Of a stretch of 64,000 nucleotides of DNA, positions 1 through 64,000 are shown piece after piece. Each line of letters opens with the position of its first letter. Positions within the stretch are counted from its first letter, which is position 1. The stretch covers positions 8,642 through 72,641 of the forward strand of contig JBBIOM010000006.1 of assembly GCA_037443365.1 (NCBI GenBank), in the 5' to 3' direction. Source of the DNA: Armatimonadota bacterium. Lineage in GTDB: Bacteria > Sysuimicrobiota > Sysuimicrobiia > Sysuimicrobiales > Humicultoraceae. The notes beneath the pieces were generated by a model. It searched no databases. It saw only the letters and a program-made list of their open reading frames with translations, and had not been told where the DNA came from. The position numbers and the translations under genes are program-made.

Positions 1-78
1 GGGTGCCTGATCAGCCCTGGGAGGGGCCTCCCCGCCCGCGGTAGGCGCCTCGGCGAGGTTGACGCTCGCTGTGAGGTG

Positions 79-210
79 TATCGCTCCCTGCACGGCGGGG
101 TTGTCGTGGTTTGGGAACTCATGGAAGTCTCCCATGCCGCTGCCGTCCGAGTCGCGGAAGGCCCGCACGTGCAACTGATATATGACAGCGTCCTTGTACC
201 AGTCGCTCGT
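79..210 (-). pseudogene. treS: Remnant of trehalose synthase (TreS, GH13) with a large internal deletion
   Basis: The minus frame reads SDWYKDAVIYQLHVRAFRDSDGSGMGDF (TreS N-terminus), joined directly to NHDNPAVQGAI (like the later LNYDNPAVQ motif). There is an in-frame TGA at 217-219 and no start codon. Confidence 0.6.
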
Positions 211-232
211 GGCGGATCACCCCTGGTGGTTC

Positions 233-853
233 CTACTCCCTGCCCACCTCGGCGTGCCTGAAGCAGCGCACCACGTGATCGTTCACCATCCCTGCGGCCT
301 GCATGAAGGCGTAGCAGATCGTCGAGCCCACAAACCGAAAGCCGCGGACCCGGAGATCGCGGCTCATCGCGTCGGACTCCCTGCTTGTCGCAGGGATCCG
401 CGATTCACTGCGGAACCGGTGCGCGATCGGACGCCCGCCGACGAACTGCCATATGTAGCGGTCGAACGTGCCAAACTCGGCCTGCACCTCCAGGAACCGC
501 CTCGCGTTGCCGACCGTCGCCTCGACCTTCCCCCGGTTACGGATGATGCCCGGGTCGCCCAGCAGCCGCCGCAGGTCGCGCGCGGTGTACCGGGCTATCC
601 GCGCCGGATCGAATCCGTGCAGGGCCCGGCGGAAGTGCTCGCGCTTCTTGAGGATGATCGCCCAGCTCAGCCCGGCCTGAAACGCGTCGAGCACGAGGAA
701 CTCGAACAGCCTGCGGTCGTCGTGCAGCGGCACGCCCCACTCGACGTCGTGGTAGGAGGCCATCAGCGGGTCGGAGTTGGCCCAGGCGCAGCGCTTCGGG
801 GTCAAGGGTAGCCGGCGGCCTCCCCCGGATCCCCTGCCCGGCCCGACAGCCAC
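233..853 (-). CDS. tag: DNA-3-methyladenine glycosylase I
   Basis: Motifs RCAWA, YHDxEWG, FQAGLSW, GIIRNRGK, FVGSTICYAFMQAAGMVNDH. The start may instead be TTG at 805. Confidence 0.95.
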   Translation of the reverse strand: MAVGPGRGSGGGRRLPLTPKRCAWANSDPLMASYHDVEWGVPLHDDRRLFEFLVLDAFQAGLSWAIILKKREHFRRALHGFDPARIARYTARDLRRLLGDPGIIRNRGKVEATVGNARRFLEVQAEFGTFDRYIWQFVGGRPIAHRFRSESRIPATSRESDAMSRDLRVRGFRFVGSTICYAFMQAAGMVNDHVVRCFRHAEVGRE

Positions 854-1452
854 GCCTCCTCCACGGCAGCGCAGATCGCGTGTCCGATGGCGATGTGCGC
901 CTCCTGAATCAGCGCGGTCTCATCCGAGGGCGCGCGAAGCGCCACATCGGCTAGCGCCGCAAGCCCGCCGCCGTCCCGGCCGGTCATTGCGATGACCGCG
1001 GCACCCCTGCGCCGGGCTGCCTGGGCCCCCTCAACCGCGCTCGCGGATTCGCCGCTCGTGGAGATCGCCATCACCACGTCGCCCGGGCGGACCAGCGCCT
1101 CGACCTGGCGCGCGAAGACCTGGGCGTATCCGAAGTCGTTGGCGATCGAGGTGAGCACCGAGGTATCCGTCGTGAGGGCGACCGCCGGGATCGGCGCCCT
1201 TGGGCGGGAGAACCTTCCCACGTACTCGGCCGCGAGGTGCTGGGCGTCGGCGGCCGATCCGCCGTTGCCCAGCAGGAATACCCTCCCGCCGCAGGTGACG
1301 GACTCGATGACCAGGCAAGCCGCGGCGGCGATCTTCTCGGCCTCAAGCAACAGGCACTCCTGCCTGACCGCGATGCCCGCGGCGAGGTGCGCCCTCACGC
1401 GCTCAAGCGCCGTCTCATCGCCCCGCACGCGGGCACGCTCATCTTCGGTCAT
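802..1452 (-). CDS. gmhA: Phosphoheptose (sedoheptulose-7-phosphate) isomerase, SIS domain
   Basis: Motifs GNGGSAADAQHLAAE, NDFGY..VFARQV, ISTSG, IQEAH. Start placed at ATG 1452. Confidence 0.9.
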   Translation of the reverse strand: MTEDERARVRGDETALERVRAHLAAGIAVRQECLLLEAEKIAAAACLVIESVTCGGRVFLLGNGGSAADAQHLAAEYVGRFSRPRAPIPAVALTTDTSVLTSIANDFGYAQVFARQVEALVRPGDVVMAISTSGESASAVEGAQAARRRGAAVIAMTGRDGGGLAALADVALRAPSDETALIQEAHIAIGHAICAAVEEAWLSGRAGDPGEAAGYP

Positions 1453-1577
1453 GACGAGCACCTGTTCGCCGCCGCCCGAAGGGTTCCTGGCGGTAAGGTG
1501 CCTGGGGCCACCCTGGAGGGGTCCCGGGCCCCGGATAGAACTTCTGACGTGATCCAATCTCAAGGAGGAAGCTCTCG

Positions 1578-2582
1578 ATGTCGCGATTGCTTGCATTCCT
1601 GCTCTTGGTTGTCCTGCTGCTCCCGGCATCCCCAGCGAGGGCGCAGGCGCCGTCACTGACCGTGTATTCCAGCGTGGACGAGGAGAACGCCCGCAAGATC
1701 CTGGGCGCGTTCAGCCGGGCCACCGGTATCGAGGCGCGGATAACCTTCCTTTCGACCGGTCCGGCCTTGGCGCGGCTGGAGGCCGAGCGCGGCAATCCCC
1801 AGGCGGACGTCTGGTTCGGCGCGCCGAGCGAGAACCACGTGGACGCCAAGATCCGCGGGCTCACCCAGCCCTACGCCTCACCGGGTGCCGCGGCGCTCGA
1901 CGCCCGGTTCCGCGACCCGGAGAACTACTGGGTGAGCTTCTACATGAACCCGCTGGGGTTTGGTCTGAACACCAAGGTGCTGGACGACCGTAGAATCAAG
2001 CGGCCGCTCTCCTGGCAGGACCTGCTCAGCCCCCAGCTCCGAGGGTTGATCCAGATGCCGAGCCCGCAGACCTCGGGAACCGCCTACAACATGGTGGTCT
2101 CTCTGGTGCAGATCATGGGCGAGGACAAGGCGTTTGCGTACATGCGGCAGCTCCATCCCAACATCCAGACCTACACCACCAGCGGGACAGCACCTTCGCG
2201 CGCGGTGGCGTTCGGCGAGGTGGCCATAGGCATCCAGTTCACACCCGCGCTCTACCAGCTCTACTTCCGCGGGTACCCCTTGCTTACGGTCTTCCCCAAG
2301 GAGGGCGTGGGTTTTGAGGCGCCGGCGATCTCGATCGTCAAGGGAACGCGGCGCGAGGCCGAGGCCCGGCGGCTCGTGGACTGGATGATCTCTCCCGAAG
2401 GGCAGAACAGTCTGGCCGAGCACGAGACCTTCTTCTTCCCGGTGAGCGAGAAGGCAAAGCGGCAGCCCGGCCTGCCCGCGCTGCGCCTGGTCCCGCTCAT
2501 CAAATACGACGTGGACTTCGCGGGCAAGAACCGCGTGCGCCTGGTGAACCGCTGGCTCAACGAGGTGCTGGGCGGCCGCTAG
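1578..2582 (+). CDS. ABC transporter substrate-binding protein, AfuA/FbpA-like
   Basis: Signal peptide; motifs NPQADVW, PQTSGTAY, EGVGFE; AGGAGG RBS. Confidence 0.9.
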   Translation: MSRLLAFLLLVVLLLPASPARAQAPSLTVYSSVDEENARKILGAFSRATGIEARITFLSTGPALARLEAERGNPQADVWFGAPSENHVDAKIRGLTQPYASPGAAALDARFRDPENYWVSFYMNPLGFGLNTKVLDDRRIKRPLSWQDLLSPQLRGLIQMPSPQTSGTAYNMVVSLVQIMGEDKAFAYMRQLHPNIQTYTTSGTAPSRAVAFGEVAIGIQFTPALYQLYFRGYPLLTVFPKEGVGFEAPAISIVKGTRREAEARRLVDWMISPEGQNSLAEHETFFFPVSEKAKRQPGLPALRLVPLIKYDVDFAGKNRVRLVNRWLNEVLGGR

Positions 2583-2585
2583 GGC

Positions 2586-4286
2586 ATGTGCAGCGCTGGG
2601 GTTGCCGACGCGGGTCTCCCCCAGGGCAGGGGAGGCCTGCGTCGGCTGCTCGCCGATCCGGTCATACTGCTGGCGGCCGCGCTGATCCAGGCCGCGCTGC
2701 TGATCTTCATCATCTGGCCGCTCATCCGTGTCCTGGTTGTCAGTCTCACACCGGGCGGAGTGCTGTCACTGGACGCGTACCGCGACCAGTTGCGGTCGTG
2801 GTACGTGCAGCGGGCCGTGGTCAACAGCCTGATGGTAGGCGGGTTGACCGCGGCGGTCAGCGTGGCGCTCGGGTTCGCCTACGCCTACACGCTGGTCCGC
2901 ACGGCCGTCCCGCTCAAACGACTGTTCCATCTGCTGGCGATCCTGCCGATCGTCTCGCCGCCGTTCGTTTCGTCAATCGCGATCATCCTGTTGTTCGGCC
3001 GGGGCGGGATCGTGACCTCGGGGCTGCTGGGCCTGAGGGACTTCAACATCTACGGCTTCAAGGGGCTGCTGCTGGCGCAGGTGATGACCTTTGCGCCCGT
3101 GGCCTACCTGGTGCTCCGCGGGGTGCTGGAGGGGATTGACCCAACCCTGGAGGACGCCGCGCTCAACCTGGGGGCGCGGCGCTGGACGGTCTTTCGCCGT
3201 GTGCTCCTGCCCCTGGCGGTCCCCGGAATCACGAGCGCGTTCCTGGTGGTGTTTATCGAATCGCTGGCCGACTTCGGGAACCCCCTGCTGCTGGCCGGGA
3301 GCGCGTTCCCGGTGCTGTCGGTGCAGGCCTACCTGCAGATCACAGGCATGTTCAACCTGCAGGCGGGCGCGGCGCTGTCGGTGCTGCTGCTCGCCCCGTC
3401 GGTCGGCGCATTCGTTCTCTACCGGCTCATCGTGGGGAGACGGCGCTACGTGACCGTGACGGGCAAGCCTGGCCGGTCGTCGCTCAAGGCCACGAGCCCG
3501 ACGGCTACGTGGCTGCTGTTCGGCGTCACCGCGGCCACCGCCGGGGTCGTTGTCATGTTCTACGGGGTCATCGTGGCCGGCGCGCTCGCGCGCACCTGGG
3601 GCGTGGACAACACGCCGTCGCTTGAGGCGCTGCGGTACGTGCTCGTCGTGGGGCGCGAGACGATAAGGGACACGCTGGCCATAGCGGTCACCGCCACCCC
3701 GATCTCCGGCCTGCTGGGCATGACCATAGCGTTCCTGGTCGTGCGCCGGAAGTTCCCCGGGCGGGGCGGGCTCGAGCTGACGTCGCTGCTCAACTTCGCG
3801 CTACCGGGCACCGTGGTTGGCATCGGCTACATCCTGGCGTTCAACCAGCGGCCGCTGCTGTTGACCGGCACCATGGCGATCCTGGTGGCCTGCTTCGTTT
3901 TCCGTTATGTGCCCGTGGGGATTCAGGCGGGCATCGCCGTCCTCCGGCAGATAGACCCTTCGATCGAGGAGGCGGCGCAGAACCTGGGGGCATCCAGCGT
4001 GGTGACCTTCCGACGCGTCACGCTGCCGCTCGTACGGCCGGCGTTCTTCTCGGCCCTGGTCTTTGCGTTCGTGCGGGCGATGACCGCGATCAGCGCCGCG
4101 GTATTCCTGGTATCGGCTAACTGGAACCTGATGACCGTGCAGATCCTAAGCGAGGTGGGGTCGGGCCGGTACAACGCCGCCGCCGCCTACAGTCTGGTTC
4201 TGCTGGCGCTGGTGATCGTGGCCATCGGGATCATCGGGCTGCTGCTCCGGCGTGGATACAGCCCGGTGCAGGGGAGGTTTCTCTGA
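2586..4286 (+). CDS. ABC transporter permease, FbpB/AfuB type (two EAA loops)
   Basis: Polytopic membrane protein with EDAALNLGA and EEAAQNLGA motifs. Confidence 0.92.
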   Translation: MCSAGVADAGLPQGRGGLRRLLADPVILLAAALIQAALLIFIIWPLIRVLVVSLTPGGVLSLDAYRDQLRSWYVQRAVVNSLMVGGLTAAVSVALGFAYAYTLVRTAVPLKRLFHLLAILPIVSPPFVSSIAIILLFGRGGIVTSGLLGLRDFNIYGFKGLLLAQVMTFAPVAYLVLRGVLEGIDPTLEDAALNLGARRWTVFRRVLLPLAVPGITSAFLVVFIESLADFGNPLLLAGSAFPVLSVQAYLQITGMFNLQAGAALSVLLLAPSVGAFVLYRLIVGRRRYVTVTGKPGRSSLKATSPTATWLLFGVTAATAGVVVMFYGVIVAGALARTWGVDNTPSLEALRYVLVVGRETIRDTLAIAVTATPISGLLGMTIAFLVVRRKFPGRGGLELTSLLNFALPGTVVGIGYILAFNQRPLLLTGTMAILVACFVFRYVPVGIQAGIAVLRQIDPSIEEAAQNLGASSVVTFRRVTLPLVRPAFFSALVFAFVRAMTAISAAVFLVSANWNLMTVQILSEVGSGRYNAAAAYSLVLLALVIVAIGIIGLLLRRGYSPVQGRFL

Positions 4287-5398
4287 TGTTGGCGCATGAG
4301 ACCCCACCATCCGCGGGCGAGATATCCCTGCGCGTGGAGCGCGTGACCAAGGTATTCGCCGACCCCACCGGCGCGCCGGTGACTGCGGTGGACGACGTGT
4401 CCCTCGCGGTGGAGGCCGGGGAGTTCGTGTCGCTGCTGGGCCCGAGCGGCTGTGGCAAGACCACGCTGCTGCGCGTGATCGCCGGCTTCGAGACGCCGAC
4501 CGCCGGTGAGATAGAACTTGGGGGGCAGCGCGTGACGCACCTGCCGCCCGACGCGCGCGGGACCGCCATGGTCTTCCAGTCCTACGCGCTCTTTCCGCAC
4601 CTGGACGTCTTCGAGAACGTGGCGTTCGGGCTCCGGGTGCGCGGGACGGATGAAGCCGAGACGCGCCAGCGCGTCACCGACGCCCTGGCGCTGGTCGGGC
4701 TCGAAGGCCTCTCCAGGCGCTCCCCCGATCAGCTCAGCGGCGGGCAGCAGCAGCGGGTCGCCGTGGCACGGGCCGTGGTCACCCGGCCCCGTGTGCTGCT
4801 CCTGGACGAGCCCCTGTCCAACCTCGACGCCAAGCTGCGCGAGCAGATGCGCGTGGAGTTGCGGCGCATTCAGCGCGAGGTCGGGATCACGGCGATCTAC
4901 GTCACGCACGATCAGGTTGAGGCGATGACCCTGGCCGATCGCATCGTGGTGCTGGACCGTGGGCGCGTGCAGCAGGTCGCCTCGCCCGCGGAGCTCTACG
5001 CGCGCCCGGCTAACGCCTTCGTGGCCGCGTTCGTCGGCAAGGTCAACCTGCTGGAGGGGCGGGTCCTGGAGACCCGGGATGGGGCCTGCCGCGTGGCGCT
5101 GCCCGCGATGGAAGCCGTGGTGCCCCTGGCGCGCCCGATCGCAACCGGCGCGCGCGTGGGCGTTGTGGTCCGTCCCGAGACCGTGCACCTGGCGCGCGAG
5201 GGAGCCTTGCGCGGCACGGTGCGCCGCGCCGTCTACCTGGGTTCACAGGTGGAATACGAGGTCGAGGTGGGAGGGACACTCCTGCAGGCCATCGGCCGGA
5301 GCCCCCTCGAGGAAGGGATATTCCGCGAAGGCGAGGGCGTGGGCGTGTCGATTGGCTTCCAGGTCGCCCACCTGCTCGATCTGGAGGGTGGGGCCTAG
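4286..5398 (+). CDS. ABC transporter ATP-binding protein (PotA/FbpC type, TOBE domain)
   Basis: Motifs GPSGCGKT, LSGGQQQR, LLLDEPLSNLD. Confidence 0.95.
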   Translation: MLAHETPPSAGEISLRVERVTKVFADPTGAPVTAVDDVSLAVEAGEFVSLLGPSGCGKTTLLRVIAGFETPTAGEIELGGQRVTHLPPDARGTAMVFQSYALFPHLDVFENVAFGLRVRGTDEAETRQRVTDALALVGLEGLSRRSPDQLSGGQQQRVAVARAVVTRPRVLLLDEPLSNLDAKLREQMRVELRRIQREVGITAIYVTHDQVEAMTLADRIVVLDRGRVQQVASPAELYARPANAFVAAFVGKVNLLEGRVLETRDGACRVALPAMEAVVPLARPIATGARVGVVVRPETVHLAREGALRGTVRRAVYLGSQVEYEVEVGGTLLQAIGRSPLEEGIFREGEGVGVSIGFQVAHLLDLEGGA

Positions 5399-5820
5399 AG
5401 GCCCCGTATGACCACGGCTCCGTTCTCGGTCTTGATCCGTCCCAGGAACTCGTGGAACCCGTCCATCTGGCCCAGCAGGCTCACCGTTCCCCTGGTGTGC
5501 GCCAGCCGGATCACCGGGCTGAACGGCCCGGTCGTGATGGAAGTGATGTCCTTCGGCTCCAGCGCCGTCCGCCGCAGCATCGCCCGGAAGACGATGGGCT
5601 CTCCAGGCCTGCAGGTGATCTCGAACGGCGTCGAGAGGTAGACGTACCAGGCCCACAGCAGGGCGAAGACCCAGGCCGCGGCGAAGATCGCCATGGGAAG
5701 ACGGGACTCGTAGAGCTTGGGCAGCTGCGCCATGACCATGGGGCCTACGAATATGGTCAGGATGACGAGCAGCGAGAAGTGGAAGATGAGCGTGCCCCTG
5801 GCCGTCCGGTATGTGGTCAC
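5395..5820 (-). CDS. Hypothetical membrane protein (two TM helices plus a small soluble domain)
   Basis: AGGAGGT RBS before the GTG start, two hydrophobic segments, and it fills the gap between neighbouring genes. Confidence 0.7.
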   Translation of the reverse strand: MTTYRTARGTLIFHFSLLVILTIFVGPMVMAQLPKLYESRLPMAIFAAAWVFALLWAWYVYLSTPFEITCRPGEPIVFRAMLRRTALEPKDITSITTGPFSPVIRLAHTRGTVSLLGQMDGFHEFLGRIKTENGAVVIRGL

Positions 5821-5901
5821 AGGCCGTCACCTCCTTAGAGACTCCCCATGCACATTCCCGCCCGTTGCGCAGTTTCCCTGCGCACGGCCATGGAGGAACC
5901 G

Positions 5902-7884
5902 ATGAGCAGGCGTCCGATCGAGATAGAGGATCTCTTGAAGATACGCCTTCCCCACCAGGCCGCGCTCTCGCCCGACGGGGGCCGCGTGGTCTTTGCGCTG
6001 GCGCGCCTCGATTGCGAGGCCAACGAGATCAGGAGCCATCTGTGGATGGTGCCCACGTCTGGCGGGGCGCCGCGCCCATTCACCGGGGACGAGGCGCGCG
6101 ACGCCAGTCCTGTCTGGTCTCCGGACGGCCAGTGGATAGCGTTCCTGTCCAGCCGGGGCGGCAGGCGGCGCGGCCGCAGGCGCGCGGCGATGCAGCTGTG
6201 GGTCATGCCCTCCGACGGCGGGGAAGCGCGGCAGTTGACCTTCTTCAAGGCCGGCGTGAGTCAGCCGGCTTGGTCGCCTGACGGGCAGGCGCTCGCCTTT
6301 GTCTCGCGGGGAGATCCCGGCGAGGTCGAGACCGCGGACGCCGACGAAGAGATGATCGTCCGGGAGATAACCCGCCCGAAGTACAAGTTCGACGCGATGG
6401 GGTTCCTCGAGGGGTACGCCCACGTCTGGACCGTCCCCCGCGCAGGTGGGGAGCCGGTCCGGCTGACCGAGGGCGACCACGATCACGATTCGCCGGCGTG
6501 GCTGCCGGGTGGGCGCGAGGTGGTGTTCATCGCCAACCGCACACCCGAGGCGGACCTGTCGTTCGTGCGCGATCTCTGGGCCGCGGATGCGCGGACGCGC
6601 GCGCTGCGCCAGATCACGCGCAGCACCGGGCCGACCGTCTCGCCGGCGCCCTCGCCGGACGGCCGCTGGGTGGCATTCGTTGGGCACGACTTCCACGCCA
6701 AGAGCGCGACGAACTTCGGCGTGTGGGTCGTGCCGTCTTCGGGCGGCGAGGCGGTCAACCTCACGGCCGGGCTAGATCGATCGGTGGGGAACGCGGTGGG
6801 CAGCGATGTGCGCCTGGCCCCGATGTTCCCGACCATAGCCTGGACGCATGACGGCGGCGCGGTGCTGTTCTACGCCACCGATGCCGGCCGCACGAATCTC
6901 TACAGCGTGGGGCTGGCGGATCGCGCAGTCCAGAAGCTCACCAGCGGCGATGAGGTCATAGCCGATCTCACCGCGGCGGCCGGGCAGGTGGTCTACCAGC
7001 GCATCGGCCCGGCCGCGCTGGACGAGCTCTGGCTGCTCTCGGAATCGGGCTCGCCCCGTCGGCTCGCCGCCTTCAACGACGAGCTCATCTCCGGCCTCGA
7101 CCTCTGCGAGGGGCGGCACTTCGCCTACACGGCCTCCGACGGCTGGCCCATGGAGGGCTGGATGCTCACCCCGCCAGGCTTCGATCCCGGCAGGAAGTAC
7201 CCGGCGATACTGCGGATTCACGGAGGCCCGCACGCGGCCTACGGCTACGCTTTCAATCACTACGTGGCCCTGCTCGCGGCGGCGGGGTACGTCGTGGTGT
7301 GGACGAACCCGCGCGGCAGCCAGGGCTACGGCGAGGCGTTCACGCGGGCGGTCGTGAACGACTGGGGCGGCAAGGACAGCCAGGACATCCTCTGCGGGCT
7401 CGACCACGCCATCGCGGCGGGGTTCATTGACCCGGGCCGCGTGGCCGTCACCGGCGGCTCGTACGGCGGCTTCATGACCAACTGGCTGATCGGGCACACG
7501 CCGCGGTTCCGCTGCGCCGCGAGCGAGGTGTGCGTCAGCAACCTGTTCAGCTTCTACGGCACCAGCGACATAGGCGCCACGTGGGGCGAGCTGGAGTGGG
7601 GGGCGACGCCCTGGGACGACCCCGGCAAGCTGCTGCGGATGTCGCCCTTGATGTACGCGAAGAACGTCACCACCCCGGTGCTGATCATCGCCAACGAGGC
7701 CGATCACCGGTGCCCCGTCGAGCAGTCGGAGCAGTTCTACACGGCGCTGCGCAAGATGGGGAAGGAGGCGCAGTTCCTGCGGTTCCAGGGCGAGAGCCAC
7801 CAGATGAGCTCGAGCGGCCGGCCCAGGCCGCGGTTGGAGCGCCTGCGGAGGCTGGTTGCCTGGTTCGAAAGGTACCTCAAGTAG
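5902..7884 (+). CDS. S9 family peptidase (acylaminoacyl/dipeptidyl peptidase)
   Basis: WSPDG beta-propeller repeats, HGGPH, GGSYGG nucleophile motif, D-H-R-C and GESH. GGAGG RBS before ATG 5902. Confidence 0.95.
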   Translation: MSRRPIEIEDLLKIRLPHQAALSPDGGRVVFALARLDCEANEIRSHLWMVPTSGGAPRPFTGDEARDASPVWSPDGQWIAFLSSRGGRRRGRRRAAMQLWVMPSDGGEARQLTFFKAGVSQPAWSPDGQALAFVSRGDPGEVETADADEEMIVREITRPKYKFDAMGFLEGYAHVWTVPRAGGEPVRLTEGDHDHDSPAWLPGGREVVFIANRTPEADLSFVRDLWAADARTRALRQITRSTGPTVSPAPSPDGRWVAFVGHDFHAKSATNFGVWVVPSSGGEAVNLTAGLDRSVGNAVGSDVRLAPMFPTIAWTHDGGAVLFYATDAGRTNLYSVGLADRAVQKLTSGDEVIADLTAAAGQVVYQRIGPAALDELWLLSESGSPRRLAAFNDELISGLDLCEGRHFAYTASDGWPMEGWMLTPPGFDPGRKYPAILRIHGGPHAAYGYAFNHYVALLAAAGYVVVWTNPRGSQGYGEAFTRAVVNDWGGKDSQDILCGLDHAIAAGFIDPGRVAVTGGSYGGFMTNWLIGHTPRFRCAASEVCVSNLFSFYGTSDIGATWGELEWGATPWDDPGKLLRMSPLMYAKNVTTPVLIIANEADHRCPVEQSEQFYTALRKMGKEAQFLRFQGESHQMSSSGRPRPRLERLRRLVAWFERYLK

Positions 7885-7914
7885 AAGGAATCGCAGGCCC
7901 TCGGGGCGTAATAG

Positions 7915-7936
7915 TGGTCACTACCGGTAGTAACCA
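7915..7936. promoter_or_regulatory. Palindromic operator, probably for the adjacent GntR/UTRA regulator
   Basis: TGGTCACTACCGGTAGTAACCA is 20/22 palindromic and ends 12 bp before the gntR start. Confidence 0.6.
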
Positions 7937-7948
7937 GTCCGGGCGACG

Positions 7949-8707
7949 ATGAAGCTGCAGCGCCATCACACCATCCCACTTCACCGGCAGCTGGGTGCCG
8001 CGCTCACGCGCGCCATCCGGTCGGGCGAGATTCTGCCGGGCGGGCGCATCCCCTCTGAGCGTGAGATCTGCGAGGCCTATGGGGTCAGCCGCACGACGGT
8101 CCGGCAGACGATCCACGACCTGGTGGGCTCAGGCCTGCTGGAGCGCGTGCCGGCCAAGGGGACCTTCGTGGCGCGCCCCAAGATAGACCAGGACCTCTCG
8201 CGCGTGGTGCGCTTCTCAGACGCGGTCTCCGCGGCCGGATACAGGCCCGCGGCAAGGCTGCTTCGCACCGCCACCGCACCGGCGCCGGCCGCGGCCGCCA
8301 AGGCCCTGGGGCTGTCGCAGGGTGAGACGGTGGTCGTGGTGGACCTGGTCAGCACGGCCGACGGCGCGCCGCTGGCGTTCTACCGGATACACCTGCCCCC
8401 TGATACCGGGGAACCCACGGCGCGTGCCCTGCTGGCCGCGGAGGCCGAGGGCCGCGTGACCTTCGGGCTGGTGCTGGAGCACGTGCGCCGCGTTGCCGGG
8501 CTGGAGCCGGCCCAGGTCGTGCAGACCTACGAGGCCGCGCCTGCCTCGGAGGAGGTCGCCCGCGTTCTGCAGATCAAGGAGGGAACGCCGGTGGTGGCCA
8601 GTGCCCGGACCGTGCTTGCCGCGTCCGGGGAGCCGATTACGCACGATGACGCGTACTACCGCGGCGACCGCTATCGCTTCACGATCCGCCGCGCGTATTC
8701 GATTTGA
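7949..8707 (+). CDS. GntR family transcriptional regulator (HutC/UTRA)
   Basis: PSERE...YGVSRTTVRQ HTH, KGTFV, and a C-terminal YRGDRYRF UTRA domain. Confidence 0.93.
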   Translation: MKLQRHHTIPLHRQLGAALTRAIRSGEILPGGRIPSEREICEAYGVSRTTVRQTIHDLVGSGLLERVPAKGTFVARPKIDQDLSRVVRFSDAVSAAGYRPAARLLRTATAPAPAAAAKALGLSQGETVVVVDLVSTADGAPLAFYRIHLPPDTGEPTARALLAAEAEGRVTFGLVLEHVRRVAGLEPAQVVQTYEAAPASEEVARVLQIKEGTPVVASARTVLAASGEPITHDDAYYRGDRYRFTIRRAYSI

Positions 8708-8720
8708 GGAGGGAGAGACG

Positions 8721-10271
8721 ATGAAAGCGTTCGCTCGTCTGCTCACCGCAGTGACGCTGCTTGCCGTGGTTGCAGGTCTGCTGGCGCCTGCCGGCGCCCA
8801 GGACCGTGTGCTCGCCTTCGCCCTCGACACCGAGGCGTTCCGCAGGCCCGAGGCCGAGGCGATCGCCGACAACCTGCGCGCGATAGGCGCTCAGGTGGAG
8901 GTGCGCGTCTGGGAGCGCACCAGCATGATCGCCCGCATCCAGGCAGGCGAGCGCCTGGCCTACCTGACCGACTGGGGGAGCGCGTTCTTCGAGCCGTTCG
9001 ACCTGGCCGAGCCCAAGTTCACGACGCGTGGGCGGGGCAACTACTCGTTCTACTCCAACAAGGATGTGGACGGCCTGCTCGTGGTCGGCTCCACAGGGGC
9101 GGACAACGCCGCGCGCCGCGAGGCATACGTGAAGGTGCAGGAGATCCTGTTTCGCGAGGCGCCCTGGATCTTCGGGTACTTCCGTCAGGATACCCACGGG
9201 GCCAGCGCCGTCGTCGAGAACTGGGAAGCCTCGATGGACAGCCGCGTCAACCTGCACGACGTGCGCCTCAGCCGCGGCGGGGTCGCCGTGGTCGCGATGA
9301 ACACGAACGCGATCGTCACCTTCGATCCGGCGATGTTTCGCGACCGCAAGACCGAGACGGTGCTGCGCAACATCTTCGACGCACTGGTCACGCGGACCAC
9401 GAAGGACCGCGTGGTGCTCGAGCTGGCCTCGGCGATGCGCCAGCCCTCGCCCACGACCTACGAGTTCACGGTACGTTCGGGCGTGACCTTCCACAACGGC
9501 GATCCGCTCACCGCCGAGGACGTGGTCTTCACCTTTGAGCGGATCCTCAAGGACGGTGGGGTCGGAGGAGTGAGCAGCCCCCGCCGCGCGCTGCTGGGCC
9601 CGCTCGACCGTGTGGAGCGCGTGGGCGACAACGTCGTGCGGTTCACCCTGTCCAGCCCGTTCCCGGCCTTCCTGCAGGCGCTGGTGCACTTCCAGATCGT
9701 GCCCAAGCGCTACATCCAGACGGCCGGCGACCGAGCCTTCGCCGAGAGGCCGGTAGGGACCGGGCCGTTCAAGTACCTGGCCGGCCGCGTGGATTCCCAG
9801 ATCGTGCTGGAGCGCTACGAGAACTACTACGGCGGCGCGCCCGAACTGCCGCCGGTGGGCCCGGCGCCGCTGCGTGGCGTTGTGTTTCGGATGATGCCTG
9901 AGCCGGCAACGCGCGTGGCCGCGCTCAAGGCCGGCGAGGTGCACATCATCGAGGACCTGCCCGTGGACCTGATCACCGAGATCGAGCGCGATCCCCGCAC
10001 CGAGGTCAAGGCCACCCAGGGGACCCGCGCCTCGGGTGTCGAGCTGAACAACGCCCGTCCGCCGTTCAACGAGGTGAAGGTCCGCCAGGCCCTCAACCAC
10101 GCGGTCAACTGGGACGCTATCCTCAAGGCCATCTACAGGGGCTATGCCACCCGACTGGCGACGGCGTTCCTGCCCAGCGGGTTCGGCTACGACCCGCGCC
10201 TGAAGCCGTACCCCTTCGACCAGGCGCGGGCGCGGGCACTGCTGAGGGAGGCGGGCTACACGGTTCGGTAA
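8721..10271 (+). CDS. Peptide/nickel ABC substrate-binding protein (family 5), circularly permuted
   Basis: Signal peptide; motifs GVTFHNGDPLTAEDVVFT, PVGTGPF, RQALNHAVN. The usual C-terminal motifs lie at the N-terminus. Confidence 0.9.
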   Translation: MKAFARLLTAVTLLAVVAGLLAPAGAQDRVLAFALDTEAFRRPEAEAIADNLRAIGAQVEVRVWERTSMIARIQAGERLAYLTDWGSAFFEPFDLAEPKFTTRGRGNYSFYSNKDVDGLLVVGSTGADNAARREAYVKVQEILFREAPWIFGYFRQDTHGASAVVENWEASMDSRVNLHDVRLSRGGVAVVAMNTNAIVTFDPAMFRDRKTETVLRNIFDALVTRTTKDRVVLELASAMRQPSPTTYEFTVRSGVTFHNGDPLTAEDVVFTFERILKDGGVGGVSSPRRALLGPLDRVERVGDNVVRFTLSSPFPAFLQALVHFQIVPKRYIQTAGDRAFAERPVGTGPFKYLAGRVDSQIVLERYENYYGGAPELPPVGPAPLRGVVFRMMPEPATRVAALKAGEVHIIEDLPVDLITEIERDPRTEVKATQGTRASGVELNNARPPFNEVKVRQALNHAVNWDAILKAIYRGYATRLATAFLPSGFGYDPRLKPYPFDQARARALLREAGYTVR

Positions 10272-10277
10272 CCGGAG

Positions 10278-11288
10278 GTGCGCACACTCGTTCTGGCGCG
10301 CCGCATGCTGAACACGATCCCGATCATGCTCGGGGTCGCGGTGATCGTCTTCATCGTGATGCGGCTGCTCCCGGGCGATCCAGTGGACATCATGCTCGGA
10401 CAGACGGGGGCGGTCTCACAGCAGGACCTGGACCGCCTCCGTCGGGACTTCCACCTCGACCGGCCGTTGGGCGAGCAACTGGTGCGCTTCGTGGCCGACG
10501 CCGCCCGTGGGGATTTCGGCACCTCGTTTGCGCGCCGCCGGCCGGTCTTCACCATGCTCCTCGAAGCCCTGCCGGCGACCGTCGAGCTGGCGCTGGCAGC
10601 CACGGCCGTCGCCCTGTTGATTGCCCTGCCTATTGGCGTTCTCTCGGCGGTGTACCAGCGCTCGTGGCTGGACCGGCTGGCGATGGGCGGCGCGTTCCTG
10701 GGCATCTCGATGCCCGCCTTCTGGCTGGGAATCATGGCCATAATCCTCTTCGCGGTCAGGATCGGCTGGTTTCCGACCTCAGGCCGGGTGAGTCACGAGG
10801 TTCTCCTGGTGCCCGTGACCGGGTTCCTCTTGCTGGACAGCGTGCTCACGCGCAACTGGGCCGCGTTTTGGGACGTTGCGAGGCACCTCACCCTTCCGGC
10901 CATTGTCCTGGGCGCCAGCATGATGGCCATCGTGGCCCGGGTGACGCGTTCCAGCATGGTGGAGGTGATGCGCGAGCAGTACGTGACCACCGCGCGGTCC
11001 AAGGGCCTGGCCGGCCGCGTCGTGGTGTGGCGCCACGCGCTGCGCAACGCCCTCATCCCGACCGTGACCGTTGTCGGGTTGCAGATAGGGGTGTTGCTGG
11101 GCGGCAACATGATCGTCGAGACGGTATTCGGATGGCCGGGGATGGGCCGCATGGTCGTGGACGCGATCTTCAGCCGCGACTACCCGGTGGTGCAGGGCGC
11201 GGTCATGCTTTACGCGTTTACATTCGTGCTGGCGAACCTGGCGGTGGACCTTTGCTACATATACCTGGACCCGCGTATCTCACTGTAG
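10278..11288 (+). CDS. Peptide ABC permease, DppB/OppB type
   Basis: Motifs LPGDP, YVTTARSKGL, HALRNALIP, ETVFGWPGMG, DYPVVQG. Confidence 0.93.
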   Translation: MRTLVLARRMLNTIPIMLGVAVIVFIVMRLLPGDPVDIMLGQTGAVSQQDLDRLRRDFHLDRPLGEQLVRFVADAARGDFGTSFARRRPVFTMLLEALPATVELALAATAVALLIALPIGVLSAVYQRSWLDRLAMGGAFLGISMPAFWLGIMAIILFAVRIGWFPTSGRVSHEVLLVPVTGFLLLDSVLTRNWAAFWDVARHLTLPAIVLGASMMAIVARVTRSSMVEVMREQYVTTARSKGLAGRVVVWRHALRNALIPTVTVVGLQIGVLLGGNMIVETVFGWPGMGRMVVDAIFSRDYPVVQGAVMLYAFTFVLANLAVDLCYIYLDPRISL

Positions 11289-11306
11289 CGGCACAGGCGT
11301 GAAGGA

Positions 11307-12209
11307 ATGGCGCCAGTAGCCGCAGAGGTCTCACCCCGCAGGCCCAAGCGCCGTGGCATCTGGCTCACCCTGACCCGGCTGGCGCGCCATCCCTCGGCCG
11401 TCACCGGGGCGGTGGTCGTGGCCGCAATCGCGCTCATGGCGGCGTTCGCGCCGGGCATTTCGCCCTTCGATCCGGGCGCTTCGCGTCTGGAGAACCGGCT
11501 GGCCCCACCTTCCTGGATGCCAGAGGGCGCCCCAACGCACCTGCTCGGCACCGACGGCCTGGGCCGTGACGTGTGGTCGCGCATCATACACGGCAGCAGG
11601 GTCTCGCTGCTCGTCGGGGTGACGGCAACGGTGATGTCGTTGATCCCGGGCCTGGTGCTGGGCCTGGCCGCCGGGTTCTTCCGCGGGCCCACGGACGGCC
11701 TCATCTCGCGCTTCGCCGAGCTGCTCATGGCATTCCCCCACCTGATCTTCGCCATCGGCGTCATGGCGGCGCTGGGACCGGGCTTCTGGAATCTCGTGAT
11801 GGCGCTGGCCTTCAAGGGCTGGGTGGAGTTCTACCGCGTGGCGCGCGGCGACACCCTCAGCCAGGGCACGCGCGAGTACGTGGACGCCGCCCGGGCGCTG
11901 GGCGCGTCCAACAGCCGGATCCTGGGCCGGCACATCCTCCCCAACATGATTCACACGAGCGTGGTGCTTGGCACCCTTCGCATGGGGCACTTCATCGTGC
12001 TCGAAGCGTCGCTGTCGTTCCTGGGCATGGGGCTGCCCCCGCGCCTGCCGGCATGGGGTTCGATGGTGGCCGATGGTCGCGAGGTGATGCTAACCGCCTG
12101 GTGGGTCTCCACCTTCCCGGGGCTCGCGATAGTTGCGCTGGTTCTGGCGGTGAACCTCATCGGTGAAGGGCTGCGCGACGTGCTGGATCCGCGCCTGGGG
12201 ATGGGGTAG
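11307..12209 (+). CDS. Peptide ABC permease, DppC/OppC type
   Basis: Motifs HLLGTDGLGRD, EYVDAARALGAS, EASLSFLGMG, GEGLRDVLDP. Confidence 0.93.
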   Translation: MAPVAAEVSPRRPKRRGIWLTLTRLARHPSAVTGAVVVAAIALMAAFAPGISPFDPGASRLENRLAPPSWMPEGAPTHLLGTDGLGRDVWSRIIHGSRVSLLVGVTATVMSLIPGLVLGLAAGFFRGPTDGLISRFAELLMAFPHLIFAIGVMAALGPGFWNLVMALAFKGWVEFYRVARGDTLSQGTREYVDAARALGASNSRILGRHILPNMIHTSVVLGTLRMGHFIVLEASLSFLGMGLPPRLPAWGSMVADGREVMLTAWWVSTFPGLAIVALVLAVNLIGEGLRDVLDPRLGMG

Positions 12210-12315
12210 GGCGCAGAGAGCGCCGCCGCGACAGACCTCGCCTTCCTCCTTGCACAGGGTCGTAGAATATGGTCTACTAGGGTGTAGATATCCACCTACC
12301 TACTGGGGGGTTACG

Positions 12316-13359
12316 GTGAAGGTCGTCGACCTGACCGCTCCCTCGCAGGGTCTGCGCGTGCGCATAGATCCTTCACCTGCCTACGACTTCCTGGCCTGCC
12401 TCTACCTGCTGGAGCGCAGCGAGGAGGGCTGGGGGTTCGAGGTCTCATCCGACTGGGTCGAGGGCGCGCGCCGCGCCCTGGGGGCCGACCGGCTCGCCGA
12501 CCTCGCGCTCTTCTTCCCCAGGCTCGGGCCGACCCTGGGCCTGGTGGGCGTGCTAGAGCACACGCCGGGGCTGTCGGTGCCCGCCTTCATCAAGCGCATC
12601 CAGTCCACGCCGGCCGAAGCGCTGCTCGAGCTGATGCTGGCCGGGGCCCTGCCGGACCGGCAGGAGCTGCCGCTGCTGCGCGCCGCGATCGGAGGATCTG
12701 GTGACGCCATCGAGGCGTTTCTCGCGGTCACGCACTCGGAGGCCGAGATCGAGTCGCTGCGCCGGCTTGTGGCGATACCACCCTCGGCTGCGAAGTCCCG
12801 ATTGGTGCGCCTGCTGCGCGAGGGCCACGCCCGCGTCTACGCGCACGAGGAGGCCCGGATCGTGCCCCTGCTCGAGGCGGCCGCGGCCGCGCTCGAGCGC
12901 CGCGGGCCGGCTTCCAGCGGCGCCGAGCTGGTGGAGCAGGCGACCGGCGGGTTCGTTCTGGATCCCCGCGCTCCCATCACAGGGGTGGTCCTCGCGCCCA
13001 CGTACTTCTTCCGGCCGTACAACCTGATCACCGCCTACAACGGCGTCCGCGTGTTCATCTATCCGATCGAGATGGAGCCCGCGGGGAACGCGCCGCCCGA
13101 GCTGTTGCGCCTCTACAAGGCCCTGGGCGACGAGACGCGGCTGCGCATCCTGCGGCTGCTGGCCGGCCGGGAGATGTACCTCCAGGAGCTGGCGAAGGCG
13201 CTGGGAGTATCGCACGTGACCGTCCACCATCACATGGCGATGCTGCGCGCGGCGCACCTGGTGCGGGTGGTCGAGCGCGACAACCTCAAGTTCTACCGGC
13301 TCCGGGCCGACCGCGCGCGCGAGGCGGCGTCCCAGTGGCTCGAGTTCGCGAAGACGTAG
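12316..13359 (+). CDS. ArsR/SmtB family regulator with a large N-terminal domain
   Basis: C-terminal KALGDETRLRIL...ELAKALGVSHVTVHHHM HTH. Confidence 0.85.
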   Translation: MKVVDLTAPSQGLRVRIDPSPAYDFLACLYLLERSEEGWGFEVSSDWVEGARRALGADRLADLALFFPRLGPTLGLVGVLEHTPGLSVPAFIKRIQSTPAEALLELMLAGALPDRQELPLLRAAIGGSGDAIEAFLAVTHSEAEIESLRRLVAIPPSAAKSRLVRLLREGHARVYAHEEARIVPLLEAAAAALERRGPASSGAELVEQATGGFVLDPRAPITGVVLAPTYFFRPYNLITAYNGVRVFIYPIEMEPAGNAPPELLRLYKALGDETRLRILRLLAGREMYLQELAKALGVSHVTVHHHMAMLRAAHLVRVVERDNLKFYRLRADRAREAASQWLEFAKT

Positions 13360-13373
13360 GGGGTGCTGTTAGG

Positions 13374-13595
13374 GTGCGTAGCCGCGCGCCGCTATCGGAC
13401 CAGGAGATACTGACGGTCGAGCAGGCGGCCGAGTACCTCCAGATCCACAGGATCACGCTCTACAGGTACATTCGCGAGGGACTGCTGCCAGCCGTCAGGC
13501 TGGGGAAGATGTACCGCCTCTTCCGCCGCGACATCGAGGCGTTCCTCGATACCCAGCGGCAGCGGGCCGAACCCGTCGAGGCCGGAGGAGAATGA
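13374..13595 (+). CDS. Excisionase-family (HTH_17) DNA-binding protein
   Basis: LTVEQAAEYLQIHRITLYRYIREGLLPAVRLG. Confidence 0.85.
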   Translation: MRSRAPLSDQEILTVEQAAEYLQIHRITLYRYIREGLLPAVRLGKMYRLFRRDIEAFLDTQRQRAEPVEAGGE

Positions 13596-14878
13596 CCCTC
13601 GCCGGTATCGGGGCCGCGCCCACCTTCAGGGCGCTGCGCCACCCGAACTACCGGCTGTTCTGGTGGGGCGGCCTCGTCTCCCTGACAGGATCCTGGGGCC
13701 AGACCACGGCCCTTTCCTGGCTCGTCTACGACCTAACCGGATCGCCCCTGATGCTGGGGACCGTGATGATGGTGAACACCATCCCCACCATGCTCCTGGC
13801 GCTCGTGGGAGGGGTCATCGCCGACCGGTCCGAGAAGCGCCACGTGCTCCTTGCAAGTCAGGGGACCTTCATGGCGATCTCGCTGGTCCTGGCGATCCTG
13901 ACGCTTGGGGGCCGGATAGCGGTCTGGCAGATCCTCGTGCTGGGCGCGATCGGGGGGATCGCCTCGGCGATAGACATGCCTGCCCGGCAGTCGCTGATCC
14001 CGCACCTGGTCGGGCGGGATGACCTGCTGAACGCCATAGCGCTGAACTCGGCGATGTTCAACGGATCGCGGATCATCGGCCCCGCGATAGCCGGGTTCAT
14101 CATCGGCGAGCTGGGCCCGCGCAGCGGTCCTGGGTTCTGCTTCGCCATCAACACGATCACCTACATGGCCGTGCTGGGCGCGCTTGCCACGATCCGCGTG
14201 AACTCCCGGCCGCCCTCTGGTCGGCGGCAGCGCGTGCTGCGCGAGGTCCGGGAGGGCGTGGCCTTCGCCTGGCAGCAGCGGGCGGTGCGCCGGTTCCTGG
14301 GGCTTCTGGCTGTCACGGGCGTGTTCGGGCTGTCGTTCACGGTCCTGATGCCGGTCTTCGCGCGCGACGTGCTGCGCGTGCCCGCCCAAGGGTTCGGGAT
14401 GCTGATGACCGCAAGCGGGCTGGGCGCCACGATCGGGGTGCTCGCGCTGGCCTCGTCAAGGCCCCAGAGCCCGGGGAACGTCATCATGGGCACGCAGGCC
14501 GCGTTCGTCGTACTCCTGGCCGCGTTCGCGTCAAGCTCGACCTACGCCCTGTCGCTGGCGCTCATGGTTGCGTTGAGCGGCGCGATGACCTCCTACCTGT
14601 CCTCCACCAACACGACGATCCAGGCAATCGTGCCGGATGCGCTGCGCGGCCGCGTGATGAGCATCTACATACTGGCGTTCTTCGGCACCGCGCCGCTGGG
14701 AGGCCTGCTCATGGGATCCCTGGCCTCGGCCGCGGGCGCGCGGGCCGCGGTGCTCATCGGCGCGTCGGTGTGCGCCGCAGCAGGCCTGGCGGCCTGGCTG
14801 GCCGGCCGGAGGGACTCACCTGCCTGGGCGCAGGTGAGCGGTCCGCGCGGCGCGGATAGTCCCACGCTTCCTGTTTGA
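13592..14878 (+). CDS. MFS transporter
   Basis: About 12 TM segments; motifs FRALRHPNYR, GVIADR, IDMPARQ, LRGRVMS. Confidence 0.92.
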   Translation: MTLAGIGAAPTFRALRHPNYRLFWWGGLVSLTGSWGQTTALSWLVYDLTGSPLMLGTVMMVNTIPTMLLALVGGVIADRSEKRHVLLASQGTFMAISLVLAILTLGGRIAVWQILVLGAIGGIASAIDMPARQSLIPHLVGRDDLLNAIALNSAMFNGSRIIGPAIAGFIIGELGPRSGPGFCFAINTITYMAVLGALATIRVNSRPPSGRRQRVLREVREGVAFAWQQRAVRRFLGLLAVTGVFGLSFTVLMPVFARDVLRVPAQGFGMLMTASGLGATIGVLALASSRPQSPGNVIMGTQAAFVVLLAAFASSSTYALSLALMVALSGAMTSYLSSTNTTIQAIVPDALRGRVMSIYILAFFGTAPLGGLLMGSLASAAGARAAVLIGASVCAAAGLAAWLAGRRDSPAWAQVSGPRGADSPTLPV

Positions 14879-16591
14879 GCCGGCTCCGTACCGGGCCAGG
14901 TCGATCCGGCCCGAGCGTGCGAACCGCACGCCCTCACGGCGCAGCCGCCGCCTCTGCGCCGCGGCGAACTGGCGGTTGGCGAGGGTCCCGTCGCCGCGCA
15001 CAACGCGCCACCACGGCGCGGCTTCGCCGTCGGGCAGCGATGCCAGCGCCCAGCCAACGGTGCGCCCACCGTTTCGCAGCCCGACCATCCGGGCGATCTC
15101 GCCGTATGTGGTGACGCTCCCCGGCGGTATGCGCCGCACCGCGGCGTAGATGCGCTCGAACAGGCCGCGTGTTCCTGATCCGGGGGGGCCAGGCAGGCCG
15201 GGTCTGGTCATGGCATCATGGTCCAGGATCTCATTCAACTGCTCGACGCCGAGCCGCCCCGACGCCAGCGCAACCTCGCGCACTGTGCGGCCGGTCCGGG
15301 CGGCTTCGCCGGCGATCCTGGCCGCGGCGTCGTATCCGATGATTGGCGCGAGAGCCGCAGCCAGCATCGGGCCCTGCTCGACCAGCTCGGGTCCGCGACC
15401 GGTTGCCCGAAGCCCGCCCACGCACCGGCGGGCGAAGTTGCGCGATGCCGCGCCCAGCAGGGCGATCGCCCCGAGCAGGTTGTGAGCCATCACGGGCATC
15501 ATCGTGTTGAGCTCGAAGTTGCCCCACTGGTTGCCCTGGGCCACCACGGCGTCACCCCCGATGGCCTGGGCGCAGGCCTGGATGACCGACTCGGCGATGA
15601 CCGGGTTTGTCTTGCCCGGCATGATCGAGGACCCGGGCTGTACCGCCGGAAGCACCAGCTCGCCAAGACCAGCGTGTGGCCCAGATCCCATCCAGCGAAT
15701 GTCGTTGGCGATCTTGGCCAGCGCGGTGGCGTATGTCCGGACGGCTCCCGAGCAGAAGACCACCGCGTCCAGGCAGGCCTGCGCCTGGAAGTGCGCCGCG
15801 GTTTCACGCAGCGGGATGCCGGTTATCTCACCCAGGCGCGCGCACACCCGGGCCGCGAACTCGGGATGCGCGTTCATGCCCGATCCCACGGCGGTACCGC
15901 CCAGCGCCACCTCGCACAGCTCGGCCTCGGCGTAGCCGATCCTGCGCCCGGCGGACGCGACCTGGTCGGCGTATCCGGCGAACTCCTGCCCCAACCGCAC
16001 CGGCGTGGCGTCCATCAGGTGCGTGCGTCCTGTCTTTGTGATCGCGTGGAACTGGCGCGCCTTCTTGCGCAGCGCCGCCTCCAGCTCGTCGAGCGCCGGA
16101 CGCAGGTCCTCGCGCAGCAACAGGAGCGCCGCCAGGTGCAGCGCGGTGGGGATGACGTCGTTGCTCGACTGGCAGAGGTTCACGTGATCGTTGGGATGCA
16201 CGGCCCCGCCGCCGCGCGCGGCGCCCATCAGCTCGGCGGCGCGGGCGGCTATGACCTCGTTGGCGTTCATGTTCGTGGACGTGCCCGATCCGGTCTGGAA
16301 GACGTCGAGCGGGAACTCGGCGTCGAGCGCGCCGTCGGCGACCTCCTTGGCCGCGCGGATGATGGGCCTCGCGAGCCTGCGGTCGAGCAGACCCAGGTCG
16401 GCGTTGACCTCGGCCGCGGCGCGCTTGATCAGGCCCAACGCGCGCACGAACACGCGCGGGAAGCGCAGGCCGCTGATCGGGAAGTTCACAATGGCTCGGG
16501 CGGTAGCCGCGCCGTAGTAGGCCCGGGCCGGGACCTCCACGCTCCCCATGGAATCGCGCTCGAGGCGCGTCCTTCTCTTGCTGCCCGGCAT
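14816..16591 (-). CDS. fumC: Class II fumarate hydratase fused to a C-terminal alkyltransferase-like (ATL/MGMT-family) domain
   Basis: FumC motifs FQTGSGTSTNMN, GRTHLMDATP, GSSIMPGKTNP, followed in frame by IPPGSVTTYGEIA...RTVGWAL...PWWRVV. Confidence 0.88.
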   Translation of the reverse strand: MPGSKRRTRLERDSMGSVEVPARAYYGAATARAIVNFPISGLRFPRVFVRALGLIKRAAAEVNADLGLLDRRLARPIIRAAKEVADGALDAEFPLDVFQTGSGTSTNMNANEVIAARAAELMGAARGGGAVHPNDHVNLCQSSNDVIPTALHLAALLLLREDLRPALDELEAALRKKARQFHAITKTGRTHLMDATPVRLGQEFAGYADQVASAGRRIGYAEAELCEVALGGTAVGSGMNAHPEFAARVCARLGEITGIPLRETAAHFQAQACLDAVVFCSGAVRTYATALAKIANDIRWMGSGPHAGLGELVLPAVQPGSSIMPGKTNPVIAESVIQACAQAIGGDAVVAQGNQWGNFELNTMMPVMAHNLLGAIALLGAASRNFARRCVGGLRATGRGPELVEQGPMLAAALAPIIGYDAAARIAGEAARTGRTVREVALASGRLGVEQLNEILDHDAMTRPGLPGPPGSGTRGLFERIYAAVRRIPPGSVTTYGEIARMVGLRNGGRTVGWALASLPDGEAAPWWRVVRGDGTLANRQFAAAQRRRLRREGVRFARSGRIDLARYGAGSNRKRGTIRAARTAHLRPGR

Positions 16592-16603
16592 GCGCGAACC
16601 TCC

Positions 16604-16873
16604 TTACTGCCGGTAGATCTCCGCCCGATGCCGGACGCGATGGAGGACGACGTCCGACCCCGCGATGTCGTACCTGACCCGGTAGGGCCACATCTCAAGC
16701 CGCCACTGACCTACCCCCTTGCCCTTGAGCTTCTTGATCCTGGGCGGAGGACCGCATGGGATGGTCTCAAGAGGCCGGACCGCTTCGATGACGCGCGCCC
16801 GTACGGCCGGGGGAAGCGCTTCGAGGTCACGCAGAAAGCTCGGGGTGAGCCGGACGACGAAGCGGGACGGCAT
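16604..16873 (-). CDS. Type II toxin, RelE/ParE family
   Basis: 89 aa, basic, with IKKLKG...WRL..WPYRVRY; directly downstream of an antitoxin. Confidence 0.85.
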   Translation of the reverse strand: MPSRFVVRLTPSFLRDLEALPPAVRARVIEAVRPLETIPCGPPPRIKKLKGKGVGQWRLEMWPYRVRYDIAGSDVVLHRVRHRAEIYRQ

Positions 16874-16876
16874 CGT

Positions 16877-17164
16877 TCAGCGACTCCGCCGTCGGGACAG
16901 CGTGCGCCGCACGTATTCCCTCAGGCTGATGGCCTCGCCGGCCTTGTGCTCGGCTGCCGCCACTCGCAGGGTCTCCTGGAACTCGGGGTCGAGCTCCTCC
17001 AGCATGTCGTCGAAGTCCGTCGTCCCGATGAGCACGGCCGTCGGGCGGCCCCTGCGGGTGATGACGTAGCGCGCCTTCCGCTCAGCCACCCGCTTGAGGA
17101 GCGCTCCGAGCTGGGTCCGGGCGAGGTAGGCCGGGATCGTGGCTGTTGGGTTTCTCTTCTGCAT
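16877..17164 (-). CDS. Type II antitoxin, Phd/YefM family
   Basis: ARTQLGALLKRV...YVITRRGRPTAVLI followed by an acidic C-terminal part. Confidence 0.88.
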   Translation of the reverse strand: MQKRNPTATIPAYLARTQLGALLKRVAERKARYVITRRGRPTAVLIGTTDFDDMLEELDPEFQETLRVAAAEHKAGEAISLREYVRRTLSRRRSR

Positions 17165-17187
17165 GTCCTCTTCCTCTTGGGACTCTT

Positions 17188-17233
17188 TTGATTAATCAAT
17201 TCCCACGATACGCCGCGCACCTTGGCCAGTCAA
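17188..17233 (-). promoter_or_regulatory. Sigma70-type promoter and palindromic operator of the TA operon
   Basis: Minus strand TTGACT-N17-TATCGT (17233-17205), followed by the perfect palindrome TTGATTAATCAA (17188-17199). Confidence 0.65.
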
Positions 17234-17321
17234 GGCCCTCGGCCAGAAAGCATTCGCGCGAGCCGCGCCATCCGTGCTACCATGCTGGCTGCCAGGAAGA
17301 GGTCAGGTCCCGGAGCGCCAC

Positions 17322-18431
17322 ATGAAACTCCACGAGTACCAGGCCAGAGAGATCTTCGCCCGATACGAGATCCCGGTGCGCCCAGGCGTTGTCATCGAGC
17401 GGCCCGAGCAGCTCGACGGGCTCGGGATCCCCTACCCGATCGTTCTCAAGGCGCAGGTCCTAGTCGGCGGCCGGGGGAAGGCGGGCGGGATCAAGATGGC
17501 CGCGACTCTCCCCGAGGCGCGCGAGAAGGCGGCCGCGATCCTGGGGATGACGATCAAGGGCGAGACCGTTCGCCGCCTGCTCGTCGTGGAGGCCGCGGAG
17601 ATCACCGCCGAGTACTACCTGGCGTTCACCGTGGACCGCGCGGCTCGGCGGTTGGTGGCGATCGCCTCGGCGGCCGGGGGCATTGACATCGAGGAAGTCG
17701 CCCGGGCCTCCCCAGAGAAGATCGTCAAGCACCACGTTGATCCTTTCGGGGGGTTCTATCCCTACAACGCGCGCGAGATGGGCCGGAAGCTGGGCCTGGA
17801 GGGCCGGTGCTTGCTGGAGTTCGCCGCGATCGCGCACGCGCTCTGGCGCCTGTGCCGTGAGATGGACGCCGAGCTGGCCGAGATCAACCCGCTGGGGGTG
17901 GTGGGCGGCTCGCTGCTGGCCGTAGACGCCAAGCTGGTCATTGACGACAACGCCGCATTCCGCCACCCGGGGCTGCCGCGCAGCGAGGAGTTGACCGATC
18001 TGGAGGCGCTGGCGAAGAGCCAGGACCTGGCCTACGTCGAGCTCGACGGCGACGTGGCGATCATCGGCAACGGGGCCGGCCTCGTGATGTCCACGCTCGA
18101 TGCGATCGCGCACTTCGGCGGCCGCCCGGCCAACTTCCTGGACGTGGGCGGCGGGGCGACCAGCGAGAACATGGCACAGGCGATGCAGATCGTGCTGCGC
18201 AAGAGCGGCGTGCGCGCGCTGTTCGTCAACATCTTCGGCGGGATCACCCGCTGCGACGACATCGCCCGCGCGATCGCCGCGGCGCCGCCTCCGGTGCCGA
18301 TGGTGGTGCGACTGACCGGAACCAACGAGGAAGAAGGCCGGACGATCCTGCGGGCCGCAGGGATCCAGGCGCTCACCGATCCGGAGTCCGCCGCCCGGGA
18401 AGCCGTGCGCCTGGCCGCCGGGGCGCGGTGA
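17322..18431 (+). CDS. sucC: Succinyl-CoA synthetase beta subunit
   Basis: Motifs MKLHEYQA, GGRGKAGG, EINPL, GNGAGL, PANFLDVGGG, NIFGGI. Confidence 0.96.
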   Translation: MKLHEYQAREIFARYEIPVRPGVVIERPEQLDGLGIPYPIVLKAQVLVGGRGKAGGIKMAATLPEAREKAAAILGMTIKGETVRRLLVVEAAEITAEYYLAFTVDRAARRLVAIASAAGGIDIEEVARASPEKIVKHHVDPFGGFYPYNAREMGRKLGLEGRCLLEFAAIAHALWRLCREMDAELAEINPLGVVGGSLLAVDAKLVIDDNAAFRHPGLPRSEELTDLEALAKSQDLAYVELDGDVAIIGNGAGLVMSTLDAIAHFGGRPANFLDVGGGATSENMAQAMQIVLRKSGVRALFVNIFGGITRCDDIARAIAAAPPPVPMVVRLTGTNEEEGRTILRAAGIQALTDPESAAREAVRLAAGAR

Positions 18432-18435
18432 CCGG

Positions 18436-19401
18436 GTGAGCCGCCGCGTGTTCTCGCCTTTGGGTCTTGGTGCTCCCGGACGCGCGCTGGCACGGCGCGC
18501 GCTTGCCTGCGCCGCGCTGCTGGTCGGGCTCGCCCTGGCGGCGCAGGCCGCCCTGCTCTTGTTCGGGCAGCCCCTCGCCGCGCAGATCGCACCGTCGGGC
18601 CCGCCTGCGCGTCACGTCATCCTGCTCAGCCTCGACGGCGCACGCGCCGACGCCGTCAGGGCCGCAGTACCCCTGGCCCTGGCAGGTCGCGGGGCCGTGA
18701 CCTGGACCGCGCAGACCACCCTTCCGAGCTCGACCCTGCCCGCGCACGCCTCGATGCTCTCGGGAGTGGGCCCGGCAGTTCACAGGGTGACCTTCAACGA
18801 CTGGCGGGCCGGTGAGCCCTACTTCGCGCGCGCCACCATCTTCACGGAGGTCACACGCGCAGGAGGCCGAGCCGCGGCCCTTGTCACGAAGCCCAAGATG
18901 ATGTTCTTCGTGCCGCCGGGAGTGGTCGCCAGCGCCCAGCACCTGCTCTACCCACGTCTGCGCCAGGCCGACGTGGTGGAGAGCGCCTCACGCCTCTTCC
19001 TCGAGCAGCGGCCTGCCCTGCTCTTCGTGCACGTCACGGACCCAGACGATACCGGTCACCGGCATGGCTGGATGAGCGAGGAGTACCTGCGTGTGATCGC
19101 CGCGACTCCAGATCTGATCGAGCGCCTGCTGCGTGCCCTCGACGATGCCGGGGTGGCGGCCAGGGCCCTGCTGATCGTCACCGCGGACCACGGCGGATCG
19201 GGCATCGCGCACGGCACGAACCGACCCGAGGACATGACGATCCCCTGGATGGCGTTCGGCGGCGCGGCCCGGCGCGGGGTGGTGGTCGAGCGGCGCGTCG
19301 TGGTGTTCGACACGGCCGCGACCGTGCTGGAGGCGTTGGGCGTTCCGATACCGGGTGACTGGCAGGGCGCGCCGGTGCACGAAGCGCTGCAGAGGCCGTA
19401 G
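18436..19401 (+). CDS. Alkaline phosphatase superfamily protein (NPP-like), probably exported
   Basis: N-terminal hydrophobic segment; motifs LSLDGARAD, TLPAHASM, DDTGH, TADHGG. Confidence 0.85.
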   Translation: MSRRVFSPLGLGAPGRALARRALACAALLVGLALAAQAALLLFGQPLAAQIAPSGPPARHVILLSLDGARADAVRAAVPLALAGRGAVTWTAQTTLPSSTLPAHASMLSGVGPAVHRVTFNDWRAGEPYFARATIFTEVTRAGGRAAALVTKPKMMFFVPPGVVASAQHLLYPRLRQADVVESASRLFLEQRPALLFVHVTDPDDTGHRHGWMSEEYLRVIAATPDLIERLLRALDDAGVAARALLIVTADHGGSGIAHGTNRPEDMTIPWMAFGGAARRGVVVERRVVVFDTAATVLEALGVPIPGDWQGAPVHEALQRP

Positions 19402-19425
19402 TCCAGGAGGAGCACGGAGGAGCCG

Positions 19426-20292
19426 ATGGCCATTCTCATCAACGAGCACACCCGCGTCCTGGTTCAGGGCATCACCGGCTTTCAGGGCGAGTTCCACACG
19501 CGCCGGATGTTGGAGTTCGGCACCCAGGTGGTGGCCGGCTCGACCCCGGGAAAGGGCGGCCAGGTCGTGGCCGGCGTTCCGGTGTTCGACACGGTTGCCG
19601 AGGCCGTGGCCAAGACCGGCGCTGGCGCCTCGTGCATCTTCGTGCCCGCGCGCGCGGCCCTGGACGCGGCGATGGAGGCGATCGCATCCCGGCTGGATCC
19701 GGTAGTGATCATCACCGAGCACGTCCCCATCCACGACTCGATCGAGATGGTGGACGCGGCGCGCGCCGCCGGCGTGCGCATCGTCGGGCCGAACGGCCCG
19801 GGCGTGGTCTCTCCCGGGCGGTGCAAGATCGGCATCATGCCCAACCATCTGTTCGCGCCCGGGGGCGTGGGGCTGGTCTCGCGCAGCGGCACGCTCACAT
19901 ACGAGATCGTGGCCGGCCTGACGCGCGCCGGCCTGGGACAGAGCACCGCCCTGGGCCTGGGCGGCGATCCGGTCGTGGGCCTGACGTTCCAGGAGGCGGT
20001 GGCGCTCTTCTCGGAAGACCCACAGACCCAGGCGATCGTCCTTGTGGGCGAGATCGGCGGGGCCGCCGAGGAAGAGGCCGCCCGCTTCATCAAGACCTCC
20101 GTGCGCAAGCCCGTCGTGGGATACGTCGCCGGCCGGACCGCGCCGCCCGGCAAGCGCATGGGCCACGCGGGCGCGGTGATCTCCGGGAGCGAGGGGGGAG
20201 CGCAGGCCAAGATCGAGGCGCTGCAGGCCGCCGGGGTCGCCATGGTAGAGCTCCCCTTCCAGGTGCCGGAGGTCCTGCGGGGGCTGCTGTAG
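19426..20292 (+). CDS. sucD: Succinyl-CoA synthetase alpha subunit
   Basis: Motifs VQGITG, GPNGPG, SRSGTLTYE, GEIGG, KRMGHAGA. Confidence 0.96.
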   Translation: MAILINEHTRVLVQGITGFQGEFHTRRMLEFGTQVVAGSTPGKGGQVVAGVPVFDTVAEAVAKTGAGASCIFVPARAALDAAMEAIASRLDPVVIITEHVPIHDSIEMVDAARAAGVRIVGPNGPGVVSPGRCKIGIMPNHLFAPGGVGLVSRSGTLTYEIVAGLTRAGLGQSTALGLGGDPVVGLTFQEAVALFSEDPQTQAIVLVGEIGGAAEEEAARFIKTSVRKPVVGYVAGRTAPPGKRMGHAGAVISGSEGGAQAKIEALQAAGVAMVELPFQVPEVLRGLL

Positions 20293-20344
20293 TAGTACAC
20301 CACGGGGTGCGCCCGCCGGGACGCGGGCGGGCCGGGAGGGTCAC

Positions 20345-20686
20345 ATGCTGGGCGGGTTCCTTCTGCGCTGGGTCTTCAACGCCATCGCCATCTACGTGAC
20401 GACGCGGATCGTAACCGGTATTCATCTGCCTAATGCCGAGAGCATCCTCATCGCGGCCCTGGTACTCGGGCTGGTGAACGCCTCGATCCGGTGGATTCTC
20501 CTGGTGCTGACGCTGCCGCTGAACATCCTGACGCTGGGGCTGTTCACGCTGGTGGTGAACGCGCTCATGCTGTATCTGGTCGCCGCGGTCACGCCGATGC
20601 AGATAGACTCGTTCTGGGCCGCGTTCCTGGGGGCGCTGCTAATTGCGATCATCAGCACCTTCCTCAGCCACCTCGCCGGCCGCTAG
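20345..20686 (+). CDS. YvlD-like 4-TM membrane protein (phage holin family)
   Basis: LGLVNA...LTLPLNILTLGLFTLVVNA. Confidence 0.88.
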   Translation: MLGGFLLRWVFNAIAIYVTTRIVTGIHLPNAESILIAALVLGLVNASIRWILLVLTLPLNILTLGLFTLVVNALMLYLVAAVTPMQIDSFWAAFLGALLIAIISTFLSHLAGR

Positions 20687-21626
20687 CCGGTCCGAGGCGC
20701 CCGCCGGCCGGCCCCGCGCCGTATCTCGCAGGCGCGGCGGCGTTCAGTTCGTCATCATTACTGGCCTCTCGGGCGCCGGGAAGTCCACGGCCATGAAGGT
20801 CTTCGAGGACCTCGGGTTCTTCTGCGTGGACAACCTCCCGCCCGCGCTGCTGCCCAAGTTCGCGGACCTGTGCCTGCACTCCGAGGAGAGGGTCCGGCGG
20901 GTGGCGGTCGTCATCGACATCCGGGGCGGCGAGTTCTTTGACGACCTGTTCTCGGCCCTGCACCAGATCGCCCGCCTGGGCCTGCGCGCAGACATCCTCT
21001 TCCTGGACGCCGCCGACGACGCGCTGGTGCGCCGGTTCAAGGAGACGCGCCGCAAGCACCCCCTGGCCCAGACAGGGCGCGTGCTCTCCGGCATCCGCGC
21101 CGAGCGCCGCCGCCTGGAAGCCGTGAAGGGACGGGCGCATCGGGTCATTGACACCTCCGCCCTGACAGGGAGAGAGCTGCGCGACGAGATCGCCGGCGCC
21201 TACAGGCGCGCCCGCGCCCCCCGGCGCCCCCTCGAGGTCAGCGTGGTCACCTTCGGCTACAAGTACGGCATCCCGATTGACGCCGATCTCGTCCTGGACG
21301 TGCGGTTCCTGCCCAACCCGCACTACCGGCCGGCGCTGCGTCCCCTGCCCGGAACGCACGCGCGCGTCCGCAGGTTCGTGATGTGCCAGGCGCAGACCCG
21401 CGACTTCATGGCCCGGCTGAACGAGTTCGGCGACTACCTGCTGCCGCAGTTCGTCGCCGAGGGCAAGACCCACCTGACCATAGGCCTCGGATGCACCGGC
21501 GGCCGCCATCGCTCCGTTGTCCTGGGAGAGGAACTGGCGCGGCATCTCCGCCGCGGCGGCTACCGCGTTCGCGTCAGGCACCGCGATCTCCGCAAGGACG
21601 ACCGGGGAGCCGGGGAGCAGCAGTGA
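20643..21626 (+). CDS. rapZ: RNase adapter / P-loop protein RapZ (YvcJ)
   Basis: Motifs ITGLSGAGKS, CVDNLP, DVRFLPNP, GCTGGRHRS. Start uncertain: the only in-frame canonical start before the P-loop is TTG 20643. Confidence 0.92.
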   Translation: MRSSAPSSATSPAASRSEAPAGRPRAVSRRRGGVQFVIITGLSGAGKSTAMKVFEDLGFFCVDNLPPALLPKFADLCLHSEERVRRVAVVIDIRGGEFFDDLFSALHQIARLGLRADILFLDAADDALVRRFKETRRKHPLAQTGRVLSGIRAERRRLEAVKGRAHRVIDTSALTGRELRDEIAGAYRRARAPRRPLEVSVVTFGYKYGIPIDADLVLDVRFLPNPHYRPALRPLPGTHARVRRFVMCQAQTRDFMARLNEFGDYLLPQFVAEGKTHLTIGLGCTGGRHRSVVLGEELARHLRRGGYRVRVRHRDLRKDDRGAGEQQ

Positions 21627-22972
21627 GCGCGCTGCCGCGCGGCCAGTGGCAGCGCTGGCGGCGCTGGCTGGCGCCGGGACTGGGCATCAAGCGGTGGGGG
21701 CTGGTCATCGGCGCAGGGATCCTGGCCTTCGGCGCGGGCATCTCGCTCGTCGTCAACATCAAGTTCCTGGCCGAGTTCGACTACGCGGTCTTCGCGCTCG
21801 CCGTCCTGCTCGATCGGGTCAGCCGCGGGAGCATCTCCCCGGCGGCGCTTGGAGCAGTCGTGGCGCTGCTGGGTGTGCTGATAACCGTGTTGGGCCTGCG
21901 CGGCACGCTGCGCTCGATTGACCGCGTCCTCTTCCCCACCGGCAGCCCCACCCTGGTCGAGGCCCTGCGCGAGCACCGCCGGCGGCGGCGCGGGCTCAAT
22001 GTCGTGGCGCTGGGCGGCGGCACCGGGCTGGCCACGCTCCTGCGCGGAATCAAGCACTACACCTCCAACATCTCCGCCGTGGTGACGGTGTTCGACGACG
22101 GTGGATCCTCGGGCCGGCTGCGCCGCGAGCTGGGCATACTGCCGCCCGGCGACATCCGCAACTGCCTGGTGGCGCTGGCCGAGGTCGAGCCGCTGATGAC
22201 GCGCCTGTTCGAGTACCGGTTCCAGGGAGGAGATCTCGACGGCCACGCCTTCGGCAACCTGTTCATCGCCAGCCTCACCGGCGTGACGGGTGACCTCGAG
22301 CTGGCCGTGAAGGAGACCAGCAAGGTTCTCAAGATCCGGGGGCGCGTGCTGCCCACCACCGGACACAACGTGGTCCTGGCCGCCTCGCTCGCCGACGGCC
22401 GCACGATCGAGGGCGAGTCCGAGATCACAGCGGCGCGCGGCCGCATCCGTCGCGTCTCCCTGCGCCCCGCCGACGTCTTCCCCCTCCCGGAGGTACTCGA
22501 GGCCGTCGCCGAGGCCGACCTCATCCTGCTCGGGCCGGGCAGCCTCTACACCAGCGTCATCCCCAACCTGCTTGTGCGCGGGATGGTCGAGGCGCTGCTG
22601 GAGTCTCACGCGCAGCGCGTCTACATCTGCAACGTCATGACCCAGCCGGGCGAGACGGACGGGTATTCCGCCGCCGATCACGTGCGCGCGATCTTCGCCC
22701 ACACCACCCCTGCCCTGTTCACCCACGTGATCGTCAACACCCAGCCCCCGCAGAACCAGGTCCTGCTCGAGCGCTACGCCGCCGAGGGCAGCGTGCCCGT
22801 GGAGCCAACCCAATACGAACTGGAGGCGATGGGCTTGATACCGGTCGGATTCCCGTTGATGAGCGAGGAGGAGTTGCTGCGCCACGATCCGCTGCGCCTT
22901 GCGAGCGCCGTCCTGCGGGTCATGGGGATGACCGGTACCCCGCCGGCTCGGCTGGTCCGCCGCCATGCCTGA
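21623..22972 (+). CDS. yvcK: YvcK/GlmR family protein with an N-terminal membrane extension
   Basis: Motifs GGGTGL, DDGGSSG, PPGDIRNC, GPGSLYTS, QPGET. Confidence 0.93.
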   Translation: MSALPRGQWQRWRRWLAPGLGIKRWGLVIGAGILAFGAGISLVVNIKFLAEFDYAVFALAVLLDRVSRGSISPAALGAVVALLGVLITVLGLRGTLRSIDRVLFPTGSPTLVEALREHRRRRRGLNVVALGGGTGLATLLRGIKHYTSNISAVVTVFDDGGSSGRLRRELGILPPGDIRNCLVALAEVEPLMTRLFEYRFQGGDLDGHAFGNLFIASLTGVTGDLELAVKETSKVLKIRGRVLPTTGHNVVLAASLADGRTIEGESEITAARGRIRRVSLRPADVFPLPEVLEAVAEADLILLGPGSLYTSVIPNLLVRGMVEALLESHAQRVYICNVMTQPGETDGYSAADHVRAIFAHTTPALFTHVIVNTQPPQNQVLLERYAAEGSVPVEPTQYELEAMGLIPVGFPLMSEEELLRHDPLRLASAVLRVMGMTGTPPARLVRRHA

Positions 22973-24365
22973 TATCCTCCCGCCCGCCGAGCCGTTTCGG
23001 ATAAAGGCAGTGGAAGGGATCCGCCGGCTGAGCCGCGAGCAGCGCCTGCGCGCGCTGGAGGCCGCCCACTACAACCTCTTCATGATCAGGTCAGGGGACG
23101 TCTACATAGACCTGCTCACCGACAGCGGGACCGGGGCCATGAGCGACCGGCAGTGGGCGGCCATGATGGCCGGTGACGAGTCCTACGCCGGAAGCCGCAG
23201 CTTCGAGCACCTGGCGGGATCCGTGTCCGAGGTGATGGGGTTCCCGTACCTCGTACCCACGCACCAGGGCAGGGGAGCCGAGCATGTCTTGTTCTCCGCG
23301 CTCGTGGCCCCCGGCCAGCAGGTGATCGGCAACGTGCACTTCGACACCACGCGCGCTCACGTTGAGCACCGGGGGGCGGAGGCGCTCGACTTCGCCGTTG
23401 AGGAGATCTACGACACCCAGGATCGGTCCCCGTTCAAGGGCAACCTGGATGTGGCGCGCGCGGACGAGCACATCAAGAGGGTCGGGCGGGACGCGGTGCC
23501 GCTCGTGCTCGTGACCGTGACCTGCAACTCGGGTGGCGGACAGCCCGTCTCCATGGCGAACCTGAGGGCGGTGCGCGCCCTGGCCGACCGCTGGGGGATG
23601 CCGTTCTTCCTGGACGCCTGCCGGTTCGCCGAGAACGCCTACTTCATCCAGCAGCGGGAGCCGGGATACGCCGAGCGGACCGTGGCCTCGATCGCGCGCG
23701 AGATGTGCGATCTGGCCGACGGCTGCACCTTCAGCGCCAAGAAGGATGGGCTTGCCAACATCGGCGGGTTCGTGGCGTTTCGCGACGCGGCGCTCTACGA
23801 GAAGGCGGTGCCGTGGGCGATCCTGTTTGAGGGCTTCCTGACCTACGGCGGCATGGCGGGCCGCGACCTGGAGGCCATCGCGGTGGGCCTGCGCGAGGTG
23901 GTGGATCAGCAGTACCTGGAATGGCGCATAGGGCAGGTGGCGAGGCTGGCGGAGGGCATGCGCGCGGCCTCGGTTCCCCTGGTCGAGCCGACAGGCGGAC
24001 ACGCGGTGTTCCTTGACGCGCGGCGGTTCCTGCCGCACGTTCCCCCGGCGGCTTACCCGGCGCAGTCCCTGGCCTGCGAGCTCTACGCCGACGGCGGCGT
24101 GCGCGGGGTCGAGGTAGGCGGCGTCATGGCCGGCCGCGATCCGCGAACCGGACAGGAGCGCCTGCCTCGCCTGGAGATGGTCCGGCTGGCTGTACCGCGG
24201 CGCGTCTATACCGACGCGCACATGGCGGTCGTGGTCGAGACCGCCCGCCTGACACTTGCCCGCAGCGCCACGATAGGCGGCCTGCGGATCGTCCATGAGC
24301 CCCCGGTGCTTCGCCACTTCTCGGCGCGCTTCGCCCCGGTGGCGCCCGCGGATCTGCCACGGTGA
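22965..24365 (+). CDS. tnaA: Tryptophanase (beta-eliminating PLP lyase)
   Basis: Motifs IDLLTDSGT, GDESYAG, PTHQGRGAE, SAKKDG. C-terminal LRHF (His) favours tryptophanase over tyrosine phenol-lyase. Confidence 0.85.
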   Translation: MPDILPPAEPFRIKAVEGIRRLSREQRLRALEAAHYNLFMIRSGDVYIDLLTDSGTGAMSDRQWAAMMAGDESYAGSRSFEHLAGSVSEVMGFPYLVPTHQGRGAEHVLFSALVAPGQQVIGNVHFDTTRAHVEHRGAEALDFAVEEIYDTQDRSPFKGNLDVARADEHIKRVGRDAVPLVLVTVTCNSGGGQPVSMANLRAVRALADRWGMPFFLDACRFAENAYFIQQREPGYAERTVASIAREMCDLADGCTFSAKKDGLANIGGFVAFRDAALYEKAVPWAILFEGFLTYGGMAGRDLEAIAVGLREVVDQQYLEWRIGQVARLAEGMRAASVPLVEPTGGHAVFLDARRFLPHVPPAAYPAQSLACELYADGGVRGVEVGGVMAGRDPRTGQERLPRLEMVRLAVPRRVYTDAHMAVVVETARLTLARSATIGGLRIVHEPPVLRHFSARFAPVAPADLPR

Positions 24366-24385
24366 AATGTGTCGTCGCCGGATTC

Positions 24386-24414
24386 TTGACACCCCGCGGG
24401 TTAGCCGATACTCT
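24386..24414 (+). promoter_or_regulatory. Sigma70-type promoter of the nuo operon
   Basis: TTGACA-N17-TACTCT immediately upstream of nuoA. Confidence 0.65.
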
Positions 24415-24431
24415 AGCGTGGGCTTGATGGC

Positions 24432-24791
24432 ATGCTGCTTGTAGACTGGCTTTACGTCGCCGCCTTCGCGATCACCGGCCTATCCCTGGCCGGCCTGTCG
24501 CTGGCCCTGGTCTGGGTGCTCTCCCCCAGGGCGCCGTATCCCCAGAAGCGCACAACGTACGAGTCCGGCATCGTGCCCTTCGGCCAGGCATGGGCGCAGT
24601 TCAACATCCGCTACTACCTGTTTGGGCTGGTCTTCGTGATCTTCGCCGTAGAGGTGATCTACCTCTACCCGTGGGCGATCGTGTTCAGGCAACTGGGCAG
24701 GTTCGCCTTCTTCGAGATGCTGATCTTCCTTGTCGTCCTTCTGGTCGCGCTGGCCTACGCCTGGCGGAAGGGTGCCCTCGAGTGGATCTGA
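24432..24791 (+). CDS. nuoA: NADH-quinone oxidoreductase subunit A
   Basis: Motifs [31 protein letters not shown]. Confidence 0.95.
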
Positions 24792-24828
24792 GACGCCCGC
24801 TCCGCCCCGCGCATCCGGGGTTCCTGTC

Positions 24829-25806
24829 GTGAACTGGTGGGTCGAGATCGCCAAGGCCTTCCTGGCCGCGGTGGGGATGTTCACGTTCCTCGCCATCGTG
24901 GCGGCGATGTTTGGCGTGCTGCTCGAGCGCAAGGTGGGCGGGTGGATACAGTCCCGTCTGGGCCCCAAGCACGTTGGACCGCAGGGCGTGCTGCAGACCC
25001 TCGCGGATACCATCAAGCTGCTGCAAAAGGAGCACATAACCCCGCGCGCCGCGGACGTGCTTGTCTTCAACACCGCCCCCCTGATCGTGACGACCGCCGG
25101 GCTGATGGGCTGGCTGGTCATTCCGTTCGGGACGCTCTGGGGCAAGGTACTGGTCGTGCGCGACCTCAACATAGGCATCCTGTTCTTCGCGGCGATGGCC
25201 TCGATGACCGTGATCGGTATCCTGGCGGGCGGGTGGGCGTCCAACAACAAGTACTCCCTGCTCGGAGCGCTGCGCAGCGCCTCGCAGATGATAAGCTACG
25301 AGCTCCCCCTGGGGATCGCGCTCGTGGCCGTGGCCATGGAGGCCGGGACGCTCTCCACCGTGGGCATCGTCCGGGCGCAGGACGGCTGGATGGGGTCGTT
25401 CATCTTCCGGCAGTTTCCCGCGTTCGTGATCTTCCTGGTCGCGGCCACGGCCGAGGTCAACCGCATCCCGTTCGACCTGCCCGAGGCCGAGAGCGAGCTG
25501 GTCGCTGGCTACCACTCGGAGTACACGGGCATGCGCTTCTCCCTGTTCATGCTGGGCGAGTACGCCGAGATGTTCGCCATGGCCGCCATGATCACGACGC
25601 TCTTCCTGGGCGGATGGAAGGGGCCGCTGCTGCCGCCCATCCTGTGGTTCTTCCTGAAGATGTACCTGGTGGTGTTCTTCATGATGTGGGTGCGTTGGAC
25701 ATACCCGCGCTTCCGGCTGGACCAGCTCCTTAATCTGAGCTGGAAGATCCTGCTGCCCGCCGGTCTCATCTGGATCCTGATCTCGGGATACAGGATCACG
25801 TTCTAG
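24829..25806 (+). CDS. nuoH: NADH-quinone oxidoreductase subunit H
   Basis: Motifs [51 protein letters not shown]. Confidence 0.96.
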
Positions 25807-25809
25807 ACC

Positions 25810-26301
25810 ATGGGTACTCTGATGGCGTTCATCATCCTGTCCGCGGTCACGCTGGTGCCCGCGGTCGTTGTGGTGACCTCCAAGAACATCGTGCGCAGCG
25901 CCCTGTCTCTGGTTCCGACGTTCCTGGGTATCACGGGGCTGTACGTCCTGCTGCGGGCGGAGTTCGTCGCCGGCATCCAGGTGCTGATCTACGCCGGCGC
26001 GATCACGGTGCTGATCCTCTTCGTCATCATGCTCACCGAGGGCGGCACCGGTGTGCGCGTCCGCCAGGTCAACGAGCAGGTGCCAGTCGGCGCGCTCGTA
26101 AGCGCCGTGCTCGCGACGCTTCTGATCTGGGTGTTCCTCCGCACACCCTGGCCCCAGGGCCCCGGAACGCTGCCCGAGCACACCGCCGGCCAGATCGGCG
26201 TGACTTTTCTCTCGAGCATGGTGCTGGTCTTCGAGGTCACGAGCCTGGTGCTGCTGATCTCGCTCGTCGGCGCCATCATAATCGCGCGGCGCGAGCGGTA
26301 G
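25810..26301 (+). CDS. nuoJ: NADH-quinone oxidoreductase subunit J
   Basis: Motifs [16 protein letters not shown] and FEVTSLVLL. Confidence 0.95.
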
Positions 26302-26321
26302 CGCGGGGAGGCCGAGGCGGC

Positions 26322-26633
26322 GTGGCGGTCGGACTGACGCACTTCCTTGTGGTTGGCGCCCTGCTCTTCTGTTTGGGCCTCTACGGAGTGCTGACGCGGC
26401 GGAACGCGGTGGCGATCCTGATGGGCATCGAGCTGATGCTGAACGCCGCCAACATCAACCTGATCGCGTTCAACAAGTACGTGGCGCCCGCGGCGCTTGA
26501 CGGGCAGGTGTTCGCGCTGGTCGTGATCACGCTGGCGGCCTGCGAGGTCGGCGTCGGCCTGGCGCTGGTCATTACGGCCTACCGTAACCTTGAGACGGTC
26601 TACGTCGACCGGATCGATGTGCTGAAGTGGTAG
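26322..26633 (+). CDS. nuoK: NADH-quinone oxidoreductase subunit K
   Basis: Motifs [16 protein letters not shown] and [10 protein letters not shown]. Confidence 0.95.
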
Positions 26634-26635
26634 CG

Positions 26636-28597
26636 ATGCGCGATCTGGCCTGGCTCATCCCGCTGTTTCCCCTGGTCGCGTTCGGGCTGATCACCGCCCT
26701 CGGGCGGCGCCTGCCCGGGGAAGGAAGCCACGTGGCGGTCGCCGGCATCGGGCTTTCGGCGCTGCTCTCGATCGGCATCTTCGTCGAGATGGCGTTCGGC
26801 GCTCCCCCGGCGGAGATGACCGTCCGCTGGATGATGCTGGGCGGCAATCCCCTGGAGCTGGGGTTCCGCGTGGACCACCTCACCACGATCATGCTGCTCG
26901 TGGTCACGGTCGTCGGCTCGATGATCTTCATCTACTCGATCGGCTACATGCACGGCGACCCGCGCTTCCCGCGGTTCTTCGCCTATCTCTCGTTGTTCGC
27001 GGCCTCGATGCTCCTGCTGGTGCTGGCCGACAACCTGCTCTTTCTGTACGCCGGCTGGGAGCTGGTGGGGCTGTGCTCGTACCTGCTGATCGGCTTCTAC
27101 TTCGAGCGGCCCTCGGCCGCACGCGCGTCGCTCAAGGCCTTCCTCACCACGCGCGTGGGCGACTTCTTCATGTTCCTGGGAATCCTGCTCGTGTTCCTGA
27201 CGCTTGGGTCGTTCCGGTTCGAGGAGATCTTCGCGCGCGTGCGCGAGGGCGCGCTCGCCGGAGCGACGATCGGCGGCCTCCCCTTGCTGACGCTGGCGGC
27301 CGTGCTGATCTTCGGCGGGGCCGTGGGCAAGTCGGCTCAGGTGCCGCTCCACACCTGGCTCCCAGACGCGATGGAAGGCCCCACGCCGGTCTCGGCCCTG
27401 ATACACGCGGCCACGATGGTCGCCGCCGGCGTGTACCTGGTGGCGCGCACGTTCACGTTGTTCCTCGACTGGCCGGCGGCGGGAGCGCTCCACGGCGGCG
27501 CCGCGCTGCAGGCGGTGGCCTACGTGGGCGGGATCACCGCGTTGATGGCCGCCACGATCGCGGTGGTCCAGGACGACATCAAGCGCGTGCTGGCCTACTC
27601 GACCATCAGCCAGCTCGGCCTGATGATGCTGGGCCTGGGGATGCTCGGCTACACCGCCGGGATGTTCCACCTGATGACGCACGCCTTCTTCAAGGCCCTG
27701 CTGTTCCTGGGCGCCGGCAGCGTCATCCACGCCATGGGTACGAACGATATCAAGGCGATGGGCGGGCTGGCCCGCACGATGCCCTCCACGTACTGGACGT
27801 TCCTCATCGGCGCGCTGGCGCTGGCGGGCGTGCCCCCGCTTGCGGGCTTCTGGAGCAAGGACGAGATCTTGCTGGAGGCGTTCCACCACAACACCGGCCT
27901 GTTCGTGATGGCCGCCCTGACCTCGCTATTGACCGCGTTCTACATGTTCCGCGTCATCTTCTACACGTTCACCGGAACATTGAGGAGCCACGACGCCCAC
28001 CCCCACGAAAGCCCACCCGTCATGACCCTGCCCCTGTGGGTCCTGGCCGGCTTCTCCGCTGTGGTGGGGCTGGTCGGGGCACCTATGCTGGGGAACCCCA
28101 TGCACAGGTTCCTGCACTTCGAGGGGGTGGCGGCCGTCCCGTTCAGCGTTGGGCTGGCGCTCCTCTCAACCGCCATAGCCGGCGCCGGCATCCTGGCGGC
28201 GGCGGTCACATACCGCTGGGGCATCGTGCCTTCCAGCGCGCTGCGCCGCGCCGCCGGCCCGCTGTACGCGCTGGTGGTACGCAAGTACTACTTCGACGAG
28301 CTGTACGCCCTGGCGGTTGTTCGCCCCGTCCTCTGGATCGGACGGTCGCTTCGGGTCTTCGACGTCTACGTGATTGACATGCTGGTGAACCTGATCGGGG
28401 TCGGTGTCGTCGCGCTGGCCCGCCTGTACAGGCTGTTCGACCTGTACGTGGTGGACGGTGTGGTCAACCTTGTGGGCTGGACGGCCAAGGCGCTCGGCGG
28501 GACCCTGCGCTACGTCCAGACCGGCCGCGCGCAGAACTACCTGCTGGCGATCGCGCTCGGCGTGATCGTGATCGTGGCCGCGGGGCTGCTCCGGTAG
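26636..28597 (+). CDS. nuoL: NADH-quinone oxidoreductase subunit L (extended amphipathic helix)
   Basis: Motifs WELVGLCSYLLIGF, GKSAQVPLHTWLPDAMEGPTPVSALIHAATMV, HAFFKALLF, QTG. Confidence 0.96.
   Translation: MRDLAWLIPLFPLVAFGLITALGRRLPGEGSHVAVAGIGLSALLSIGIFVEMAFGAPPAEMTVRWMMLGGNPLELGFRVDHLTTIMLLVVTVVGSMIFIYSIGYMHGDPRFPRFFAYLSLFAASMLLLVLADNLLFLYAGWELVGLCSYLLIGFYFERPSAARASLKAFLTTRVGDFFMFLGILLVFLTLGSFRFEEIFARVREGALAGATIGGLPLLTLAAVLIFGGAVGKSAQVPLHTWLPDAMEGPTPVSALIHAATMVAAGVYLVARTFTLFLDWPAAGALHGGAALQAVAYVGGITALMAATIAVVQDDIKRVLAYSTISQLGLMMLGLGMLGYTAGMFHLMTHAFFKALLFLGAGSVIHAMGTNDIKAMGGLARTMPSTYWTFLIGALALAGVPPLAGFWSKDEILLEAFHHNTGLFVMAALTSLLTAFYMFRVIFYTFTGTLRSHDAHPHESPPVMTLPLWVLAGFSAVVGLVGAPMLGNPMHRFLHFEGVAAVPFSVGLALLSTAIAGAGILAAAVTYRWGIVPSSALRRAAGPLYALVVRKYYFDELYALAVVRPVLWIGRSLRVFDVYVIDMLVNLIGVGVVALARLYRLFDLYVVDGVVNLVGWTAKALGGTLRYVQTGRAQNYLLAIALGVIVIVAAGLLR
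28358..28513 (+). repeat. In-frame 78-bp (26-codon) imperfect tandem duplication in nuoL
   Basis: FDVYVIDMLVNLIGVGVVALARLYRL is followed by FDLYVVDGVVNLVGWTAKALGGTLRY. Confidence 0.8.
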
Positions 28598-28640
28598 CCC
28601 GGATCGGGCGACGCCGGGAGAAGAGGGGGAAGGGACACGA

Positions 28641-30149
28641 ATGGAACGCTACCTGCTGACGATCACGGTGTTCCTGCCGCTCCTTGGCGCGCTGGCGATC
28701 CTGCTCATACCGAAAGGCCGCGAAGAGCTGATGAGGTGGGTGGCCGTCGCCGCAGCCGCGCTTGCCTTCCTGGCGTCGCTATGGATCCTGGGGCCGTACG
28801 AGATCGGCAAGGCAGGCATGCAGTTGCAGGAGCGCTACCTGTGGATTCCGGGGATCGGGATCAACTACCACCTGGGCGTGGACGGCCTCGGCCTGCCCCT
28901 GCTTCTCATGACCACCCTGCTCTCCCTGCTGTCCGTGATCTACTCCTGGCGCGTGGATCTGCGGGTGAAGGAGTACCTGTTCCTGTTCCTGCTGCTCGAG
29001 ACCGGGACGCTGGGCGTGTTCGTGGCGCTGGACTTCTTCCTGTTCTTCGTTTTCTGGGAGATAACGCTGGTGCCAATGTACCTCCTGATAGGCATCTGGG
29101 GCGGCCCGCGCCGCGAGTACGCGGCGATCAAGTTCTTCCTCTACACGCTTGTGGGCTCGCTGGCGATGCTGCTGGCGATAATGCTGCTCTACTTCAGTTC
29201 TGAACCCCGCACGTTCGGAATAATGGAGCTCATCGGGCAGCAGCCGCTCGCGAAGGCCCCCACGCTCGCCGCGCTGGCGTTCTGGGGCTTCTTCCTGTCG
29301 TTCGCGATCAAGGTGCCGATGTGGCCGTTCCACACCTGGCTTCCGGACGCGCACGTGGAGGCGCCCACGGCCGGCAGCGTGATCCTTGCCGCGGTCCTCC
29401 TGAAGATGGGCACGTACGGCTTCGTCCGGATCAGCCTCCCCATGCTGCCGGAGACCTTCAAGCTCTTCGCCATGCCGGTTGCGATCCTGGCGCTGCTGGG
29501 GATCGTCTACGGCGCGCTCGTGGCCATGGCGCAGACCGACCTCAAGAAGCTGGTCGCCTACTCCAGCGTCAACCACATGGGGTACGTGATGCTGGGCGTG
29601 GCGGCCGCGGCCGGCGCGGTGGGCATCCCCGAGAAGGCGCACGCCGCCACGATCGCGCTCAACGGGGCCGTATTCGAGATGGTGGCCCACGGCATCATCA
29701 CCGGGGCGCTGTTCCTCATCGTCGGGGTGATCTACGACTACCGGGCTCACACGCGTGGGGTGAACGAGTTCGGAGGGCTGGGCGCCCGGCTTCCGGTCTA
29801 CACCGGGGTCACCATGATGGCGATGCTGGCGTCACTGGGGCTGCCTGGCCTGATGGGGTTCGTGGCCGAGTTCCTCATCTTCGTGGGATCGTTTGGGGTG
29901 TTCCCCGAGCTGACCGCCGTGGCGCTGACCGGCGTCATCTTCTCGGCCGCGATGTTCCTGTGGACGATCCAGCGCATATTCCTGGGTCCCCCGAACCCGA
30001 GGTGGGCCCACCTGCCCGATCTTGACCGGCGCGAGGTGATCTCGCTGGCTCCCCTGGCCGCGCTCATGCTGATCTTCGGCGTCTATCCCCGCGCGCTGCT
30101 CGACGTGATCAACGTGGCGATGACCAGCCTGGTGACCGTGCTTCGGTAG
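28641..30149 (+). CDS. nuoM: NADH-quinone oxidoreductase subunit M
   Basis: Motifs FWEITLVPMY, KVPMWPFHTWLPDAHVEAPT, LKMGTYG, AYSSVNHMG. Confidence 0.96.
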   Translation: MERYLLTITVFLPLLGALAILLIPKGREELMRWVAVAAAALAFLASLWILGPYEIGKAGMQLQERYLWIPGIGINYHLGVDGLGLPLLLMTTLLSLLSVIYSWRVDLRVKEYLFLFLLLETGTLGVFVALDFFLFFVFWEITLVPMYLLIGIWGGPRREYAAIKFFLYTLVGSLAMLLAIMLLYFSSEPRTFGIMELIGQQPLAKAPTLAALAFWGFFLSFAIKVPMWPFHTWLPDAHVEAPTAGSVILAAVLLKMGTYGFVRISLPMLPETFKLFAMPVAILALLGIVYGALVAMAQTDLKKLVAYSSVNHMGYVMLGVAAAAGAVGIPEKAHAATIALNGAVFEMVAHGIITGALFLIVGVIYDYRAHTRGVNEFGGLGARLPVYTGVTMMAMLASLGLPGLMGFVAEFLIFVGSFGVFPELTAVALTGVIFSAAMFLWTIQRIFLGPPNPRWAHLPDLDRREVISLAPLAALMLIFGVYPRALLDVINVAMTSLVTVLR

Positions 30150-30158
30150 GGGCCGCAG

Positions 30159-31601
30159 ATGCCTGTACCCGTTGAGGATCTCTGGTCGTTCGTCCCCGAG
30201 CTCTGGCTGGCGGCCCTCGGGGTCTTGCTGCTGCTGTTCGACCTGTTCCTTCCGGCGGATCGCAAGCGGCTCGTGGGCTGGGCGGCCGTGGTGGGGTTGC
30301 TGTTCGCCCTCGTGCCCGTCCTGGGGATGCTGGGGATCCCGGCCCGCACCATCTTCTTCGACTCCTACGCCGCGGATGGCTTCGCGGTCTTCTTCAAGAT
30401 AATCGCCCTGACCTCCACGATCCTTGTCATCCTCTCGGCCATGGACGCGCTGCGCGGGCAGACCGGGTTCGAGGGTGAGATGTACGTGCTGCTGACCTTC
30501 GCGGCGCTGGGGGCGTGCCTGATGGCGGCCAGCGCCGACCTGATCCTGCTGGCGCTGTCAATCGAGCTCGTCAGTCTCTCCTCGTACGTCATGGCCGGCT
30601 ACTTCAAGTCCGACCCGCGCAGCAACGAGGCCGGGATCAAGTACTTCCTGTTCGGCGCCGCCTCCTCGGCGGTGATGATATACGGGTTCTCAATCCTCTA
30701 CGGCCTGACGGGCGAGACCAACCTCTACGTCATCGCCGAGCGGGTCCGAACCGCGCCGGGCCCTGCCCTGACACTCGCGGTGGGCATGGCGCTGGCCGGA
30801 TTGGGTTTCAAGGTCTCGATGGTTCCGTTCCACCAGTGGACGCCGGATGTCTACGAGGGCGCGCCCACGCCGGTCGCGGCGTTCCTCTCCGTGGCAAGCA
30901 AGGCGGCGGGGTTCGCGGCGCTGGTCCGGTTCCTGGTGGTGGCCGTCGAACCGGGCCCGGTGGACTGGGTTGCGCCGATCGCCGTCCTCTCCGCGGTGAG
31001 CATGACGCTGGGCAACCTGCTGGCCCTTCCGCAGCGCAACATCAAGCGGATGCTGGCCTACTCGAGCATCGCCCACGCGGGCTTCCTGCTGATGGGTGTC
31101 GCGGCCCACCGCGGTGACTTCGGCGCCCCGGGCCTGCTCATCTACCTGCTGGCGTACACGTTCACGAACCTGGGCGCGTTCTTCGTGGCGACGGCCGTCG
31201 GGGGACGGCTGGGCTCGGACGACATGACGGGCTACGCCGGCCTGGCTCAGCGCTCGGCCGGGATGGCCGCCGTCATGGCGCTGTTCATGCTCTCGCTCGC
31301 AGGCATACCACCCACAGGCGGGTTCTTCGGCAAGTTCTACATCTTCGGCGCCGCGATCAACAACGGGCTGCTGTGGCTGGCAGTGGTGGCTGTGGCCAAC
31401 AGCGTGGTGGCGCTGTACTACTACGCGAACGTGATCCGGGTCATGTACCTGCTCCCGATCCCCTCAGGGGAGCCGGTGGGCGGGCCAGGGCCCCTGCGCC
31501 TTGCCCTTGGGATCGCCGCGCTGGGCACGCTGCTTGTGGGCGTGTTTCCGCAGCCGTTCGTCGCCCTCGCCGGTGCGGCCGCGATGCTGCTGCGGATGTA
31601 G
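30159..31601 (+). CDS. nuoN: NADH-quinone oxidoreductase subunit N
   Basis: Motifs EAGIKYF, FKVSMVPFHQWTPDVYEGAP, KRMLAYSSIAHAG, GIPPTGGFFGK. Confidence 0.96.
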   Translation: MPVPVEDLWSFVPELWLAALGVLLLLFDLFLPADRKRLVGWAAVVGLLFALVPVLGMLGIPARTIFFDSYAADGFAVFFKIIALTSTILVILSAMDALRGQTGFEGEMYVLLTFAALGACLMAASADLILLALSIELVSLSSYVMAGYFKSDPRSNEAGIKYFLFGAASSAVMIYGFSILYGLTGETNLYVIAERVRTAPGPALTLAVGMALAGLGFKVSMVPFHQWTPDVYEGAPTPVAAFLSVASKAAGFAALVRFLVVAVEPGPVDWVAPIAVLSAVSMTLGNLLALPQRNIKRMLAYSSIAHAGFLLMGVAAHRGDFGAPGLLIYLLAYTFTNLGAFFVATAVGGRLGSDDMTGYAGLAQRSAGMAAVMALFMLSLAGIPPTGGFFGKFYIFGAAINNGLLWLAVVAVANSVVALYYYANVIRVMYLLPIPSGEPVGGPGPLRLALGIAALGTLLVGVFPQPFVALAGAAAMLLRM

Positions 31602-31658
31602 CGCCGGCTCACCCGACAGAACGCCGAAAACCGCGCGGGAGCACGCTCCTGACCTGTC

Positions 31659-31687
31659 TTGACGGGGTATGGGGGGTTTGCTACGCT
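31659..31687 (+). promoter_or_regulatory. Sigma70-type promoter of the V/A-ATPase operon
   Basis: TTGACG-N17-TACGCT with an extended -10 TG. Confidence 0.6.
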
Positions 31688-31763
31688 GAAGTGTGGAGTG
31701 AGCCCCCGGGGCGACGCGTCCTGGGGGTTTCTTGCTGGCGGGATGCCGGGGAGCCGGGGAACC

Positions 31764-32126
31764 ATGGGCAGGAAGAACCCATCAGGGCAGGGGGACGACC
31801 ACCACGCCGGCGACGACCTCCTCAAGATAATCGCCGACCGCGAACGCGAGCTGGAGACCCAGGCGGCGTCCGCCCGCGACGAGGCCGCGGCCGCGGTCGC
31901 ACAGGCGCGCGCCCAGGCCGAGCAGATCGCGCGTGACGCGCGCCTGGAGGCGGCCAGGTTGGCCGAGGAGTCGGCGAGACGCATCGCGGATGATGTCCGG
32001 CGGATCGAGCACGAGGCTCAGGCCACCGCCCTGCGCGAGATCGAGAGGCTGCGCGCGCAGGCGGCGGCCCGTCGCGAGGCGGCCGCAGCCGATGTGGTCG
32101 AGCGCGTCATAGCAGGCGGCGAATGA
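31764..32126 (+). CDS. V/A-type ATPase peripheral stalk subunit (G/H)
   Basis: Ala/Glu/Arg-rich coiled coil; first gene of the operon. Confidence 0.8.
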   Translation: MGRKNPSGQGDDHHAGDDLLKIIADRERELETQAASARDEAAAAVAQARAQAEQIARDARLEAARLAEESARRIADDVRRIEHEAQATALREIERLRAQAAARREAAAADVVERVIAGGE

Positions 32127-34129
32127 TCGTCGAGATGCGCCGGGTGCTGGTCTTCGGCCCCAACCGGCTGTTGCGCGGGGTCGTGGAGGAGATACAGCGT
32201 CTCGGCGCGCTGCACATCGAGCCTGTCTCGGCCGAGGAGCCGGCGATAGGTGCGCTGCGGCCTGACGAGGCCGCGACCGCTGCTCAGTCGGCGATCGAGC
32301 GGGCCCGCGCACGCGCCGCCAACCTGCTCAACCTGCTCCCGGCCATCCCCTCAGCGGGAGAGGCCGGGTCTGTGCCGCCGTCCGGGCGGGGTGCGCCGCC
32401 CGGCGAGTCCCTTGTGGACACCGAGACGCTCGAGGACAGCGAGGCCCTCGATGCGCTGCTGGAGGGCATCGAGGCCGAGGTGGGGGCCCTCACCCGGCGC
32501 CGCCTCGACGCCGAGGACGAGCTCGAGATGATTCAGACGTACGAGGGCGCGGTGCGCGCCCTCTCCCCTCTGCTCGGCGTGCTCTCGGGCAGCCGCTCCC
32601 TGGAGTCGCTCGGTTTCATCCTGCGCGGCCGGGACCTCTCGCTCGTTACCGCCGTGCGCAACCAGCTCCGCGAACTGACGGGTGGGCGCGTTGAGGTTGT
32701 GGGCCGCATAATCGAGGAGGGCAGGATCGGCGTGGTCGTGGCCTTCCTGCACCGCGACGCCGAGACGATACGCGCGTGGCTCACCCGGGCGGGGATCAGC
32801 GAACTGCGCCTGCCCGCGCGTTACGCCGGCGGGGGGCCGGCCGAGGCCGTGCGCACGATGGAACGCCGGCGGGCCGAACTGCCGGGCGAGATGGCCGAGA
32901 TCGCCTCCGGGCTGGCCGAGGCCGCGCGCCGCAGCCGGCCTCTCCTGGAGGCGGTCCTGTCGCTTGCCTCCGACCGGCTCGGGCAGTTCCGGGCGCTATC
33001 GAGCCTCGCGCAGTCGCGCTACACGTTCATCCTGCATGGTTGGGCGCCTGCCTCGCGCGTGCGCGAGATCCGCGAGGCCCTGCGCGCGCGCTTCGGCCGC
33101 GAGGTCGTCGTGCACGACCAGCCGGCCGACCACCATCACGCCGAGGCAGTCCCTGTGCTGCTCGACAACCCGCCGGTGATCAAGCCGTTCCAGCGGCTGC
33201 TGGGCCTGTTCCGGCCGCCGCGGTACGGCACACTGGATCCCACGGTCTACCTGGCCTTCTTCTTCCCGATCTTCGTCGGCATGGTCATCGGCGACGTCGC
33301 ATACGGTGCGCTGCTCTTCGCGCTCGGATGGTGGATGCGCCAGAGGGCGCGCAGCAACAGGCCCTGGGACGTCGCCCTGGGGAGCATCAAGATGGGCATC
33401 CACGTCGCCCCCAGCGTGCTCGCGGACATATCATGGATCGTCCGTACGATGGCGGCCTGGACGATTCTCTTCGGCGTGCTCTATCTTGAGGTCTTCGGCA
33501 ACCTGGTCGAGCATCACCTGGGCCTGCACCCGATCTTCAACCGCGTTCACCTGACAACCGCGTTCCTGGGGCTCGCGGTCGCGATGGGGATCGTCCAGGT
33601 GATGCTGGGCTACCTGCTCCACCTCGTGCTGGCGCTACGCCACAGGCACGCCTTCGGCGCGCTGGAGTCGCTGGCCATGATGACGGGTGTGGCCGCGCTC
33701 TTCGCGCTGCTGGGCGCCATGGGCAACGTGCTGCCCTCCAGCTTCTTCACGCCGGGCGTGTTCCTGCTGGTGGCCTTCCTGGTCGCGGTCATGGCAGGCA
33801 TCGCGGTGAGCCCGCACGCCGCGATGTGGCTGCTGGAGGCGATCTCGGGCATGGGCAACGTGCTCTCCTATGCCCGGTTGTTCGGTGTGGGCCTGGCCGC
33901 CGCCGTGCTGGCCAACGTCTCCAACGAGCTGGGCGGTATGTTCGGTCCGGTCTGGATCGGGATCATCCTAGGCATCTTTGTCCAGATGATCTTCTTCGCC
34001 TTCACGCTGGCCGGGCACATCATCCAGCCCGCGCGGTTGAACTGGGTCGAGTTCCTCACCAAGATCAAGTACCACGACGAGGGCGGCAACTCGTACAGGC
34101 CGCTCCACAAGACAGGAGGTGGACTATGA
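32123..34129 (+). CDS. ntpI: V/A-type ATPase subunit I (a)
   Basis: Motifs PRYGTLDPT, GDVAYG, NVLSYARL, RLNWVEF. Confidence 0.93.
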   Translation: MIVEMRRVLVFGPNRLLRGVVEEIQRLGALHIEPVSAEEPAIGALRPDEAATAAQSAIERARARAANLLNLLPAIPSAGEAGSVPPSGRGAPPGESLVDTETLEDSEALDALLEGIEAEVGALTRRRLDAEDELEMIQTYEGAVRALSPLLGVLSGSRSLESLGFILRGRDLSLVTAVRNQLRELTGGRVEVVGRIIEEGRIGVVVAFLHRDAETIRAWLTRAGISELRLPARYAGGGPAEAVRTMERRRAELPGEMAEIASGLAEAARRSRPLLEAVLSLASDRLGQFRALSSLAQSRYTFILHGWAPASRVREIREALRARFGREVVVHDQPADHHHAEAVPVLLDNPPVIKPFQRLLGLFRPPRYGTLDPTVYLAFFFPIFVGMVIGDVAYGALLFALGWWMRQRARSNRPWDVALGSIKMGIHVAPSVLADISWIVRTMAAWTILFGVLYLEVFGNLVEHHLGLHPIFNRVHLTTAFLGLAVAMGIVQVMLGYLLHLVLALRHRHAFGALESLAMMTGVAALFALLGAMGNVLPSSFFTPGVFLLVAFLVAVMAGIAVSPHAAMWLLEAISGMGNVLSYARLFGVGLAAAVLANVSNELGGMFGPVWIGIILGIFVQMIFFAFTLAGHIIQPARLNWVEFLTKIKYHDEGGNSYRPLHKTGGGL

Positions 34130-34452
34130 CGAAGAAAGTCCTGAGGGCTGCCGTCCTGCTGACCGTGGCCCTGCTGGTGGTTGCCCCGGTCGCACTTGCC
34201 GCCGAGGCGCAGGCGGCAGTGTCCCGGCAGATCACGATGGCTCACGGGCTGTTGGGCCTGGCCGCGGCTCTGGCCGTGGCATTCGGCGCCATTGGGACCG
34301 CCTGGGCGCAGTCGCGCATCGGAGCGGCCGCGGCCGGTGCGATTGCCGAGCGCCCCGAGATCGGCGGCCTCATGCTGATCTTCCTGGTCCTGCCCGAGAC
34401 GCTCATCATCTTCGGCTTCCTGGTGGCGTTCTTCATCATCGGGAAGATATAG
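34126..34452 (+). CDS. ntpK: V/A-type ATPase proteolipid subunit K (c)
   Basis: AQSRIGAA...LPETLIIFG single hairpin with an N-terminal leader. Confidence 0.93.
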   Translation: MTKKVLRAAVLLTVALLVVAPVALAAEAQAAVSRQITMAHGLLGLAAALAVAFGAIGTAWAQSRIGAAAAGAIAERPEIGGLMLIFLVLPETLIIFGFLVAFFIIGKI

Positions 34453-34463
34453 ACCGATCCGCC

Positions 34464-35045
34464 GTGGCGACCGGTTCGGAACTGATCTCTCTGCTCGAGC
34501 GCGAGGCGGCAAGTGAGCGCGCGCGGATCCTGTCGGAGGCCCGGGCGCAGGCCGCGGCCATCCTGACCGAGGCCCGGCGCGCGGCCGGCGAGGCCCTGAC
34601 CGCGACGCGGGAGCGGCTCGAGGCCGAGGAGCGCGCGGCCCTGGTCAAGGCCAGGAGCACGGCCGCGCTTGCCGCCGCGTCGCTGGTTCTGCAGGTCAAG
34701 GAGGACGAGATCGCGCGCGCGTTCGCGCAGGCCGAAGCGGCCCTGGGGGCGCTGGCCGCCGATCCGCGGCGCTACACCGGGATCCTGCGCCGCCTCATCG
34801 AGGAGGCCCTAGCGCAGTCGGGCGGCGGCGTCGTATCCGTGGCTCCGCAGGACCTGGCGACGGCCGAGGCGCTCGTGCGCGAGCACGCGTGGGACGCGAC
34901 GGTGCGCGCCGATCCCGCGGTCGGCGCAGGGGCGCGCATCGCTTCGTCCGACGGGCGTCTGGTGGTGACCAACACCCTGGCCTCGCGCCTCGGCCGTGCC
35001 CGCCCGGCGCTGGCCCCTGCGGTGGCCAGGACGCTGTGGGGATAA
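34464..35045 (+). CDS. ntpE: V/A-type ATPase subunit E
   Basis: Coiled-coil N-terminus, VTNTLASRL...ARTLWG end, and operon position. Confidence 0.88.
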   Translation: MATGSELISLLEREAASERARILSEARAQAAAILTEARRAAGEALTATRERLEAEERAALVKARSTAALAAASLVLQVKEDEIARAFAQAEAALGALAADPRRYTGILRRLIEEALAQSGGGVVSVAPQDLATAEALVREHAWDATVRADPAVGAGARIASSDGRLVVTNTLASRLGRARPALAPAVARTLWG

Positions 35046-35057
35046 CGGTCCGGGACG

Positions 35058-36089
35058 ATGCCTGACTTCCCGTACATCAACGCGCGGGTGCGCGCGATGC
35101 ACGGCCGTTTGCTCGACGCCGCCCCGCTCGATGACCTGGTGGGAGCGCCGACCATGGGCGCGCTCCTGCAGGCGCTGTCCTCCACGCCCTACGCCGGCGA
35201 CCTCGGAGAAGCCCTCGTGCGCTTCGAGGGCCTCCGGGCCGTGGACGAGGCGCTGGCCAGGAACCTCCAGCGCACCACGCGCAAGATCCTGCGATTCGCC
35301 GACGGACGGCCCCGCGCGCTGATCGAGGCGATCCTGCTGCGGTGGGACCTCGCGAACCTCCGGGTCATCGTGCGCGGCAAGCACGGCGGCAGACCCGCCG
35401 ACGAGGTGGGCTCGGCGCTCCTGCCCGCGGGCCTGCTGGGCGAGGCCGTCCTCCGAGAGATGGCCTCGGCGCAGGACCTGGCGGGCGTGGCCGGGATCCT
35501 GGAGGCGGTGGGGCATCCCTTCGCGCAGGTGCTCGCCCAGGTCGCGGCCGCCCAGGCGAAGAAGACGGACCTCCTCGGAAGCGAGCTGATGCTGGACCGC
35601 GCGTACATCGAGAGGGGGATGCGCTTCGCGCGGGGGAGCGACGCTGGCGCAGCCGCCCTCCGCCAGGTGCTCTGCGCTGAGGTGGACGCGGCCAACGCCA
35701 AGACCGCCTTCCGGATGGGCCTGGCCGGGGAACTGGACGAGGAGACGCGCCTGCGCTTCTTTGTTCCGGGCGGCGCGCTGATCCTCTCGGATCTCTTCCT
35801 GGCGCTGTCAGAACCGCGCACGCGCTCGTCGGCCTGGCAGAAACTGCGGATGAGCGGCTTCCCGGTGCGCGACCTCCCGCAGACACCGGTTGAGTTCGAG
35901 CGCGCGATGGACCTAGCCACGGCCAGGGCGATGGCCGCGCGCTTCAGGGGCGACCCGCTCGGGCTCGACGTGGTGGTAGGGTACCTGGCGAAGAAGACCG
36001 CAGAGGTCGCCAACCTCCGCCTGGCGGCGCGGGGCGTGTTCCTGGGGCTGCCGCGCGAGGCGGTGCGCCAGGAGATGATGCGTGTATAG
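35058..36089 (+). CDS. ntpC: V/A-type ATPase subunit C (d)
   Basis: Motifs FPYINARVRAM, RWDLANL, EVANLRL. Confidence 0.9.
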   Translation: MPDFPYINARVRAMHGRLLDAAPLDDLVGAPTMGALLQALSSTPYAGDLGEALVRFEGLRAVDEALARNLQRTTRKILRFADGRPRALIEAILLRWDLANLRVIVRGKHGGRPADEVGSALLPAGLLGEAVLREMASAQDLAGVAGILEAVGHPFAQVLAQVAAAQAKKTDLLGSELMLDRAYIERGMRFARGSDAGAAALRQVLCAEVDAANAKTAFRMGLAGELDEETRLRFFVPGGALILSDLFLALSEPRTRSSAWQKLRMSGFPVRDLPQTPVEFERAMDLATARAMAARFRGDPLGLDVVVGYLAKKTAEVANLRLAARGVFLGLPREAVRQEMMRV

Positions 36090-36399
36090 GCTCGCCGTGA
36101 TCACCGATCCTGAGACGGCCACGGGCTTCCGTCTGGCAGGGGCCGAGGTGCGGGAGGCCGCCACCCCAGAGGAAGCGCTGGAGCACCTGAGGCGCTTCGT
36201 GACGCTGGACTACGGGCTGATCGCCGTGAACGAGACGCTGCTGGAGGGCGTCCGGGAAGAGCGCGCGCGACTGCTGCGCGACCGCGATCTTCCGATCGTC
36301 GTGGCGTTCCCCGCGCCCCAGGCCCAGATAGAGGATGGCGAGGCCTACCTAGCCCGCCTCGTGAAGGAGCACATCGGCTTCTATGTCAAGCTGCGGTAG
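36082..36399 (+). CDS. ntpF: V/A-type ATPase subunit F
   Basis: AVITDPETATGFRLAG. Confidence 0.92.
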   Translation: MYRLAVITDPETATGFRLAGAEVREAATPEEALEHLRRFVTLDYGLIAVNETLLEGVREERARLLRDRDLPIVVAFPAPQAQIEDGEAYLARLVKEHIGFYVKLR

Positions 36400-36429
36400 C
36401 GGGTGGCCGGAGTTCATGGAGGAGTTGCG

Positions 36430-38190
36430 ATGACGATTCAGGGCACGATCGTCAAGATCGCCGGACCGGCGGTGATCGCCCGCGGGATCACTGGCGCCCG
36501 CATGTACGACCTCGTGCACGTCGGGCGCGAGGGGCTGCTGGGCGAGATCATACGCCTCGACGGCGACACGGCGTTCATCCAGGTCTACGAGGACACCTCG
36601 GGGCTGCGGGTTGACGAGCCCGTCGCAACCACCGGGGCGCCGCTGGCGGTCGAGCTCGGTCCCGGGCTGCTCACCGGCATCTTCGACGGGATCCAGCGCC
36701 CGCTGGAGAGCCTGCGCGCCCAGAAGGGCGATTTCATGGCGCGCGGCGTCACGACCGACGCGCTCGATCGCTCGAGGCGGTGGGCGTTCTCCCCGGCTGT
36801 CCGGCCCGGCGCAAAGGTGGCTCCCGGCGACGTGATCGGGACCGTGGCCGAGTTCAGCTTTGAGCACAGGATTCTCGTCCCGCCGTCCTCGCGCGGGGGC
36901 GAGATAGCCGAGATCCGATCGGGCGGGTTCACGGTGGACGAGGTGATCGGGCGGCTTTCCGACGGCGAGGAGCTGCGCCTGATGCACCGCTGGCCGGTGC
37001 GCGCGCCCAGGCCCGTGACGAGGAAGCGCGATCCGCGCGAGCCGTTCATCTCGGGGCAGCGCATCATAGACATCTTGTTCCCGGTGGCGATGGGGGGTGC
37101 GGCCTCGATCCCGGGCCCGTTCGGCTCCGGCAAGACGGTCATGCAGCAGACGCTGGCCAAGTGGTCCAACGCCGACGTCATCATCTACGTGGGCTGCGGC
37201 GAGCGCGGCAACGAGATGACGCACGTGCTGGACGAGTTTCCCGAGCTGGAGGACCCGCGCACCGGGCGGCCCCTGATGGAGCGCACGGTGATCATCGCCA
37301 ACACCTCCAACATGCCGGTGGCGGCGCGCGAGGCGTCGGTCTACACCGGCATCACCATGGCCGAGTACTGGCGCGACCAGGGCTACAACGTCGCCGTGAT
37401 GGCGGACTCGACCAGCCGCTGGGCCGAGGCGATGCGCGAGATCTCCTCTCGCCTGGAGGAGATGCCGGCCGAGGAAGGCTACCCGCCCTACCTGTCGAGC
37501 CGGCTGGCGGCGTTCTACGAGCGGGCCGGCCGCGCGGTCTGCCTGGGGCATCCCGAGCGGGATGGGTCAGTGACGGTTGTGGGCGCGGTCTCTCCGCCGG
37601 GGGGCGACCTGTCCGAGCCGGTGACGCAGGCGACGCTGCGCATCACCGGCACGTTCTGGTCGCTCGATGCCGGGCTTGCCAACCGCAGGCACTTCCCGGC
37701 GATCCACTGGCTGCGGTCGTACAGCCTCTACACCCCCCTCTTCCGGGAGTGGTACCGCGAGCACATGCCCGAGGGCTTCGAGACGCTGCGTGCCCGGTGC
37801 TCGGCACTGCTCCAGCGCGAGGCCGAGCTGCAGGAGATCGTGCAGCTCGTGGGCCCCGACGCGCTGCAGGACGACCAGCGGCTGGTGATCGAGGTCGGCA
37901 AGATGCTGCGCGAGGACTTCCTGCAGCAGTCGTCGTTCTCCGACGTGGACGCCCACTGCCCGATGGACAAGGCCTGCGGCATGCTGACGGCGATCTTGGC
38001 CTTCTACGATGAGGCGACTGGAGCGCTGCGGCGCGGCATGCCGATGGACGAGATCCTCAATCTCCGGCAGGTCGAGGAGATCGCCCGCTTCAAGGAAGTG
38101 CCCAAGGAAGAGTTCGGGGCCTACATCGAGCCCTGGCTCGCGCGGTTGCCCGAGGCGTTCGGGGCCACGGCCGCGTCAGGAGGTGCGTAG
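36430..38190 (+). CDS. ntpA: V/A-type ATPase subunit A
   Basis: Motifs [37 protein letters not shown]. Confidence 0.97.
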
Positions 38191-38194
38191 CGCC

Positions 38195-39610
38195 ATGTCG
38201 CTGGCTACCAAGCAGTACCGGTCCATCTCATACGTGTCGGGCCCGCTGCTGTTCGTTGAAGGCGCGCGCGACCTGGCCTATGGCGCCATCGTGAACATAC
38301 ACATGGCCGATGGCGGCATCCGCGGCGGGCAGGTGATCGAGGTATCCGAGCGGAACGCGGTGATCCAGGTCTTCGAGGAGACCGCCGGGCTGGACCTGAC
38401 CCGCACGTCCGTTAGCCTGCGCGAGGACGTGGCGCGAATCGCCTGCTCGCGCGACATGATAGGCCGGCGTTTCAGCGGGCTGGGCGACCCGGTTGACGGG
38501 CTGCCGACCATCATACCGGAGAAGCGGCTCCCCATCATCGGCACGCCCATCAACCCCGTGGCCCGGCAGCGGCCGCAGGAGTTCATCCAGACCGGGATCT
38601 CATCCGTAGACGGGCTCAACACGTTGGTGCGCGGGCAGAAACTCCCGATCTTCTCGGGCGCCGGCCTGCCGCACAACGAGATCGCCGCTCAGATCGCGCG
38701 CCAGGCCAAGGTGCTCGGCGAGGCGGAGGAGTTCTCGGTTGTGTTCGCCGCCATGGGTATCACGCAGCGCGAGGCCGCCTACTTCATAGAGCAGTTCGAG
38801 GCGACCGGCGCGCTGGCCCGCAGCGTGGTCTTCCTGAACCTGGCCGATGACCCGGCGATTGAGCGGCTGATGACGCCGCGCATGGCGCTGACCACGGCCG
38901 AGTATCTTGCCTTCGATCTCGACATGCAGGTCCTGGTCATCCTGACGGACATGACCAACTACTGCGAGGCGCTGCGCGAGATCGGCGCGGCGCGCGAGGA
39001 GATCCCGGGTCGGCGCGGCTACCCCGGCTACATGTACACCGACCTGGCGACGATCTACGAGCGCGCCGGCCGCGTGCACGGCCGCAAGGGCTCGATCACG
39101 CAGCTCCCCATCCTGACCATGCCCGACGACGACATAACCCACCCCATCCCCGACCTGACCGGCTACATCACGGAGGGGCAGATCGTGCTGAGCCGCGCGC
39201 TGCACCGCAACGGCATCCACCCGCCGATCAACCCGCTGCCCAGCCTCTCGCGGCTGATGAACGACGGCATCGGCCCGGGTCGCACGCGCGCCGATCACGC
39301 CAACGTCAAGGACCAGCTCTTCGCCTCCTACGCCAACGGCGTGGACCTGCGCCGGCTGGTGGCCATCATCGGCGAGGAGGCGCTCACCGACCGCGACCGG
39401 CTCTACCTCAAGTTCGCCGAGGAGTTCGAGCGCCACTTCCTGGGGCAGGGCGAGACCGACCGCACAATCGAGGAGACGCTTGCGATCGGCTGGAAGCTGT
39501 TGAGCGGCTTCCCGAGGGGCGAGCTCAAGCGCGTCAAGCATGACCACGTGGACAAGTACTACGGCGAGCAGATGGAGAAGATCTGGGAGGACAAGAGCAC
39601 CCGGATCTAG
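38195..39610 (+). CDS. ntpB: V/A-type ATPase subunit B
   Basis: Motifs [42 protein letters not shown]. Confidence 0.97.
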
Positions 39611-39634
39611 CCCCGGGTACGGAGCGCACGCGAC

Positions 39635-40276
39635 ATGGCAGAGGTGATCAGCCCGACCCGCATGAACCTGCTGGCGCGGCGCAACCAGTTGCGCGTCGCG
39701 CAGCAGGGCGTGGACCTCCTCAAGCGCAAGCGGGACGCCCTGGTCGCCGATTTCTTCAAGATCGTGCGCGCGTCGCTGGAGGCCCGCGAATCGCTGGCGG
39801 CCGCCTGCCGCCGGTCGTATGTGGCGCTCTCGCTGGCCAAGGCCTGGGAGGGCAGGGAGGCGCTCGAGGCCGCGGCGCTCCCGGCCGGCCGCGACATCCT
39901 GATGGACATCGAGGTGCGCAGCGTCTGGGGCACCCGGATTCCCGAACTGACCCCCCCTGCCGTGCACCGGCCGCTGCTGGAGAGGGGACAGAACCCCGCG
40001 GCCACCAGCGCCCGTGCCATCGAGAGCGCCGCCAACTTCGAGGAGATGCTCTCGGCCATCCTGGGCGTGGGCGCCACGGAGATCAGGCTCCGCAGGATCG
40101 GCGAGGAGATCAAGAAGACCACGCGCCGCGTCAACGCGCTGGAGCAGGTGGTCATCCCGCGGCTCCGCTCCGAGACGCGATACATCGCCTCGGTGCTGGA
40201 GCAGCGCGCCCGTGAGGACGTCTTCCGCCTGAAGCGCATCAAGAAGAAGCTCCAGGCCAAGGAGAGAGGTGCCTAG
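39635..40276 (+). CDS. ntpD: V/A-type ATPase subunit D
   Basis: Motifs PTRMNL, LLKRKRDAL, TTRRVNALE. Confidence 0.95.
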   Translation: MAEVISPTRMNLLARRNQLRVAQQGVDLLKRKRDALVADFFKIVRASLEARESLAAACRRSYVALSLAKAWEGREALEAAALPAGRDILMDIEVRSVWGTRIPELTPPAVHRPLLERGQNPAATSARAIESAANFEEMLSAILGVGATEIRLRRIGEEIKKTTRRVNALEQVVIPRLRSETRYIASVLEQRAREDVFRLKRIKKKLQAKERGA

Positions 40277-41030
40277 CAACGCTCGCCCCGGAGGTGCCCC
40301 TGCGCCCTTCGCCGCGCGTGGAGCGGTAGCCCTGGGATTCGTGCTGGCGCTGGCGGGTTATCTCGTGGTCACGCAGTTCCGGACCGAGTGGCAGATCCGG
40401 CGGGCCCTGCGCATCCCTTCCACGCAGCTGGCGGAACTGGCCTTTCTCCTTCGGGATCAGGAGCGCGGTCGCGCGGCGCTGGAGTCCCAGGTCGGCGAGC
40501 TGCGCAGCCGGATGGCGGCGTACGAGAAGGCGGCGGCCGAGGGCCGGACCGCTGCCGCGAAGGTGAGCCGCGATCTCCAGGAGCTTCGGGCGCTGGTGGG
40601 CATCACCGCGCTACGGGGTCCTGGGATCACCGTCGAGTTGAACGACAGCACGCGGCCGCCCCGGGGCGGCGAGGATCCCAACAAGACCATCCTGCACTAC
40701 TCGGACATCCAGGGTGTGGTCGCCGAGTTGTGGGCCGGAGGCGCCGAGGCGATGGCGATCAACGGCGAGCGGATTGTGGGCACAACCGGCATCTCCTGCG
40801 TCGGCACCACGATACTCGTCAACACCAAGCGCATGGCACCACCCTACGTGATCACGGCGCTGGGCGAGCCCAAGCAACTGGTCCGCGCCCTGCGCCACCC
40901 GGGCGGACAGCTCGAGCTTCTCGCGGCGTTCGGCTTCCCTGTCAAGGCAACACCACGCGAACTCGCGGAAGTGCCGGCATACCGCGGCACCTTCAGGCTC
41001 GAGCACGCCTCCCTTGAGGGGAAGGAGTGA
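40269..41030 (+). CDS. DUF881 (YlxW/YlxX-like) protein
   Basis: TM plus coiled coil; motifs GPGITVELND, LWAGGAEAMAINGER, PPYVITALG. Confidence 0.88.
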   Translation: MPSNARPGGAPAPFAARGAVALGFVLALAGYLVVTQFRTEWQIRRALRIPSTQLAELAFLLRDQERGRAALESQVGELRSRMAAYEKAAAEGRTAAAKVSRDLQELRALVGITALRGPGITVELNDSTRPPRGGEDPNKTILHYSDIQGVVAELWAGGAEAMAINGERIVGTTGISCVGTTILVNTKRMAPPYVITALGEPKQLVRALRHPGGQLELLAAFGFPVKATPRELAEVPAYRGTFRLEHASLEGKE

Positions 41031-41383
41031 GGGCGATGTGGCTGCCGATTCTAGGTCTCGCAGTGGGCATTACGCTGGGATTCCTGTTCTCGGTGGAGAT
41101 CCCGCTTGGATACGTCAAGTACACCGCGATCGCCATCCTTGCGGCGATTGACACCACCCTGGGCGGGCTGCGAGCGCAACTGGAGGACCGGTTCGATCTC
41201 ATGATCTTCCTCTCGGGGTTCGTGGTCAACGCCTCGTTCGCCGCGCTGCTGGCGGGGATTGGCGACCTGTTGGGGCTCGACATCTACCTGGGCGCGGTCA
41301 TAGCGTTCAGCATCCGCATCTTCGACAACATCGGCTTCATCCGGCGCGATCTCATCGCGCGCCACATGAAAGGTGGGAGATAG
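41027..41383 (+). CDS. Small basic protein Sbp (DUF1290)
   Basis: Motifs AILAAIDT..GGLRA, FLSGF..N, RIFDN. Confidence 0.85.
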   Translation: MRAMWLPILGLAVGITLGFLFSVEIPLGYVKYTAIAILAAIDTTLGGLRAQLEDRFDLMIFLSGFVVNASFAALLAGIGDLLGLDIYLGAVIAFSIRIFDNIGFIRRDLIARHMKGGR

Positions 41384-41385
41384 CA

Positions 41386-42399
41386 ATGACTGTTCGCGTG
41401 GGCATCAACGGGTTCGGCCGCATCGGCCGTCTGGCGCTTAGGGCGATGCGGGAGCGGTATCCTGATAGGGTGCGGGTGGCGGCGATCAACGACATAGCCG
41501 ATCTGGAGACCAACGCGCACCTTCTCAAGTACGACTCGAACTACGGCACCTACTCCGGCGCGGTCTCGTCGCGCGACGGCAGGCTGGTGGTGGACGGGGC
41601 CGAGATCGCCGTGTTCGCCGAGCGCGACCCCGGCACGATTCCCTGGTCGCAGGCCGGCGTCGAGGTCGTGCTCGAGTGCACCGGCCGCTTCACCGCCGCC
41701 GACAAGGCGCGCGGGCATCTCCAGGGCGGCGCCAAGAAGGTCCTGATAAGCGCGCCGGGCAAGGGCGACGACATCACGATCAACATGGGCGTGAACCACG
41801 AGCAGTACGATCCCGCCAGGCACTCGATCATCAGCAACGGCTCGTGCACCACCAACGGGCTCTCGGTGACCGCCAAGGTGCTCAGCCGCCAGTTCGGGAT
41901 CAAGCGGGGGTTCATGACCACGGTCCACTCGTACACCAACACCCAGCGCATCCTGGACGTGGTGAGCGACGACCTGCGCGAGGCCAGGGCCGCGGCACTG
42001 AACATCATTCCCGCGAGTACCGGCGCGGCCCGGGCGATCCACCTCGTGCTGCCCGAGCTCAAGGGGAAGCTGACGGGAATCGCGCTGCGGGTCCCGACAC
42101 CCACCGTATCCGTGGTGGACCTGGTCGTGGAGCTCGAGAAGGCCGGCACCGCCGAGGCGCTCAACGCAGCGTTCCGGGCCGCCGCCGACGGTGAGATGAA
42201 GGGATACCTGGGCTACAGCGAGGTCCCGCTGGTCTCGGTGGACTTCAAGGGCGACTCGCGGTCTGGGATCGTTGACGGCCCGCTTACGATGGTGATGGGC
42301 GACACCCTGGCCAAGGTCATGACGTGGTACGACAACGAGTGGGGGTACGCCTGCCGGATGGCCGACCTGGTCAACTACGTCGCAGAGCGGGGCCTCTGA
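41386..42399 (+). CDS. gap: Type I glyceraldehyde-3-phosphate dehydrogenase
   Basis: Motifs GINGFGRIGR, SCTTN, WYDNEWGY. Confidence 0.97.
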   Translation: MTVRVGINGFGRIGRLALRAMRERYPDRVRVAAINDIADLETNAHLLKYDSNYGTYSGAVSSRDGRLVVDGAEIAVFAERDPGTIPWSQAGVEVVLECTGRFTAADKARGHLQGGAKKVLISAPGKGDDITINMGVNHEQYDPARHSIISNGSCTTNGLSVTAKVLSRQFGIKRGFMTTVHSYTNTQRILDVVSDDLREARAAALNIIPASTGAARAIHLVLPELKGKLTGIALRVPTPTVSVVDLVVELEKAGTAEALNAAFRAAADGEMKGYLGYSEVPLVSVDFKGDSRSGIVDGPLTMVMGDTLAKVMTWYDNEWGYACRMADLVNYVAERGL

Positions 42400-43577
42400 T
42401 GAAGAAGACCGTGCGAGACGTTGACGTCTCTGGGCGGCGCGTGCTGGTGCGCTGCGACTTCAACGTGCCCATGGAAGCCGGCCGGATCACCGACGACCGC
42501 AGAATCCGCGAATCGCTCCCGACCATACGCTACCTGCTCGAGCGCGGCGCGCGCGTCGTTCTCTGCTCCCACCTGGGACGCCCCAGGGGGCGCCCGGATC
42601 CGGCCTTCACGCTGGCGCCGGTGGCCGAGCGTATGGGCGCGCTGCTCGGGCAGCCTGTGCCGTTGCTGCCCGACTGTGTCGGGCCCTCTGTCGAGGACGC
42701 GGTCGCGCACATGCGCCCTGGGGAGGCGGTCCTGCTCGAGAACCTGAGGTTCCACGCCGAGGAGGAGGCCAACGCTCCTGACTTCGCCGCAAAGCTCGCC
42801 CGGCTGGCCGACCTATTCGTGAACGACGCCTTCGGCACGGCCCATCGCGCGCACTCAAGCACCGCGGGTGTAGCCGCGCACCTACCCGCTGTGGCCGGGT
42901 TTCTGCTAGAGAAGGAGCTGGAACACCTCGGGGGGGCGCTGGACTCGCCGGTCCGGCCGTTCGTCGCGATCCTGGGCGGGAAGAAGGTCTCGGACAAGAT
43001 AGGCGTGATCCGCCACCTCCTGGAGCGCGCGGACGCGCTGCTCGTGGGCGGAGGGATGGCGTACACCTTCCTGGCCGCGAAGGGCCTTGACGTCGGCACC
43101 TCGATCTGCGAGCGCGACTCCCTGGCGCTTGCCAGCGAGCTGCTGGCCGAAGCCGCCCGGCGGGGCGTGAGGTTCGAGATCCCATCAGACGTGGTGGTGG
43201 CGGCGGCTGTGGAGGCCGGCGCCGATCACCAGGTGGTGGACGCCGGTGCGATTCCCCCGGGGTGGGCCGGCGTGGACATCGGTCCCCGCACCGCCGCGCT
43301 CTTCGCCGCTGTGATCCGGACGGCGGGTACGGTGCTGTGGAACGGCCCGATGGGCGTCTTCGAGATACCCGCCTTCTCCGGCGGCACGCGCTCCGTGGCC
43401 GAGGCCATGGCCGATTCCCCTGCGGTCACCGTGGTGGGCGGCGGGGACACCGCGGCCGCGGTTGAGGCGCTGGGCCTGGCCGACCGAATGACGCACATCT
43501 CCACTGGCGGCGGGGCGTCGCTCGAGTTCATGGAAGGCCGCGAGCTCCCGGGAATCGCTGTGCTGGAGGATAGGTGA
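42399..43577 (+). CDS. pgk: Phosphoglycerate kinase
   Basis: Motifs DFNVP, SHLGRP, LLENLRF, NDAFGTAHR, STGGGASL. Confidence 0.97.
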   Translation: MKKTVRDVDVSGRRVLVRCDFNVPMEAGRITDDRRIRESLPTIRYLLERGARVVLCSHLGRPRGRPDPAFTLAPVAERMGALLGQPVPLLPDCVGPSVEDAVAHMRPGEAVLLENLRFHAEEEANAPDFAAKLARLADLFVNDAFGTAHRAHSSTAGVAAHLPAVAGFLLEKELEHLGGALDSPVRPFVAILGGKKVSDKIGVIRHLLERADALLVGGGMAYTFLAAKGLDVGTSICERDSLALASELLAEAARRGVRFEIPSDVVVAAAVEAGADHQVVDAGAIPPGWAGVDIGPRTAALFAAVIRTAGTVLWNGPMGVFEIPAFSGGTRSVAEAMADSPAVTVVGGGDTAAAVEALGLADRMTHISTGGGASLEFMEGRELPGIAVLEDR

Positions 43578-43581
43578 AGCG

Positions 43582-44337
43582 ATGCGCACGCCGCTGGTTG
43601 CAGGCAACTGGAAGATGCACACCACCGTGCGCGAGGCGCGCGATCTGGCCTTTGGGGTTTCGTCGCGCCTGGCCGGTGTCGAGGGCGTGGACGTGGTCGT
43701 CTGCCCGCCGTTCACGGCGCTGGCCGAGGTGGGCAGGGCGCTGGGCGGCTCGCAGGTGGAACTGGGCGCCCAGGACCTGCACTGGGAGCCCTTGGGCGCA
43801 TTCACCGGGGAGATATCTGCAGGGATGCTCTGGGACCTGGGATGCACCTACGCGATCGTGGGGCACTCCGAGCGCCGGCGGCTGCTGGGCGAGGATGACG
43901 AGGCCGCAGGACGCAAGGTCGCTGCCGCCCTAGCAGGCGAGCTCATCCCGATCCTTTGCGTCGGGGAGTCAATGGAGGAGCGCTCCTCCGGCCGAACCGA
44001 GCGGATCGTGCAGACCCAGGCGCGCATTGGCACGCTCGGGATCGCGCCTGAGCAGGCGGCCGGTCTCGTGGTGGCCTACGAGCCGGTCTGGGCCATAGGG
44101 ACCGGCGTCCCAGCCACGGGTGAGGAGGCCGGGCGCATCGCGCGGCTGCTGCGGGGCTGGCTGGCCGAGTGGTTCGGCGATGCGGCCGGCCTCATCCGCA
44201 TCCTCTACGGCGGCAGCGTCACGCCCGAGACCATTCGCGAGTTCACGAGCCAGCCCGATGTGGACGGCGCCCTGGTCGGGGGCGCCAGCCTCAATGCCGA
44301 TGCCTTCGCGGCGATCGTGCGGGCGGTCGCGGCCTGA
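43582..44337 (+). CDS. tpiA: Triosephosphate isomerase
   Basis: Motifs AGNWKM, GHSERR, AYEPVWAIGTG, YGGSV, LVGGASL. Confidence 0.97.
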   Translation: MRTPLVAGNWKMHTTVREARDLAFGVSSRLAGVEGVDVVVCPPFTALAEVGRALGGSQVELGAQDLHWEPLGAFTGEISAGMLWDLGCTYAIVGHSERRRLLGEDDEAAGRKVAAALAGELIPILCVGESMEERSSGRTERIVQTQARIGTLGIAPEQAAGLVVAYEPVWAIGTGVPATGEEAGRIARLLRGWLAEWFGDAAGLIRILYGGSVTPETIREFTSQPDVDGALVGGASLNADAFAAIVRAVAA

Positions 44338-44379
44338 CCGCCCGCATCCGGGCTGCGGCACCGCCCTGCAACCGGCCTA

Positions 44380-44811
44380 CTACGAGGCGGCGGGGGGTAC
44401 GTCCTCTACGATCACCTCGTACGTGATGCGCGCGGCATGGCGCAGCATCGCGGCCACGGAGCAGTAGCGCTCCTCGGACAGGCTGACCGCCTTCTCGACC
44501 TGGTCCCGCTGCAGGCCGGCCCCGCGGGCCCGGTAGCGCAGGTGGATCGCCGTGAACACCTTGGGATGCTCCTGGGCGCGCTCGCCGCTCACGTCTATCG
44601 TCAACCCTTCCAGCGGGGCGCGCATCTTCCTCAGGATGGACACCACGTCCATCCCGGTGCAGCCCGCCAGGGCGGCCAGAAGCGCCTGCATCGGCGACGG
44701 GCCTGCCCCGCTCCCTCCGAACTCGCGGTTCGCGTCCATGGTGATGCCTTCAACTTCCGGCGCGACGGCGTCGAAACGCATCGCTGGGGTCCAGGTCACC
44801 GTGATGTTCAT
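44380..44811 (-). CDS. OsmC family protein
   Basis: Motifs GPSPM..LLAALAGCTGMDV and SEERYCSV; GGAGG RBS. Confidence 0.9.
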   Translation of the reverse strand: MNITVTWTPAMRFDAVAPEVEGITMDANREFGGSGAGPSPMQALLAALAGCTGMDVVSILRKMRAPLEGLTIDVSGERAQEHPKVFTAIHLRYRARGAGLQRDQVEKAVSLSEERYCSVAAMLRHAARITYEVIVEDVPPAAS

Positions 44812-44899
44812 TGTGCCTCCCTTTGCCTGCCTTGTTGTGGATCGCGAGGTGCTCTCCTGCCAGTGTAGCGCCTGAACGTCGCCCACGGTAGCCGACCCG

Positions 44900-44928
44900 T
44901 TGATTTGCCTGGGCGCGGATGCTACCAT
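44900..44928 (+). promoter_or_regulatory. Putative promoter for secG/tRNA-Leu
   Basis: TTGATT-N17-TACCAT with an extended -10 TG. Confidence 0.5.
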
Positions 44929-44981
44929 GAGAATCGTTCCGGGGTCGGCGGCCCCGGGACTGCCATCTGGAGGTGAACGCC

Positions 44982-45200
44982 TTGAACGACGTCCTGATCA
45001 TTGTTCACCTCATCGTTTCGCTGTCCCTGGTGGGGATCATCCTGCTCCAGGGCCCGAAGGGTGAGGGGCTGGGCGCCATCGGCGGGAGCGCGCGCCTGTT
45101 CCACGGCCCCCGGCCGCGCGAGACCCTGATGACCCGCATCACGACCGGGGCATCCTTGCTCTTCGTGTTGACGGCAAGCATTCTGTCCTTCTGGCGCTAG
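44982..45200 (+). CDS. secG: Preprotein translocase subunit SecG
   Basis: ILLQGPKGEGLGAIGG with two TM helices. TTG start after GGAGGTG (alternative GTG at 44973). Confidence 0.9.
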   Translation: MNDVLIIVHLIVSLSLVGIILLQGPKGEGLGAIGGSARLFHGPRPRETLMTRITTGASLLFVLTASILSFWR

Positions 45201-45252
45201 AAGATCGGGGCGGTCCCGCCGCCCCTGACAACAGGTTCGTGTGGCCGTCCTT

Positions 45253-45338
45253 GCCGGGATGGCGGAACTTGGCAGACGCGCACGCTTGAGGGGCGTGTGG
45301 GGCTTCCCGTGGGGGTTCAAATCCCCCTCCCGGCACCA
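45253..45338 (+). tRNA. tRNA-Leu(GAG)
   Basis: Acceptor stem GCCGGGA/TCCCGGC + ACCA, anticodon stem CACGC-TTGAGGG-GCGTG, long variable arm, GGTTCAAATCC T-arm. Confidence 0.95.
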
Positions 45339-45439
45339 GGAAATTGTCAACAGATTGTCCTCGCCCAAGGTCCTCACCTGGAAATCAGGCACCCCATGGA
45401 CTGCGGGGCTGGGTCCCGCTTCTGACAATGGGTGGGTTC

Positions 45440-45589
45440 TCGTCCGCGACGTTGGTGACGATGACGCGGGGGATGGGGCTCGGCCAGGACCTGAGCCCAG
45501 CCATAAGGCCCGCAGGCGGCTTCTACCTCGGCGACACCGCGGTGACCGTTGATCCGCAGCTCTATGCGCTGCCGCTCCCGGCTCTATGA
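45440..45589 (+). pseudogene. Possible C-terminal remnant of an AAA-ATPase/DUF4143 gene
   Basis: Ends GGFYLGDTAVTVDPQLYALPLPAL*, resembling DUF4143 C-termini; the upstream part appears frameshifted. Confidence 0.35.
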
Positions 45590-45848
45590 GGGATACGGGA
45601 GTGGACGGTCTCGCCAAGCGCACGCTCCGACAGGGTTCTCGGCACTGCCAGCACCAGCGGCACGACCATGATGATCAGCAGCAGCAAAGCGACCATGGCG
45701 ATGTTGAGGGGCATGAGGACGACCATCATGATGATGAACCACGGTACACGCCGACGGCCGCGATGGGGAGCATCATCCGCACCGCGGCGCATCCCTCCGC
45801 CGCAGATTCACGGGAGTCCGCCGAGCGCGGCCAGGGGGACAGGGAGGG

Positions 45849-45895
45849 TTGACTTGTCCTTGCTTTGCTCAGTAAGATTAAGCAAAACAAGGACA
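45849..45895 (+). promoter_or_regulatory. abiE promoter overlapped by an inverted repeat
   Basis: TTGACT-N18-TAAGAT. The arms TGTCCTTGCTTTGCT (45855-45869) and AGCAAAACAAGGACA (45881-45895) match at 14/15. Confidence 0.7.
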
Positions 45896-45896
45896 G

Positions 45897-46538
45897 ATGC
45901 GAGGTGGACCGGTGCCCCGAAAAGTCGCCGATTTCCAGCGCCTATATCAGCTCGCCGCCGCGCAGGCGGGGCACTTCACTACCCACCAGGCGGCCGAGGC
46001 GGGCTACACGCGCTCCAACCTTGCGTATCACGCTGCTCAGGGCAGGTTCGAGCGCGTCGCCCAGGGCCTCTACCGGTTGCGTGACTTCCCGGCTTCTCCC
46101 CACGAGGATGTGATCGCTGCATGGGTGCGCATTGGTCCTGAGAGGGCCGTGGCGTCTCACGAGACGGCTCTGCGTCTCTTCGATCTTTCCACTGCGGAGC
46201 CCCGAAAGATCCACCTCACGGTGTACCGGCGAGACCGGCCTCGCAACCCGGTGCCACTGAAGAGCGTCCGGATCCACAGCACTTCGCGGCAGCTCCGGCC
46301 GGATGAGGTGAGGGTACATGCCGGTGTGCGCGTGACCGCACCCGCTCGGACGATCGCCGACGCCGCAGAAGCCGGGACCGATCCTTCCCACATCGTTGAG
46401 GCGGTCGCACAGGGACTCGGCACGGGGCATGTTACCGCAGGAGAGCTCCTTCGCGTTGCTTCCGACCGCCCGGGTCGCGTGAAGAGGCTCATCGAGCGCG
46501 CCATTGAGGAGGCCCGCGCCCATGCCGGAACCCGGTGA
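45897..46538 (+). CDS. abiEi: Type IV TA antitoxin, AbiEi family
   Basis: Motifs AAAQAGHFTT.QA, FERVAQGLYR, ASHETAL, VTAPARTIAD. Confidence 0.88.
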   Translation: MRGGPVPRKVADFQRLYQLAAAQAGHFTTHQAAEAGYTRSNLAYHAAQGRFERVAQGLYRLRDFPASPHEDVIAAWVRIGPERAVASHETALRLFDLSTAEPRKIHLTVYRRDRPRNPVPLKSVRIHSTSRQLRPDEVRVHAGVRVTAPARTIADAAEAGTDPSHIVEAVAQGLGTGHVTAGELLRVASDRPGRVKRLIERAIEEARAHAGTR

Positions 46539-47451
46539 CGCACTCCGCTTCCGGGAGTCCATTGACCGGCGTCTGCGCAATCGCGCTCGTGCGCTGCAGA
46601 TCAACGTGACTGCCGTGCGTCGGCAGGCCGCGCTGGAGCGGCTGCTCGCCCGCCTGTTGCAGGTTGCCCCGGACCGATGGGCCCTGAAGGGTGGAATGGC
46701 GCTGGACACCAGGCTGCAGCGTGCGCGCGCGTCACTCGACCTCGACGCGGATCACGCTCTCGGCGCCGAGAGCGCGCGAGCAGACATCCTGCAGGCGATC
46801 GCCCTCGACGTCGGCGATCACTTTGCGCTCTCGTTTGTGGGAAGTTCCAGGCTTCAAGAAGGCGGTATACAGCTCGCCATCCGCTACCGACTCGACGCCT
46901 ACCTCGCCGGTCGTCTGTTCGAGCACTTGCAGGTGGATGTCACGCTGCATCCGCCTGAGGTCTGGGAAACCGAGTTCAGGATGAGAGAAGGCCTAATCCC
47001 TGAGCTGGGTCCGCTCAATGTCCCGCTGATCCCGTTGGAGCGACAGGTGGCCGAGAAACTCCATGCCTACTCCAGAACGTACGCTGGTGGCCCCACGACG
47101 CGCGTCAAGGACCTCGTGGATTGCGTGTTGATCCGCTCCTTTGATTCCGCCGATGCCCAGCGGCTGCGAGCCGAGGTCGCGCGCACCTTCGCCGCACGAA
47201 ACACGCACGCAGTCCCGTCACGGTTGCCGCCTCCGCCGCCGGCGTTGCAGGCTTCCTTTCGCGCGCTTGCGGCAGAAGTTGGTATTGATCCCGATCTACA
47301 GGCCGGATACCGACTGGCCGCAGCCTGGCTCGACCCGGTCCTTTCGGGCGAGGCCCAGGGAAGGTGGGATCCGGGTGTCGGAGTGTGGAGTGAGAAGGTG
47401 GGTTCTCCCGCGAGACCCCCGAGGGCCACTGGAGACCCTGGTAGGGGCTAG
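46522..47451 (+). CDS. abiEii: Type IV TA toxin, AbiEii nucleotidyltransferase
   Basis: Motifs WALKGG, RASLDLD, AEKLHA, RVKDLVD. Confidence 0.9.
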   Translation: MPEPGDALRFRESIDRRLRNRARALQINVTAVRRQAALERLLARLLQVAPDRWALKGGMALDTRLQRARASLDLDADHALGAESARADILQAIALDVGDHFALSFVGSSRLQEGGIQLAIRYRLDAYLAGRLFEHLQVDVTLHPPEVWETEFRMREGLIPELGPLNVPLIPLERQVAEKLHAYSRTYAGGPTTRVKDLVDCVLIRSFDSADAQRLRAEVARTFAARNTHAVPSRLPPPPPALQASFRALAAEVGIDPDLQAGYRLAAAWLDPVLSGEAQGRWDPGVGVWSEKVGSPARPPRATGDPGRG

Positions 47452-47544
47452 TCGGCCCAACTCAGGCTGTAGCCCTGATCCGCCGCAGCGGCGAAACAGA
47501 TTCCGTTGAAGACCCCCTCCCGGCACCAAGCATCTGTTCGCCAT

Positions 47545-47756
47545 ATCCAGCCGCGCGGGCATAGCCTGCATGCATCCAGGATCCTGTACGCTTGCTCTAC
47601 TCGACCCGCAAGCCTGCCTTCCGCCTCCGGTACCGCATAGGCAGGCTGCCATGACTCTGAGCGGACTTGCTGCCTTGCTGGCCGCGCGCACGCCTGCAGC
47701 ATTGCAGACGCGCCAGCAAGGTACATGAGCCTTGCGAAGTCGCATCGGGTGACTAC
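47545..47756 (-). pseudogene. Truncated N-terminus of a PflX-like radical SAM protein
   Basis: WQPAY...GRLAGRVEQAYRILDACRLCPR, after which homology stops just before the att repeat. Confidence 0.5.
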
Positions 47757-47822
47757 CCTTGTGAGAGCAAACGGTTCCCCAGGCAGCTCGGGACTCGTGG
47801 TCAACGTGACCTCTCGGCGTTT

Positions 47823-47840
47823 TACGAACATATGTTCGTA
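47823..47840. promoter_or_regulatory. LexA (SOS) box-like perfect palindrome
   Basis: TACGAACATATGTTCGTA contains CGAAC-ATAT-GTTCG. Confidence 0.6.
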
Positions 47841-47884
47841 GCAGTGCCAGTTGCGGCTGGTCGGCTACACCATGTAAGATGGAG

Positions 47885-47905
47885 CTTGTCAGGTAACATG
47901 ACAAG
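47885..47905. promoter_or_regulatory. Putative FadR/GntR operator
   Basis: CTTGTCA-N7-TGACAAG upstream of the FadR-type gene. Confidence 0.55.
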
Positions 47906-47945
47906 TCAGTTCGTGGCAACGCGCACGCGGTGCGGGAGTCAAAGC

Positions 47946-48722
47946 ATGGGCCGAGGTACGAGCCGGACTCAATCTGCCTCTCCGCAAACCGGGTCGCTGA
48001 GCGGCGCCGGGGTTGCCAGGGAGACGCTCTCGCGCCAGACCGCCCAAGCGCTCATCGCAAGCATCTTGCTCGGCCACTTCAGGCCGGGTGATCCCCTTCC
48101 TTCGTCCGGCGATCTGGCCCGCAGGTTTGAGGTAAGCAGGCCGGTGATCCGCGAGGCCTTCAGGATCGTGGCTACTCTGGGGATGATCGAAACCCACCAG
48201 GGCCGTGTCAGCCGGGTGAGCGAGCCCACCGCATGGCGCGACCTCTCGCCCGAGATCCTGGCCGCACGGCTGGAGATCGGCGCGGACGACGGCATCCTGC
48301 GAGAGAGTCTCGAGCTGCGCAGGGTCGTCGAGACCGAGGCGGCCGCGCTGGCGGCGGAGCGCGCGACGGATGACGACATTGCGGCGATGCGGCAGCAACT
48401 CGACGCGCTCGATGGGGCGGGCGGCGACCCGCAGGCCTACGCGGTGCAGGATGTCGCGTTCCACGACGCGGTGCTGAGGGCCACCCACAACCGGCTCTTC
48501 CTCCAGCTCATCGACTCGATGCGCGAGCTGCTCATGTTCGTGCGCAGGGTCAGCATCACCGCGAGCGCCGACCGCATCCCGACCTCGCGTGAAGGGCATC
48601 GCGCGCTCTTTGAGGCGATCACGGCCCGATCGCCGGAGGCCGCGCGGAGAGCCATGGCCGATCATCTCGCCTGGGCCGAGCGGGTGAACGTCAGCGAGTA
48701 CCGGACCGCTCGCGCTCCGTGA
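47946..48722 (+). CDS. FadR/GntR family regulator (FCD domain)
   Basis: Motifs LARRFEVSRPVIREA, ELRRVVE, DVAFH, THNR. Start approximate. Confidence 0.9.
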   Translation: MGRGTSRTQSASPQTGSLSGAGVARETLSRQTAQALIASILLGHFRPGDPLPSSGDLARRFEVSRPVIREAFRIVATLGMIETHQGRVSRVSEPTAWRDLSPEILAARLEIGADDGILRESLELRRVVETEAAALAAERATDDDIAAMRQQLDALDGAGGDPQAYAVQDVAFHDAVLRATHNRLFLQLIDSMRELLMFVRRVSITASADRIPTSREGHRALFEAITARSPEAARRAMADHLAWAERVNVSEYRTARAP

Positions 48723-48982
48723 AGGGAGGCCTGCAGCGCTTGCGTCTGTCTTCGCAGGAAGGGGCACGTCGTCACGCCGCGGTCAGAGAGTTCCTTACGT
48801 ACTACTACGGATTGCGGGCTCTCGAGCGGATCCAGGCGGAGTGCGGATGGGATGATCGCGCGTTCACGGAGCTGGTCTTCTCATGCGGCAAGGTCTCGCT
48901 CGGGATCCTCCGGCGCCTGATCGCGTTGTCGGCAGCCGAGCGGGACGACCTGTTGCGGCGGTTCTCTGCTGTGCGCGAGTGA
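48719..48982 (+). CDS. Hypothetical protein (87 aa)
   Basis: Overlaps the regulator stop (GTGA) and ends 7 bp before the activase start. Confidence 0.5.
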   Translation: MKGGLQRLRLSSQEGARRHAAVREFLTYYYGLRALERIQAECGWDDRAFTELVFSCGKVSLGILRRLIALSAAERDDLLRRFSAVRE

Positions 48983-48989
48983 GGGTCCG

Positions 48990-49889
48990 ATGACCGGGAT
49001 CGTCTTCAACATCATGCGGTTCGCCGTGAACGACGGGCCCGGCATCCGGACGACCGTCTTCCTCAAAGGATGCCCGCTCCACTGCCTGTGGTGCCACAAT
49101 CCAGAGTCAATCTCTCGTCGGTCGGAGCTCTTCCTCCGCGCAGATCGATGCATCCGGTGCGGCGCTTGCTTGGAGGCGTGTCCGAACGCGGCCATCCGGC
49201 GCGAAGGCGGCATGTTCGTGACCGACCGCCAGTTGTGCCGGCGCTGCGGGCGCTGCGTCGAGGCCTGCTGGGCAGACGCCCGCGCGATCGTCGGCCGGGA
49301 GATGACCGCGGAGGAGGTTCTGGAGGAGGTCGGCCGCGACACCGTCTTCTATGATGAGTCCGGCGGGGGCGTTACCTTCTCAGGCGGAGAACCGCTGCTT
49401 CAGCACGAGTTCCTGTTGTCGGTCCTGCGCGGCTGCCGCTCTCGGGGCATTCACACCGTTGTTGACACGTCGGGCTACGCGGACACCGCGGTGCTCGACG
49501 CAGTAGCCGACGCCACGGACCTGTTCCTCTACGACCTGAAGCTTCTCGACGACGAGCGCCATTGCCGGTTCACGGGCGTCTCGAACCGGTTGGTTCTGGA
49601 GAACCTCCGCGCGTTGGCCGCGAGGAGCGTGCGCATCATTGTACGGGTTCCGTTGATGCCGGGGGTGAACGACGACGATGAGAACATCCGGGCGATCGGC
49701 GGGCTAGTGGCGTCGCTCGGCATCGGAGAGATAGATCTGCTTCCATACCACGAGACAGGCCTGGCGAAGTACGAACGGCTTGGCAGGGCCTGCGCGATGC
49801 GCGAGGTTGCACGGCCCTCACCTGCGCGACTTGAGGAGGTGGCCGCGCTGCTACGCCGGCGTGTGGCCACCGTGTCGGTTGGAGGATGA
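48990..49889 (+). CDS. Glycyl-radical enzyme activating protein (radical SAM with a ferredoxin insert)
   Basis: DGPGIRTTVFLKGCPLHCLWCHNPE, two CxxCxxCxxxC motifs, GGVTFSGGEP, LLPYH. Confidence 0.95.
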   Translation: MTGIVFNIMRFAVNDGPGIRTTVFLKGCPLHCLWCHNPESISRRSELFLRADRCIRCGACLEACPNAAIRREGGMFVTDRQLCRRCGRCVEACWADARAIVGREMTAEEVLEEVGRDTVFYDESGGGVTFSGGEPLLQHEFLLSVLRGCRSRGIHTVVDTSGYADTAVLDAVADATDLFLYDLKLLDDERHCRFTGVSNRLVLENLRALAARSVRIIVRVPLMPGVNDDDENIRAIGGLVASLGIGEIDLLPYHETGLAKYERLGRACAMREVARPSPARLEEVAALLRRRVATVSVGG

Positions 49890-49893
49890 CATC

Positions 49894-52257
49894 TTGACCG
49901 ATCGTGTCAGGAGACTACGCGAGCAGAGTCTCGGCGCGCCCCCGCATCTCTCGCCAGAGCGGGCGATCCTGGTGACGGAGTGCGCGAAGAACGCGGGGTT
50001 GTTCTCGGCTGCCATGCGTCGCGCGTTGACGTTTGGGACCATCATGGAGCGCAAGGTCATCTGCATCGGAGAAGACGAGCTGGTCGTCGGCGAACGGGGG
50101 CCTGCTCCCAAGGCCACGTACACCTACCCCGAGCTCTGCTGCCACAGCGAGCAGGACCTGGAGGTCCTCCACTCGCGGGAGAAGATCTCGTTCGGGGTCG
50201 ACGACGAGATGCGGCGAGTCTATCACAACACGGTCATCCCCTTCTGGCAGGGACGGACGATCCGCGACCGGATCTTCCAGGAGATGACCGACGAATGGAA
50301 GGCCTGCTACAGGGCGGGCGTCTTCACCGAGTTCATGGAGCAGCGGGCCCCAGGACACACGGCCCTGGACGACAAGATCTACCGCAAGGGAATGCTGGAC
50401 TTCAAGGCCGACATCGTTCGGAGCCTGCAGGCCCTGGACTTCCACGACGACCCCGAGGCCTTCGCGAAGAAGGAACAACTCGAGGCCATGGCCGTCTGCG
50501 CCGACGCGATCGTGACGCTTGCAGGCAGGCATGCCGAGACGGCCCTTGTGCTCGCGTCGCGTCAGACAGATCCTGCCCGGAGGGCTGAGCTTGAGGAGAT
50601 CGCGCGCATCTGCCGCAAAGTCCCCGCCCACGCCCCCGAGACTTTCTGGGAAGCGCTCCAGGCCTACTGGTTCGTCCATCTCGGCGTCATAACAGAGCTC
50701 AACCCATGGGACGCGTTCAACCCCGGGCGCCTCGATCAACATCTCTGGCCGTTCTATCAGAAGGGCCTGGCCGACGGCTCGCTCACCCGCGAGAAGGCCA
50801 AGGAACTCCTGGAGTGCTTCTGGATCAAGTTCAACAACCAGCTGGCGCCCCCCAAGGTCGGGGTTACGGCCGCCGAGAGCTCGACCTACACGGACTTCGC
50901 CAACATCAATGTCGGCGGCCTGCGGCCTGACGGGAGCGACGGGGTCAACGACGTCACGTATCTTGTCCTTGAAGTCATTGATGAGATGCGTCTGACCCAG
51001 CCGAGTTCAAACGTTCAGCTCAGCCGGAAGAGCCCCGACCAGCTGCTTGGGGCCGCCTGCCGGATCATCCGCAAGGGATGGGGGCAGCCCTCGATCTTCA
51101 ATGCGGACACGATCGTCGAGGAGCTCCTCCGCCAGGGCAAGACTGCCGAGGACGCCCGCTCAGGCGGGGCGAGCGGGTGCGTCGAGACCGGGGCGTTCGG
51201 CAAGGAGAGCTACATTCTGACCGGCTACTTCAACCTCCCCAAGGTGTTGGAGATCACCCTGCACAACGGCGTGGATCCACGGACAGGGGCGCGGATCGGC
51301 CTCGCCACAGGCGATCCCGCGGCCTTCTCCTCGTTCGCCGAGGTGATGGACGCGTTTCGACGGCAGCTCGCTCACTTCGTGGACATCAAGATACGCGGGA
51401 ACAACGTCATCGAGCGGCTGTACGCGGACTACATGCCGGTGCCTTTTCTCTCGATCCTGATCGACGACTGCATAGCCAAGGGCAAGGACTACAACAACGG
51501 CGGGGCGCGCTACAACACCAACTACATTCAGGGCGTCGGGATCGGGACGACCACTGACAGCCTGGCGGCCATTCGCTACCACGTCTTCGATAAGCAGGCC
51601 CTGACGCTGGCGGGCCTTCGTGGTGCCCTTGACGCCGACTTCGCCGGGTGGGAACGCATCCGCCAGGCTCTCCTGAACAAGACCCCGCGATACGGAAACG
51701 ACGACGACTACGCCGACGGGTTGATGCGGGAGGTGTTTGAGGCCTTCTACCGCGCCGTCGACGGCCGAAGGAACACCAAGGGCGGGCAGTACCACGTCAA
51801 CTTCCTTTCGACCACGTGCCACATGTACTTCGGTTCCGTGACAGGGGCCACCCCTGATGGACGCGTGTCGGGGACGCCGCTCTCCGAGGGGATTTCTCCG
51901 GTCCAGGGGGCCGATCGGAAGGGCCCTACCGCCGTCCTCCGCTCCGCCGGCAAGATAGACCACGTACGGACCGGCGGAGCCCTGCTCAACCAGAAGTTCT
52001 CGCCGCAGCTGCTTGAGGGCGATAAGGGCATAGAGAACCTCGCCTCCCTTGTGCGGTCCTACTTCGCACTGGGCGGCCACCACATCCAGTTCAACGTGAT
52101 CTCGGCCGATACGCTACGCGATGCACAGGCGCATCCCGAGCGGTACCGCGACCTGATCGTTCGGGTTGCCGGGTACAGCGACTACTTCTGCGACCTGAAC
52201 AAGGCGCTGCAGGATGAGATCATCGCGCGCACCGAGCACAAGGCGCGCGTCCGGTAG
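49894..52257 (+). CDS. hypD: Glycyl radical enzyme, trans-4-hydroxy-L-proline dehydratase
   Basis: Motifs YPELCCH, FTEFMEQRAPGHT, SSTYTDFAN, SGCVE, YILTGY, TTCH, RVAGYS. TTG start after GGAGG. Confidence 0.88.
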   Translation: MTDRVRRLREQSLGAPPHLSPERAILVTECAKNAGLFSAAMRRALTFGTIMERKVICIGEDELVVGERGPAPKATYTYPELCCHSEQDLEVLHSREKISFGVDDEMRRVYHNTVIPFWQGRTIRDRIFQEMTDEWKACYRAGVFTEFMEQRAPGHTALDDKIYRKGMLDFKADIVRSLQALDFHDDPEAFAKKEQLEAMAVCADAIVTLAGRHAETALVLASRQTDPARRAELEEIARICRKVPAHAPETFWEALQAYWFVHLGVITELNPWDAFNPGRLDQHLWPFYQKGLADGSLTREKAKELLECFWIKFNNQLAPPKVGVTAAESSTYTDFANINVGGLRPDGSDGVNDVTYLVLEVIDEMRLTQPSSNVQLSRKSPDQLLGAACRIIRKGWGQPSIFNADTIVEELLRQGKTAEDARSGGASGCVETGAFGKESYILTGYFNLPKVLEITLHNGVDPRTGARIGLATGDPAAFSSFAEVMDAFRRQLAHFVDIKIRGNNVIERLYADYMPVPFLSILIDDCIAKGKDYNNGGARYNTNYIQGVGIGTTTDSLAAIRYHVFDKQALTLAGLRGALDADFAGWERIRQALLNKTPRYGNDDDYADGLMREVFEAFYRAVDGRRNTKGGQYHVNFLSTTCHMYFGSVTGATPDGRVSGTPLSEGISPVQGADRKGPTAVLRSAGKIDHVRTGGALLNQKFSPQLLEGDKGIENLASLVRSYFALGGHHIQFNVISADTLRDAQAHPERYRDLIVRVAGYSDYFCDLNKALQDEIIARTEHKARVR

Positions 52258-52302
52258 GTTCAGGCAGGAGTGAGGCACACTAGGAGGGAGGGATCAGATC
52301 GC

Positions 52303-53862
52303 ATGCGCAGATTCCTGGTTGTGTTTTCCGCGATCGCATTGACCGGGGCGCTTGGCATGTCCGTCGCGGCTGCTCCGGCCGTGACCCCCACACGCGGCGG
52401 GACGCTTATCATCGCGTCCGGCGTGGACGCGGTGGCTCTCGACTCGACCATCGCGCCCGCCGCGCCGTGCTTCGCCATACTAGAGCACATAGTCGAGGGG
52501 CTCTTCGAGCTTACGCCCGCCGGCAGCATTCAACCCGGCCTGGTCGCCTCGTACACGGCTTCCCCAGACGGGCTCACGTGGACGCTGCGGCTCCGGCCGG
52601 GCATACGGTTTCACGACGGGACCCCGTTTGACGCCGAGGCTGTCAAGTTCAACCTCGAGCGGATGCTCGATCCCGCGACGCGGGCGCCGTTCCGGTTCCT
52701 GATCGACCGCATAACGAGCGTCACGGTGGTAGATCCCATGACCGTCAGGCTGGTCACCAATGCGCCGTTCGGACCGCTGCTGGCCCACCTGACCCACAGC
52801 GCGGTGGGGATGCAGAGCCCAACGGCCATACGCAGGCTGGGCGCCGACTACGCGCGACAGCCGGTGGGGACCGGTCCGTTCAGGTTCAAGGAATGGATCC
52901 GCGGCGACCGGGTGGTGGTCACGCGCAACGACGACTACTGGGGTGAGAAGGCATTTGTTGACGAGATACAGTTCCGCGTGGTCCCGGACGACGGAGCAAG
53001 GGTTGGGGCGCTCGAGGCCGGCACCGTTCACGTTGCCGTCCGTGTCCCCCCGCGCGAGATCGATCGCCTCAAGGGCCACCGCGATCTCAGTGTGCTGGTG
53101 TCAGAGAGCCTCCGCACGATATTCGTCGGGTTCAACGTCACCCGCCCGCCATTCAATGACCGGCGTCTCCGCCAGGCTCTGAACTACGCGGTCAACAAGC
53201 GCGCGATCGTCAGCAGCGTCTTGAACGGCACCGCCAGGGTTTCCGATGCGCCCATCCCTCCGAACGTCCAGGGGTACTCCAAGACCATGTCCTACGATTG
53301 GGACCTGGAGCGGGCCGAGGCGCTGCTGCGCGAGGCCGGGTATAGCCGGGCCCGGCCCTTGCGGGCCATCTTTCATCATCCGTCCGGACGCTATGTCCGC
53401 GATGCGGAGATCGCCGCCAGCATTCAGGGTCTCGTGCGCCGGGTGGGGGTCGAACTCGAGATGAGGACGATGGAGTGGGGCGCATATCTTGCCTTTACGG
53501 CCCGACCGCAGCCCGAGAACGAGGCCCAGATGTACATGATCGGCTGGGGCACGGTGACGGGCGACGCAGACTACGGGCTCTACGCCCTGTTCCACTCGTC
53601 GCAGTGGGCGCCCGCCTCCAACAATCGGGGCTTCTACAAGAACGAACGCGTGGATGCCCTGCTTGATCTCGGCCGGAGGACCCCTGACCAGGGCGAGCGC
53701 AACAAGATCTACGCCGAGGCCATGAAGATCATCATGGACGATGCGCCCTGGCTCTTCCTGCACAGCGAGTCGCAGGTCACCGGCATCCGGCACGTCGCGC
53801 AGGGCCTGGTAGTGCACCCTGCCGAGCGCGTTATGGCGCACAAGGCCTGGCTGCGCCGCTAG
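52303..53862 (+). CDS. Peptide ABC substrate-binding protein (family 5, GsiB/DppA-like), canonical order
   Basis: Signal peptide; motifs RGGTL, FHDGTPFDAEAVKFN, PVGTGPF, APWLFLH. Confidence 0.92.
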   Translation: MRRFLVVFSAIALTGALGMSVAAAPAVTPTRGGTLIIASGVDAVALDSTIAPAAPCFAILEHIVEGLFELTPAGSIQPGLVASYTASPDGLTWTLRLRPGIRFHDGTPFDAEAVKFNLERMLDPATRAPFRFLIDRITSVTVVDPMTVRLVTNAPFGPLLAHLTHSAVGMQSPTAIRRLGADYARQPVGTGPFRFKEWIRGDRVVVTRNDDYWGEKAFVDEIQFRVVPDDGARVGALEAGTVHVAVRVPPREIDRLKGHRDLSVLVSESLRTIFVGFNVTRPPFNDRRLRQALNYAVNKRAIVSSVLNGTARVSDAPIPPNVQGYSKTMSYDWDLERAEALLREAGYSRARPLRAIFHHPSGRYVRDAEIAASIQGLVRRVGVELEMRTMEWGAYLAFTARPQPENEAQMYMIGWGTVTGDADYGLYALFHSSQWAPASNNRGFYKNERVDALLDLGRRTPDQGERNKIYAEAMKIIMDDAPWLFLHSESQVTGIRHVAQGLVVHPAERVMAHKAWLRR

Positions 53863-53869
53863 GAGGCCG

Positions 53870-54985
53870 CTAGCAGGCCACGAACAGCGGTTCACCGAGG
53901 GCCCGGGTTTCGACTTCGACGCCGAGGCCCGGGCCCAAAGCAGGTCCGCCCCAGCCGTTCTGCGATCGCGGCTGGTATCCGGCGACGTGCTCCTGCGTCC
54001 AGTCGTTCATGAACGAGGCGGCAAAGAGCGCCTCCGGGCGCACGCTTGCCGCGAGGTGGCTGACCGCCGCCGTGACCAGGTCACCGCCCCAGGTATCCTC
54101 GATTGTCATCGACACCCCAAGCGCCTCGCAGAGATCGCGGATCAACCTGGCTTTGCCAAGCCCCCCAACCCTGCTGATCTTGAGGTTAATCCCTCCGGCG
54201 CCGCCCTGCTGCACGGCGGCCAGCAGCGACGGCACATCCGTGACGATCTCGTCGTAGATCATCGGCAGCGTGGTCGCCGCGCGGACGGCGGCGCACTCCT
54301 CCAGCGTGGGACAGGGTTGCTCCAGGTACACGCGCGGCAGCGGCTCGAGCAGGCGTGCGGCGACTACTGCATCCTGAATGCGCCAACCCCCGTTGGCGTC
54401 GGCGATGATGACGTCACTTTCATCGGAGACCTCGACGGCGCGCCGCACACGTTCGGCGTCCTCCAGGGGGTTGCCGCCGACCTTCAGCTGGAAGCGGTGT
54501 ATGCCCTCCCCCCGGCGCTTCATGATGCAGGCGGCCATCTCCTCGGGACTTCCCAGCGGGATCGCCACGTAGAGCGGGTACTGGCCCTGCCGCACCCCTC
54601 CCAGCAGTGTGGCCACCGGTTGCCCGCTGATCTTGCCCAGGATGTCCCAGCAGGCCACATCCACCGGGCTCTTGGCATAGGCGTGCCCGCGCAGCGCGCC
54701 GTCCATCCGCTCGTTGATCAGGGCCAGATTCCTGGGATCGACGCCGACGAGCGCCGGCGCCAATTCGCGCAGCGCAGCCCGGGCCCCTTCTGCAAAGCCT
54801 TCCAGGTAGGTCTGGCCCAGCGGACAGACCTCGCCCCAGCCGGTCGTGCCCTGGTCGGTCGTCACCTTCACCACGGTCGAGGGCAGAGCCCGCACGACGC
54901 GCCCTCCGGACATCACGTAGTCGCCGTGGACGTAGTTCAGGTCGTAGCCGTAGACTTCGACACGCGTGATCCGCAACGATCCCAC
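53870..54985 (-). CDS. Enolase superfamily enzyme, similar to cis-3-hydroxy-L-proline dehydratase / hydroxyproline-betaine epimerase
   Basis: Motifs GWGEVCPLG, QLKVG, DANGGW, EQP, DE, LKISRVGGL, IEDTWGGD. Confidence 0.8.
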   Translation of the reverse strand: MGSLRITRVEVYGYDLNYVHGDYVMSGGRVVRALPSTVVKVTTDQGTTGWGEVCPLGQTYLEGFAEGARAALRELAPALVGVDPRNLALINERMDGALRGHAYAKSPVDVACWDILGKISGQPVATLLGGVRQGQYPLYVAIPLGSPEEMAACIMKRRGEGIHRFQLKVGGNPLEDAERVRRAVEVSDESDVIIADANGGWRIQDAVVAARLLEPLPRVYLEQPCPTLEECAAVRAATTLPMIYDEIVTDVPSLLAAVQQGGAGGINLKISRVGGLGKARLIRDLCEALGVSMTIEDTWGGDLVTAAVSHLAASVRPEALFAASFMNDWTQEHVAGYQPRSQNGWGGPALGPGLGVEVETRALGEPLFVAC

Positions 54986-55000
54986 CTCCTGCCGCCGTGC

Positions 55001-56053
55001 TCACCAGATATCGCCGACCTTGAAGCCCTCCGGGAACGGATCCTCCGGATCGAGAACGTACGTGGCGAATCCTGTTATCCAGGCCTGTCCGCTGATTGTC
55101 GGTGTGACCGCCGGGTATTCACCGACCCTGGTCTCGCCGACCAGCCGGCCGGTGAAGACCGTGCCCAGGATGCCTTCGTGCCGGAAGTCCTCGTGCAGAG
55201 CCAACTGTCCCTTGGCGTGGAGTGTCGCCATCTTGGCGCACGTACCCGTGCCGCAGGGCGAGCGGTCGATCACCCCTGTCCAGGTGGAGGGATTGCTCCA
55301 GTCGAGCGTGCCGGTTGACATCGCCACGACGTTCTTGCGGTGCGCGTCCGGATGCGACGCCGGTCCCGACAATTGGGCAATCGTGACCCCCTCGAACCCG
55401 GGCTGCTCCGGATGCCGCACCGGAAGCTGCTCGCGCGCCGCCGCCTTGACCATCTCGCCGATGCGCACGATGTCACGCCCCTCGTCGGGGGTCAGGCGCA
55501 GACCGAACTGCGAGGCGTCGGCGATGACGTAGAACATGCCGCCGTAGGCCACGTCGACCGCAACCGCGCCGATCTCGGGCACCTCTATGACCCGGTCAAG
55601 GTGCACGGCAAACGCAGGCACGTTCTGGAAGGTCACGCGGCGGACCTTGCCGCCGGCGCAGTCGGCGCGCACCCGGATGAGGCCGGCCGGGGCCTCCAGG
55701 GTGATCTCTGTCGCCGGTTCACGCATCGGCAGCACCCCGGTCTCAAGAAGCGCGGTCGTGACGCACATCGTGTTCGTCCCCGACATGCCCGGGTACTCGG
55801 TCTGTTCCATGATGACGAATCCGGCATCGGCCGCGGGGTCGGCGGGCGGCAGCACGATGTTGCAGTTCGCCGCCGGATAGCCGCGGGGCTCCCTGAGCAT
55901 GCGCAGCCGCAGGCCGTCGGCGTGTGTCTGGAGGTGCTTCATCTTCTCGAACATCGTGCGGCCGGGCACGTCGAGGATTCCGCCCACGATCACGCGGCCG
56001 GGCTCACCGCCTGCATGGAGATCGATCGCATGGAGCATCTGGGAGATGCGCAT
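55001..56053 (-). CDS. Proline racemase family protein (Ser/Cys catalytic pair)
   Basis: Motifs HAGGEPGR, EPRG, MSGTN, DVAYGG, DRSPCGTGT. Confidence 0.92.
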   Translation of the reverse strand: MRISQMLHAIDLHAGGEPGRVIVGGILDVPGRTMFEKMKHLQTHADGLRLRMLREPRGYPAANCNIVLPPADPAADAGFVIMEQTEYPGMSGTNTMCVTTALLETGVLPMREPATEITLEAPAGLIRVRADCAGGKVRRVTFQNVPAFAVHLDRVIEVPEIGAVAVDVAYGGMFYVIADASQFGLRLTPDEGRDIVRIGEMVKAAAREQLPVRHPEQPGFEGVTIAQLSGPASHPDAHRKNVVAMSTGTLDWSNPSTWTGVIDRSPCGTGTCAKMATLHAKGQLALHEDFRHEGILGTVFTGRLVGETRVGEYPAVTPTISGQAWITGFATYVLDPEDPFPEGFKVGDIW

Positions 56054-56232
56054 CGGCCCCTCCTGCGGGACATCCATCTCGGTCCCCGACTGGTCTGGAG
56101 TATACATCCCTATGACCCGGATCGGCAGCACCGGCCCCTGCTGGCACCAGGGGTTTCCCAGAAGGAACTCGGTCTTGCGCCGACAAACCTTGCCGCGGTG
56201 CAATGAGATCGTGAGGTTCGAAAGGAGGTCAT

Positions 56233-57186
56233 ATGTTCGACTTGGTAACCCTGGGCGAAGCGATGATCCGGCTCGCCGCCCCACACGGCGAGAGCCTGGA
56301 GTCTGCCACCAACCTTGAGATGCGCTCCGCGGGCGCCGAGGCCAACGTCGCCGTGGTGCTTGCCAGGATGGGGTATCGGACTTCGTGGATCTCCAGGCTC
56401 CCGGACGATCCCCTGGGCCGCAGGATCGCCGGCGACCTGCGCCGCCACGGTGTGGACACGTCGGCGGTGGCCTGGGCGGCGGGCGGCAGGACCGGCCTCT
56501 ACTTCCTCGAGCAGGCCCCTCCGCCTCGCGGCGTTACGGTCTACTACGACCGGGGCGGGTCGGCCTTCAGCGCGCTCGATCCTGACAGGATCGACTGGGC
56601 GCCTGTCAGGCAGTCCCGGTGGGCCCACACCACCGGGATAACGCCAGCCCTTGGTGAGGCCTGCGCGCGCGCCGCTGTCAGGTTCCTCGCCGAGGCCAGG
56701 GCGGCCGGTGTGCCAACTTCCCTCGACGTGAACCACCGCAGGAAGCTCTGGGATGCGAAGCGGGCGCGCGCCACGCTGGAGCCGCTGCTTGAAGGTATCA
56801 ACGTCGTCATCGCCGCGCAGGAGGATGCACGAGAGGTCTTCGATCTGCAGGGCTCCCCTCCAGACCTGGCCGAGCGACTGCGGGAGCGCGTACGTGCCGG
56901 CGCGGCGGTTGTCACCGCCGGGAGTGAAGGCGCCTACCTGGCCGACGACGATGCGGTGTACGGCGAGCCAGCCATTCCAGGGGTCGAGGTCGATCCCATC
57001 GGCCGTGGGGACGCGTTTGCCGCAGGGCTGATATGGGGCGCGCTCGAGGGAGATCTTTGCGCAGGCCTCAGGTACGGCGTGGCCCTCGCGTCGCTGTCAC
57101 AGACCTTCTGGGGAGACGTTCCCTGGGTCACCAGGCAGGAGGTTCTGGGACTGCTCACCAGCCGATCCGCCAAACCGGAACGATAG
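56233..57186 (+). CDS. PfkB family sugar kinase (KDG kinase-like)
   Basis: Motifs GAEANVA, TGLYF, DVNHRRKLW, DPIGRGDAFAAG. Confidence 0.9.
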   Translation: MFDLVTLGEAMIRLAAPHGESLESATNLEMRSAGAEANVAVVLARMGYRTSWISRLPDDPLGRRIAGDLRRHGVDTSAVAWAAGGRTGLYFLEQAPPPRGVTVYYDRGGSAFSALDPDRIDWAPVRQSRWAHTTGITPALGEACARAAVRFLAEARAAGVPTSLDVNHRRKLWDAKRARATLEPLLEGINVVIAAQEDAREVFDLQGSPPDLAERLRERVRAGAAVVTAGSEGAYLADDDAVYGEPAIPGVEVDPIGRGDAFAAGLIWGALEGDLCAGLRYGVALASLSQTFWGDVPWVTRQEVLGLLTSRSAKPER

Positions 57187-57271
57187 GATTCCGCTCCCAT
57201 CTGGGGCTGCGGCAGGCTGGGAGGTCGAGCAGGAGTCGGCCTCCCAGCACCGAAGGTCTCTTGTGTCTGTT

Positions 57272-57288
57272 GGTCTGATTGTCTGACC
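57272..57288. promoter_or_regulatory. Possible FadR-type operator upstream of the TRAP operon
   Basis: GGTCTGA-TTG-TCTGACC imperfect inverted repeat. Confidence 0.4.
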
Positions 57289-57360
57289 GCCCGCAAGGTA
57301 GGGTGTGGTTTACGCGATGCACCGGATCGAGAACCAAGATCCAACGGGGAGGGCAACCCA

Positions 57361-58374
57361 ATGACGACCAGGCTACGCAGGAATGGGATAGTGTTCGTCG
57401 TCATCGCCCTGGTAGTGGTGGTGTTGAGCGCGTTCGGTGTGACTCCGGGCCAGGCAGGACCCGGCCTTGAGAGAGTCACCATGCTCGGCGGACCGCCGGG
57501 CGGGGTCTTCGGCATCTTCGCGACCGGCCTTGGCACTTATCTGACGCGCGCGGTGCCTGGGGTGGATGTCTCGGTTGCAGCCACGGGCGGCTCGGTGGAG
57601 AACGTACGCCGTGTGAATGCCGGCGAGGCCGAGATGGGCATTGCTTTCGCCTCGGATCTCCACGAAGGATACACCGGCGTGGACGCGTTCCGCGGCAGCC
57701 CCCAGACGAACATCAGGGCGATCGGGATGATCTTCACGGGCGTGGCACACGTCGTCACCTTCCGCGACAGCGGGATCCGCACGGCGGAGGATCTGGCCGG
57801 CAAGCGGGTCGCCGTGGGCACGCCAGGCTCAGGCACGTTCGCCAGCGCCGAGCGCGTGTTCAGGAAGCTGGGCGTCTGGGAACGCATGACCCGGGTGCCG
57901 CTGCTGGGCGCCGCGGCCGGCGCCGCTATGGCCGAGGGCAGGGCGGACGCCTACTTCTGGACCGGCCCCTATCCCGACCGCGTGACCATAGAGGCCGCGA
58001 TGGTGAAGCCAGTGCACTTCATAGACATCTATGGGCCGCTGACGCGCACCGACTTCTTCGCGGTCTACCCGTACTTCTCACGCTACCTGATACCGGGCGG
58101 CGCCTACGCTGGGGTCGCCGAGAACGTCTTCGCGCTGGGAATCCCCGCGATGTGGTTCTCCAACGCCAAGACCGCACCGGCGTTAATCCAGCGGCTGGTT
58201 GAAGCAGGCTACAGCCGCGACGGTCACGGCCACATGCTCAGGGTCCACAGCGCCTCCTCGGACATGACACCCAGGAGGGCGCTGCAGGGAGTGACGATAC
58301 CGCTGCACAAGGGCGCGGAGGCACACTGGCTCTCCGTGGGTCTTGAGATCCCTGAGCGGATCCGGGCGCGGTAG
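57361..58374 (+). CDS. TAXI-family TRAP transporter solute-binding protein
   Basis: Motifs ATGGSVENV, DLAGKRVAVGTPGSGT, IPLHKGA. Confidence 0.92.
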   Translation: MTTRLRRNGIVFVVIALVVVVLSAFGVTPGQAGPGLERVTMLGGPPGGVFGIFATGLGTYLTRAVPGVDVSVAATGGSVENVRRVNAGEAEMGIAFASDLHEGYTGVDAFRGSPQTNIRAIGMIFTGVAHVVTFRDSGIRTAEDLAGKRVAVGTPGSGTFASAERVFRKLGVWERMTRVPLLGAAAGAAMAEGRADAYFWTGPYPDRVTIEAAMVKPVHFIDIYGPLTRTDFFAVYPYFSRYLIPGGAYAGVAENVFALGIPAMWFSNAKTAPALIQRLVEAGYSRDGHGHMLRVHSASSDMTPRRALQGVTIPLHKGAEAHWLSVGLEIPERIRAR

Positions 58375-58482
58375 GGCACGCGGCGTGAGTATCATCCCCC
58401 GGCCAAGCGGGGCGCGCTGCGCGAGCACGCCTGGTGGGGCCGCAAGGCAGGCATCGGTCGCACGCCAGGACAGGGGTCGCGC

Positions 58483-60363
58483 ATGAGCCGAAGCCTCAAA
58501 CGCTCGTGGGACCTCATCGCACAACTACTGATGGCAGCCACCGTCCTGTACTACCTCAGGACCGCGGCCTTCGGCATGACATCGCTGCAGCACCACCGAG
58601 GGATCGCGCTGCTGTTCAGCCTGAGCGCGGCTCTCCTTCTCTACCGCGGGTGGAAGCGGTCGCCGAAGGACGCTCCTGGCCTATTCGATCTCCTGATGAT
58701 CGGGGGCGCCACGGTCGGCATCGGATACTGGATCGTCCTCCACGAGGCGCTGGCCTACCGGGCAGGCGCCTACACGCGCACGGACTTCTACATGGGGCTG
58801 GTGGTGATCGCTTTGTCCCTGGAGGCCGCTCGCCGCGTGCTGGGCCGCCCCCTCACCGTCATCGCCCTGCTTGCGATCGGTTACGCGCTCTTCGGGAACT
58901 ACCTCCCTCCGGTTATCGGGCACAGGGGGTTCACCTTCCGGCGCGTCATCGAGTACCTGTACCTGACCTCGGAGGGCGTCTTCGGGGTGATGGCCGAGGT
59001 CCTGGCGACATTCATACTGCCCTTCGTGGCGTTCGGGGCCTTCATGCTGCGGGCGGGCGTGGCCAAGGTCTTCGTGGACATCTCGATGGCGCTGTTCGGC
59101 CGCATCTCCGGCGGACCGGCCCAGGTCGCCGTTGTCTCTAGCGCACTGCTGGGCTCGATCAACGGCAGCCCCATCGCCAACACCGCGACGACCGGCTCGG
59201 TCACGATACCCCTGATGAAGAAGACAGGGTTCCCACCGCACATCGCAGCCGCGGTGGAGGCCTCGGCGTCCACGGGCGGGATGATCCTCCCGCCTGTCAT
59301 GGGCGCCGGCGCGTTCATCATGGCCGAGATGACCGGGATTCCCTACGTCCAGATAGTGAAGATGTCCATCGTACCCGGGATACTCTTCTTCCTGTCGGTG
59401 GGGATCATGGTCTACCTCGAGTCGCGGAAGCTGGGGCTGCGCGGGCTCAGCCCGCAGGAGATGCCGCGTCTGGGCGAGGTGATCCGTGGCGGCTGGCACA
59501 TGTTCCTGCCCATCGTCGTTCTGGTGGCCTCGCTCGTCGAGGGCTACACGCCCGCCCGCTCAGCCGTCCACGCCATAGTTGCGACAATCCTCGTGAGCTG
59601 GGTGCGCCGCGAGACCCGGATGGGTCCGTCCGAGGTGTGGCAGGCGCTCCTCGACGGCGGGAAGGCCTCGGTCTTCGTCGGCGCTGCGACGGGCGCCGTC
59701 GGCATAATCGTCGGTGTGCTCGCGCTCACGGGGATAGGGATCAGGTTCTCGACAATCATGCTGACGCTGGCAGGGCAGAGCCTTCCACTGGTGCTGCTGC
59801 TGGTGGCGATCGCATCGTTCGTCCTGGGGATGGGGATGCCCATCACGGCGGCCTACCTTGTCGTGGCCGTGGCGGCCGCGCCCGCCCTTGCCGAGATGGG
59901 CGTGCCGCTCATCGCGGCCCACCTCATCATATTCTGGCTGAGCCTCGACTCGAACATAACGCCCCCGGTCGCCCTGGGCGCCTATACAGCGGCCGCGATC
60001 GCCGACGCCGATCCCTGGCGCACCGGGTGGAACAGCTTCAGATTCGCCAAGCTGATCTACGTGATGCCGGTGCTCTTCGCCTACACGCACATCCTGTTTA
60101 CCGGGACCCCTTCCGAGAACGCTTGGGCGGTGATATCGGCTATCGTGGGCACCGTGGCGTTCTCGATAATGAGCACCGGGTTCTTCCTGGTGAGGACAGG
60201 CCTGGTGGAGTGGCTGTTGCTGGCCGCGGCCACGGTCCTCGCCTTCATTCCGGGGCTGGCCACCGATCTCTCGGCCATCGCCATATTCATCGCGGTCTAC
60301 TTCTGGCAGCGACAGAAGACCCGGGTTTCGCTTCGGGCTGCTGATCAGGCGGTCCGGCCGTAG
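58483..60363 (+). CDS. TRAP transporter fused 4TM/12TM permease
   Basis: Motifs GGPAQVAV, TGSVTIPLMKK, EASASTGG..PPVMGAGAF, ITPPVAL. Confidence 0.93.
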   Translation: MSRSLKRSWDLIAQLLMAATVLYYLRTAAFGMTSLQHHRGIALLFSLSAALLLYRGWKRSPKDAPGLFDLLMIGGATVGIGYWIVLHEALAYRAGAYTRTDFYMGLVVIALSLEAARRVLGRPLTVIALLAIGYALFGNYLPPVIGHRGFTFRRVIEYLYLTSEGVFGVMAEVLATFILPFVAFGAFMLRAGVAKVFVDISMALFGRISGGPAQVAVVSSALLGSINGSPIANTATTGSVTIPLMKKTGFPPHIAAAVEASASTGGMILPPVMGAGAFIMAEMTGIPYVQIVKMSIVPGILFFLSVGIMVYLESRKLGLRGLSPQEMPRLGEVIRGGWHMFLPIVVLVASLVEGYTPARSAVHAIVATILVSWVRRETRMGPSEVWQALLDGGKASVFVGAATGAVGIIVGVLALTGIGIRFSTIMLTLAGQSLPLVLLLVAIASFVLGMGMPITAAYLVVAVAAAPALAEMGVPLIAAHLIIFWLSLDSNITPPVALGAYTAAAIADADPWRTGWNSFRFAKLIYVMPVLFAYTHILFTGTPSENAWAVISAIVGTVAFSIMSTGFFLVRTGLVEWLLLAAATVLAFIPGLATDLSAIAIFIAVYFWQRQKTRVSLRAADQAVRP

Positions 60364-60393
60364 GTGATCTAGGCGCTTGGAAGAGGACGCCCG

Positions 60394-61134
60394 ATGCCCG
60401 TGATGCTCAAGAAGAGCAAGTTCTACGAGCTGATCGCCGAGGATCTGTCAGTGCAGATCCGCGAGCACCGGCTGCAGCCCGGAGAGCCCCTTCCCACAGA
60501 GCGCGACCTGGCGCAGACCTACGGTGTTGGAAGATCCTCGGTGCGCGAGGCGATGCGCATGCTCGAGTCCAGGGGGCTGATCGGGCCTGCAGGCAAGGGC
60601 TCGTTCGTCGTGGCCGGGTACGGTAATCCCCTCAGTGACTCCCTGCGCTTCCTCCTAGCCGCGAAGGAGACCGACCTCGGGGAGCTTTACGAGGCGCGCA
60701 AGATACTGGAGGCCGAGACGGCGGCGCTGGCCGCGCTGAGGCGAACCGATGCCGATCTGGCAAGGATGCGCGGCCACATCGAGGAGATGTCCGCGGGCCT
60801 TGCCTCGCAGGAGAAGTACATCGAGGCAGACCTGCAGTTCCACCTGGCGGTGGCCGCCGCCACCCGAAACAGGGTGGTCGTTCACGTCATGGGGGCGATT
60901 AGGGACCTGCTGCACCGCGCGCTGGGCTCCATCTTCCACATACCCGGAAGCCCGCAGCAGTCGATCGCCCAGCACCGTCTCATCACGGAGGCGATAGCCG
61001 CGGGCGATCCCGATGCCGCGCGGCAGCGGATGCTGGAGCACCTGGCGAGGGTTGAGAAGGACATCCAGCACGTGCTCACCCGCAGCGCGGAAGATGGCGG
61101 GCCAGCACAGACGGTCGGACAAGAGGGTCACTGA
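60394..61134 (+). CDS. FadR/GntR family regulator
   Basis: Motifs LPTERDLA..YGVGRSSVREA, EARKILE, DLQFH. Confidence 0.92.
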   Translation: MPVMLKKSKFYELIAEDLSVQIREHRLQPGEPLPTERDLAQTYGVGRSSVREAMRMLESRGLIGPAGKGSFVVAGYGNPLSDSLRFLLAAKETDLGELYEARKILEAETAALAALRRTDADLARMRGHIEEMSAGLASQEKYIEADLQFHLAVAAATRNRVVVHVMGAIRDLLHRALGSIFHIPGSPQQSIAQHRLITEAIAAGDPDAARQRMLEHLARVEKDIQHVLTRSAEDGGPAQTVGQEGH

Positions 61135-61144
61135 GGAGGGACGG

Positions 61145-62029
61145 ATGCAGCGACTGGGCTACGTGGGTTTGGGCGTGATGGGTGGACGGATCGCCAAGCG
61201 TCTGCTGGACGCGGGCTATCCCGTGTTGGGCTACAACCGCACCAGGGAGAAGGCGCGGTGGCTGGAGGAGGCGGGCCTGAGGCTGGCGGACTCGCCGCGG
61301 GCGGTCGCCGAGGCCTCCGACGTCGTGTTCTCGATGGTCACGAACACGGCGGCCCTGAGAGAGGTCACCGATGGTCCTGACGGCATACTCGCCGGCCTCC
61401 GCCCGGGGAGCGTGTACATAGACATGAGCACCGCGAGCCCCCGTGTCAGCGCTGATCTGGCGGCCCGGGTCGCGCAGCTGGGCGCGCGGATGCTCGACGC
61501 CCCGGTATCAGGGAGCGTGGCGACGCTGGAGGCAGGGCGGCTCTCGATCATGGTGGGCGGCGATCGCGAGGTCTGTGACCGCGTCCTGCCGGTCCTCGAG
61601 GCGATTGGCCCCACCGTGGACTACGTTGGCGAGAACGGCCAGGCGGTTCTCCTCAAGATCGCGAGCAACCTGAGCCTGGCCGTTCAGATGCTGGCGTTCA
61701 GCGAGGGCGTGCTGCTTGCCGAGAAGCGCGGGATCGCGCGGGCGACCGCGGTCAAGGTGCTGCTGAACAGCGTCATGGCCTCACCGATGCTGCGCTACCG
61801 CGGTCCCTTTGTGCTCGAGATGCCTGAGGAGGCCTGGTTCGACGTCACCATGATGCAGAAGGACCTGCAGCTCGCGCTCGAGATGGGCCGCGAGCTCGAG
61901 GTCCCGCTGCCCACAACCGGGGTGACCAACGAGATGCTCACCTCGGCCCGGGCCATGGGGCTTTCCAGGCAGGACTTCGCGGCCGTATTCAAGGTGCTGG
62001 CCCGCATGGCAGGCCTGGGAGGCTCGTAG
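61145..62029 (+). CDS. Beta-hydroxyacid dehydrogenase (3-hydroxyisobutyrate/tartronate semialdehyde reductase family)
   Basis: Motifs GYVGLGVMG, YNRT, DMST, DAPVSG, KIASN, KDL. Confidence 0.9.
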   Translation: MQRLGYVGLGVMGGRIAKRLLDAGYPVLGYNRTREKARWLEEAGLRLADSPRAVAEASDVVFSMVTNTAALREVTDGPDGILAGLRPGSVYIDMSTASPRVSADLAARVAQLGARMLDAPVSGSVATLEAGRLSIMVGGDREVCDRVLPVLEAIGPTVDYVGENGQAVLLKIASNLSLAVQMLAFSEGVLLAEKRGIARATAVKVLLNSVMASPMLRYRGPFVLEMPEEAWFDVTMMQKDLQLALEMGRELEVPLPTTGVTNEMLTSARAMGLSRQDFAAVFKVLARMAGLGGS

Positions 62030-63000
62030 TGCCGGCAGTGGTGGACCTGGACCGCTGGGTCGCGGCCTACGGGCTGATGGCCACGATAAGGGCATTTGAG
62101 GAGGGCGTGAACCAGCTCTACATCACCGCCAAGATGCCTGGGCTGGCGCACCTGTACACCGGCCAGGAGGCGACCGCGGTCGGGGTGTGCATGGCTCTGG
62201 GCCCGCAGGACTACATCACGAGCACCCATAGGGGCCATGGCCACTGCCTGGCCAAGGGGGCCTCGCCTGACCGCATGTTCGCGGAGCTGCTTGGGAAGGC
62301 CGCCGGGTACTGCAAGGGCAAGGGCGGCTCGATGCACATCGCCGATCCCGACACGGGTAACCTGGGCGCCAACGCGATAGTCGGCGGGAGCGCCGGAATA
62401 GCCACTGGCGCCGCTCTCTCTGCCAAGAGGCTCGGCACCGATCGTGTGTCGGTGTGCTTCTTCGGAGAGGGCGCGCTGGGGCAGGGGGTCCTCTACGAGG
62501 TAATGAACCTGGCTTCGCTGTGGGCGTTGCCGGTGATCTATGTCTGCGAGAACAACCTCTACAGCGAGTACACCCTCTACACCGAGACGGCGGCGGGTTC
62601 CCTCAGGGCTAGGCCCGAGGCCTTCGGCATACCCGCCTGGGAGGTGGACGGACAGGATGTGCGCGCCGTCTACGCCGCCTCCGTGGAGGCGGTGGGGCGC
62701 ACGAGGCGGGGGGAGGGCCCGGCCGCCCTGTTCTGCAACACCTACCGCTACTACGGACACCATGTGGGCGACATCAACCGTGCCTACTACCGGTCAAAGG
62801 ATGAGGAGCAGCGGTGGAGGGCAGAGCGCGATCCACTGGCGATCCTGCGCCGCTGGCTGGTGGAGGACGCCGGCGTGGATCCATCCGTCCTGGACGAGCT
62901 TGAGAGCCACGCCCAGGCCAAGGTGGCAGCAGGGATGGAGTTCGGGCTGGCCGCACCCTATCCCGAGCCAGAAGAGGTGGGTCGAGATGTCTACGCTTAG
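62029..63000 (+). CDS. TPP-dependent dehydrogenase E1 alpha subunit (AcoA/PdhA-like)
   Basis: Motifs HLYTGQEA, STHRGHGH, GKGGSMH, FFGEGA...ENNLY, TYRYYGH. Confidence 0.93.
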   Translation: MPAVVDLDRWVAAYGLMATIRAFEEGVNQLYITAKMPGLAHLYTGQEATAVGVCMALGPQDYITSTHRGHGHCLAKGASPDRMFAELLGKAAGYCKGKGGSMHIADPDTGNLGANAIVGGSAGIATGAALSAKRLGTDRVSVCFFGEGALGQGVLYEVMNLASLWALPVIYVCENNLYSEYTLYTETAAGSLRARPEAFGIPAWEVDGQDVRAVYAASVEAVGRTRRGEGPAALFCNTYRYYGHHVGDINRAYYRSKDEEQRWRAERDPLAILRRWLVEDAGVDPSVLDELESHAQAKVAAGMEFGLAAPYPEPEEVGRDVYA

Positions 63001-64000
63001 GACGGCGGCGCCTCCTGACACCGAGAAGGCAATCCGAGAGATCACCTTTGCACAGGCCGTCAGGGAGGCGCTCGCGGAGGAGATGCGTCGCGATCCCAGG
63101 GTGATCATCCTCGGAGAGGACGTCGCGGAGGCCGGCACGCCGTTCAAGGTGCTCTCAGGGCTGGTCGAGGAGTTCGGCACGGACAGGGTCATTGACACCC
63201 CGATATCCGAGGCCGGCTTCACCGGGATTGCGGTCGGGGCCGCGATGACCGGGCTGAGGCCCATCGCCGACATCATGTTCGGCGATTTCCTCACGCTGGC
63301 CATGGACCAGATCGTGAACCAGGCCGCCAAGGTCCACTACATGTCGGGCGGCCGCCTCAGCGTACCCATGGTGGTCCGCGCCACGCTGGGCGCCACCCGA
63401 CGCTCCGCGGCCCAGCACAGCCAGAGCCTGCATGCCTGGTTCGGCCACGTACCGGGTTTGAAGGTGGTGTTGCCGTCCACTCCCTACGACGCGAAGGGGC
63501 TGCTGAAGACGGCTATCCGTGATGACAACCCGGTGCTGTTCTTCGAGGACAAGCTGATGTTCCAGACCCGGGGGCCGGTGCCCGAGGAGGAATACACGAT
63601 TCCCTTCGGAGTGGCAGACCTCAAGCGGGAAGGGATGGATGTGACCCTCGTGGCGACAAGCAGCATGGTGCAGGTTGCCCTCGACGCTGCGCTGCTCCTT
63701 GAGCAGGATGGCATCAGCGCCGAGGTGATCGACCCGCGCACCACCGTTCCCCTGGACGCTGGCACGATCGTCGAGTCAGCCAAGAAGACCGGGCGAGCCA
63801 TCGTGGTGGATGAGGGCCACGAGCGATACGGGGTTACTGCCGAGATCGCCTCTGTCATCGCAGAAGGTGCCTTCTACCATCTTGATGTCCCTGTCAGGCG
63901 GTTGGGGGCCATGGACGTGCCCGTGCCCTTCTCACCGGTGCTAGAGGACCTCACGGTGCCCACGCCCGAGAGGGTGGCGGCAGAGGCGAGAGCGCTCTGC
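62987..64000 (+). CDS. TPP-dependent dehydrogenase E1 beta subunit (runs off the window end)
   Basis: Read manually: MSTLR...EITFAQAVREALAEEMRRDP, GEDV, DTPISE, AAQHSQ, DPRT..PLD. No stop before 64000. Confidence 0.93.
   Translation, partial: MSTLRTAAPPDTEKAIREITFAQAVREALAEEMRRDPRVIILGEDVAEAGTPFKVLSGLVEEFGTDRVIDTPISEAGFTGIAVGAAMTGLRPIADIMFGDFLTLAMDQIVNQAAKVHYMSGGRLSVPMVVRATLGATRRSAAQHSQSLHAWFGHVPGLKVVLPSTPYDAKGLLKTAIRDDNPVLFFEDKLMFQTRGPVPEEEYTIPFGVADLKREGMDVTLVATSSMVQVALDAALLLEQDGISAEVIDPRTTVPLDAGTIVESAKKTGRAIVVDEGHERYGVTAEIASVIAEGAFYHLDVPVRRLGAMDVPVPFSPVLEDLTVPTPERVAAEARALC

Follow-up and report, generated by a model that had tools for sequence, protein, structure and literature searches.

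The locus described here raises the question of whether an enzyme of the citric acid cycle has been joined to a sensor of alkylated DNA and, if it has, what the join means for the cell. The window that we analyzed is a stretch of 64,000 nucleotides from an uncultured subsurface bacterium of the Armatimonadota, known from a metagenome-assembled draft genome of 69 contigs that is 97.7% complete. Within it a single open reading frame on the minus strand (positions 14816–16591), which starts with ATG and ends with TGA, predicts a joined product of 591 residues. Three Pfam domains lie in the one frame: Lyase_1 (residues 16–345, 311 bits), FumaraseC_C (residues 410–463, 64 bits), and DNA_binding_1 (residues 478–555, 72.7 bits, where the cut-off is 27). 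Given these scores, the combination of domains is far beyond chance.

The class II fumarase part (residues 1–465, positions 15197–16591) carries the stretches QTGSGT, QSSNDV, GRTHLMDAT (GRTH at residues 188–191), and GNFELN together with the SS-loop signature GSSIMPGKTN (residues 320–329, positions 15605–15634), and the sequence DHDAMTRPG ends at residue 465. Alignment of the junction with those of congeners delimits a Pro/Gly linker of 12 residues, PGLPGPPGSGTR (residues 464–475, positions 15167–15202), within which a run of seven G residues on the plus strand (positions 15182–15188) reads as CCCCCCC on the coding strand. The core of the alkyltransferase-like (ATL) domain, from GLFERIY to DLARYG (residues 476–569, positions 14885–15166), was delimited by DNA_binding_1, by alignments, and by its fold; it contains TTYGEIA (residues 494–500), GGRTVG (residues 508–513, followed by WAL), and PWWRV (residues 526–530, positions 15002–15016), the ATL counterpart of the alkyl-acceptor motif PCHRV. 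A basic tail (residues 570–591, positions 14819–14884), modeled with low confidence and variable among congeners, completes the protein. The frame and its parts are read on the minus strand, as is a ribosome-binding-like site, AAGGAGG (positions 16599–16605), which lies 7 nt upstream of the ATG and overlaps the TAA stop of an upstream ParE-like gene (positions 16604–16873). At the other end, the last 63 nt of the frame, stop included, overlap the 3' end of a convergent gene for an MFS transporter (positions 13592–14878, plus strand). The frame and every motif named in the original prediction, which had been made from the letters of the window, lie where that prediction had placed them.

Is the junction itself real? 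When the run that is the probable source was assembled independently, it yielded a contig of 3965 nt that overlies positions 14600–16280 with no differences and no gaps at a word depth of about 38. A contig of 567 nt from a second sample overlies positions 14955–15521, again with no gaps, and has three substitutions: two, at codons 523 and 524 within the ATL domain, are synonymous, and the third, a G-to-T change at position 15187, replaces Pro469 of the linker with Thr and breaks the G7 homopolymer. The support thus consists of assembled contigs, and both samples come from one study. A homopolymer artefact does not account for the join. The original prediction had cautioned that an indel at the 7-G run might have created the open frame, a suspicion for which we found no support, as the join is open in the second sample with the run broken. 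Phase variation at the run was also considered and was rejected on the same interruption.

What kind of enzyme is the N-terminal part? It is 46% identical to E. coli FumC and 38% identical to E. coli AspA, and four of five compared motifs (QTGSGT, QSSNDV, GRTHLMDAT, and GNFELN) are those of FumC, the AspA counterparts being QGGAGT, QSTNDA, GRTQLQDAV, and GQLQLN; these stretches are taken to tell the two enzymes apart on the basis of this single E. coli pair and of general background. The part has the Lyase_1 and FumaraseC_C domains and the GSSxMPxKxN loop expected of class II fumarases, and its best solved relatives are class II fumarases (445 bits for M. tuberculosis Rv1098c, PDB 6s43, versus 397 for aspartase). 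It scored 506.6 against the NCBIfam fumC equivalog TIGR00979, whose cut-off is 664.75, and passed the "aspartate ammonia-lyase" subfamily model PRK12273 (522.9 against a cut-off of 510). Because it misses the one cut-off and passes the other, the profile scores leave the name of the enzyme unsettled, and we refer to it by the cautious label of a fumarase-type class II enzyme. A class I fumarase alpha subunit is encoded elsewhere in the genome (contig C2).

The C-terminal part is an alkyltransferase-like domain in which the alkyl-acceptor Cys is replaced by Trp, PWWRV aligning with PWHRV of Atl1, PWFRV of vpAtl, and PCHRV of Ada. The alignment equates Tyr496, Arg510, and Trp527 with Tyr25, Arg39, and Trp56 of S. 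pombe Atl1. The columns of the base-flipping Tyr and the Arg finger are invariant among 65 aligned sequences, and all of the invariant and nearly invariant ATL columns are retained in the fused protein. Among 142 representatives with a recognizable motif, 134 have Trp at the acceptor position and 33 have exactly PWWRV. (A full-length MAFFT alignment was dropped; in it the short ATL sequences were smeared over the fumarase part at 11–20% identity to the query.) Sequence searches with the ATL part matched the structures 2kif (E = 2.1e-17) and 3gva (E = 1.5e-14). A model of the ATL part alone, folded from an ATL-only alignment, had a mean pLDDT of 82.4 and resembled the same two folds best (vpAtl, 2kif, TM 0.81; Atl1, 3gva, TM 0.78), the first block of 10 residues (residues 462–471), most of which falls in the linker, having a pLDDT of 51. 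The N-terminal domain of AGT proteins is absent, and the ATL domain begins straight after the linker. Separate translation of the ATL part is unlikely: the first in-frame ATG, GTG, or TTG after the linker is a GTG at Val486, inside the first helix. Elsewhere the genome contains uvrA and, on contig C30, a second DNA_binding_1 gene with PCHRV (Ogt). Taken together, the intact fumarase motifs, the conserved ATL residues, the ATL model, the ratios of nonsynonymous to synonymous substitution (see below), and the presence of uvrA make both parts look functional.

The domain combination is new. None of the other 93 genomes surveyed for the phylum has an uninterrupted fum-atl join (none of 91 without G015 and G024, which are unpublished). 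In a search that gave eight matches, only the query itself combined PF00206 with PF01035; ATL domains were joined there to other partners, namely, an AlkD-type glycosylase, PF04250, cyclophilin plus HEAT, and TPR. No protein of fumarase length was present among the best 150 representatives, in a library that collapses proteins at 50% identity and in which fused members could hide behind unfused fumarase representatives. Nor was a fusion found at 80 genome loci, which are fumarases of other phyla with at most 63% identity, or at 80 metagenome loci. One metagenome locus (L180) at first appeared to span the junction (34% identity over query residues 3–176) and proved to be an ordinary Ogt of 243 residues with PCHRV. 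Thus, the search for other FumC plus DNA_binding_1 architectures that the original prediction had proposed returned none besides the query in the genome, representative, and metagenome sets.

Comparison with the nearest relatives suggests how the fusion came about. In all five congeners with a visible junction (G001, G002, G003, G005, and G006) fum and atl are separate genes: fum ends with TAG or TAA, and a few codons later atl restarts with ATG or GTG, in one case (G003) in a different frame. The stop loss that the original prediction had allowed for is therefore borne out by the stop codon that the congeners keep. In the fused gene the linker sits where the congeners have the end of fum, the stop, a short spacer, and the start of atl; the stretch leading from the linker to the first ATL helix has no stop and no ATG, GTG, or TTG, and the junction is 12 nt shorter than that of the most divergent congener. 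The spacer is unstable, one congener (G002) having 3.3 copies of an 18-nt tandem repeat in it. The separate atl frames of the congeners span 93–139 residues from the LFERIY motif to the stop. The fusion is derived and narrow, specific to this species. Between the fused gene and its congeners dN/dS is 0.20–0.28 for fum and 0.13–0.38 for atl, values that span the whole path since the congeners diverged (dS about 0.5–1.0) and say nothing on selection after fusion. The original prediction had read the gene as a Rosetta-stone fusion; a real in-frame fusion of a fumarase-type enzyme with a Cys-less ATL domain it is. By the refuting condition that the prediction itself had set, separate fum and atl frames in close relatives, the idea of a conserved architecture finds no support, as five of five congeners with a visible junction have the two genes apart.

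The history of the two genes' proximity can be traced and has its own limits. In five genomes (G014, G041, G012, G020, and G013) the order on one strand is fum-sdhAB(-sdhAB)-atl, and in two others (G017 and G010) sdhAB and atl are adjacent. In all, atl lies beside fum or sdh genes in at least seven genomes from six genera of the family, as well as near such genes in two metagenome contigs. In the wider family atl closes a fum-sdhAB cluster at its 3' end, and in the genus of the fused gene fum and atl are direct neighbors. In four genomes of f4, a second family of the order, and in genome G023, atl has neither fum nor sdh genes within 5 kb; the one contig from a third family (f3) shows none either but is just 2.1 kb long. 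Of 80 fumarase loci in other phyla, not one has an ATL gene nearby (within 3 kb). The linkage of atl to fum and sdh genes is confined to one family.

We consider it probable that this is a real, species-specific fusion of operon neighbors, most likely one that is tolerated with both activities retained. In the family, atl sits at the 3' end of a cluster of citric acid cycle genes (fum, sdhAB, atl). In the genus, fum and atl would have become immediate neighbors, with nothing between them but a stop codon, a few codons of G-rich, repeat-prone spacer, and the start of atl. In this species a small in-frame loss would then have taken out all three elements, such that the Pro/Gly-rich C-terminal tail of the fumarase now serves as the linker. 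The product would be a fumarase tetramer with four flexibly tethered ATL domains, the former presumably still interconverting fumarate and malate and the latter still binding O6-alkylguanine and passing the lesion to UvrABC excision repair. A fusion of this kind may be tolerated or nearly neutral and would not amount to a new mechanism.

A more ambitious reading is that the fusion, together with the placement of atl across the family, reflects an adaptive coupling, in which the ATL domains would bring the fumarase tetramer to alkylated DNA and change fumarate and malate locally, or in which the tetramer would make lesion binding multivalent. The persistence of atl beside fum and sdh genes could stem from a functional link and not from gene order that was simply inherited, which would favor this reading. 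Published observations speak for it as well: the class II fumarase of B. subtilis is induced by DNA damage and co-localizes with DNA, according to PMC5711358; the class I fumarases of E. coli affect alkylation repair through the action of fumarate and alpha-ketoglutarate on AlkB, according to a preprint (bioRxiv 10.1101/2020.08.04.232652); and fusions of ATL or AGT domains to repair nucleases are regarded as functional (PMC10779285). Against it stand the occurrence of the fusion in one of 94 genomes of the phylum, the separate genes of all five congeners, the restriction of the linkage to one family (with f4 and G023 lacking it), and its absence from the 80 loci of other phyla. Moreover, a search of this 97.7%-complete genome found no AlkB (PF13532), which is the sole bacterial protein named as a target of fumarate in alkylation repair, so the fumarate-AlkB route is without a target here, and the genome has the class I alpha subunit besides. 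We therefore regard adaptive coupling as unlikely, and a working connection of fumarase with alkylation repair as possible but unsupported; a tolerated fusion of adjacent genes fits the data at least as well as a purposeful tethering to alkylated DNA. Its broadest form seems to us a long shot: that the part of the citric acid cycle that handles fumarate and succinate is coupled throughout the lineage to the sensing of alkylated DNA, with atl kept in the fum-sdh operon as a co-worker and the fusion tethering the tetramer to O6-alkylguanine lesions. If true, lesions would be bound multivalently, or fumarate and malate would be controlled locally at sites of damage.

It is also rather improbable that one half of the protein is on its way out, the fusion slightly harming the ATL domain (for example, if bulky tethering blocked the hand-off to UvrA) and the true Ogt leaving it free to decay, or that the N-terminal enzyme is an aspartase. 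The Ogt gene on C30 and the class I subunit on C2 mean that either half may be partly redundant, and the best NCBIfam model to be passed is that of the aspartase subfamily. Decay is at odds, however, with the retention of every invariant and nearly invariant ATL column, with the synonymous nature of both substitutions in the ATL domain of the second sample, with the dN/dS of 0.13–0.38, and with the congeners, which have separate genes and likewise carry atl together with a weaker second DNA_binding_1 match like the ogt of this genome. An aspartase is at odds with the FumC-type motifs and with the higher scores of solved class II fumarases.

Finally, the genes could be separate in cells and the open junction an error of metagenome assembly or binning, as might be feared of a draft in 69 contigs, of a G/C-rich, repeat-prone junction with a 7-base homopolymer, and of a region overlaid by contigs only, but we judge this very improbable: a second assembler gave the identical junction, the second sample has the same open junction, with a strain-level variant that breaks the homopolymer and with no indel, the first helix of the ATL frame is not preceded by a start codon, the difference from the congeners is a multiple of three accompanied by several substitutions, and a single-base indel at the run would not bring back two normal genes (one of the shifted frames runs on for about 100 codons before a stop, and the other has none within the approximately 170 codons examined).

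As it stands, then, the fused gene is one species' variant, for which no new mechanism is needed. The locus also illustrates, in three steps, fusion through the loss of a short spacer, from cluster members several kilobases apart, to direct neighbors, to one gene. And should the 591-residue protein be produced with both halves active, it would be a natural construct with which to ask whether fumarase at damaged DNA matters, a question raised by studies of fumarase in DNA damage responses.

How does the protein compare with known systems? It resembles class II FumC (M. tuberculosis Rv1098c, 6s43, and E. coli FumC) in its full-length match, its FumC-type motifs, and its SS loop, and differs in having a further 126 residues (linker, ATL domain, and tail) and in scoring under the fumC equivalog cut-off and over that of the aspartase subfamily. 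With stand-alone ATLs (S. pombe Atl1, 3gva; V. parahaemolyticus vpAtl, 2kif; and E. coli ATL) the fused domain shares a single-domain fold with no AGT N-terminal domain, as well as the Tyr, the Arg finger, and the Trp in place of Cys, whose roles in ATL proteins are described in PMC10779285. Unlike them, it is the C-terminal part of a 591-residue enzyme with no start codon of its own, and it has PWWRV where Atl1 has PWHRV and vpAtl PWFRV. The resemblance to B. subtilis Fum-bc and to E. coli FumA and FumB with AlkB is that a fumarase is tied to the handling of DNA damage (PMC5711358; bioRxiv 10.1101/2020.08.04.232652; reviewed in PMC13655608); those systems, as far as the available text of these sources goes, work through metabolites (malate, fumarate, and alpha-ketoglutarate) and separate proteins, and the words "fusion" and "fused" do not occur in the available text of the review, which mentions no physical fumarase fusion. 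Closest in design are the fusions known for AGT and ATL proteins, the archaeal AGT-EndoV and ATL-EndoV and AGT-2 of C. elegans, in which a C-terminal-type domain of the alkyltransferase family is likewise joined to another function (PMC10779285). Their partners, as far as that source describes them, are DNA-acting or chromatin proteins, whereas the partner here is an enzyme of central metabolism, with the ATL domain at its C-terminal side and the fusion confined to one species.

The fused gene is a single open reading frame of 591 codons on the minus strand (14816-16591) that starts with an ATG preceded by AAGGAGG. As the original prediction had it, a fumarase-type enzyme runs in frame into an alkyltransferase-like (ATL) domain: every motif quoted in its favor lies at the expected place, and one frame holds the three Pfam domains Lyase_1 (residues 16-345, 311 bits), FumaraseC_C (residues 410-463, 64 bits), and DNA_binding_1 (residues 478-555, 72.7 bits; cut-off 27). 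The run of seven G's in the Pro/Gly linker was confirmed at 15182-15188. The final 63 nucleotides of the gene, including its stop codon (14816-14878), overlap the 3' end of a convergent gene for an MFS_3-family transporter (13592-14878, plus strand), and the ATL tails of other members of the genus vary in length and sequence at the matching region. Directly upstream on the same strand is a ParE-toxin/Phd-YefM-antitoxin pair (16604-17164). Because the ParE stop codon overlaps the AAGGAGG of the fused gene, 12 nucleotides before the ATG, all three genes may be co-transcribed. Elsewhere in the window, on the plus strand, sucC (17274-18431) and sucD (19426-20292) are split by a gene of the type I phosphodiesterase/nucleotide pyrophosphatase family (18436-19401), an unusual insertion between the subunits of succinyl-CoA synthetase.

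The assembly is a metagenome draft of 69 contigs, and hence the join needed checking, which was done by setting assembled contigs of public runs, not reads, against the window. An independently made contig of 3965 nucleotides from a possible source run (word depth 38) covered 14600-16280 with no differences and no gaps. A 567-nucleotide contig from a second sample of the same study covered 14955-15521 with no gap and three substitutions. Two of these, in ATL codons 523 and 524, are synonymous, and the third, a G>T at 15187, replaces Pro469 with Thr in the linker and breaks the homopolymer. Since the frame stays open in the sample with the interrupted run, and neither contig has a gap, an error in the length of the run is excluded as the cause of the open frame, which disposes of the earlier concern over an indel artefact. 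Nor would shifting the run by one base recreate a normal gene pair: no stop occurs close to the junction in either shifted frame, and the ATL frame lacks any ATG, GTG, or TTG ahead of its first helix. We conclude that the fusion is real.

How the junction arose can be read from the seven other genomes of the genus, in five of which it is visible (G001, G002, G003, G005, and G006). In all five, a TAG or TAA ends the fumarase gene (fum) after a Pro/Gly-rich tail (…MTEPG.RG..GG.), and the ATL gene (atl) starts with ATG or GTG a few codons farther on, in the frame of fum in four cases and shifted in G003. As for the other two, G004 yielded a single weak match, to a second DNA_binding_1 gene, and the ATL match in G007 is cut by a contig end. 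The junction of the query genome (GGA TCA GGA ACA CGC GGC CTG TTC) is 12 nucleotides shorter than that of G001 (GGA TCC GGG TAG AGC GGC TCC GTG ATG GGT CTG TTC), and it lacks the stop as well as the start. Thus the stop loss that had been raised as a possibility is what the relatives indicate. Across the genus this spacer is unstable; that of G002 is filled by an 18-nucleotide in-frame tandem repeat (3.3 copies, consensus CAGGGCGTGGGGGTCCAG; locus L009, 2914-2973). Among 94 genomes of the phylum, only the query matched without interruption across the junction (1 of 92 when the unpublished G015 and G024 are left out). An ATL-like match of 50% identity in another genome (G081:C128:7593-7919) falls within a reported open frame of 595 amino acids that contains one TGA.

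The proximity of fum and atl has a longer history. In G014, a member of the same family, fum, sdhA, sdhB, an unassigned open reading frame, sdhA, sdhB, and atl follow one another on one strand (L028, G014:C1:484000-494500, positions 1046-9376, plus strand), with atl starting 4 nucleotides past sdhB. The open reading frame between the two sdhAB pairs encodes 250 amino acids without a Pfam match, and in related genera the two pairs differ (37-47% identity between pairs in tblastn cross-matches). The order fum, sdhAB once or twice, and atl recurs in G041, G012, G020, and G013, and sdhAB adjoins atl in G017, G010, and two metagenome contigs. The linkage was not seen in G023, in a second family of the order (four genomes), or in one short contig of a third family, and in other phyla all 80 fumarase loci compared lacked an ATL gene within 3 kb. 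It therefore characterizes a single family, in which it has been inherited by descent. In the genus of the query, sdh genes no longer lie between fum and atl, and the query genome carries a single sdhA, located on contig C1. The fusion completes this gene-order history.

The simplest account, which fits all the observations, is that neighboring genes were fused by in-frame loss of the spacer. A short, unstable spacer would have lain between the co-oriented fum and atl, a deletion in frame would have removed the fum stop and the atl start together, and the fumarase's own flexible tail would have become the linker. An adaptive origin, in which the fusion reflects a link between fumarase and DNA damage, finds encouragement in such links as described in reports on B. 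subtilis (PMC5711358) and, through AlkB, on E. coli (bioRxiv 10.1101/2020.08.04.232652) and in a review of the subject (PMC13655608), from which the words "fusion" and "fused" are absent. Nonetheless we regard it as unlikely, because the fusion is restricted to one species, AlkB was not found in the query genome, and no fum-atl linkage was seen outside its family. Fusion by spacer loss, from adjacent genes and confined to one species, needs no new mechanism, and none is indicated by the observations; its significance is modest. Against the congeners, dN/dS is 0.20-0.28 in the fumarase part and 0.13-0.38 in the ATL part; both halves have been under purifying selection over the whole path since divergence, from which the post-fusion interval is not separable. 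Judging from the known behavior of the two families, the product would be a tetramer bearing four ATL domains, with both activities persisting.

The best solved relatives of the N-terminal part are class II fumarate hydratases (445 bits for the M. tuberculosis enzyme, 397 for the best aspartase). Aligned with E. coli K-12 proteins, it shows 46% identity to FumC and 38% to AspA, and at four stretches that differ between these two it has the FumC form (QTGSGT, QSSNDV, GRTHLMDAT, and GNFELN). The NCBIfam models point the other way: the fumC equivalog model is missed (506.6; cut-off 664.75), whereas the "aspartate ammonia-lyase" subfamily model is narrowly passed (522.9; cut-off 510). We therefore use the cautious name fumarase-type class II enzyme for its predicted activity. 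It is not necessarily the sole fumarase of the organism, as a class I fumarase alpha subunit is also encoded.

The nearest solved proteins to the C-terminal part are vpAtl (2kif, E = 2.1e-17) and S. pombe Atl1 (3gva, E = 1.5e-14), with true alkyltransferases well behind. Tyr496, Arg510, and Trp527 align with Tyr25, Arg39, and Trp56 of Atl1, which a review (PMC10779285) identifies, in that order, as the flipping tyrosine, the arginine finger, and the tryptophan found in place of the cysteine. A structure model of residues 462-591 (65 aligned sequences) had a mean pLDDT of 82.4, with core blocks at 81-96 and values of about 51 in its first ten residues, part of the linker, and its last twenty; 2kif and 3gva were its top Foldseek matches. 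The genome contains uvrA and encodes a separate Ogt with PCHRV (contig C30, locus L003, 1489-2169, minus strand). The open reading frame that holds this Ogt is 227 amino acids long and sits about 2.5 kb from uvrA, immediately downstream of a uvrC-like gene. Residues 1-42 of that frame match the Phd/YefM antitoxin family (37.8 bits; cut-off 29.8), which may reflect another fusion or a start codon placed too far upstream.

Finally, we searched for the same architecture elsewhere, and none besides the query emerged, within bounds set by word sharing, length windows, collapse at 50% identity, and the number of matches compared; the absence holds for these queries. The best 80 loci of a genome collection matched the fumarase part only, 78 ending by residue 480 and two reaching residues 493 and 504, still ahead of the ATL motifs. 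No fused locus was present among 80 from metagenomes, where the single candidate was rejected as Ogt. With a junction-spanning query of 191 amino acids, the best 150 matches among 1.84 billion representative proteins were 96-342 amino acids long; 142 had a recognizable motif, with Trp at the cysteine position in 134 and exactly PWWRV in 33. Within the large ATL family, the fused domain is an ordinary member. A query with the ATL region against 5.8 billion clusters (proteins of 325-1035 amino acids) gave eight matches, of which only the query itself combined PF00206 with PF01035. The others joined ATL to an AlkD-type glycosylase, PF04250, cyclophilin plus HEAT, or TPR domains, and to these partners the fumarase-type enzyme adds a new domain combination for the family.

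Follow-up and report, generated by a model that had tools for sequence, protein, structure and literature searches.

Two helix HL modules in the NuoL subunit of a complex I operon with a single nuoM gene

Introduction

The 2M complex I of Chadwick, Hemp, Fischer and Orphan (2018, ISME J 12:2668) reportedly combines two features in a gene cluster without nuoEFG: about 26 residues inserted into HL, the long side helix by which NuoL straps the proton pumps together, and a second nuoM gene. Genome papers take the HL insertion as the signature of this fifth-proton '2M' complex I. In 2M clusters of Chloroflexi, nuoBCDI are encoded apart from the membrane genes, according to the passages of PMC7117926 that deal with these clusters. 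Two further enzymes, Complex_I_1 and Complex_I_2 of 'Ca. Manganitrophaceae', have a NuoL with the HL insertion at canonical gene content; the relevant passages of Yu et al. (2022, mBio, PMC9040806) leave undecided whether they have the capacity for an extra subunit or are in transition. In a literature search of main texts, this paper was the only printed precedent that we found for an HL insertion without a second nuoM.

Results

Operon layout and gene content

The stretch of DNA that we analyzed, 64,000 nucleotides in length and referred to as the window, contains a membrane-arm operon of complex I on the forward strand. Its first gene is nuoA (24432..24791, 119 aa; PF00507, E 6.6e-36), for which the top NCBIfam match, NF005839, scored under the family cut-off. 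The reading frame of nuoH is open from a TTG codon at 24730, and the likely start is the GTG at 24829, resulting in a gene at 24829..25806 (NF004741, 351.1 bits against a cut-off of 305, over residues 42–354 of the open frame). The operon continues with nuoJ (25810..26301, 163 aa; PF00499, E 3.4e-36), nuoK (26322..26633, 103 aa; PF00420, E 6e-29), nuoL with its lengthened helix HL (26627..28597, 656 aa), the operon's only nuoM (28641..30149, 502 aa) and, as the last gene, nuoN (30159..31601, 480 aa). NuoL, NuoM and NuoN each exceeded the cut-off of a curated family in profile searches (NF005141, 678.8 bits vs. 556; TIGR01972, 582.7 bits vs. 263.8; TIGR01770, 400 bits vs. 332.6). NuoM and NuoN both match PF00361 and are thus homologous subunits.

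A first-pass annotation of the sequence had described nuoL, nuoM and nuoN as contiguous with a single nuoM, and our gene calls agree. The spacers are 43 bp (nuoL-nuoM, 28598..28640) and 9 bp (nuoM-nuoN) long and therefore leave no space for a further gene. A purine-rich ribosome-binding stretch is indeed present in the spacer before nuoM. This spacer is also the largest gap of the operon, as had been claimed, though only narrowly, since the gap between nuoA and nuoH amounts to about 37 bp if nuoH starts at GTG 24829.

This operon encodes the membrane half of an 11-subunit complex I, the second such enzyme of this organism. The window holds nuoA, H, J, K, L, M and N, and nuoB, D, an I-like gene and C are grouped on another contig (C20); we infer the pairing of both loci from gene content. 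The I-like gene matches generic 4Fe-4S ferredoxin families only, so it owes the name nuoI to its position. The genes nuoE, F and G are absent from the window operon and from the surroundings of nuoB-D-I-C. The genome contains two matches to PF01512 (NuoF), one at C2:65809 and one in a canonical 14-gene operon on contig C5 (86913-100804), whose NuoL has an HL span of 49 residues. The window operon is not of this canonical type.

That a second NuoM is encoded elsewhere had been offered as one way to account for the long helix. As far as a dedicated gene is concerned, this did not hold, because all nine PF00361 matches of the genome could be assigned to two L/M/N sets, MrpA/D and one hydrogenase subunit. 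The mrp and hydrogenase genes form loci separate from the antiporter-like set of the window. Contig C43 carries open frames of 929 and 506 aa, which were called MrpA/D from their lengths and from MrpA/MrpD-family matches of NuoL. On contig C2, HycI and a NiFe large-subunit-like NuoCD are located beside an antiporter-like gene. This gene of 651 aa was considered as the missing pump and rejected, as it belongs to a hydrogenase cluster and many genomes with the long helix are without a seventh PF00361 match: among 45 genomes from long-helix families with a completeness of at least 90%, 20 (including the unpublished G015) have six or fewer. A dedicated fourth pump gene is absent from the genome.

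Two modules in helix HL

Helix HL contains two consecutive modules, copy 1 with residues 578–603 (28358..28435, FDVYVIDMLVNLIGVGVVALARLYRL) and copy 2 with residues 604–629 (28436..28513, FDLYVVDGVVNLVGWTAKALGGTLRY). The tandem imperfect repeat noticed in the first-pass annotation is thereby borne out: both units are in frame and offset by exactly 78 nt. They share 12 of 26 residues and are the top-scoring pair among all 182,710 pairs of 26-residue windows of NuoL (BLOSUM62 sum 63, with a mean of -21.4 and a standard deviation of 11.4). At the DNA level 40 of 78 positions are identical, which is not above background in this G+C-rich gene, where the offsets 318, 336 and 222 score higher. Because the repeat is visible in the protein and not in the DNA, the duplication must be old. 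Judged by its sequence, the extra segment is an additional copy of a 26-residue contact module that arose by an ancient in-frame tandem duplication within NuoL.

The span from the aspartate of the YFD motif to the glutamine of the QTG motif is 74 residues by difference, or 75 when both ends are included, as had been counted before. The canonical span is 49 residues in the second NuoL of the same genome and 48–50 residues in 47 other NuoL sequences. NuoL has a net insertion of 26 residues at the place where 2M complexes are described to have theirs. In a phmmer comparison with solved chains, residues 574–595 of the query were unmatched, and copy 2 is the module that aligns to the single module of the solved NdhF/NuoL chains. 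No aligned stretch spanned both modules in three phmmer searches (best 3 of 38, 2 of 7 and 5 of 6 solved chains); with no two-module chain in those alignments, a structural template is absent.

Solved NuoL/NdhF structures (E. coli 3RKO, T. thermophilus 4HE8, M. smegmatis 8E9G and T. elongatus 6HUM) have the same fold (Z 51–54) and the same order of HL motifs, YFD...RP...FD..D..VN..G...QTG, with a single FD module in all of them compared to two here. An AlphaFold2 model of the NuoL monomer (mean pLDDT 89.9) superimposed on E. coli NuoL (3rko, VIA-align) with a Z of 51.2 and an r.m.s.d. of 2.0 over 549 residues, residues 5–578 of the model matching 1–562 of the chain. According to DSSP, HL is modeled as a single continuous helix of 81 residues (553–633, 28283..28525), followed after the QTG motif by TM16, the C-terminal anchor helix (residues 635–655, 28529..28591). 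The pLDDT along HL is 76–89 over residues 551–620, 67 at 621–630 and 58 at 631–640. The insertion is thus predicted to lie inside one continuous helix and not in a looped-out segment, a possibility that had been raised against the first interpretation. As the model is that of a monomer, its straight HL is unconstrained and shows no partner. The low-r.m.s.d. superposition stops at model residue 578, where copy 1 starts; the E. coli residues that follow next, P564–N566, are located at the NuoM contact in the part of PMC3274701 that treats this helix.

Conservation within the phylum

The long helix is present in 27 of the 31 relatives examined, which belong to a phylum of one order. A NuoL match at E ≤ 1e-135 was found in 72 of 73 genomes of the phylum searched, at a cut-off that admits one match per genome and no second set; in most of them, the PF00361 counts allow two L/M/N sets. 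All 31 relatives, which were assembled separately, have the order K-L-M-N with one nuoM. The window genome is a metagenome-assembled draft in 69 contigs, in which tandem nuoM copies might in principle have been collapsed into one. The 31 independent assemblies, including G014 in only 4 contigs, make the chance of such an artefact negligible, and in real 2M operons the two M differ far too much to collapse.

Four families have the long HL in common, and their NuoL sequences are 59–90% identical to that of the window. In a further family, f4, exactly one whole HL module is missing, in register. Copy 1 seems to be the missing one, as the module retained in f4 resembles copy 2. The sizes of nuoA, H, J and K are the same in f4 and in the long-helix families. 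Among the 27 long-helix relatives the mean pairwise identity is 0.62 for copy 1, 0.66 for copy 2, 0.69 for TM16 and 0.68 for the whole NuoL; the adjoining start of HL (0.55) and the region of residues 450–552 (0.57) are less conserved than copy 1. Both modules retain the motif FD..D..VN..G. In this lineage of enzymes the long strap is of old age and has been maintained by selection.

Trees of NuoL alone placed family f5 outside f4 and the remainder (support 88 and 86), an AU test did not reject a single clade of the long-helix families (p 0.112), and a concatenated L+M+N tree yielded a trichotomy of f5, f4 and the remainder. Given these results, it is parsimony alone, against long-helix outgroups, by which a loss of the module in f4 is favoured. 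A sister relation to a clade of Acidimicrobiia received a FastTree support of 98; IQ-TREE gave a polytomy.

Long-helix NuoL in other phyla

Outside the phylum we surveyed the best 80 of at least 600 contig stretches, ranked by likeness to the insert-bearing query, so that the proportions are not natural frequencies. Thirty-three of these 80 NuoL loci have the long strap: seven with two nuoM, 20 with one and six unclear cases. The long helix is a feature of every two-nuoM operon (7/7), and two full nuoM were found in none of the 47 short-helix loci among the best 80. The 20 long-helix loci with one nuoM come from at least eight named phyla. One long-helix single-nuoM locus, L084, is from a cultured isolate, Melioribacter. 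In all ten outside genomes with a long-helix single-nuoM operon, a second L/M/N set is present.

Two findings had been named beforehand as speaking against an arm built for four modules: that NuoL has no net insertion, or that the extra residues model as a looped-out segment and are common in single-nuoM relatives. The first is not the case (74 residues vs. 48–50); of the second, the commonness holds (20 of the 33 long-helix loci among the best 80). Since the extension is common in single-nuoM operons, the window locus is not special, and a second nuoM gene cannot be predicted from the length of the helix only. The mismatch between HL and nuoM is real and conserved, yet common in bacteria.

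Long-helix loci are found on several distinct branches of the NuoL tree, and their span is 74–77 residues in every case; among the best 80 loci this holds for all 33 with a long helix, and none falls between 50 and 74. These numbers bear on the idea that the extra module is tolerated slack: it would form a bulge or a kink in a normal L-M-N arm, or rest on its membrane surface, and be harmless or stabilising, its size of 26 residues being due to the mode of duplication. Family f4 manages without the module while everything else has the same size, and its lack there may be either a loss or the original state. In the relevant part of PMC3274701, E. coli complex I is still active with insertions of 6–7 residues after G532 and P564 of HL, so an L-M-N arm need not fail when length is added. 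Against slack stand the constant span, the continuous helix of the AlphaFold2 model and the conservation of copy 1, which keeps its motif and exceeds its neighbouring regions in identity. Moreover, the canonical helix holds one module, so there was no prior repeat that could bias duplications to the same 26 residues. We regard slack as rather improbable.

The NuoL tree of the sampled loci contains no 2M operon inside or adjoining the clade of the window, and the nearest lineages are single-nuoM. In the NuoM tree, the window NuoM is found in a clade of its own phylum amid first-position M, apart from the second M of 2M operons, which is strongly divergent from the first. The first-pass annotation had also considered a relic or intermediate: an ancestor with the true 2M arrangement nuoL-M1-M2-N would have lost one nuoM, and the helix would not yet have shrunk. 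The insertion is at the 2M position, nuoBCDI are split off as in the Chloroflexi clusters (cited passages of PMC7117926), and a 'transition toward or away' was raised for Manganitrophaceae in the corresponding part of Yu et al. (PMC9040806). Nevertheless, a relic is very unlikely in view of the NuoL tree, of the NuoM tree, in which neither M of 2M operons groups with the window NuoM, and of the purifying selection on a trait common to four families, with both modules conserved like the remaining NuoL.

Spacing between nuoL and nuoM

With heuristic start positions, a spacer of 9–214 bp separates nuoL from nuoM in 22 of 22 relatives from families f1, f2 and f7, and an overlap of 4–7 nt is found in all four members of the short-helix family f4; within the phylum this trend amounts to one event. 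Outside the phylum, with starts likewise heuristic and lineages related, the two genes overlap in 1 of 23 long-helix single-nuoM loci, 11 of 39 short-helix loci and 6 of 7 2M loci. Translation of nuoM looks uncoupled from that of nuoL where the helix is long and nuoM is single. A separate ribosome-binding site before nuoM fits weakly with NuoM being used twice.

Discussion

Helix HL as a possible ruler for four modules

An antiporter-like subunit is about 39 Å wide. With 1.5 Å per helical residue, 26 additional residues would lengthen the strap by about 39 Å. Since this is about the width of one subunit, and since the same quantum recurs in separate lineages and in every 2M operon sampled, we read HL as a ruler for four modules; each step that leads from a longer helix to a fourth module we infer from the sequence. 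No separate gene would be needed for the fourth place, which would be taken either by a second copy of NuoM (L-M-M-N) or by NuoM from the co-resident canonical operon. Each FD..D..VN..G module would rest on one M-type subunit, and TM16 would hold its usual site beside NuoN.

We hold such a re-use tentatively, at somewhat less than an even chance. In its favour, a paralogous NuoM is available in the genomes with a second L/M/N set, and nuoM looks to be translated independently of nuoL where the helix is long and nuoM is single. The tolerance of E. coli for short insertions in HL speaks against a need for a fourth module. The divergence of the second M in 2M operons hints that a specialised subunit, and not a second copy of M, usually fills the place, and the co-resident operon may exist for other purposes such as supplying NuoEFG; both count against re-use.

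The longer strap could instead clamp an ordinary three-pump L-M-N arm, with one module on NuoM, the other on the equivalent surface of NuoN, and TM16 anchored one module nearer the quinone end, next to the bundle of NuoK, J and A. Such an arm would have no fourth pump and no extra proton. In solved structures this bundle is about one module wide, which favours a clamp, as do the single genes for L, M and N in 31/31 relatives and in 20 outside loci of the best 80, the lack of a dedicated extra pump gene and the homology of NuoM and NuoN, by which a similar docking surface is conceivable. However, a new docking site for TM16 would be needed at each origin of the long helix, which is spread over several distinct parts of the tree. 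Between the long-helix families and f4, TM16 is as conserved as the remaining NuoL, which does not suggest a changed environment, and the unchanged sizes of nuoA, H, J and K point the same way. A clamp also leaves the pattern of the nuoL-nuoM spacers without a reason. We consider it unlikely, though worth keeping in mind.

Returning to the re-use of NuoM, a more general and still more tentative proposal can be made. HL may determine, as a molecular ruler, how many pump modules the arm holds, so that duplication of one module would recruit a fourth antiporter-like subunit without a new gene and give a five-proton enzyme. Re-use would then be the widespread state, in this phylum as well as in Ignavibacteriota, Planctomycetota, Acidimicrobiia and other groups. 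A second nuoM in the operon would have come later, as a hard-wired version of it, and deletion of the module in f4 would switch the enzyme back.

The 2M signature without a second nuoM gene, here and in most of the long-helix loci with assigned nuoM number among the best 80 from other phyla (20 of 33 in total), may have one of two consequences. Either three pump genes are enough for a four-pump arm in many bacteria, which would change the H+/e- bookkeeping for the NuoEFG-less class of complex I, or the length of the helix is no safe guide to the number of pumps, and enzymes called 2M from the insertion only need checking.

Comparison with known systems

Like 2M complex I, the enzyme of the window has an insertion of about 26 residues at the same place of HL and a cluster without nuoEFG. 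Unlike 2M complex I, it has one nuoM, as in 31/31 relatives, and not the gene order nuoL-M-M-N; nuoC is separate from nuoD, with the gene order B-D-I-C, instead of being fused into a nuoCD, and the window NuoM is unrelated to the second M of 2M operons. With the Chloroflexi 2M clusters, as far as the cited passages of PMC7117926 describe them, it shares the location of nuoBCDI apart from the membrane genes. It resembles Complex_I_1 and Complex_I_2 of the Manganitrophaceae (Nitrospirota) in having the HL insertion without an extra pump gene; those enzymes are canonical in gene content and order in the passages of Yu et al. (PMC9040806) concerned, whereas the one described here has 11 subunits, encoded at two separate loci.

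The membrane-arm operon

The membrane-arm operon lies on the plus strand and comprises nuoA (24432–24791), nuoH (open from 24730, with a likely start at 24829), nuoJ followed by nuoK, and then nuoL (26627–28597), nuoM (28641–30149) and nuoN (30159–31601), the last three scoring above the curated cut-offs. The set lacks nuoB, C, D, I, E, F and G. With gaps of 43 bp between nuoL and nuoM and 9 bp between nuoM and nuoN, the operon indeed has a single nuoM, as the first-pass annotation had stated. Unrelated genes precede it (RapZ-like, CofD-family, beta-eliminating lyase), and V-type ATPase genes directly adjoin it on the 3' side. This V/A-type set (31659–36089 and beyond; families of the G, I, E and C/AC39 subunits) begins on the nuoN strand, 58 bp past the end of that gene, which places an ATPase operon next to the pump operon. 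Elsewhere in the window, a Pfam search (E ≤ 0.001) gave nothing for a 657-aa open reading frame (15218–17191, plus strand), whose status as a gene is uncertain in such G+C-rich DNA.

A duplicated module in the NuoL helix

The long side helix of NuoL (HL) contains two in-frame copies of one 26-residue module, residues 578–603 and 604–629, 78 nt apart. They share 12 of 26 residues, the top score among 182,710 window pairs within NuoL, which bears out the tandem repeat noticed at first reading. The DNA of the copies matches at 40 of 78 positions and other offsets do equally well; the duplication is therefore old. A net insertion is equally evident: the distance from the D of YFD to the Q of QTG is 74 residues, compared with 49 in the second NuoL of the same genome, and a phmmer search against solved chains aligned residues 6–573 and 596–650 to T. 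elongatus NdhF1, leaving 574–595 unmatched.

An AlphaFold2 model of NuoL (109-row alignment, mean pLDDT 89.9) shows HL as one helix of 81 residues (553–633), followed by the C-terminal anchor helix TM16 (635–655). A superposition on E. coli NuoL resulted in an rmsd of 2.0 for 549 residues. Its tight part ends at model residue 578, the start of copy 1, which corresponds to chain residue 562. According to Belevich et al. 2011 (PMC3274701), P564–N566 of E. coli NuoL contact NuoM and P552 lies between L and M; insertions of 6–7 residues are tolerated after G532 and P564, and not after P552. On that account the single module of a canonical helix rests against NuoM, with TM16 about 24 residues further on. 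The second module would then make a second such contact approximately 39 Å further along the arm (26 × 1.5 Å). One antiporter-like subunit is about 39 Å wide.

The antiporter-like genes of the genome

Nine PF00361 matches occur in the 2.2-Mb assembly, which consists of 69 contigs and is 97.7% complete. Three are L, M and N of the window operon, and three belong to a complete nuoA–N operon at the end of contig C5, whose helix has one module. Two on contig C43 lie in reading frames 929 and 506 aa long, taken by length to be MrpA and MrpD. The remaining match is a 651-aa protein on contig C2, within a group-4 NiFe-hydrogenase-like cluster. Since all nine are accounted for, no dedicated extra nuoM is present in this genome, and the proposal of a second NuoM encoded elsewhere, as a dedicated gene, is not supported.

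The C2 cluster (5236–15005, minus strand; L071 of genome G000) also encodes a fused NuoC/NuoD-like large subunit with a NiFe hydrogenase signature, a NuoH-like protein, a ferredoxin, a NuoB-like protein and a HycI protease, and is flanked by Fer4_22 and NAD-binding proteins. A separate cluster on contig C20 (5722–9576, minus strand; L072 of G000), which would supply the peripheral arm of this second complex I, has the unusual order nuoB–nuoD–(4Fe-4S, NuoI-like)–nuoC. It is preceded by a 116-aa ORF without family and a gene of the YceI-like family, which binds polyisoprenoids. Judged by gene content, the window operon and the C20 cluster would together form an enzyme of 11 subunits that lacks the NADH module.

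Relatives within the phylum

The phylum sample comprised 94 genomes from seven families of one class and one order. All 31 relatives whose DNA was inspected have the gene order K-L-M-N and a single M (one M is broken by a run of N), and the 74-residue helix is present in 27 of them (families f1, f2, f5 and f7); the likelihood of an assembly artefact is negligible. The other four, all of family f4, have a helix of 48 residues, exactly one module missing, in register. Six additional loci (two f4, two f5, one f7, one f2) all have nuoA, H, J and K ahead of nuoL, and these four genes are no different in size in f4 than in the long-helix families.

The 27 long-helix proteins have a mean pairwise identity of 0.68 over their whole length, compared with 0.62 in copy 1, 0.66 in copy 2 and 0.55 at the HL start. 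The modules thus show no decay, which speaks against a true relic of a 2M operon (nuoL-M-M-N), a possibility raised in the first-pass annotation that we consider very improbable. At most six PF00361 matches, i.e. at most two L/M/N sets, occur in 20 of 45 long-helix-family and 11 of 15 f4 genomes (counted over 60 genomes with a completeness of 90% or more, among them the unpublished G015 and G024; helix state assigned per family and confirmed in 31 genomes).

NuoL trees were computed without the helix columns. Family f5 branches outside f4 and the other families (support 88 in FastTree, 86 in IQ-TREE quick mode); the AU test did not reject the alternative topology (p 0.112), and a concatenated L+M+N tree gave a trichotomy. 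Parsimony would favor loss of a module in f4, given that the closest lineages outside the phylum carry the long helix.

In some relatives from the window's own family (L045, L047, L048) the L-M spacer is widened to 107–214 bp by a short element, present once or twice, that contains a G+C-rich inverted repeat. This element is absent from the window's 43-bp spacer.

Long helices in other phyla

A C-terminal search beyond the phylum also found NuoL with two modules; two metagenomic homologues (P0110, P0122) have three in tandem, i.e. two extra. We examined 80 loci with flanks, an arbitrary sample: the best of at least 600, ranked by likeness to an insert-bearing query, from a contig scan with an alignment of insert-bearing proteins. 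Among these 80, helix length is cleanly bimodal (47 at 48–50 residues, 33 at 74–77).

Two full nuoM genes occur in seven of the 33 listed long-helix loci (Nitrospiraceae, Verrucomicrobiota, Acidobacteriaceae) and in none of the 47 listed short-helix loci. In twenty of the 33, L-M-N is complete with a single M and leaves no space for a further gene; six (L076, L115, L145, L087, L112, L150) are cut off or ambiguous for nuoM number. Single-M carriers are found in Zixibacteria, Ignavibacteriota (including a Melioribacter isolate), Planctomycetota, Verrucomicrobiota, Acidobacteriota, Actinomycetota, Binatota and one MAG labelled Hyphomicrobiales. The long helix is scattered over several separate places of the NuoL tree. 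The tree of NuoM places the second M from 2M operons in distant groups, and the phylum's M forms its own clade among first-position M.

All ten outside genomes tested with a long-helix single-M operon contain a second L/M/N set, often nearby on the same contig. In G099, G100, G101 and G103, from several other phyla, the long-helix single-M operon and the canonical operon are approximately 3–15 kb apart on one contig.

What could fill the extra length

Of three readings that agree with the data, we tentatively favor a fourth antiporter-like subunit without a gene of its own, its place being filled by a second copy of NuoM or by the M of the co-resident operon. Such an arrangement would require no new interface, and it would account for the recurrence of the same 26-residue quantum and for the long helix in all 2M operons. 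The four-module arm suggested in the first-pass annotation is in this respect reasonable, if unproven. Somewhat doubtful is an L-M-N arm in which the second module would lie on NuoN and TM16 would be shifted to the small-subunit bundle. The third reading, that the extra module is slack, seems unlikely to us.

The fourth-subunit arrangement also agrees, weakly, with the translation signals. nuoL and nuoM overlap by 4–7 nt in all four short-helix f4 operons, nuoL overlaps the first nuoM in six of seven 2M operons, and a spacer with its own purine-rich site separates the two genes in 22 of 22 operons of f1, f2 and f7. Outside the phylum, overlap occurs in 1 of 23 long-helix single-M loci versus 11 of 39 short-helix loci; in all these counts start codons are heuristic and lineages are related.

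Comparison with known systems

Papers citing the original description define 2M complex I by a second nuoM together with the helix insertion. The window operon has the insertion without the second gene and thus does not count as a 2M operon. For Complex_I_1 and Complex_I_2 of Manganitrophaceae such a mismatch has been published (PMC9040806): they share with the window operon a long helix without an extra nuoM, and the authors regard these enzymes as either able to take extra subunits or in transition. Besides these, the literature searched yielded no further report of a long helix with a single nuoM. The window operon is no singular oddity; it belongs to a widespread and sparsely described class that combines a long strap with three pump genes.
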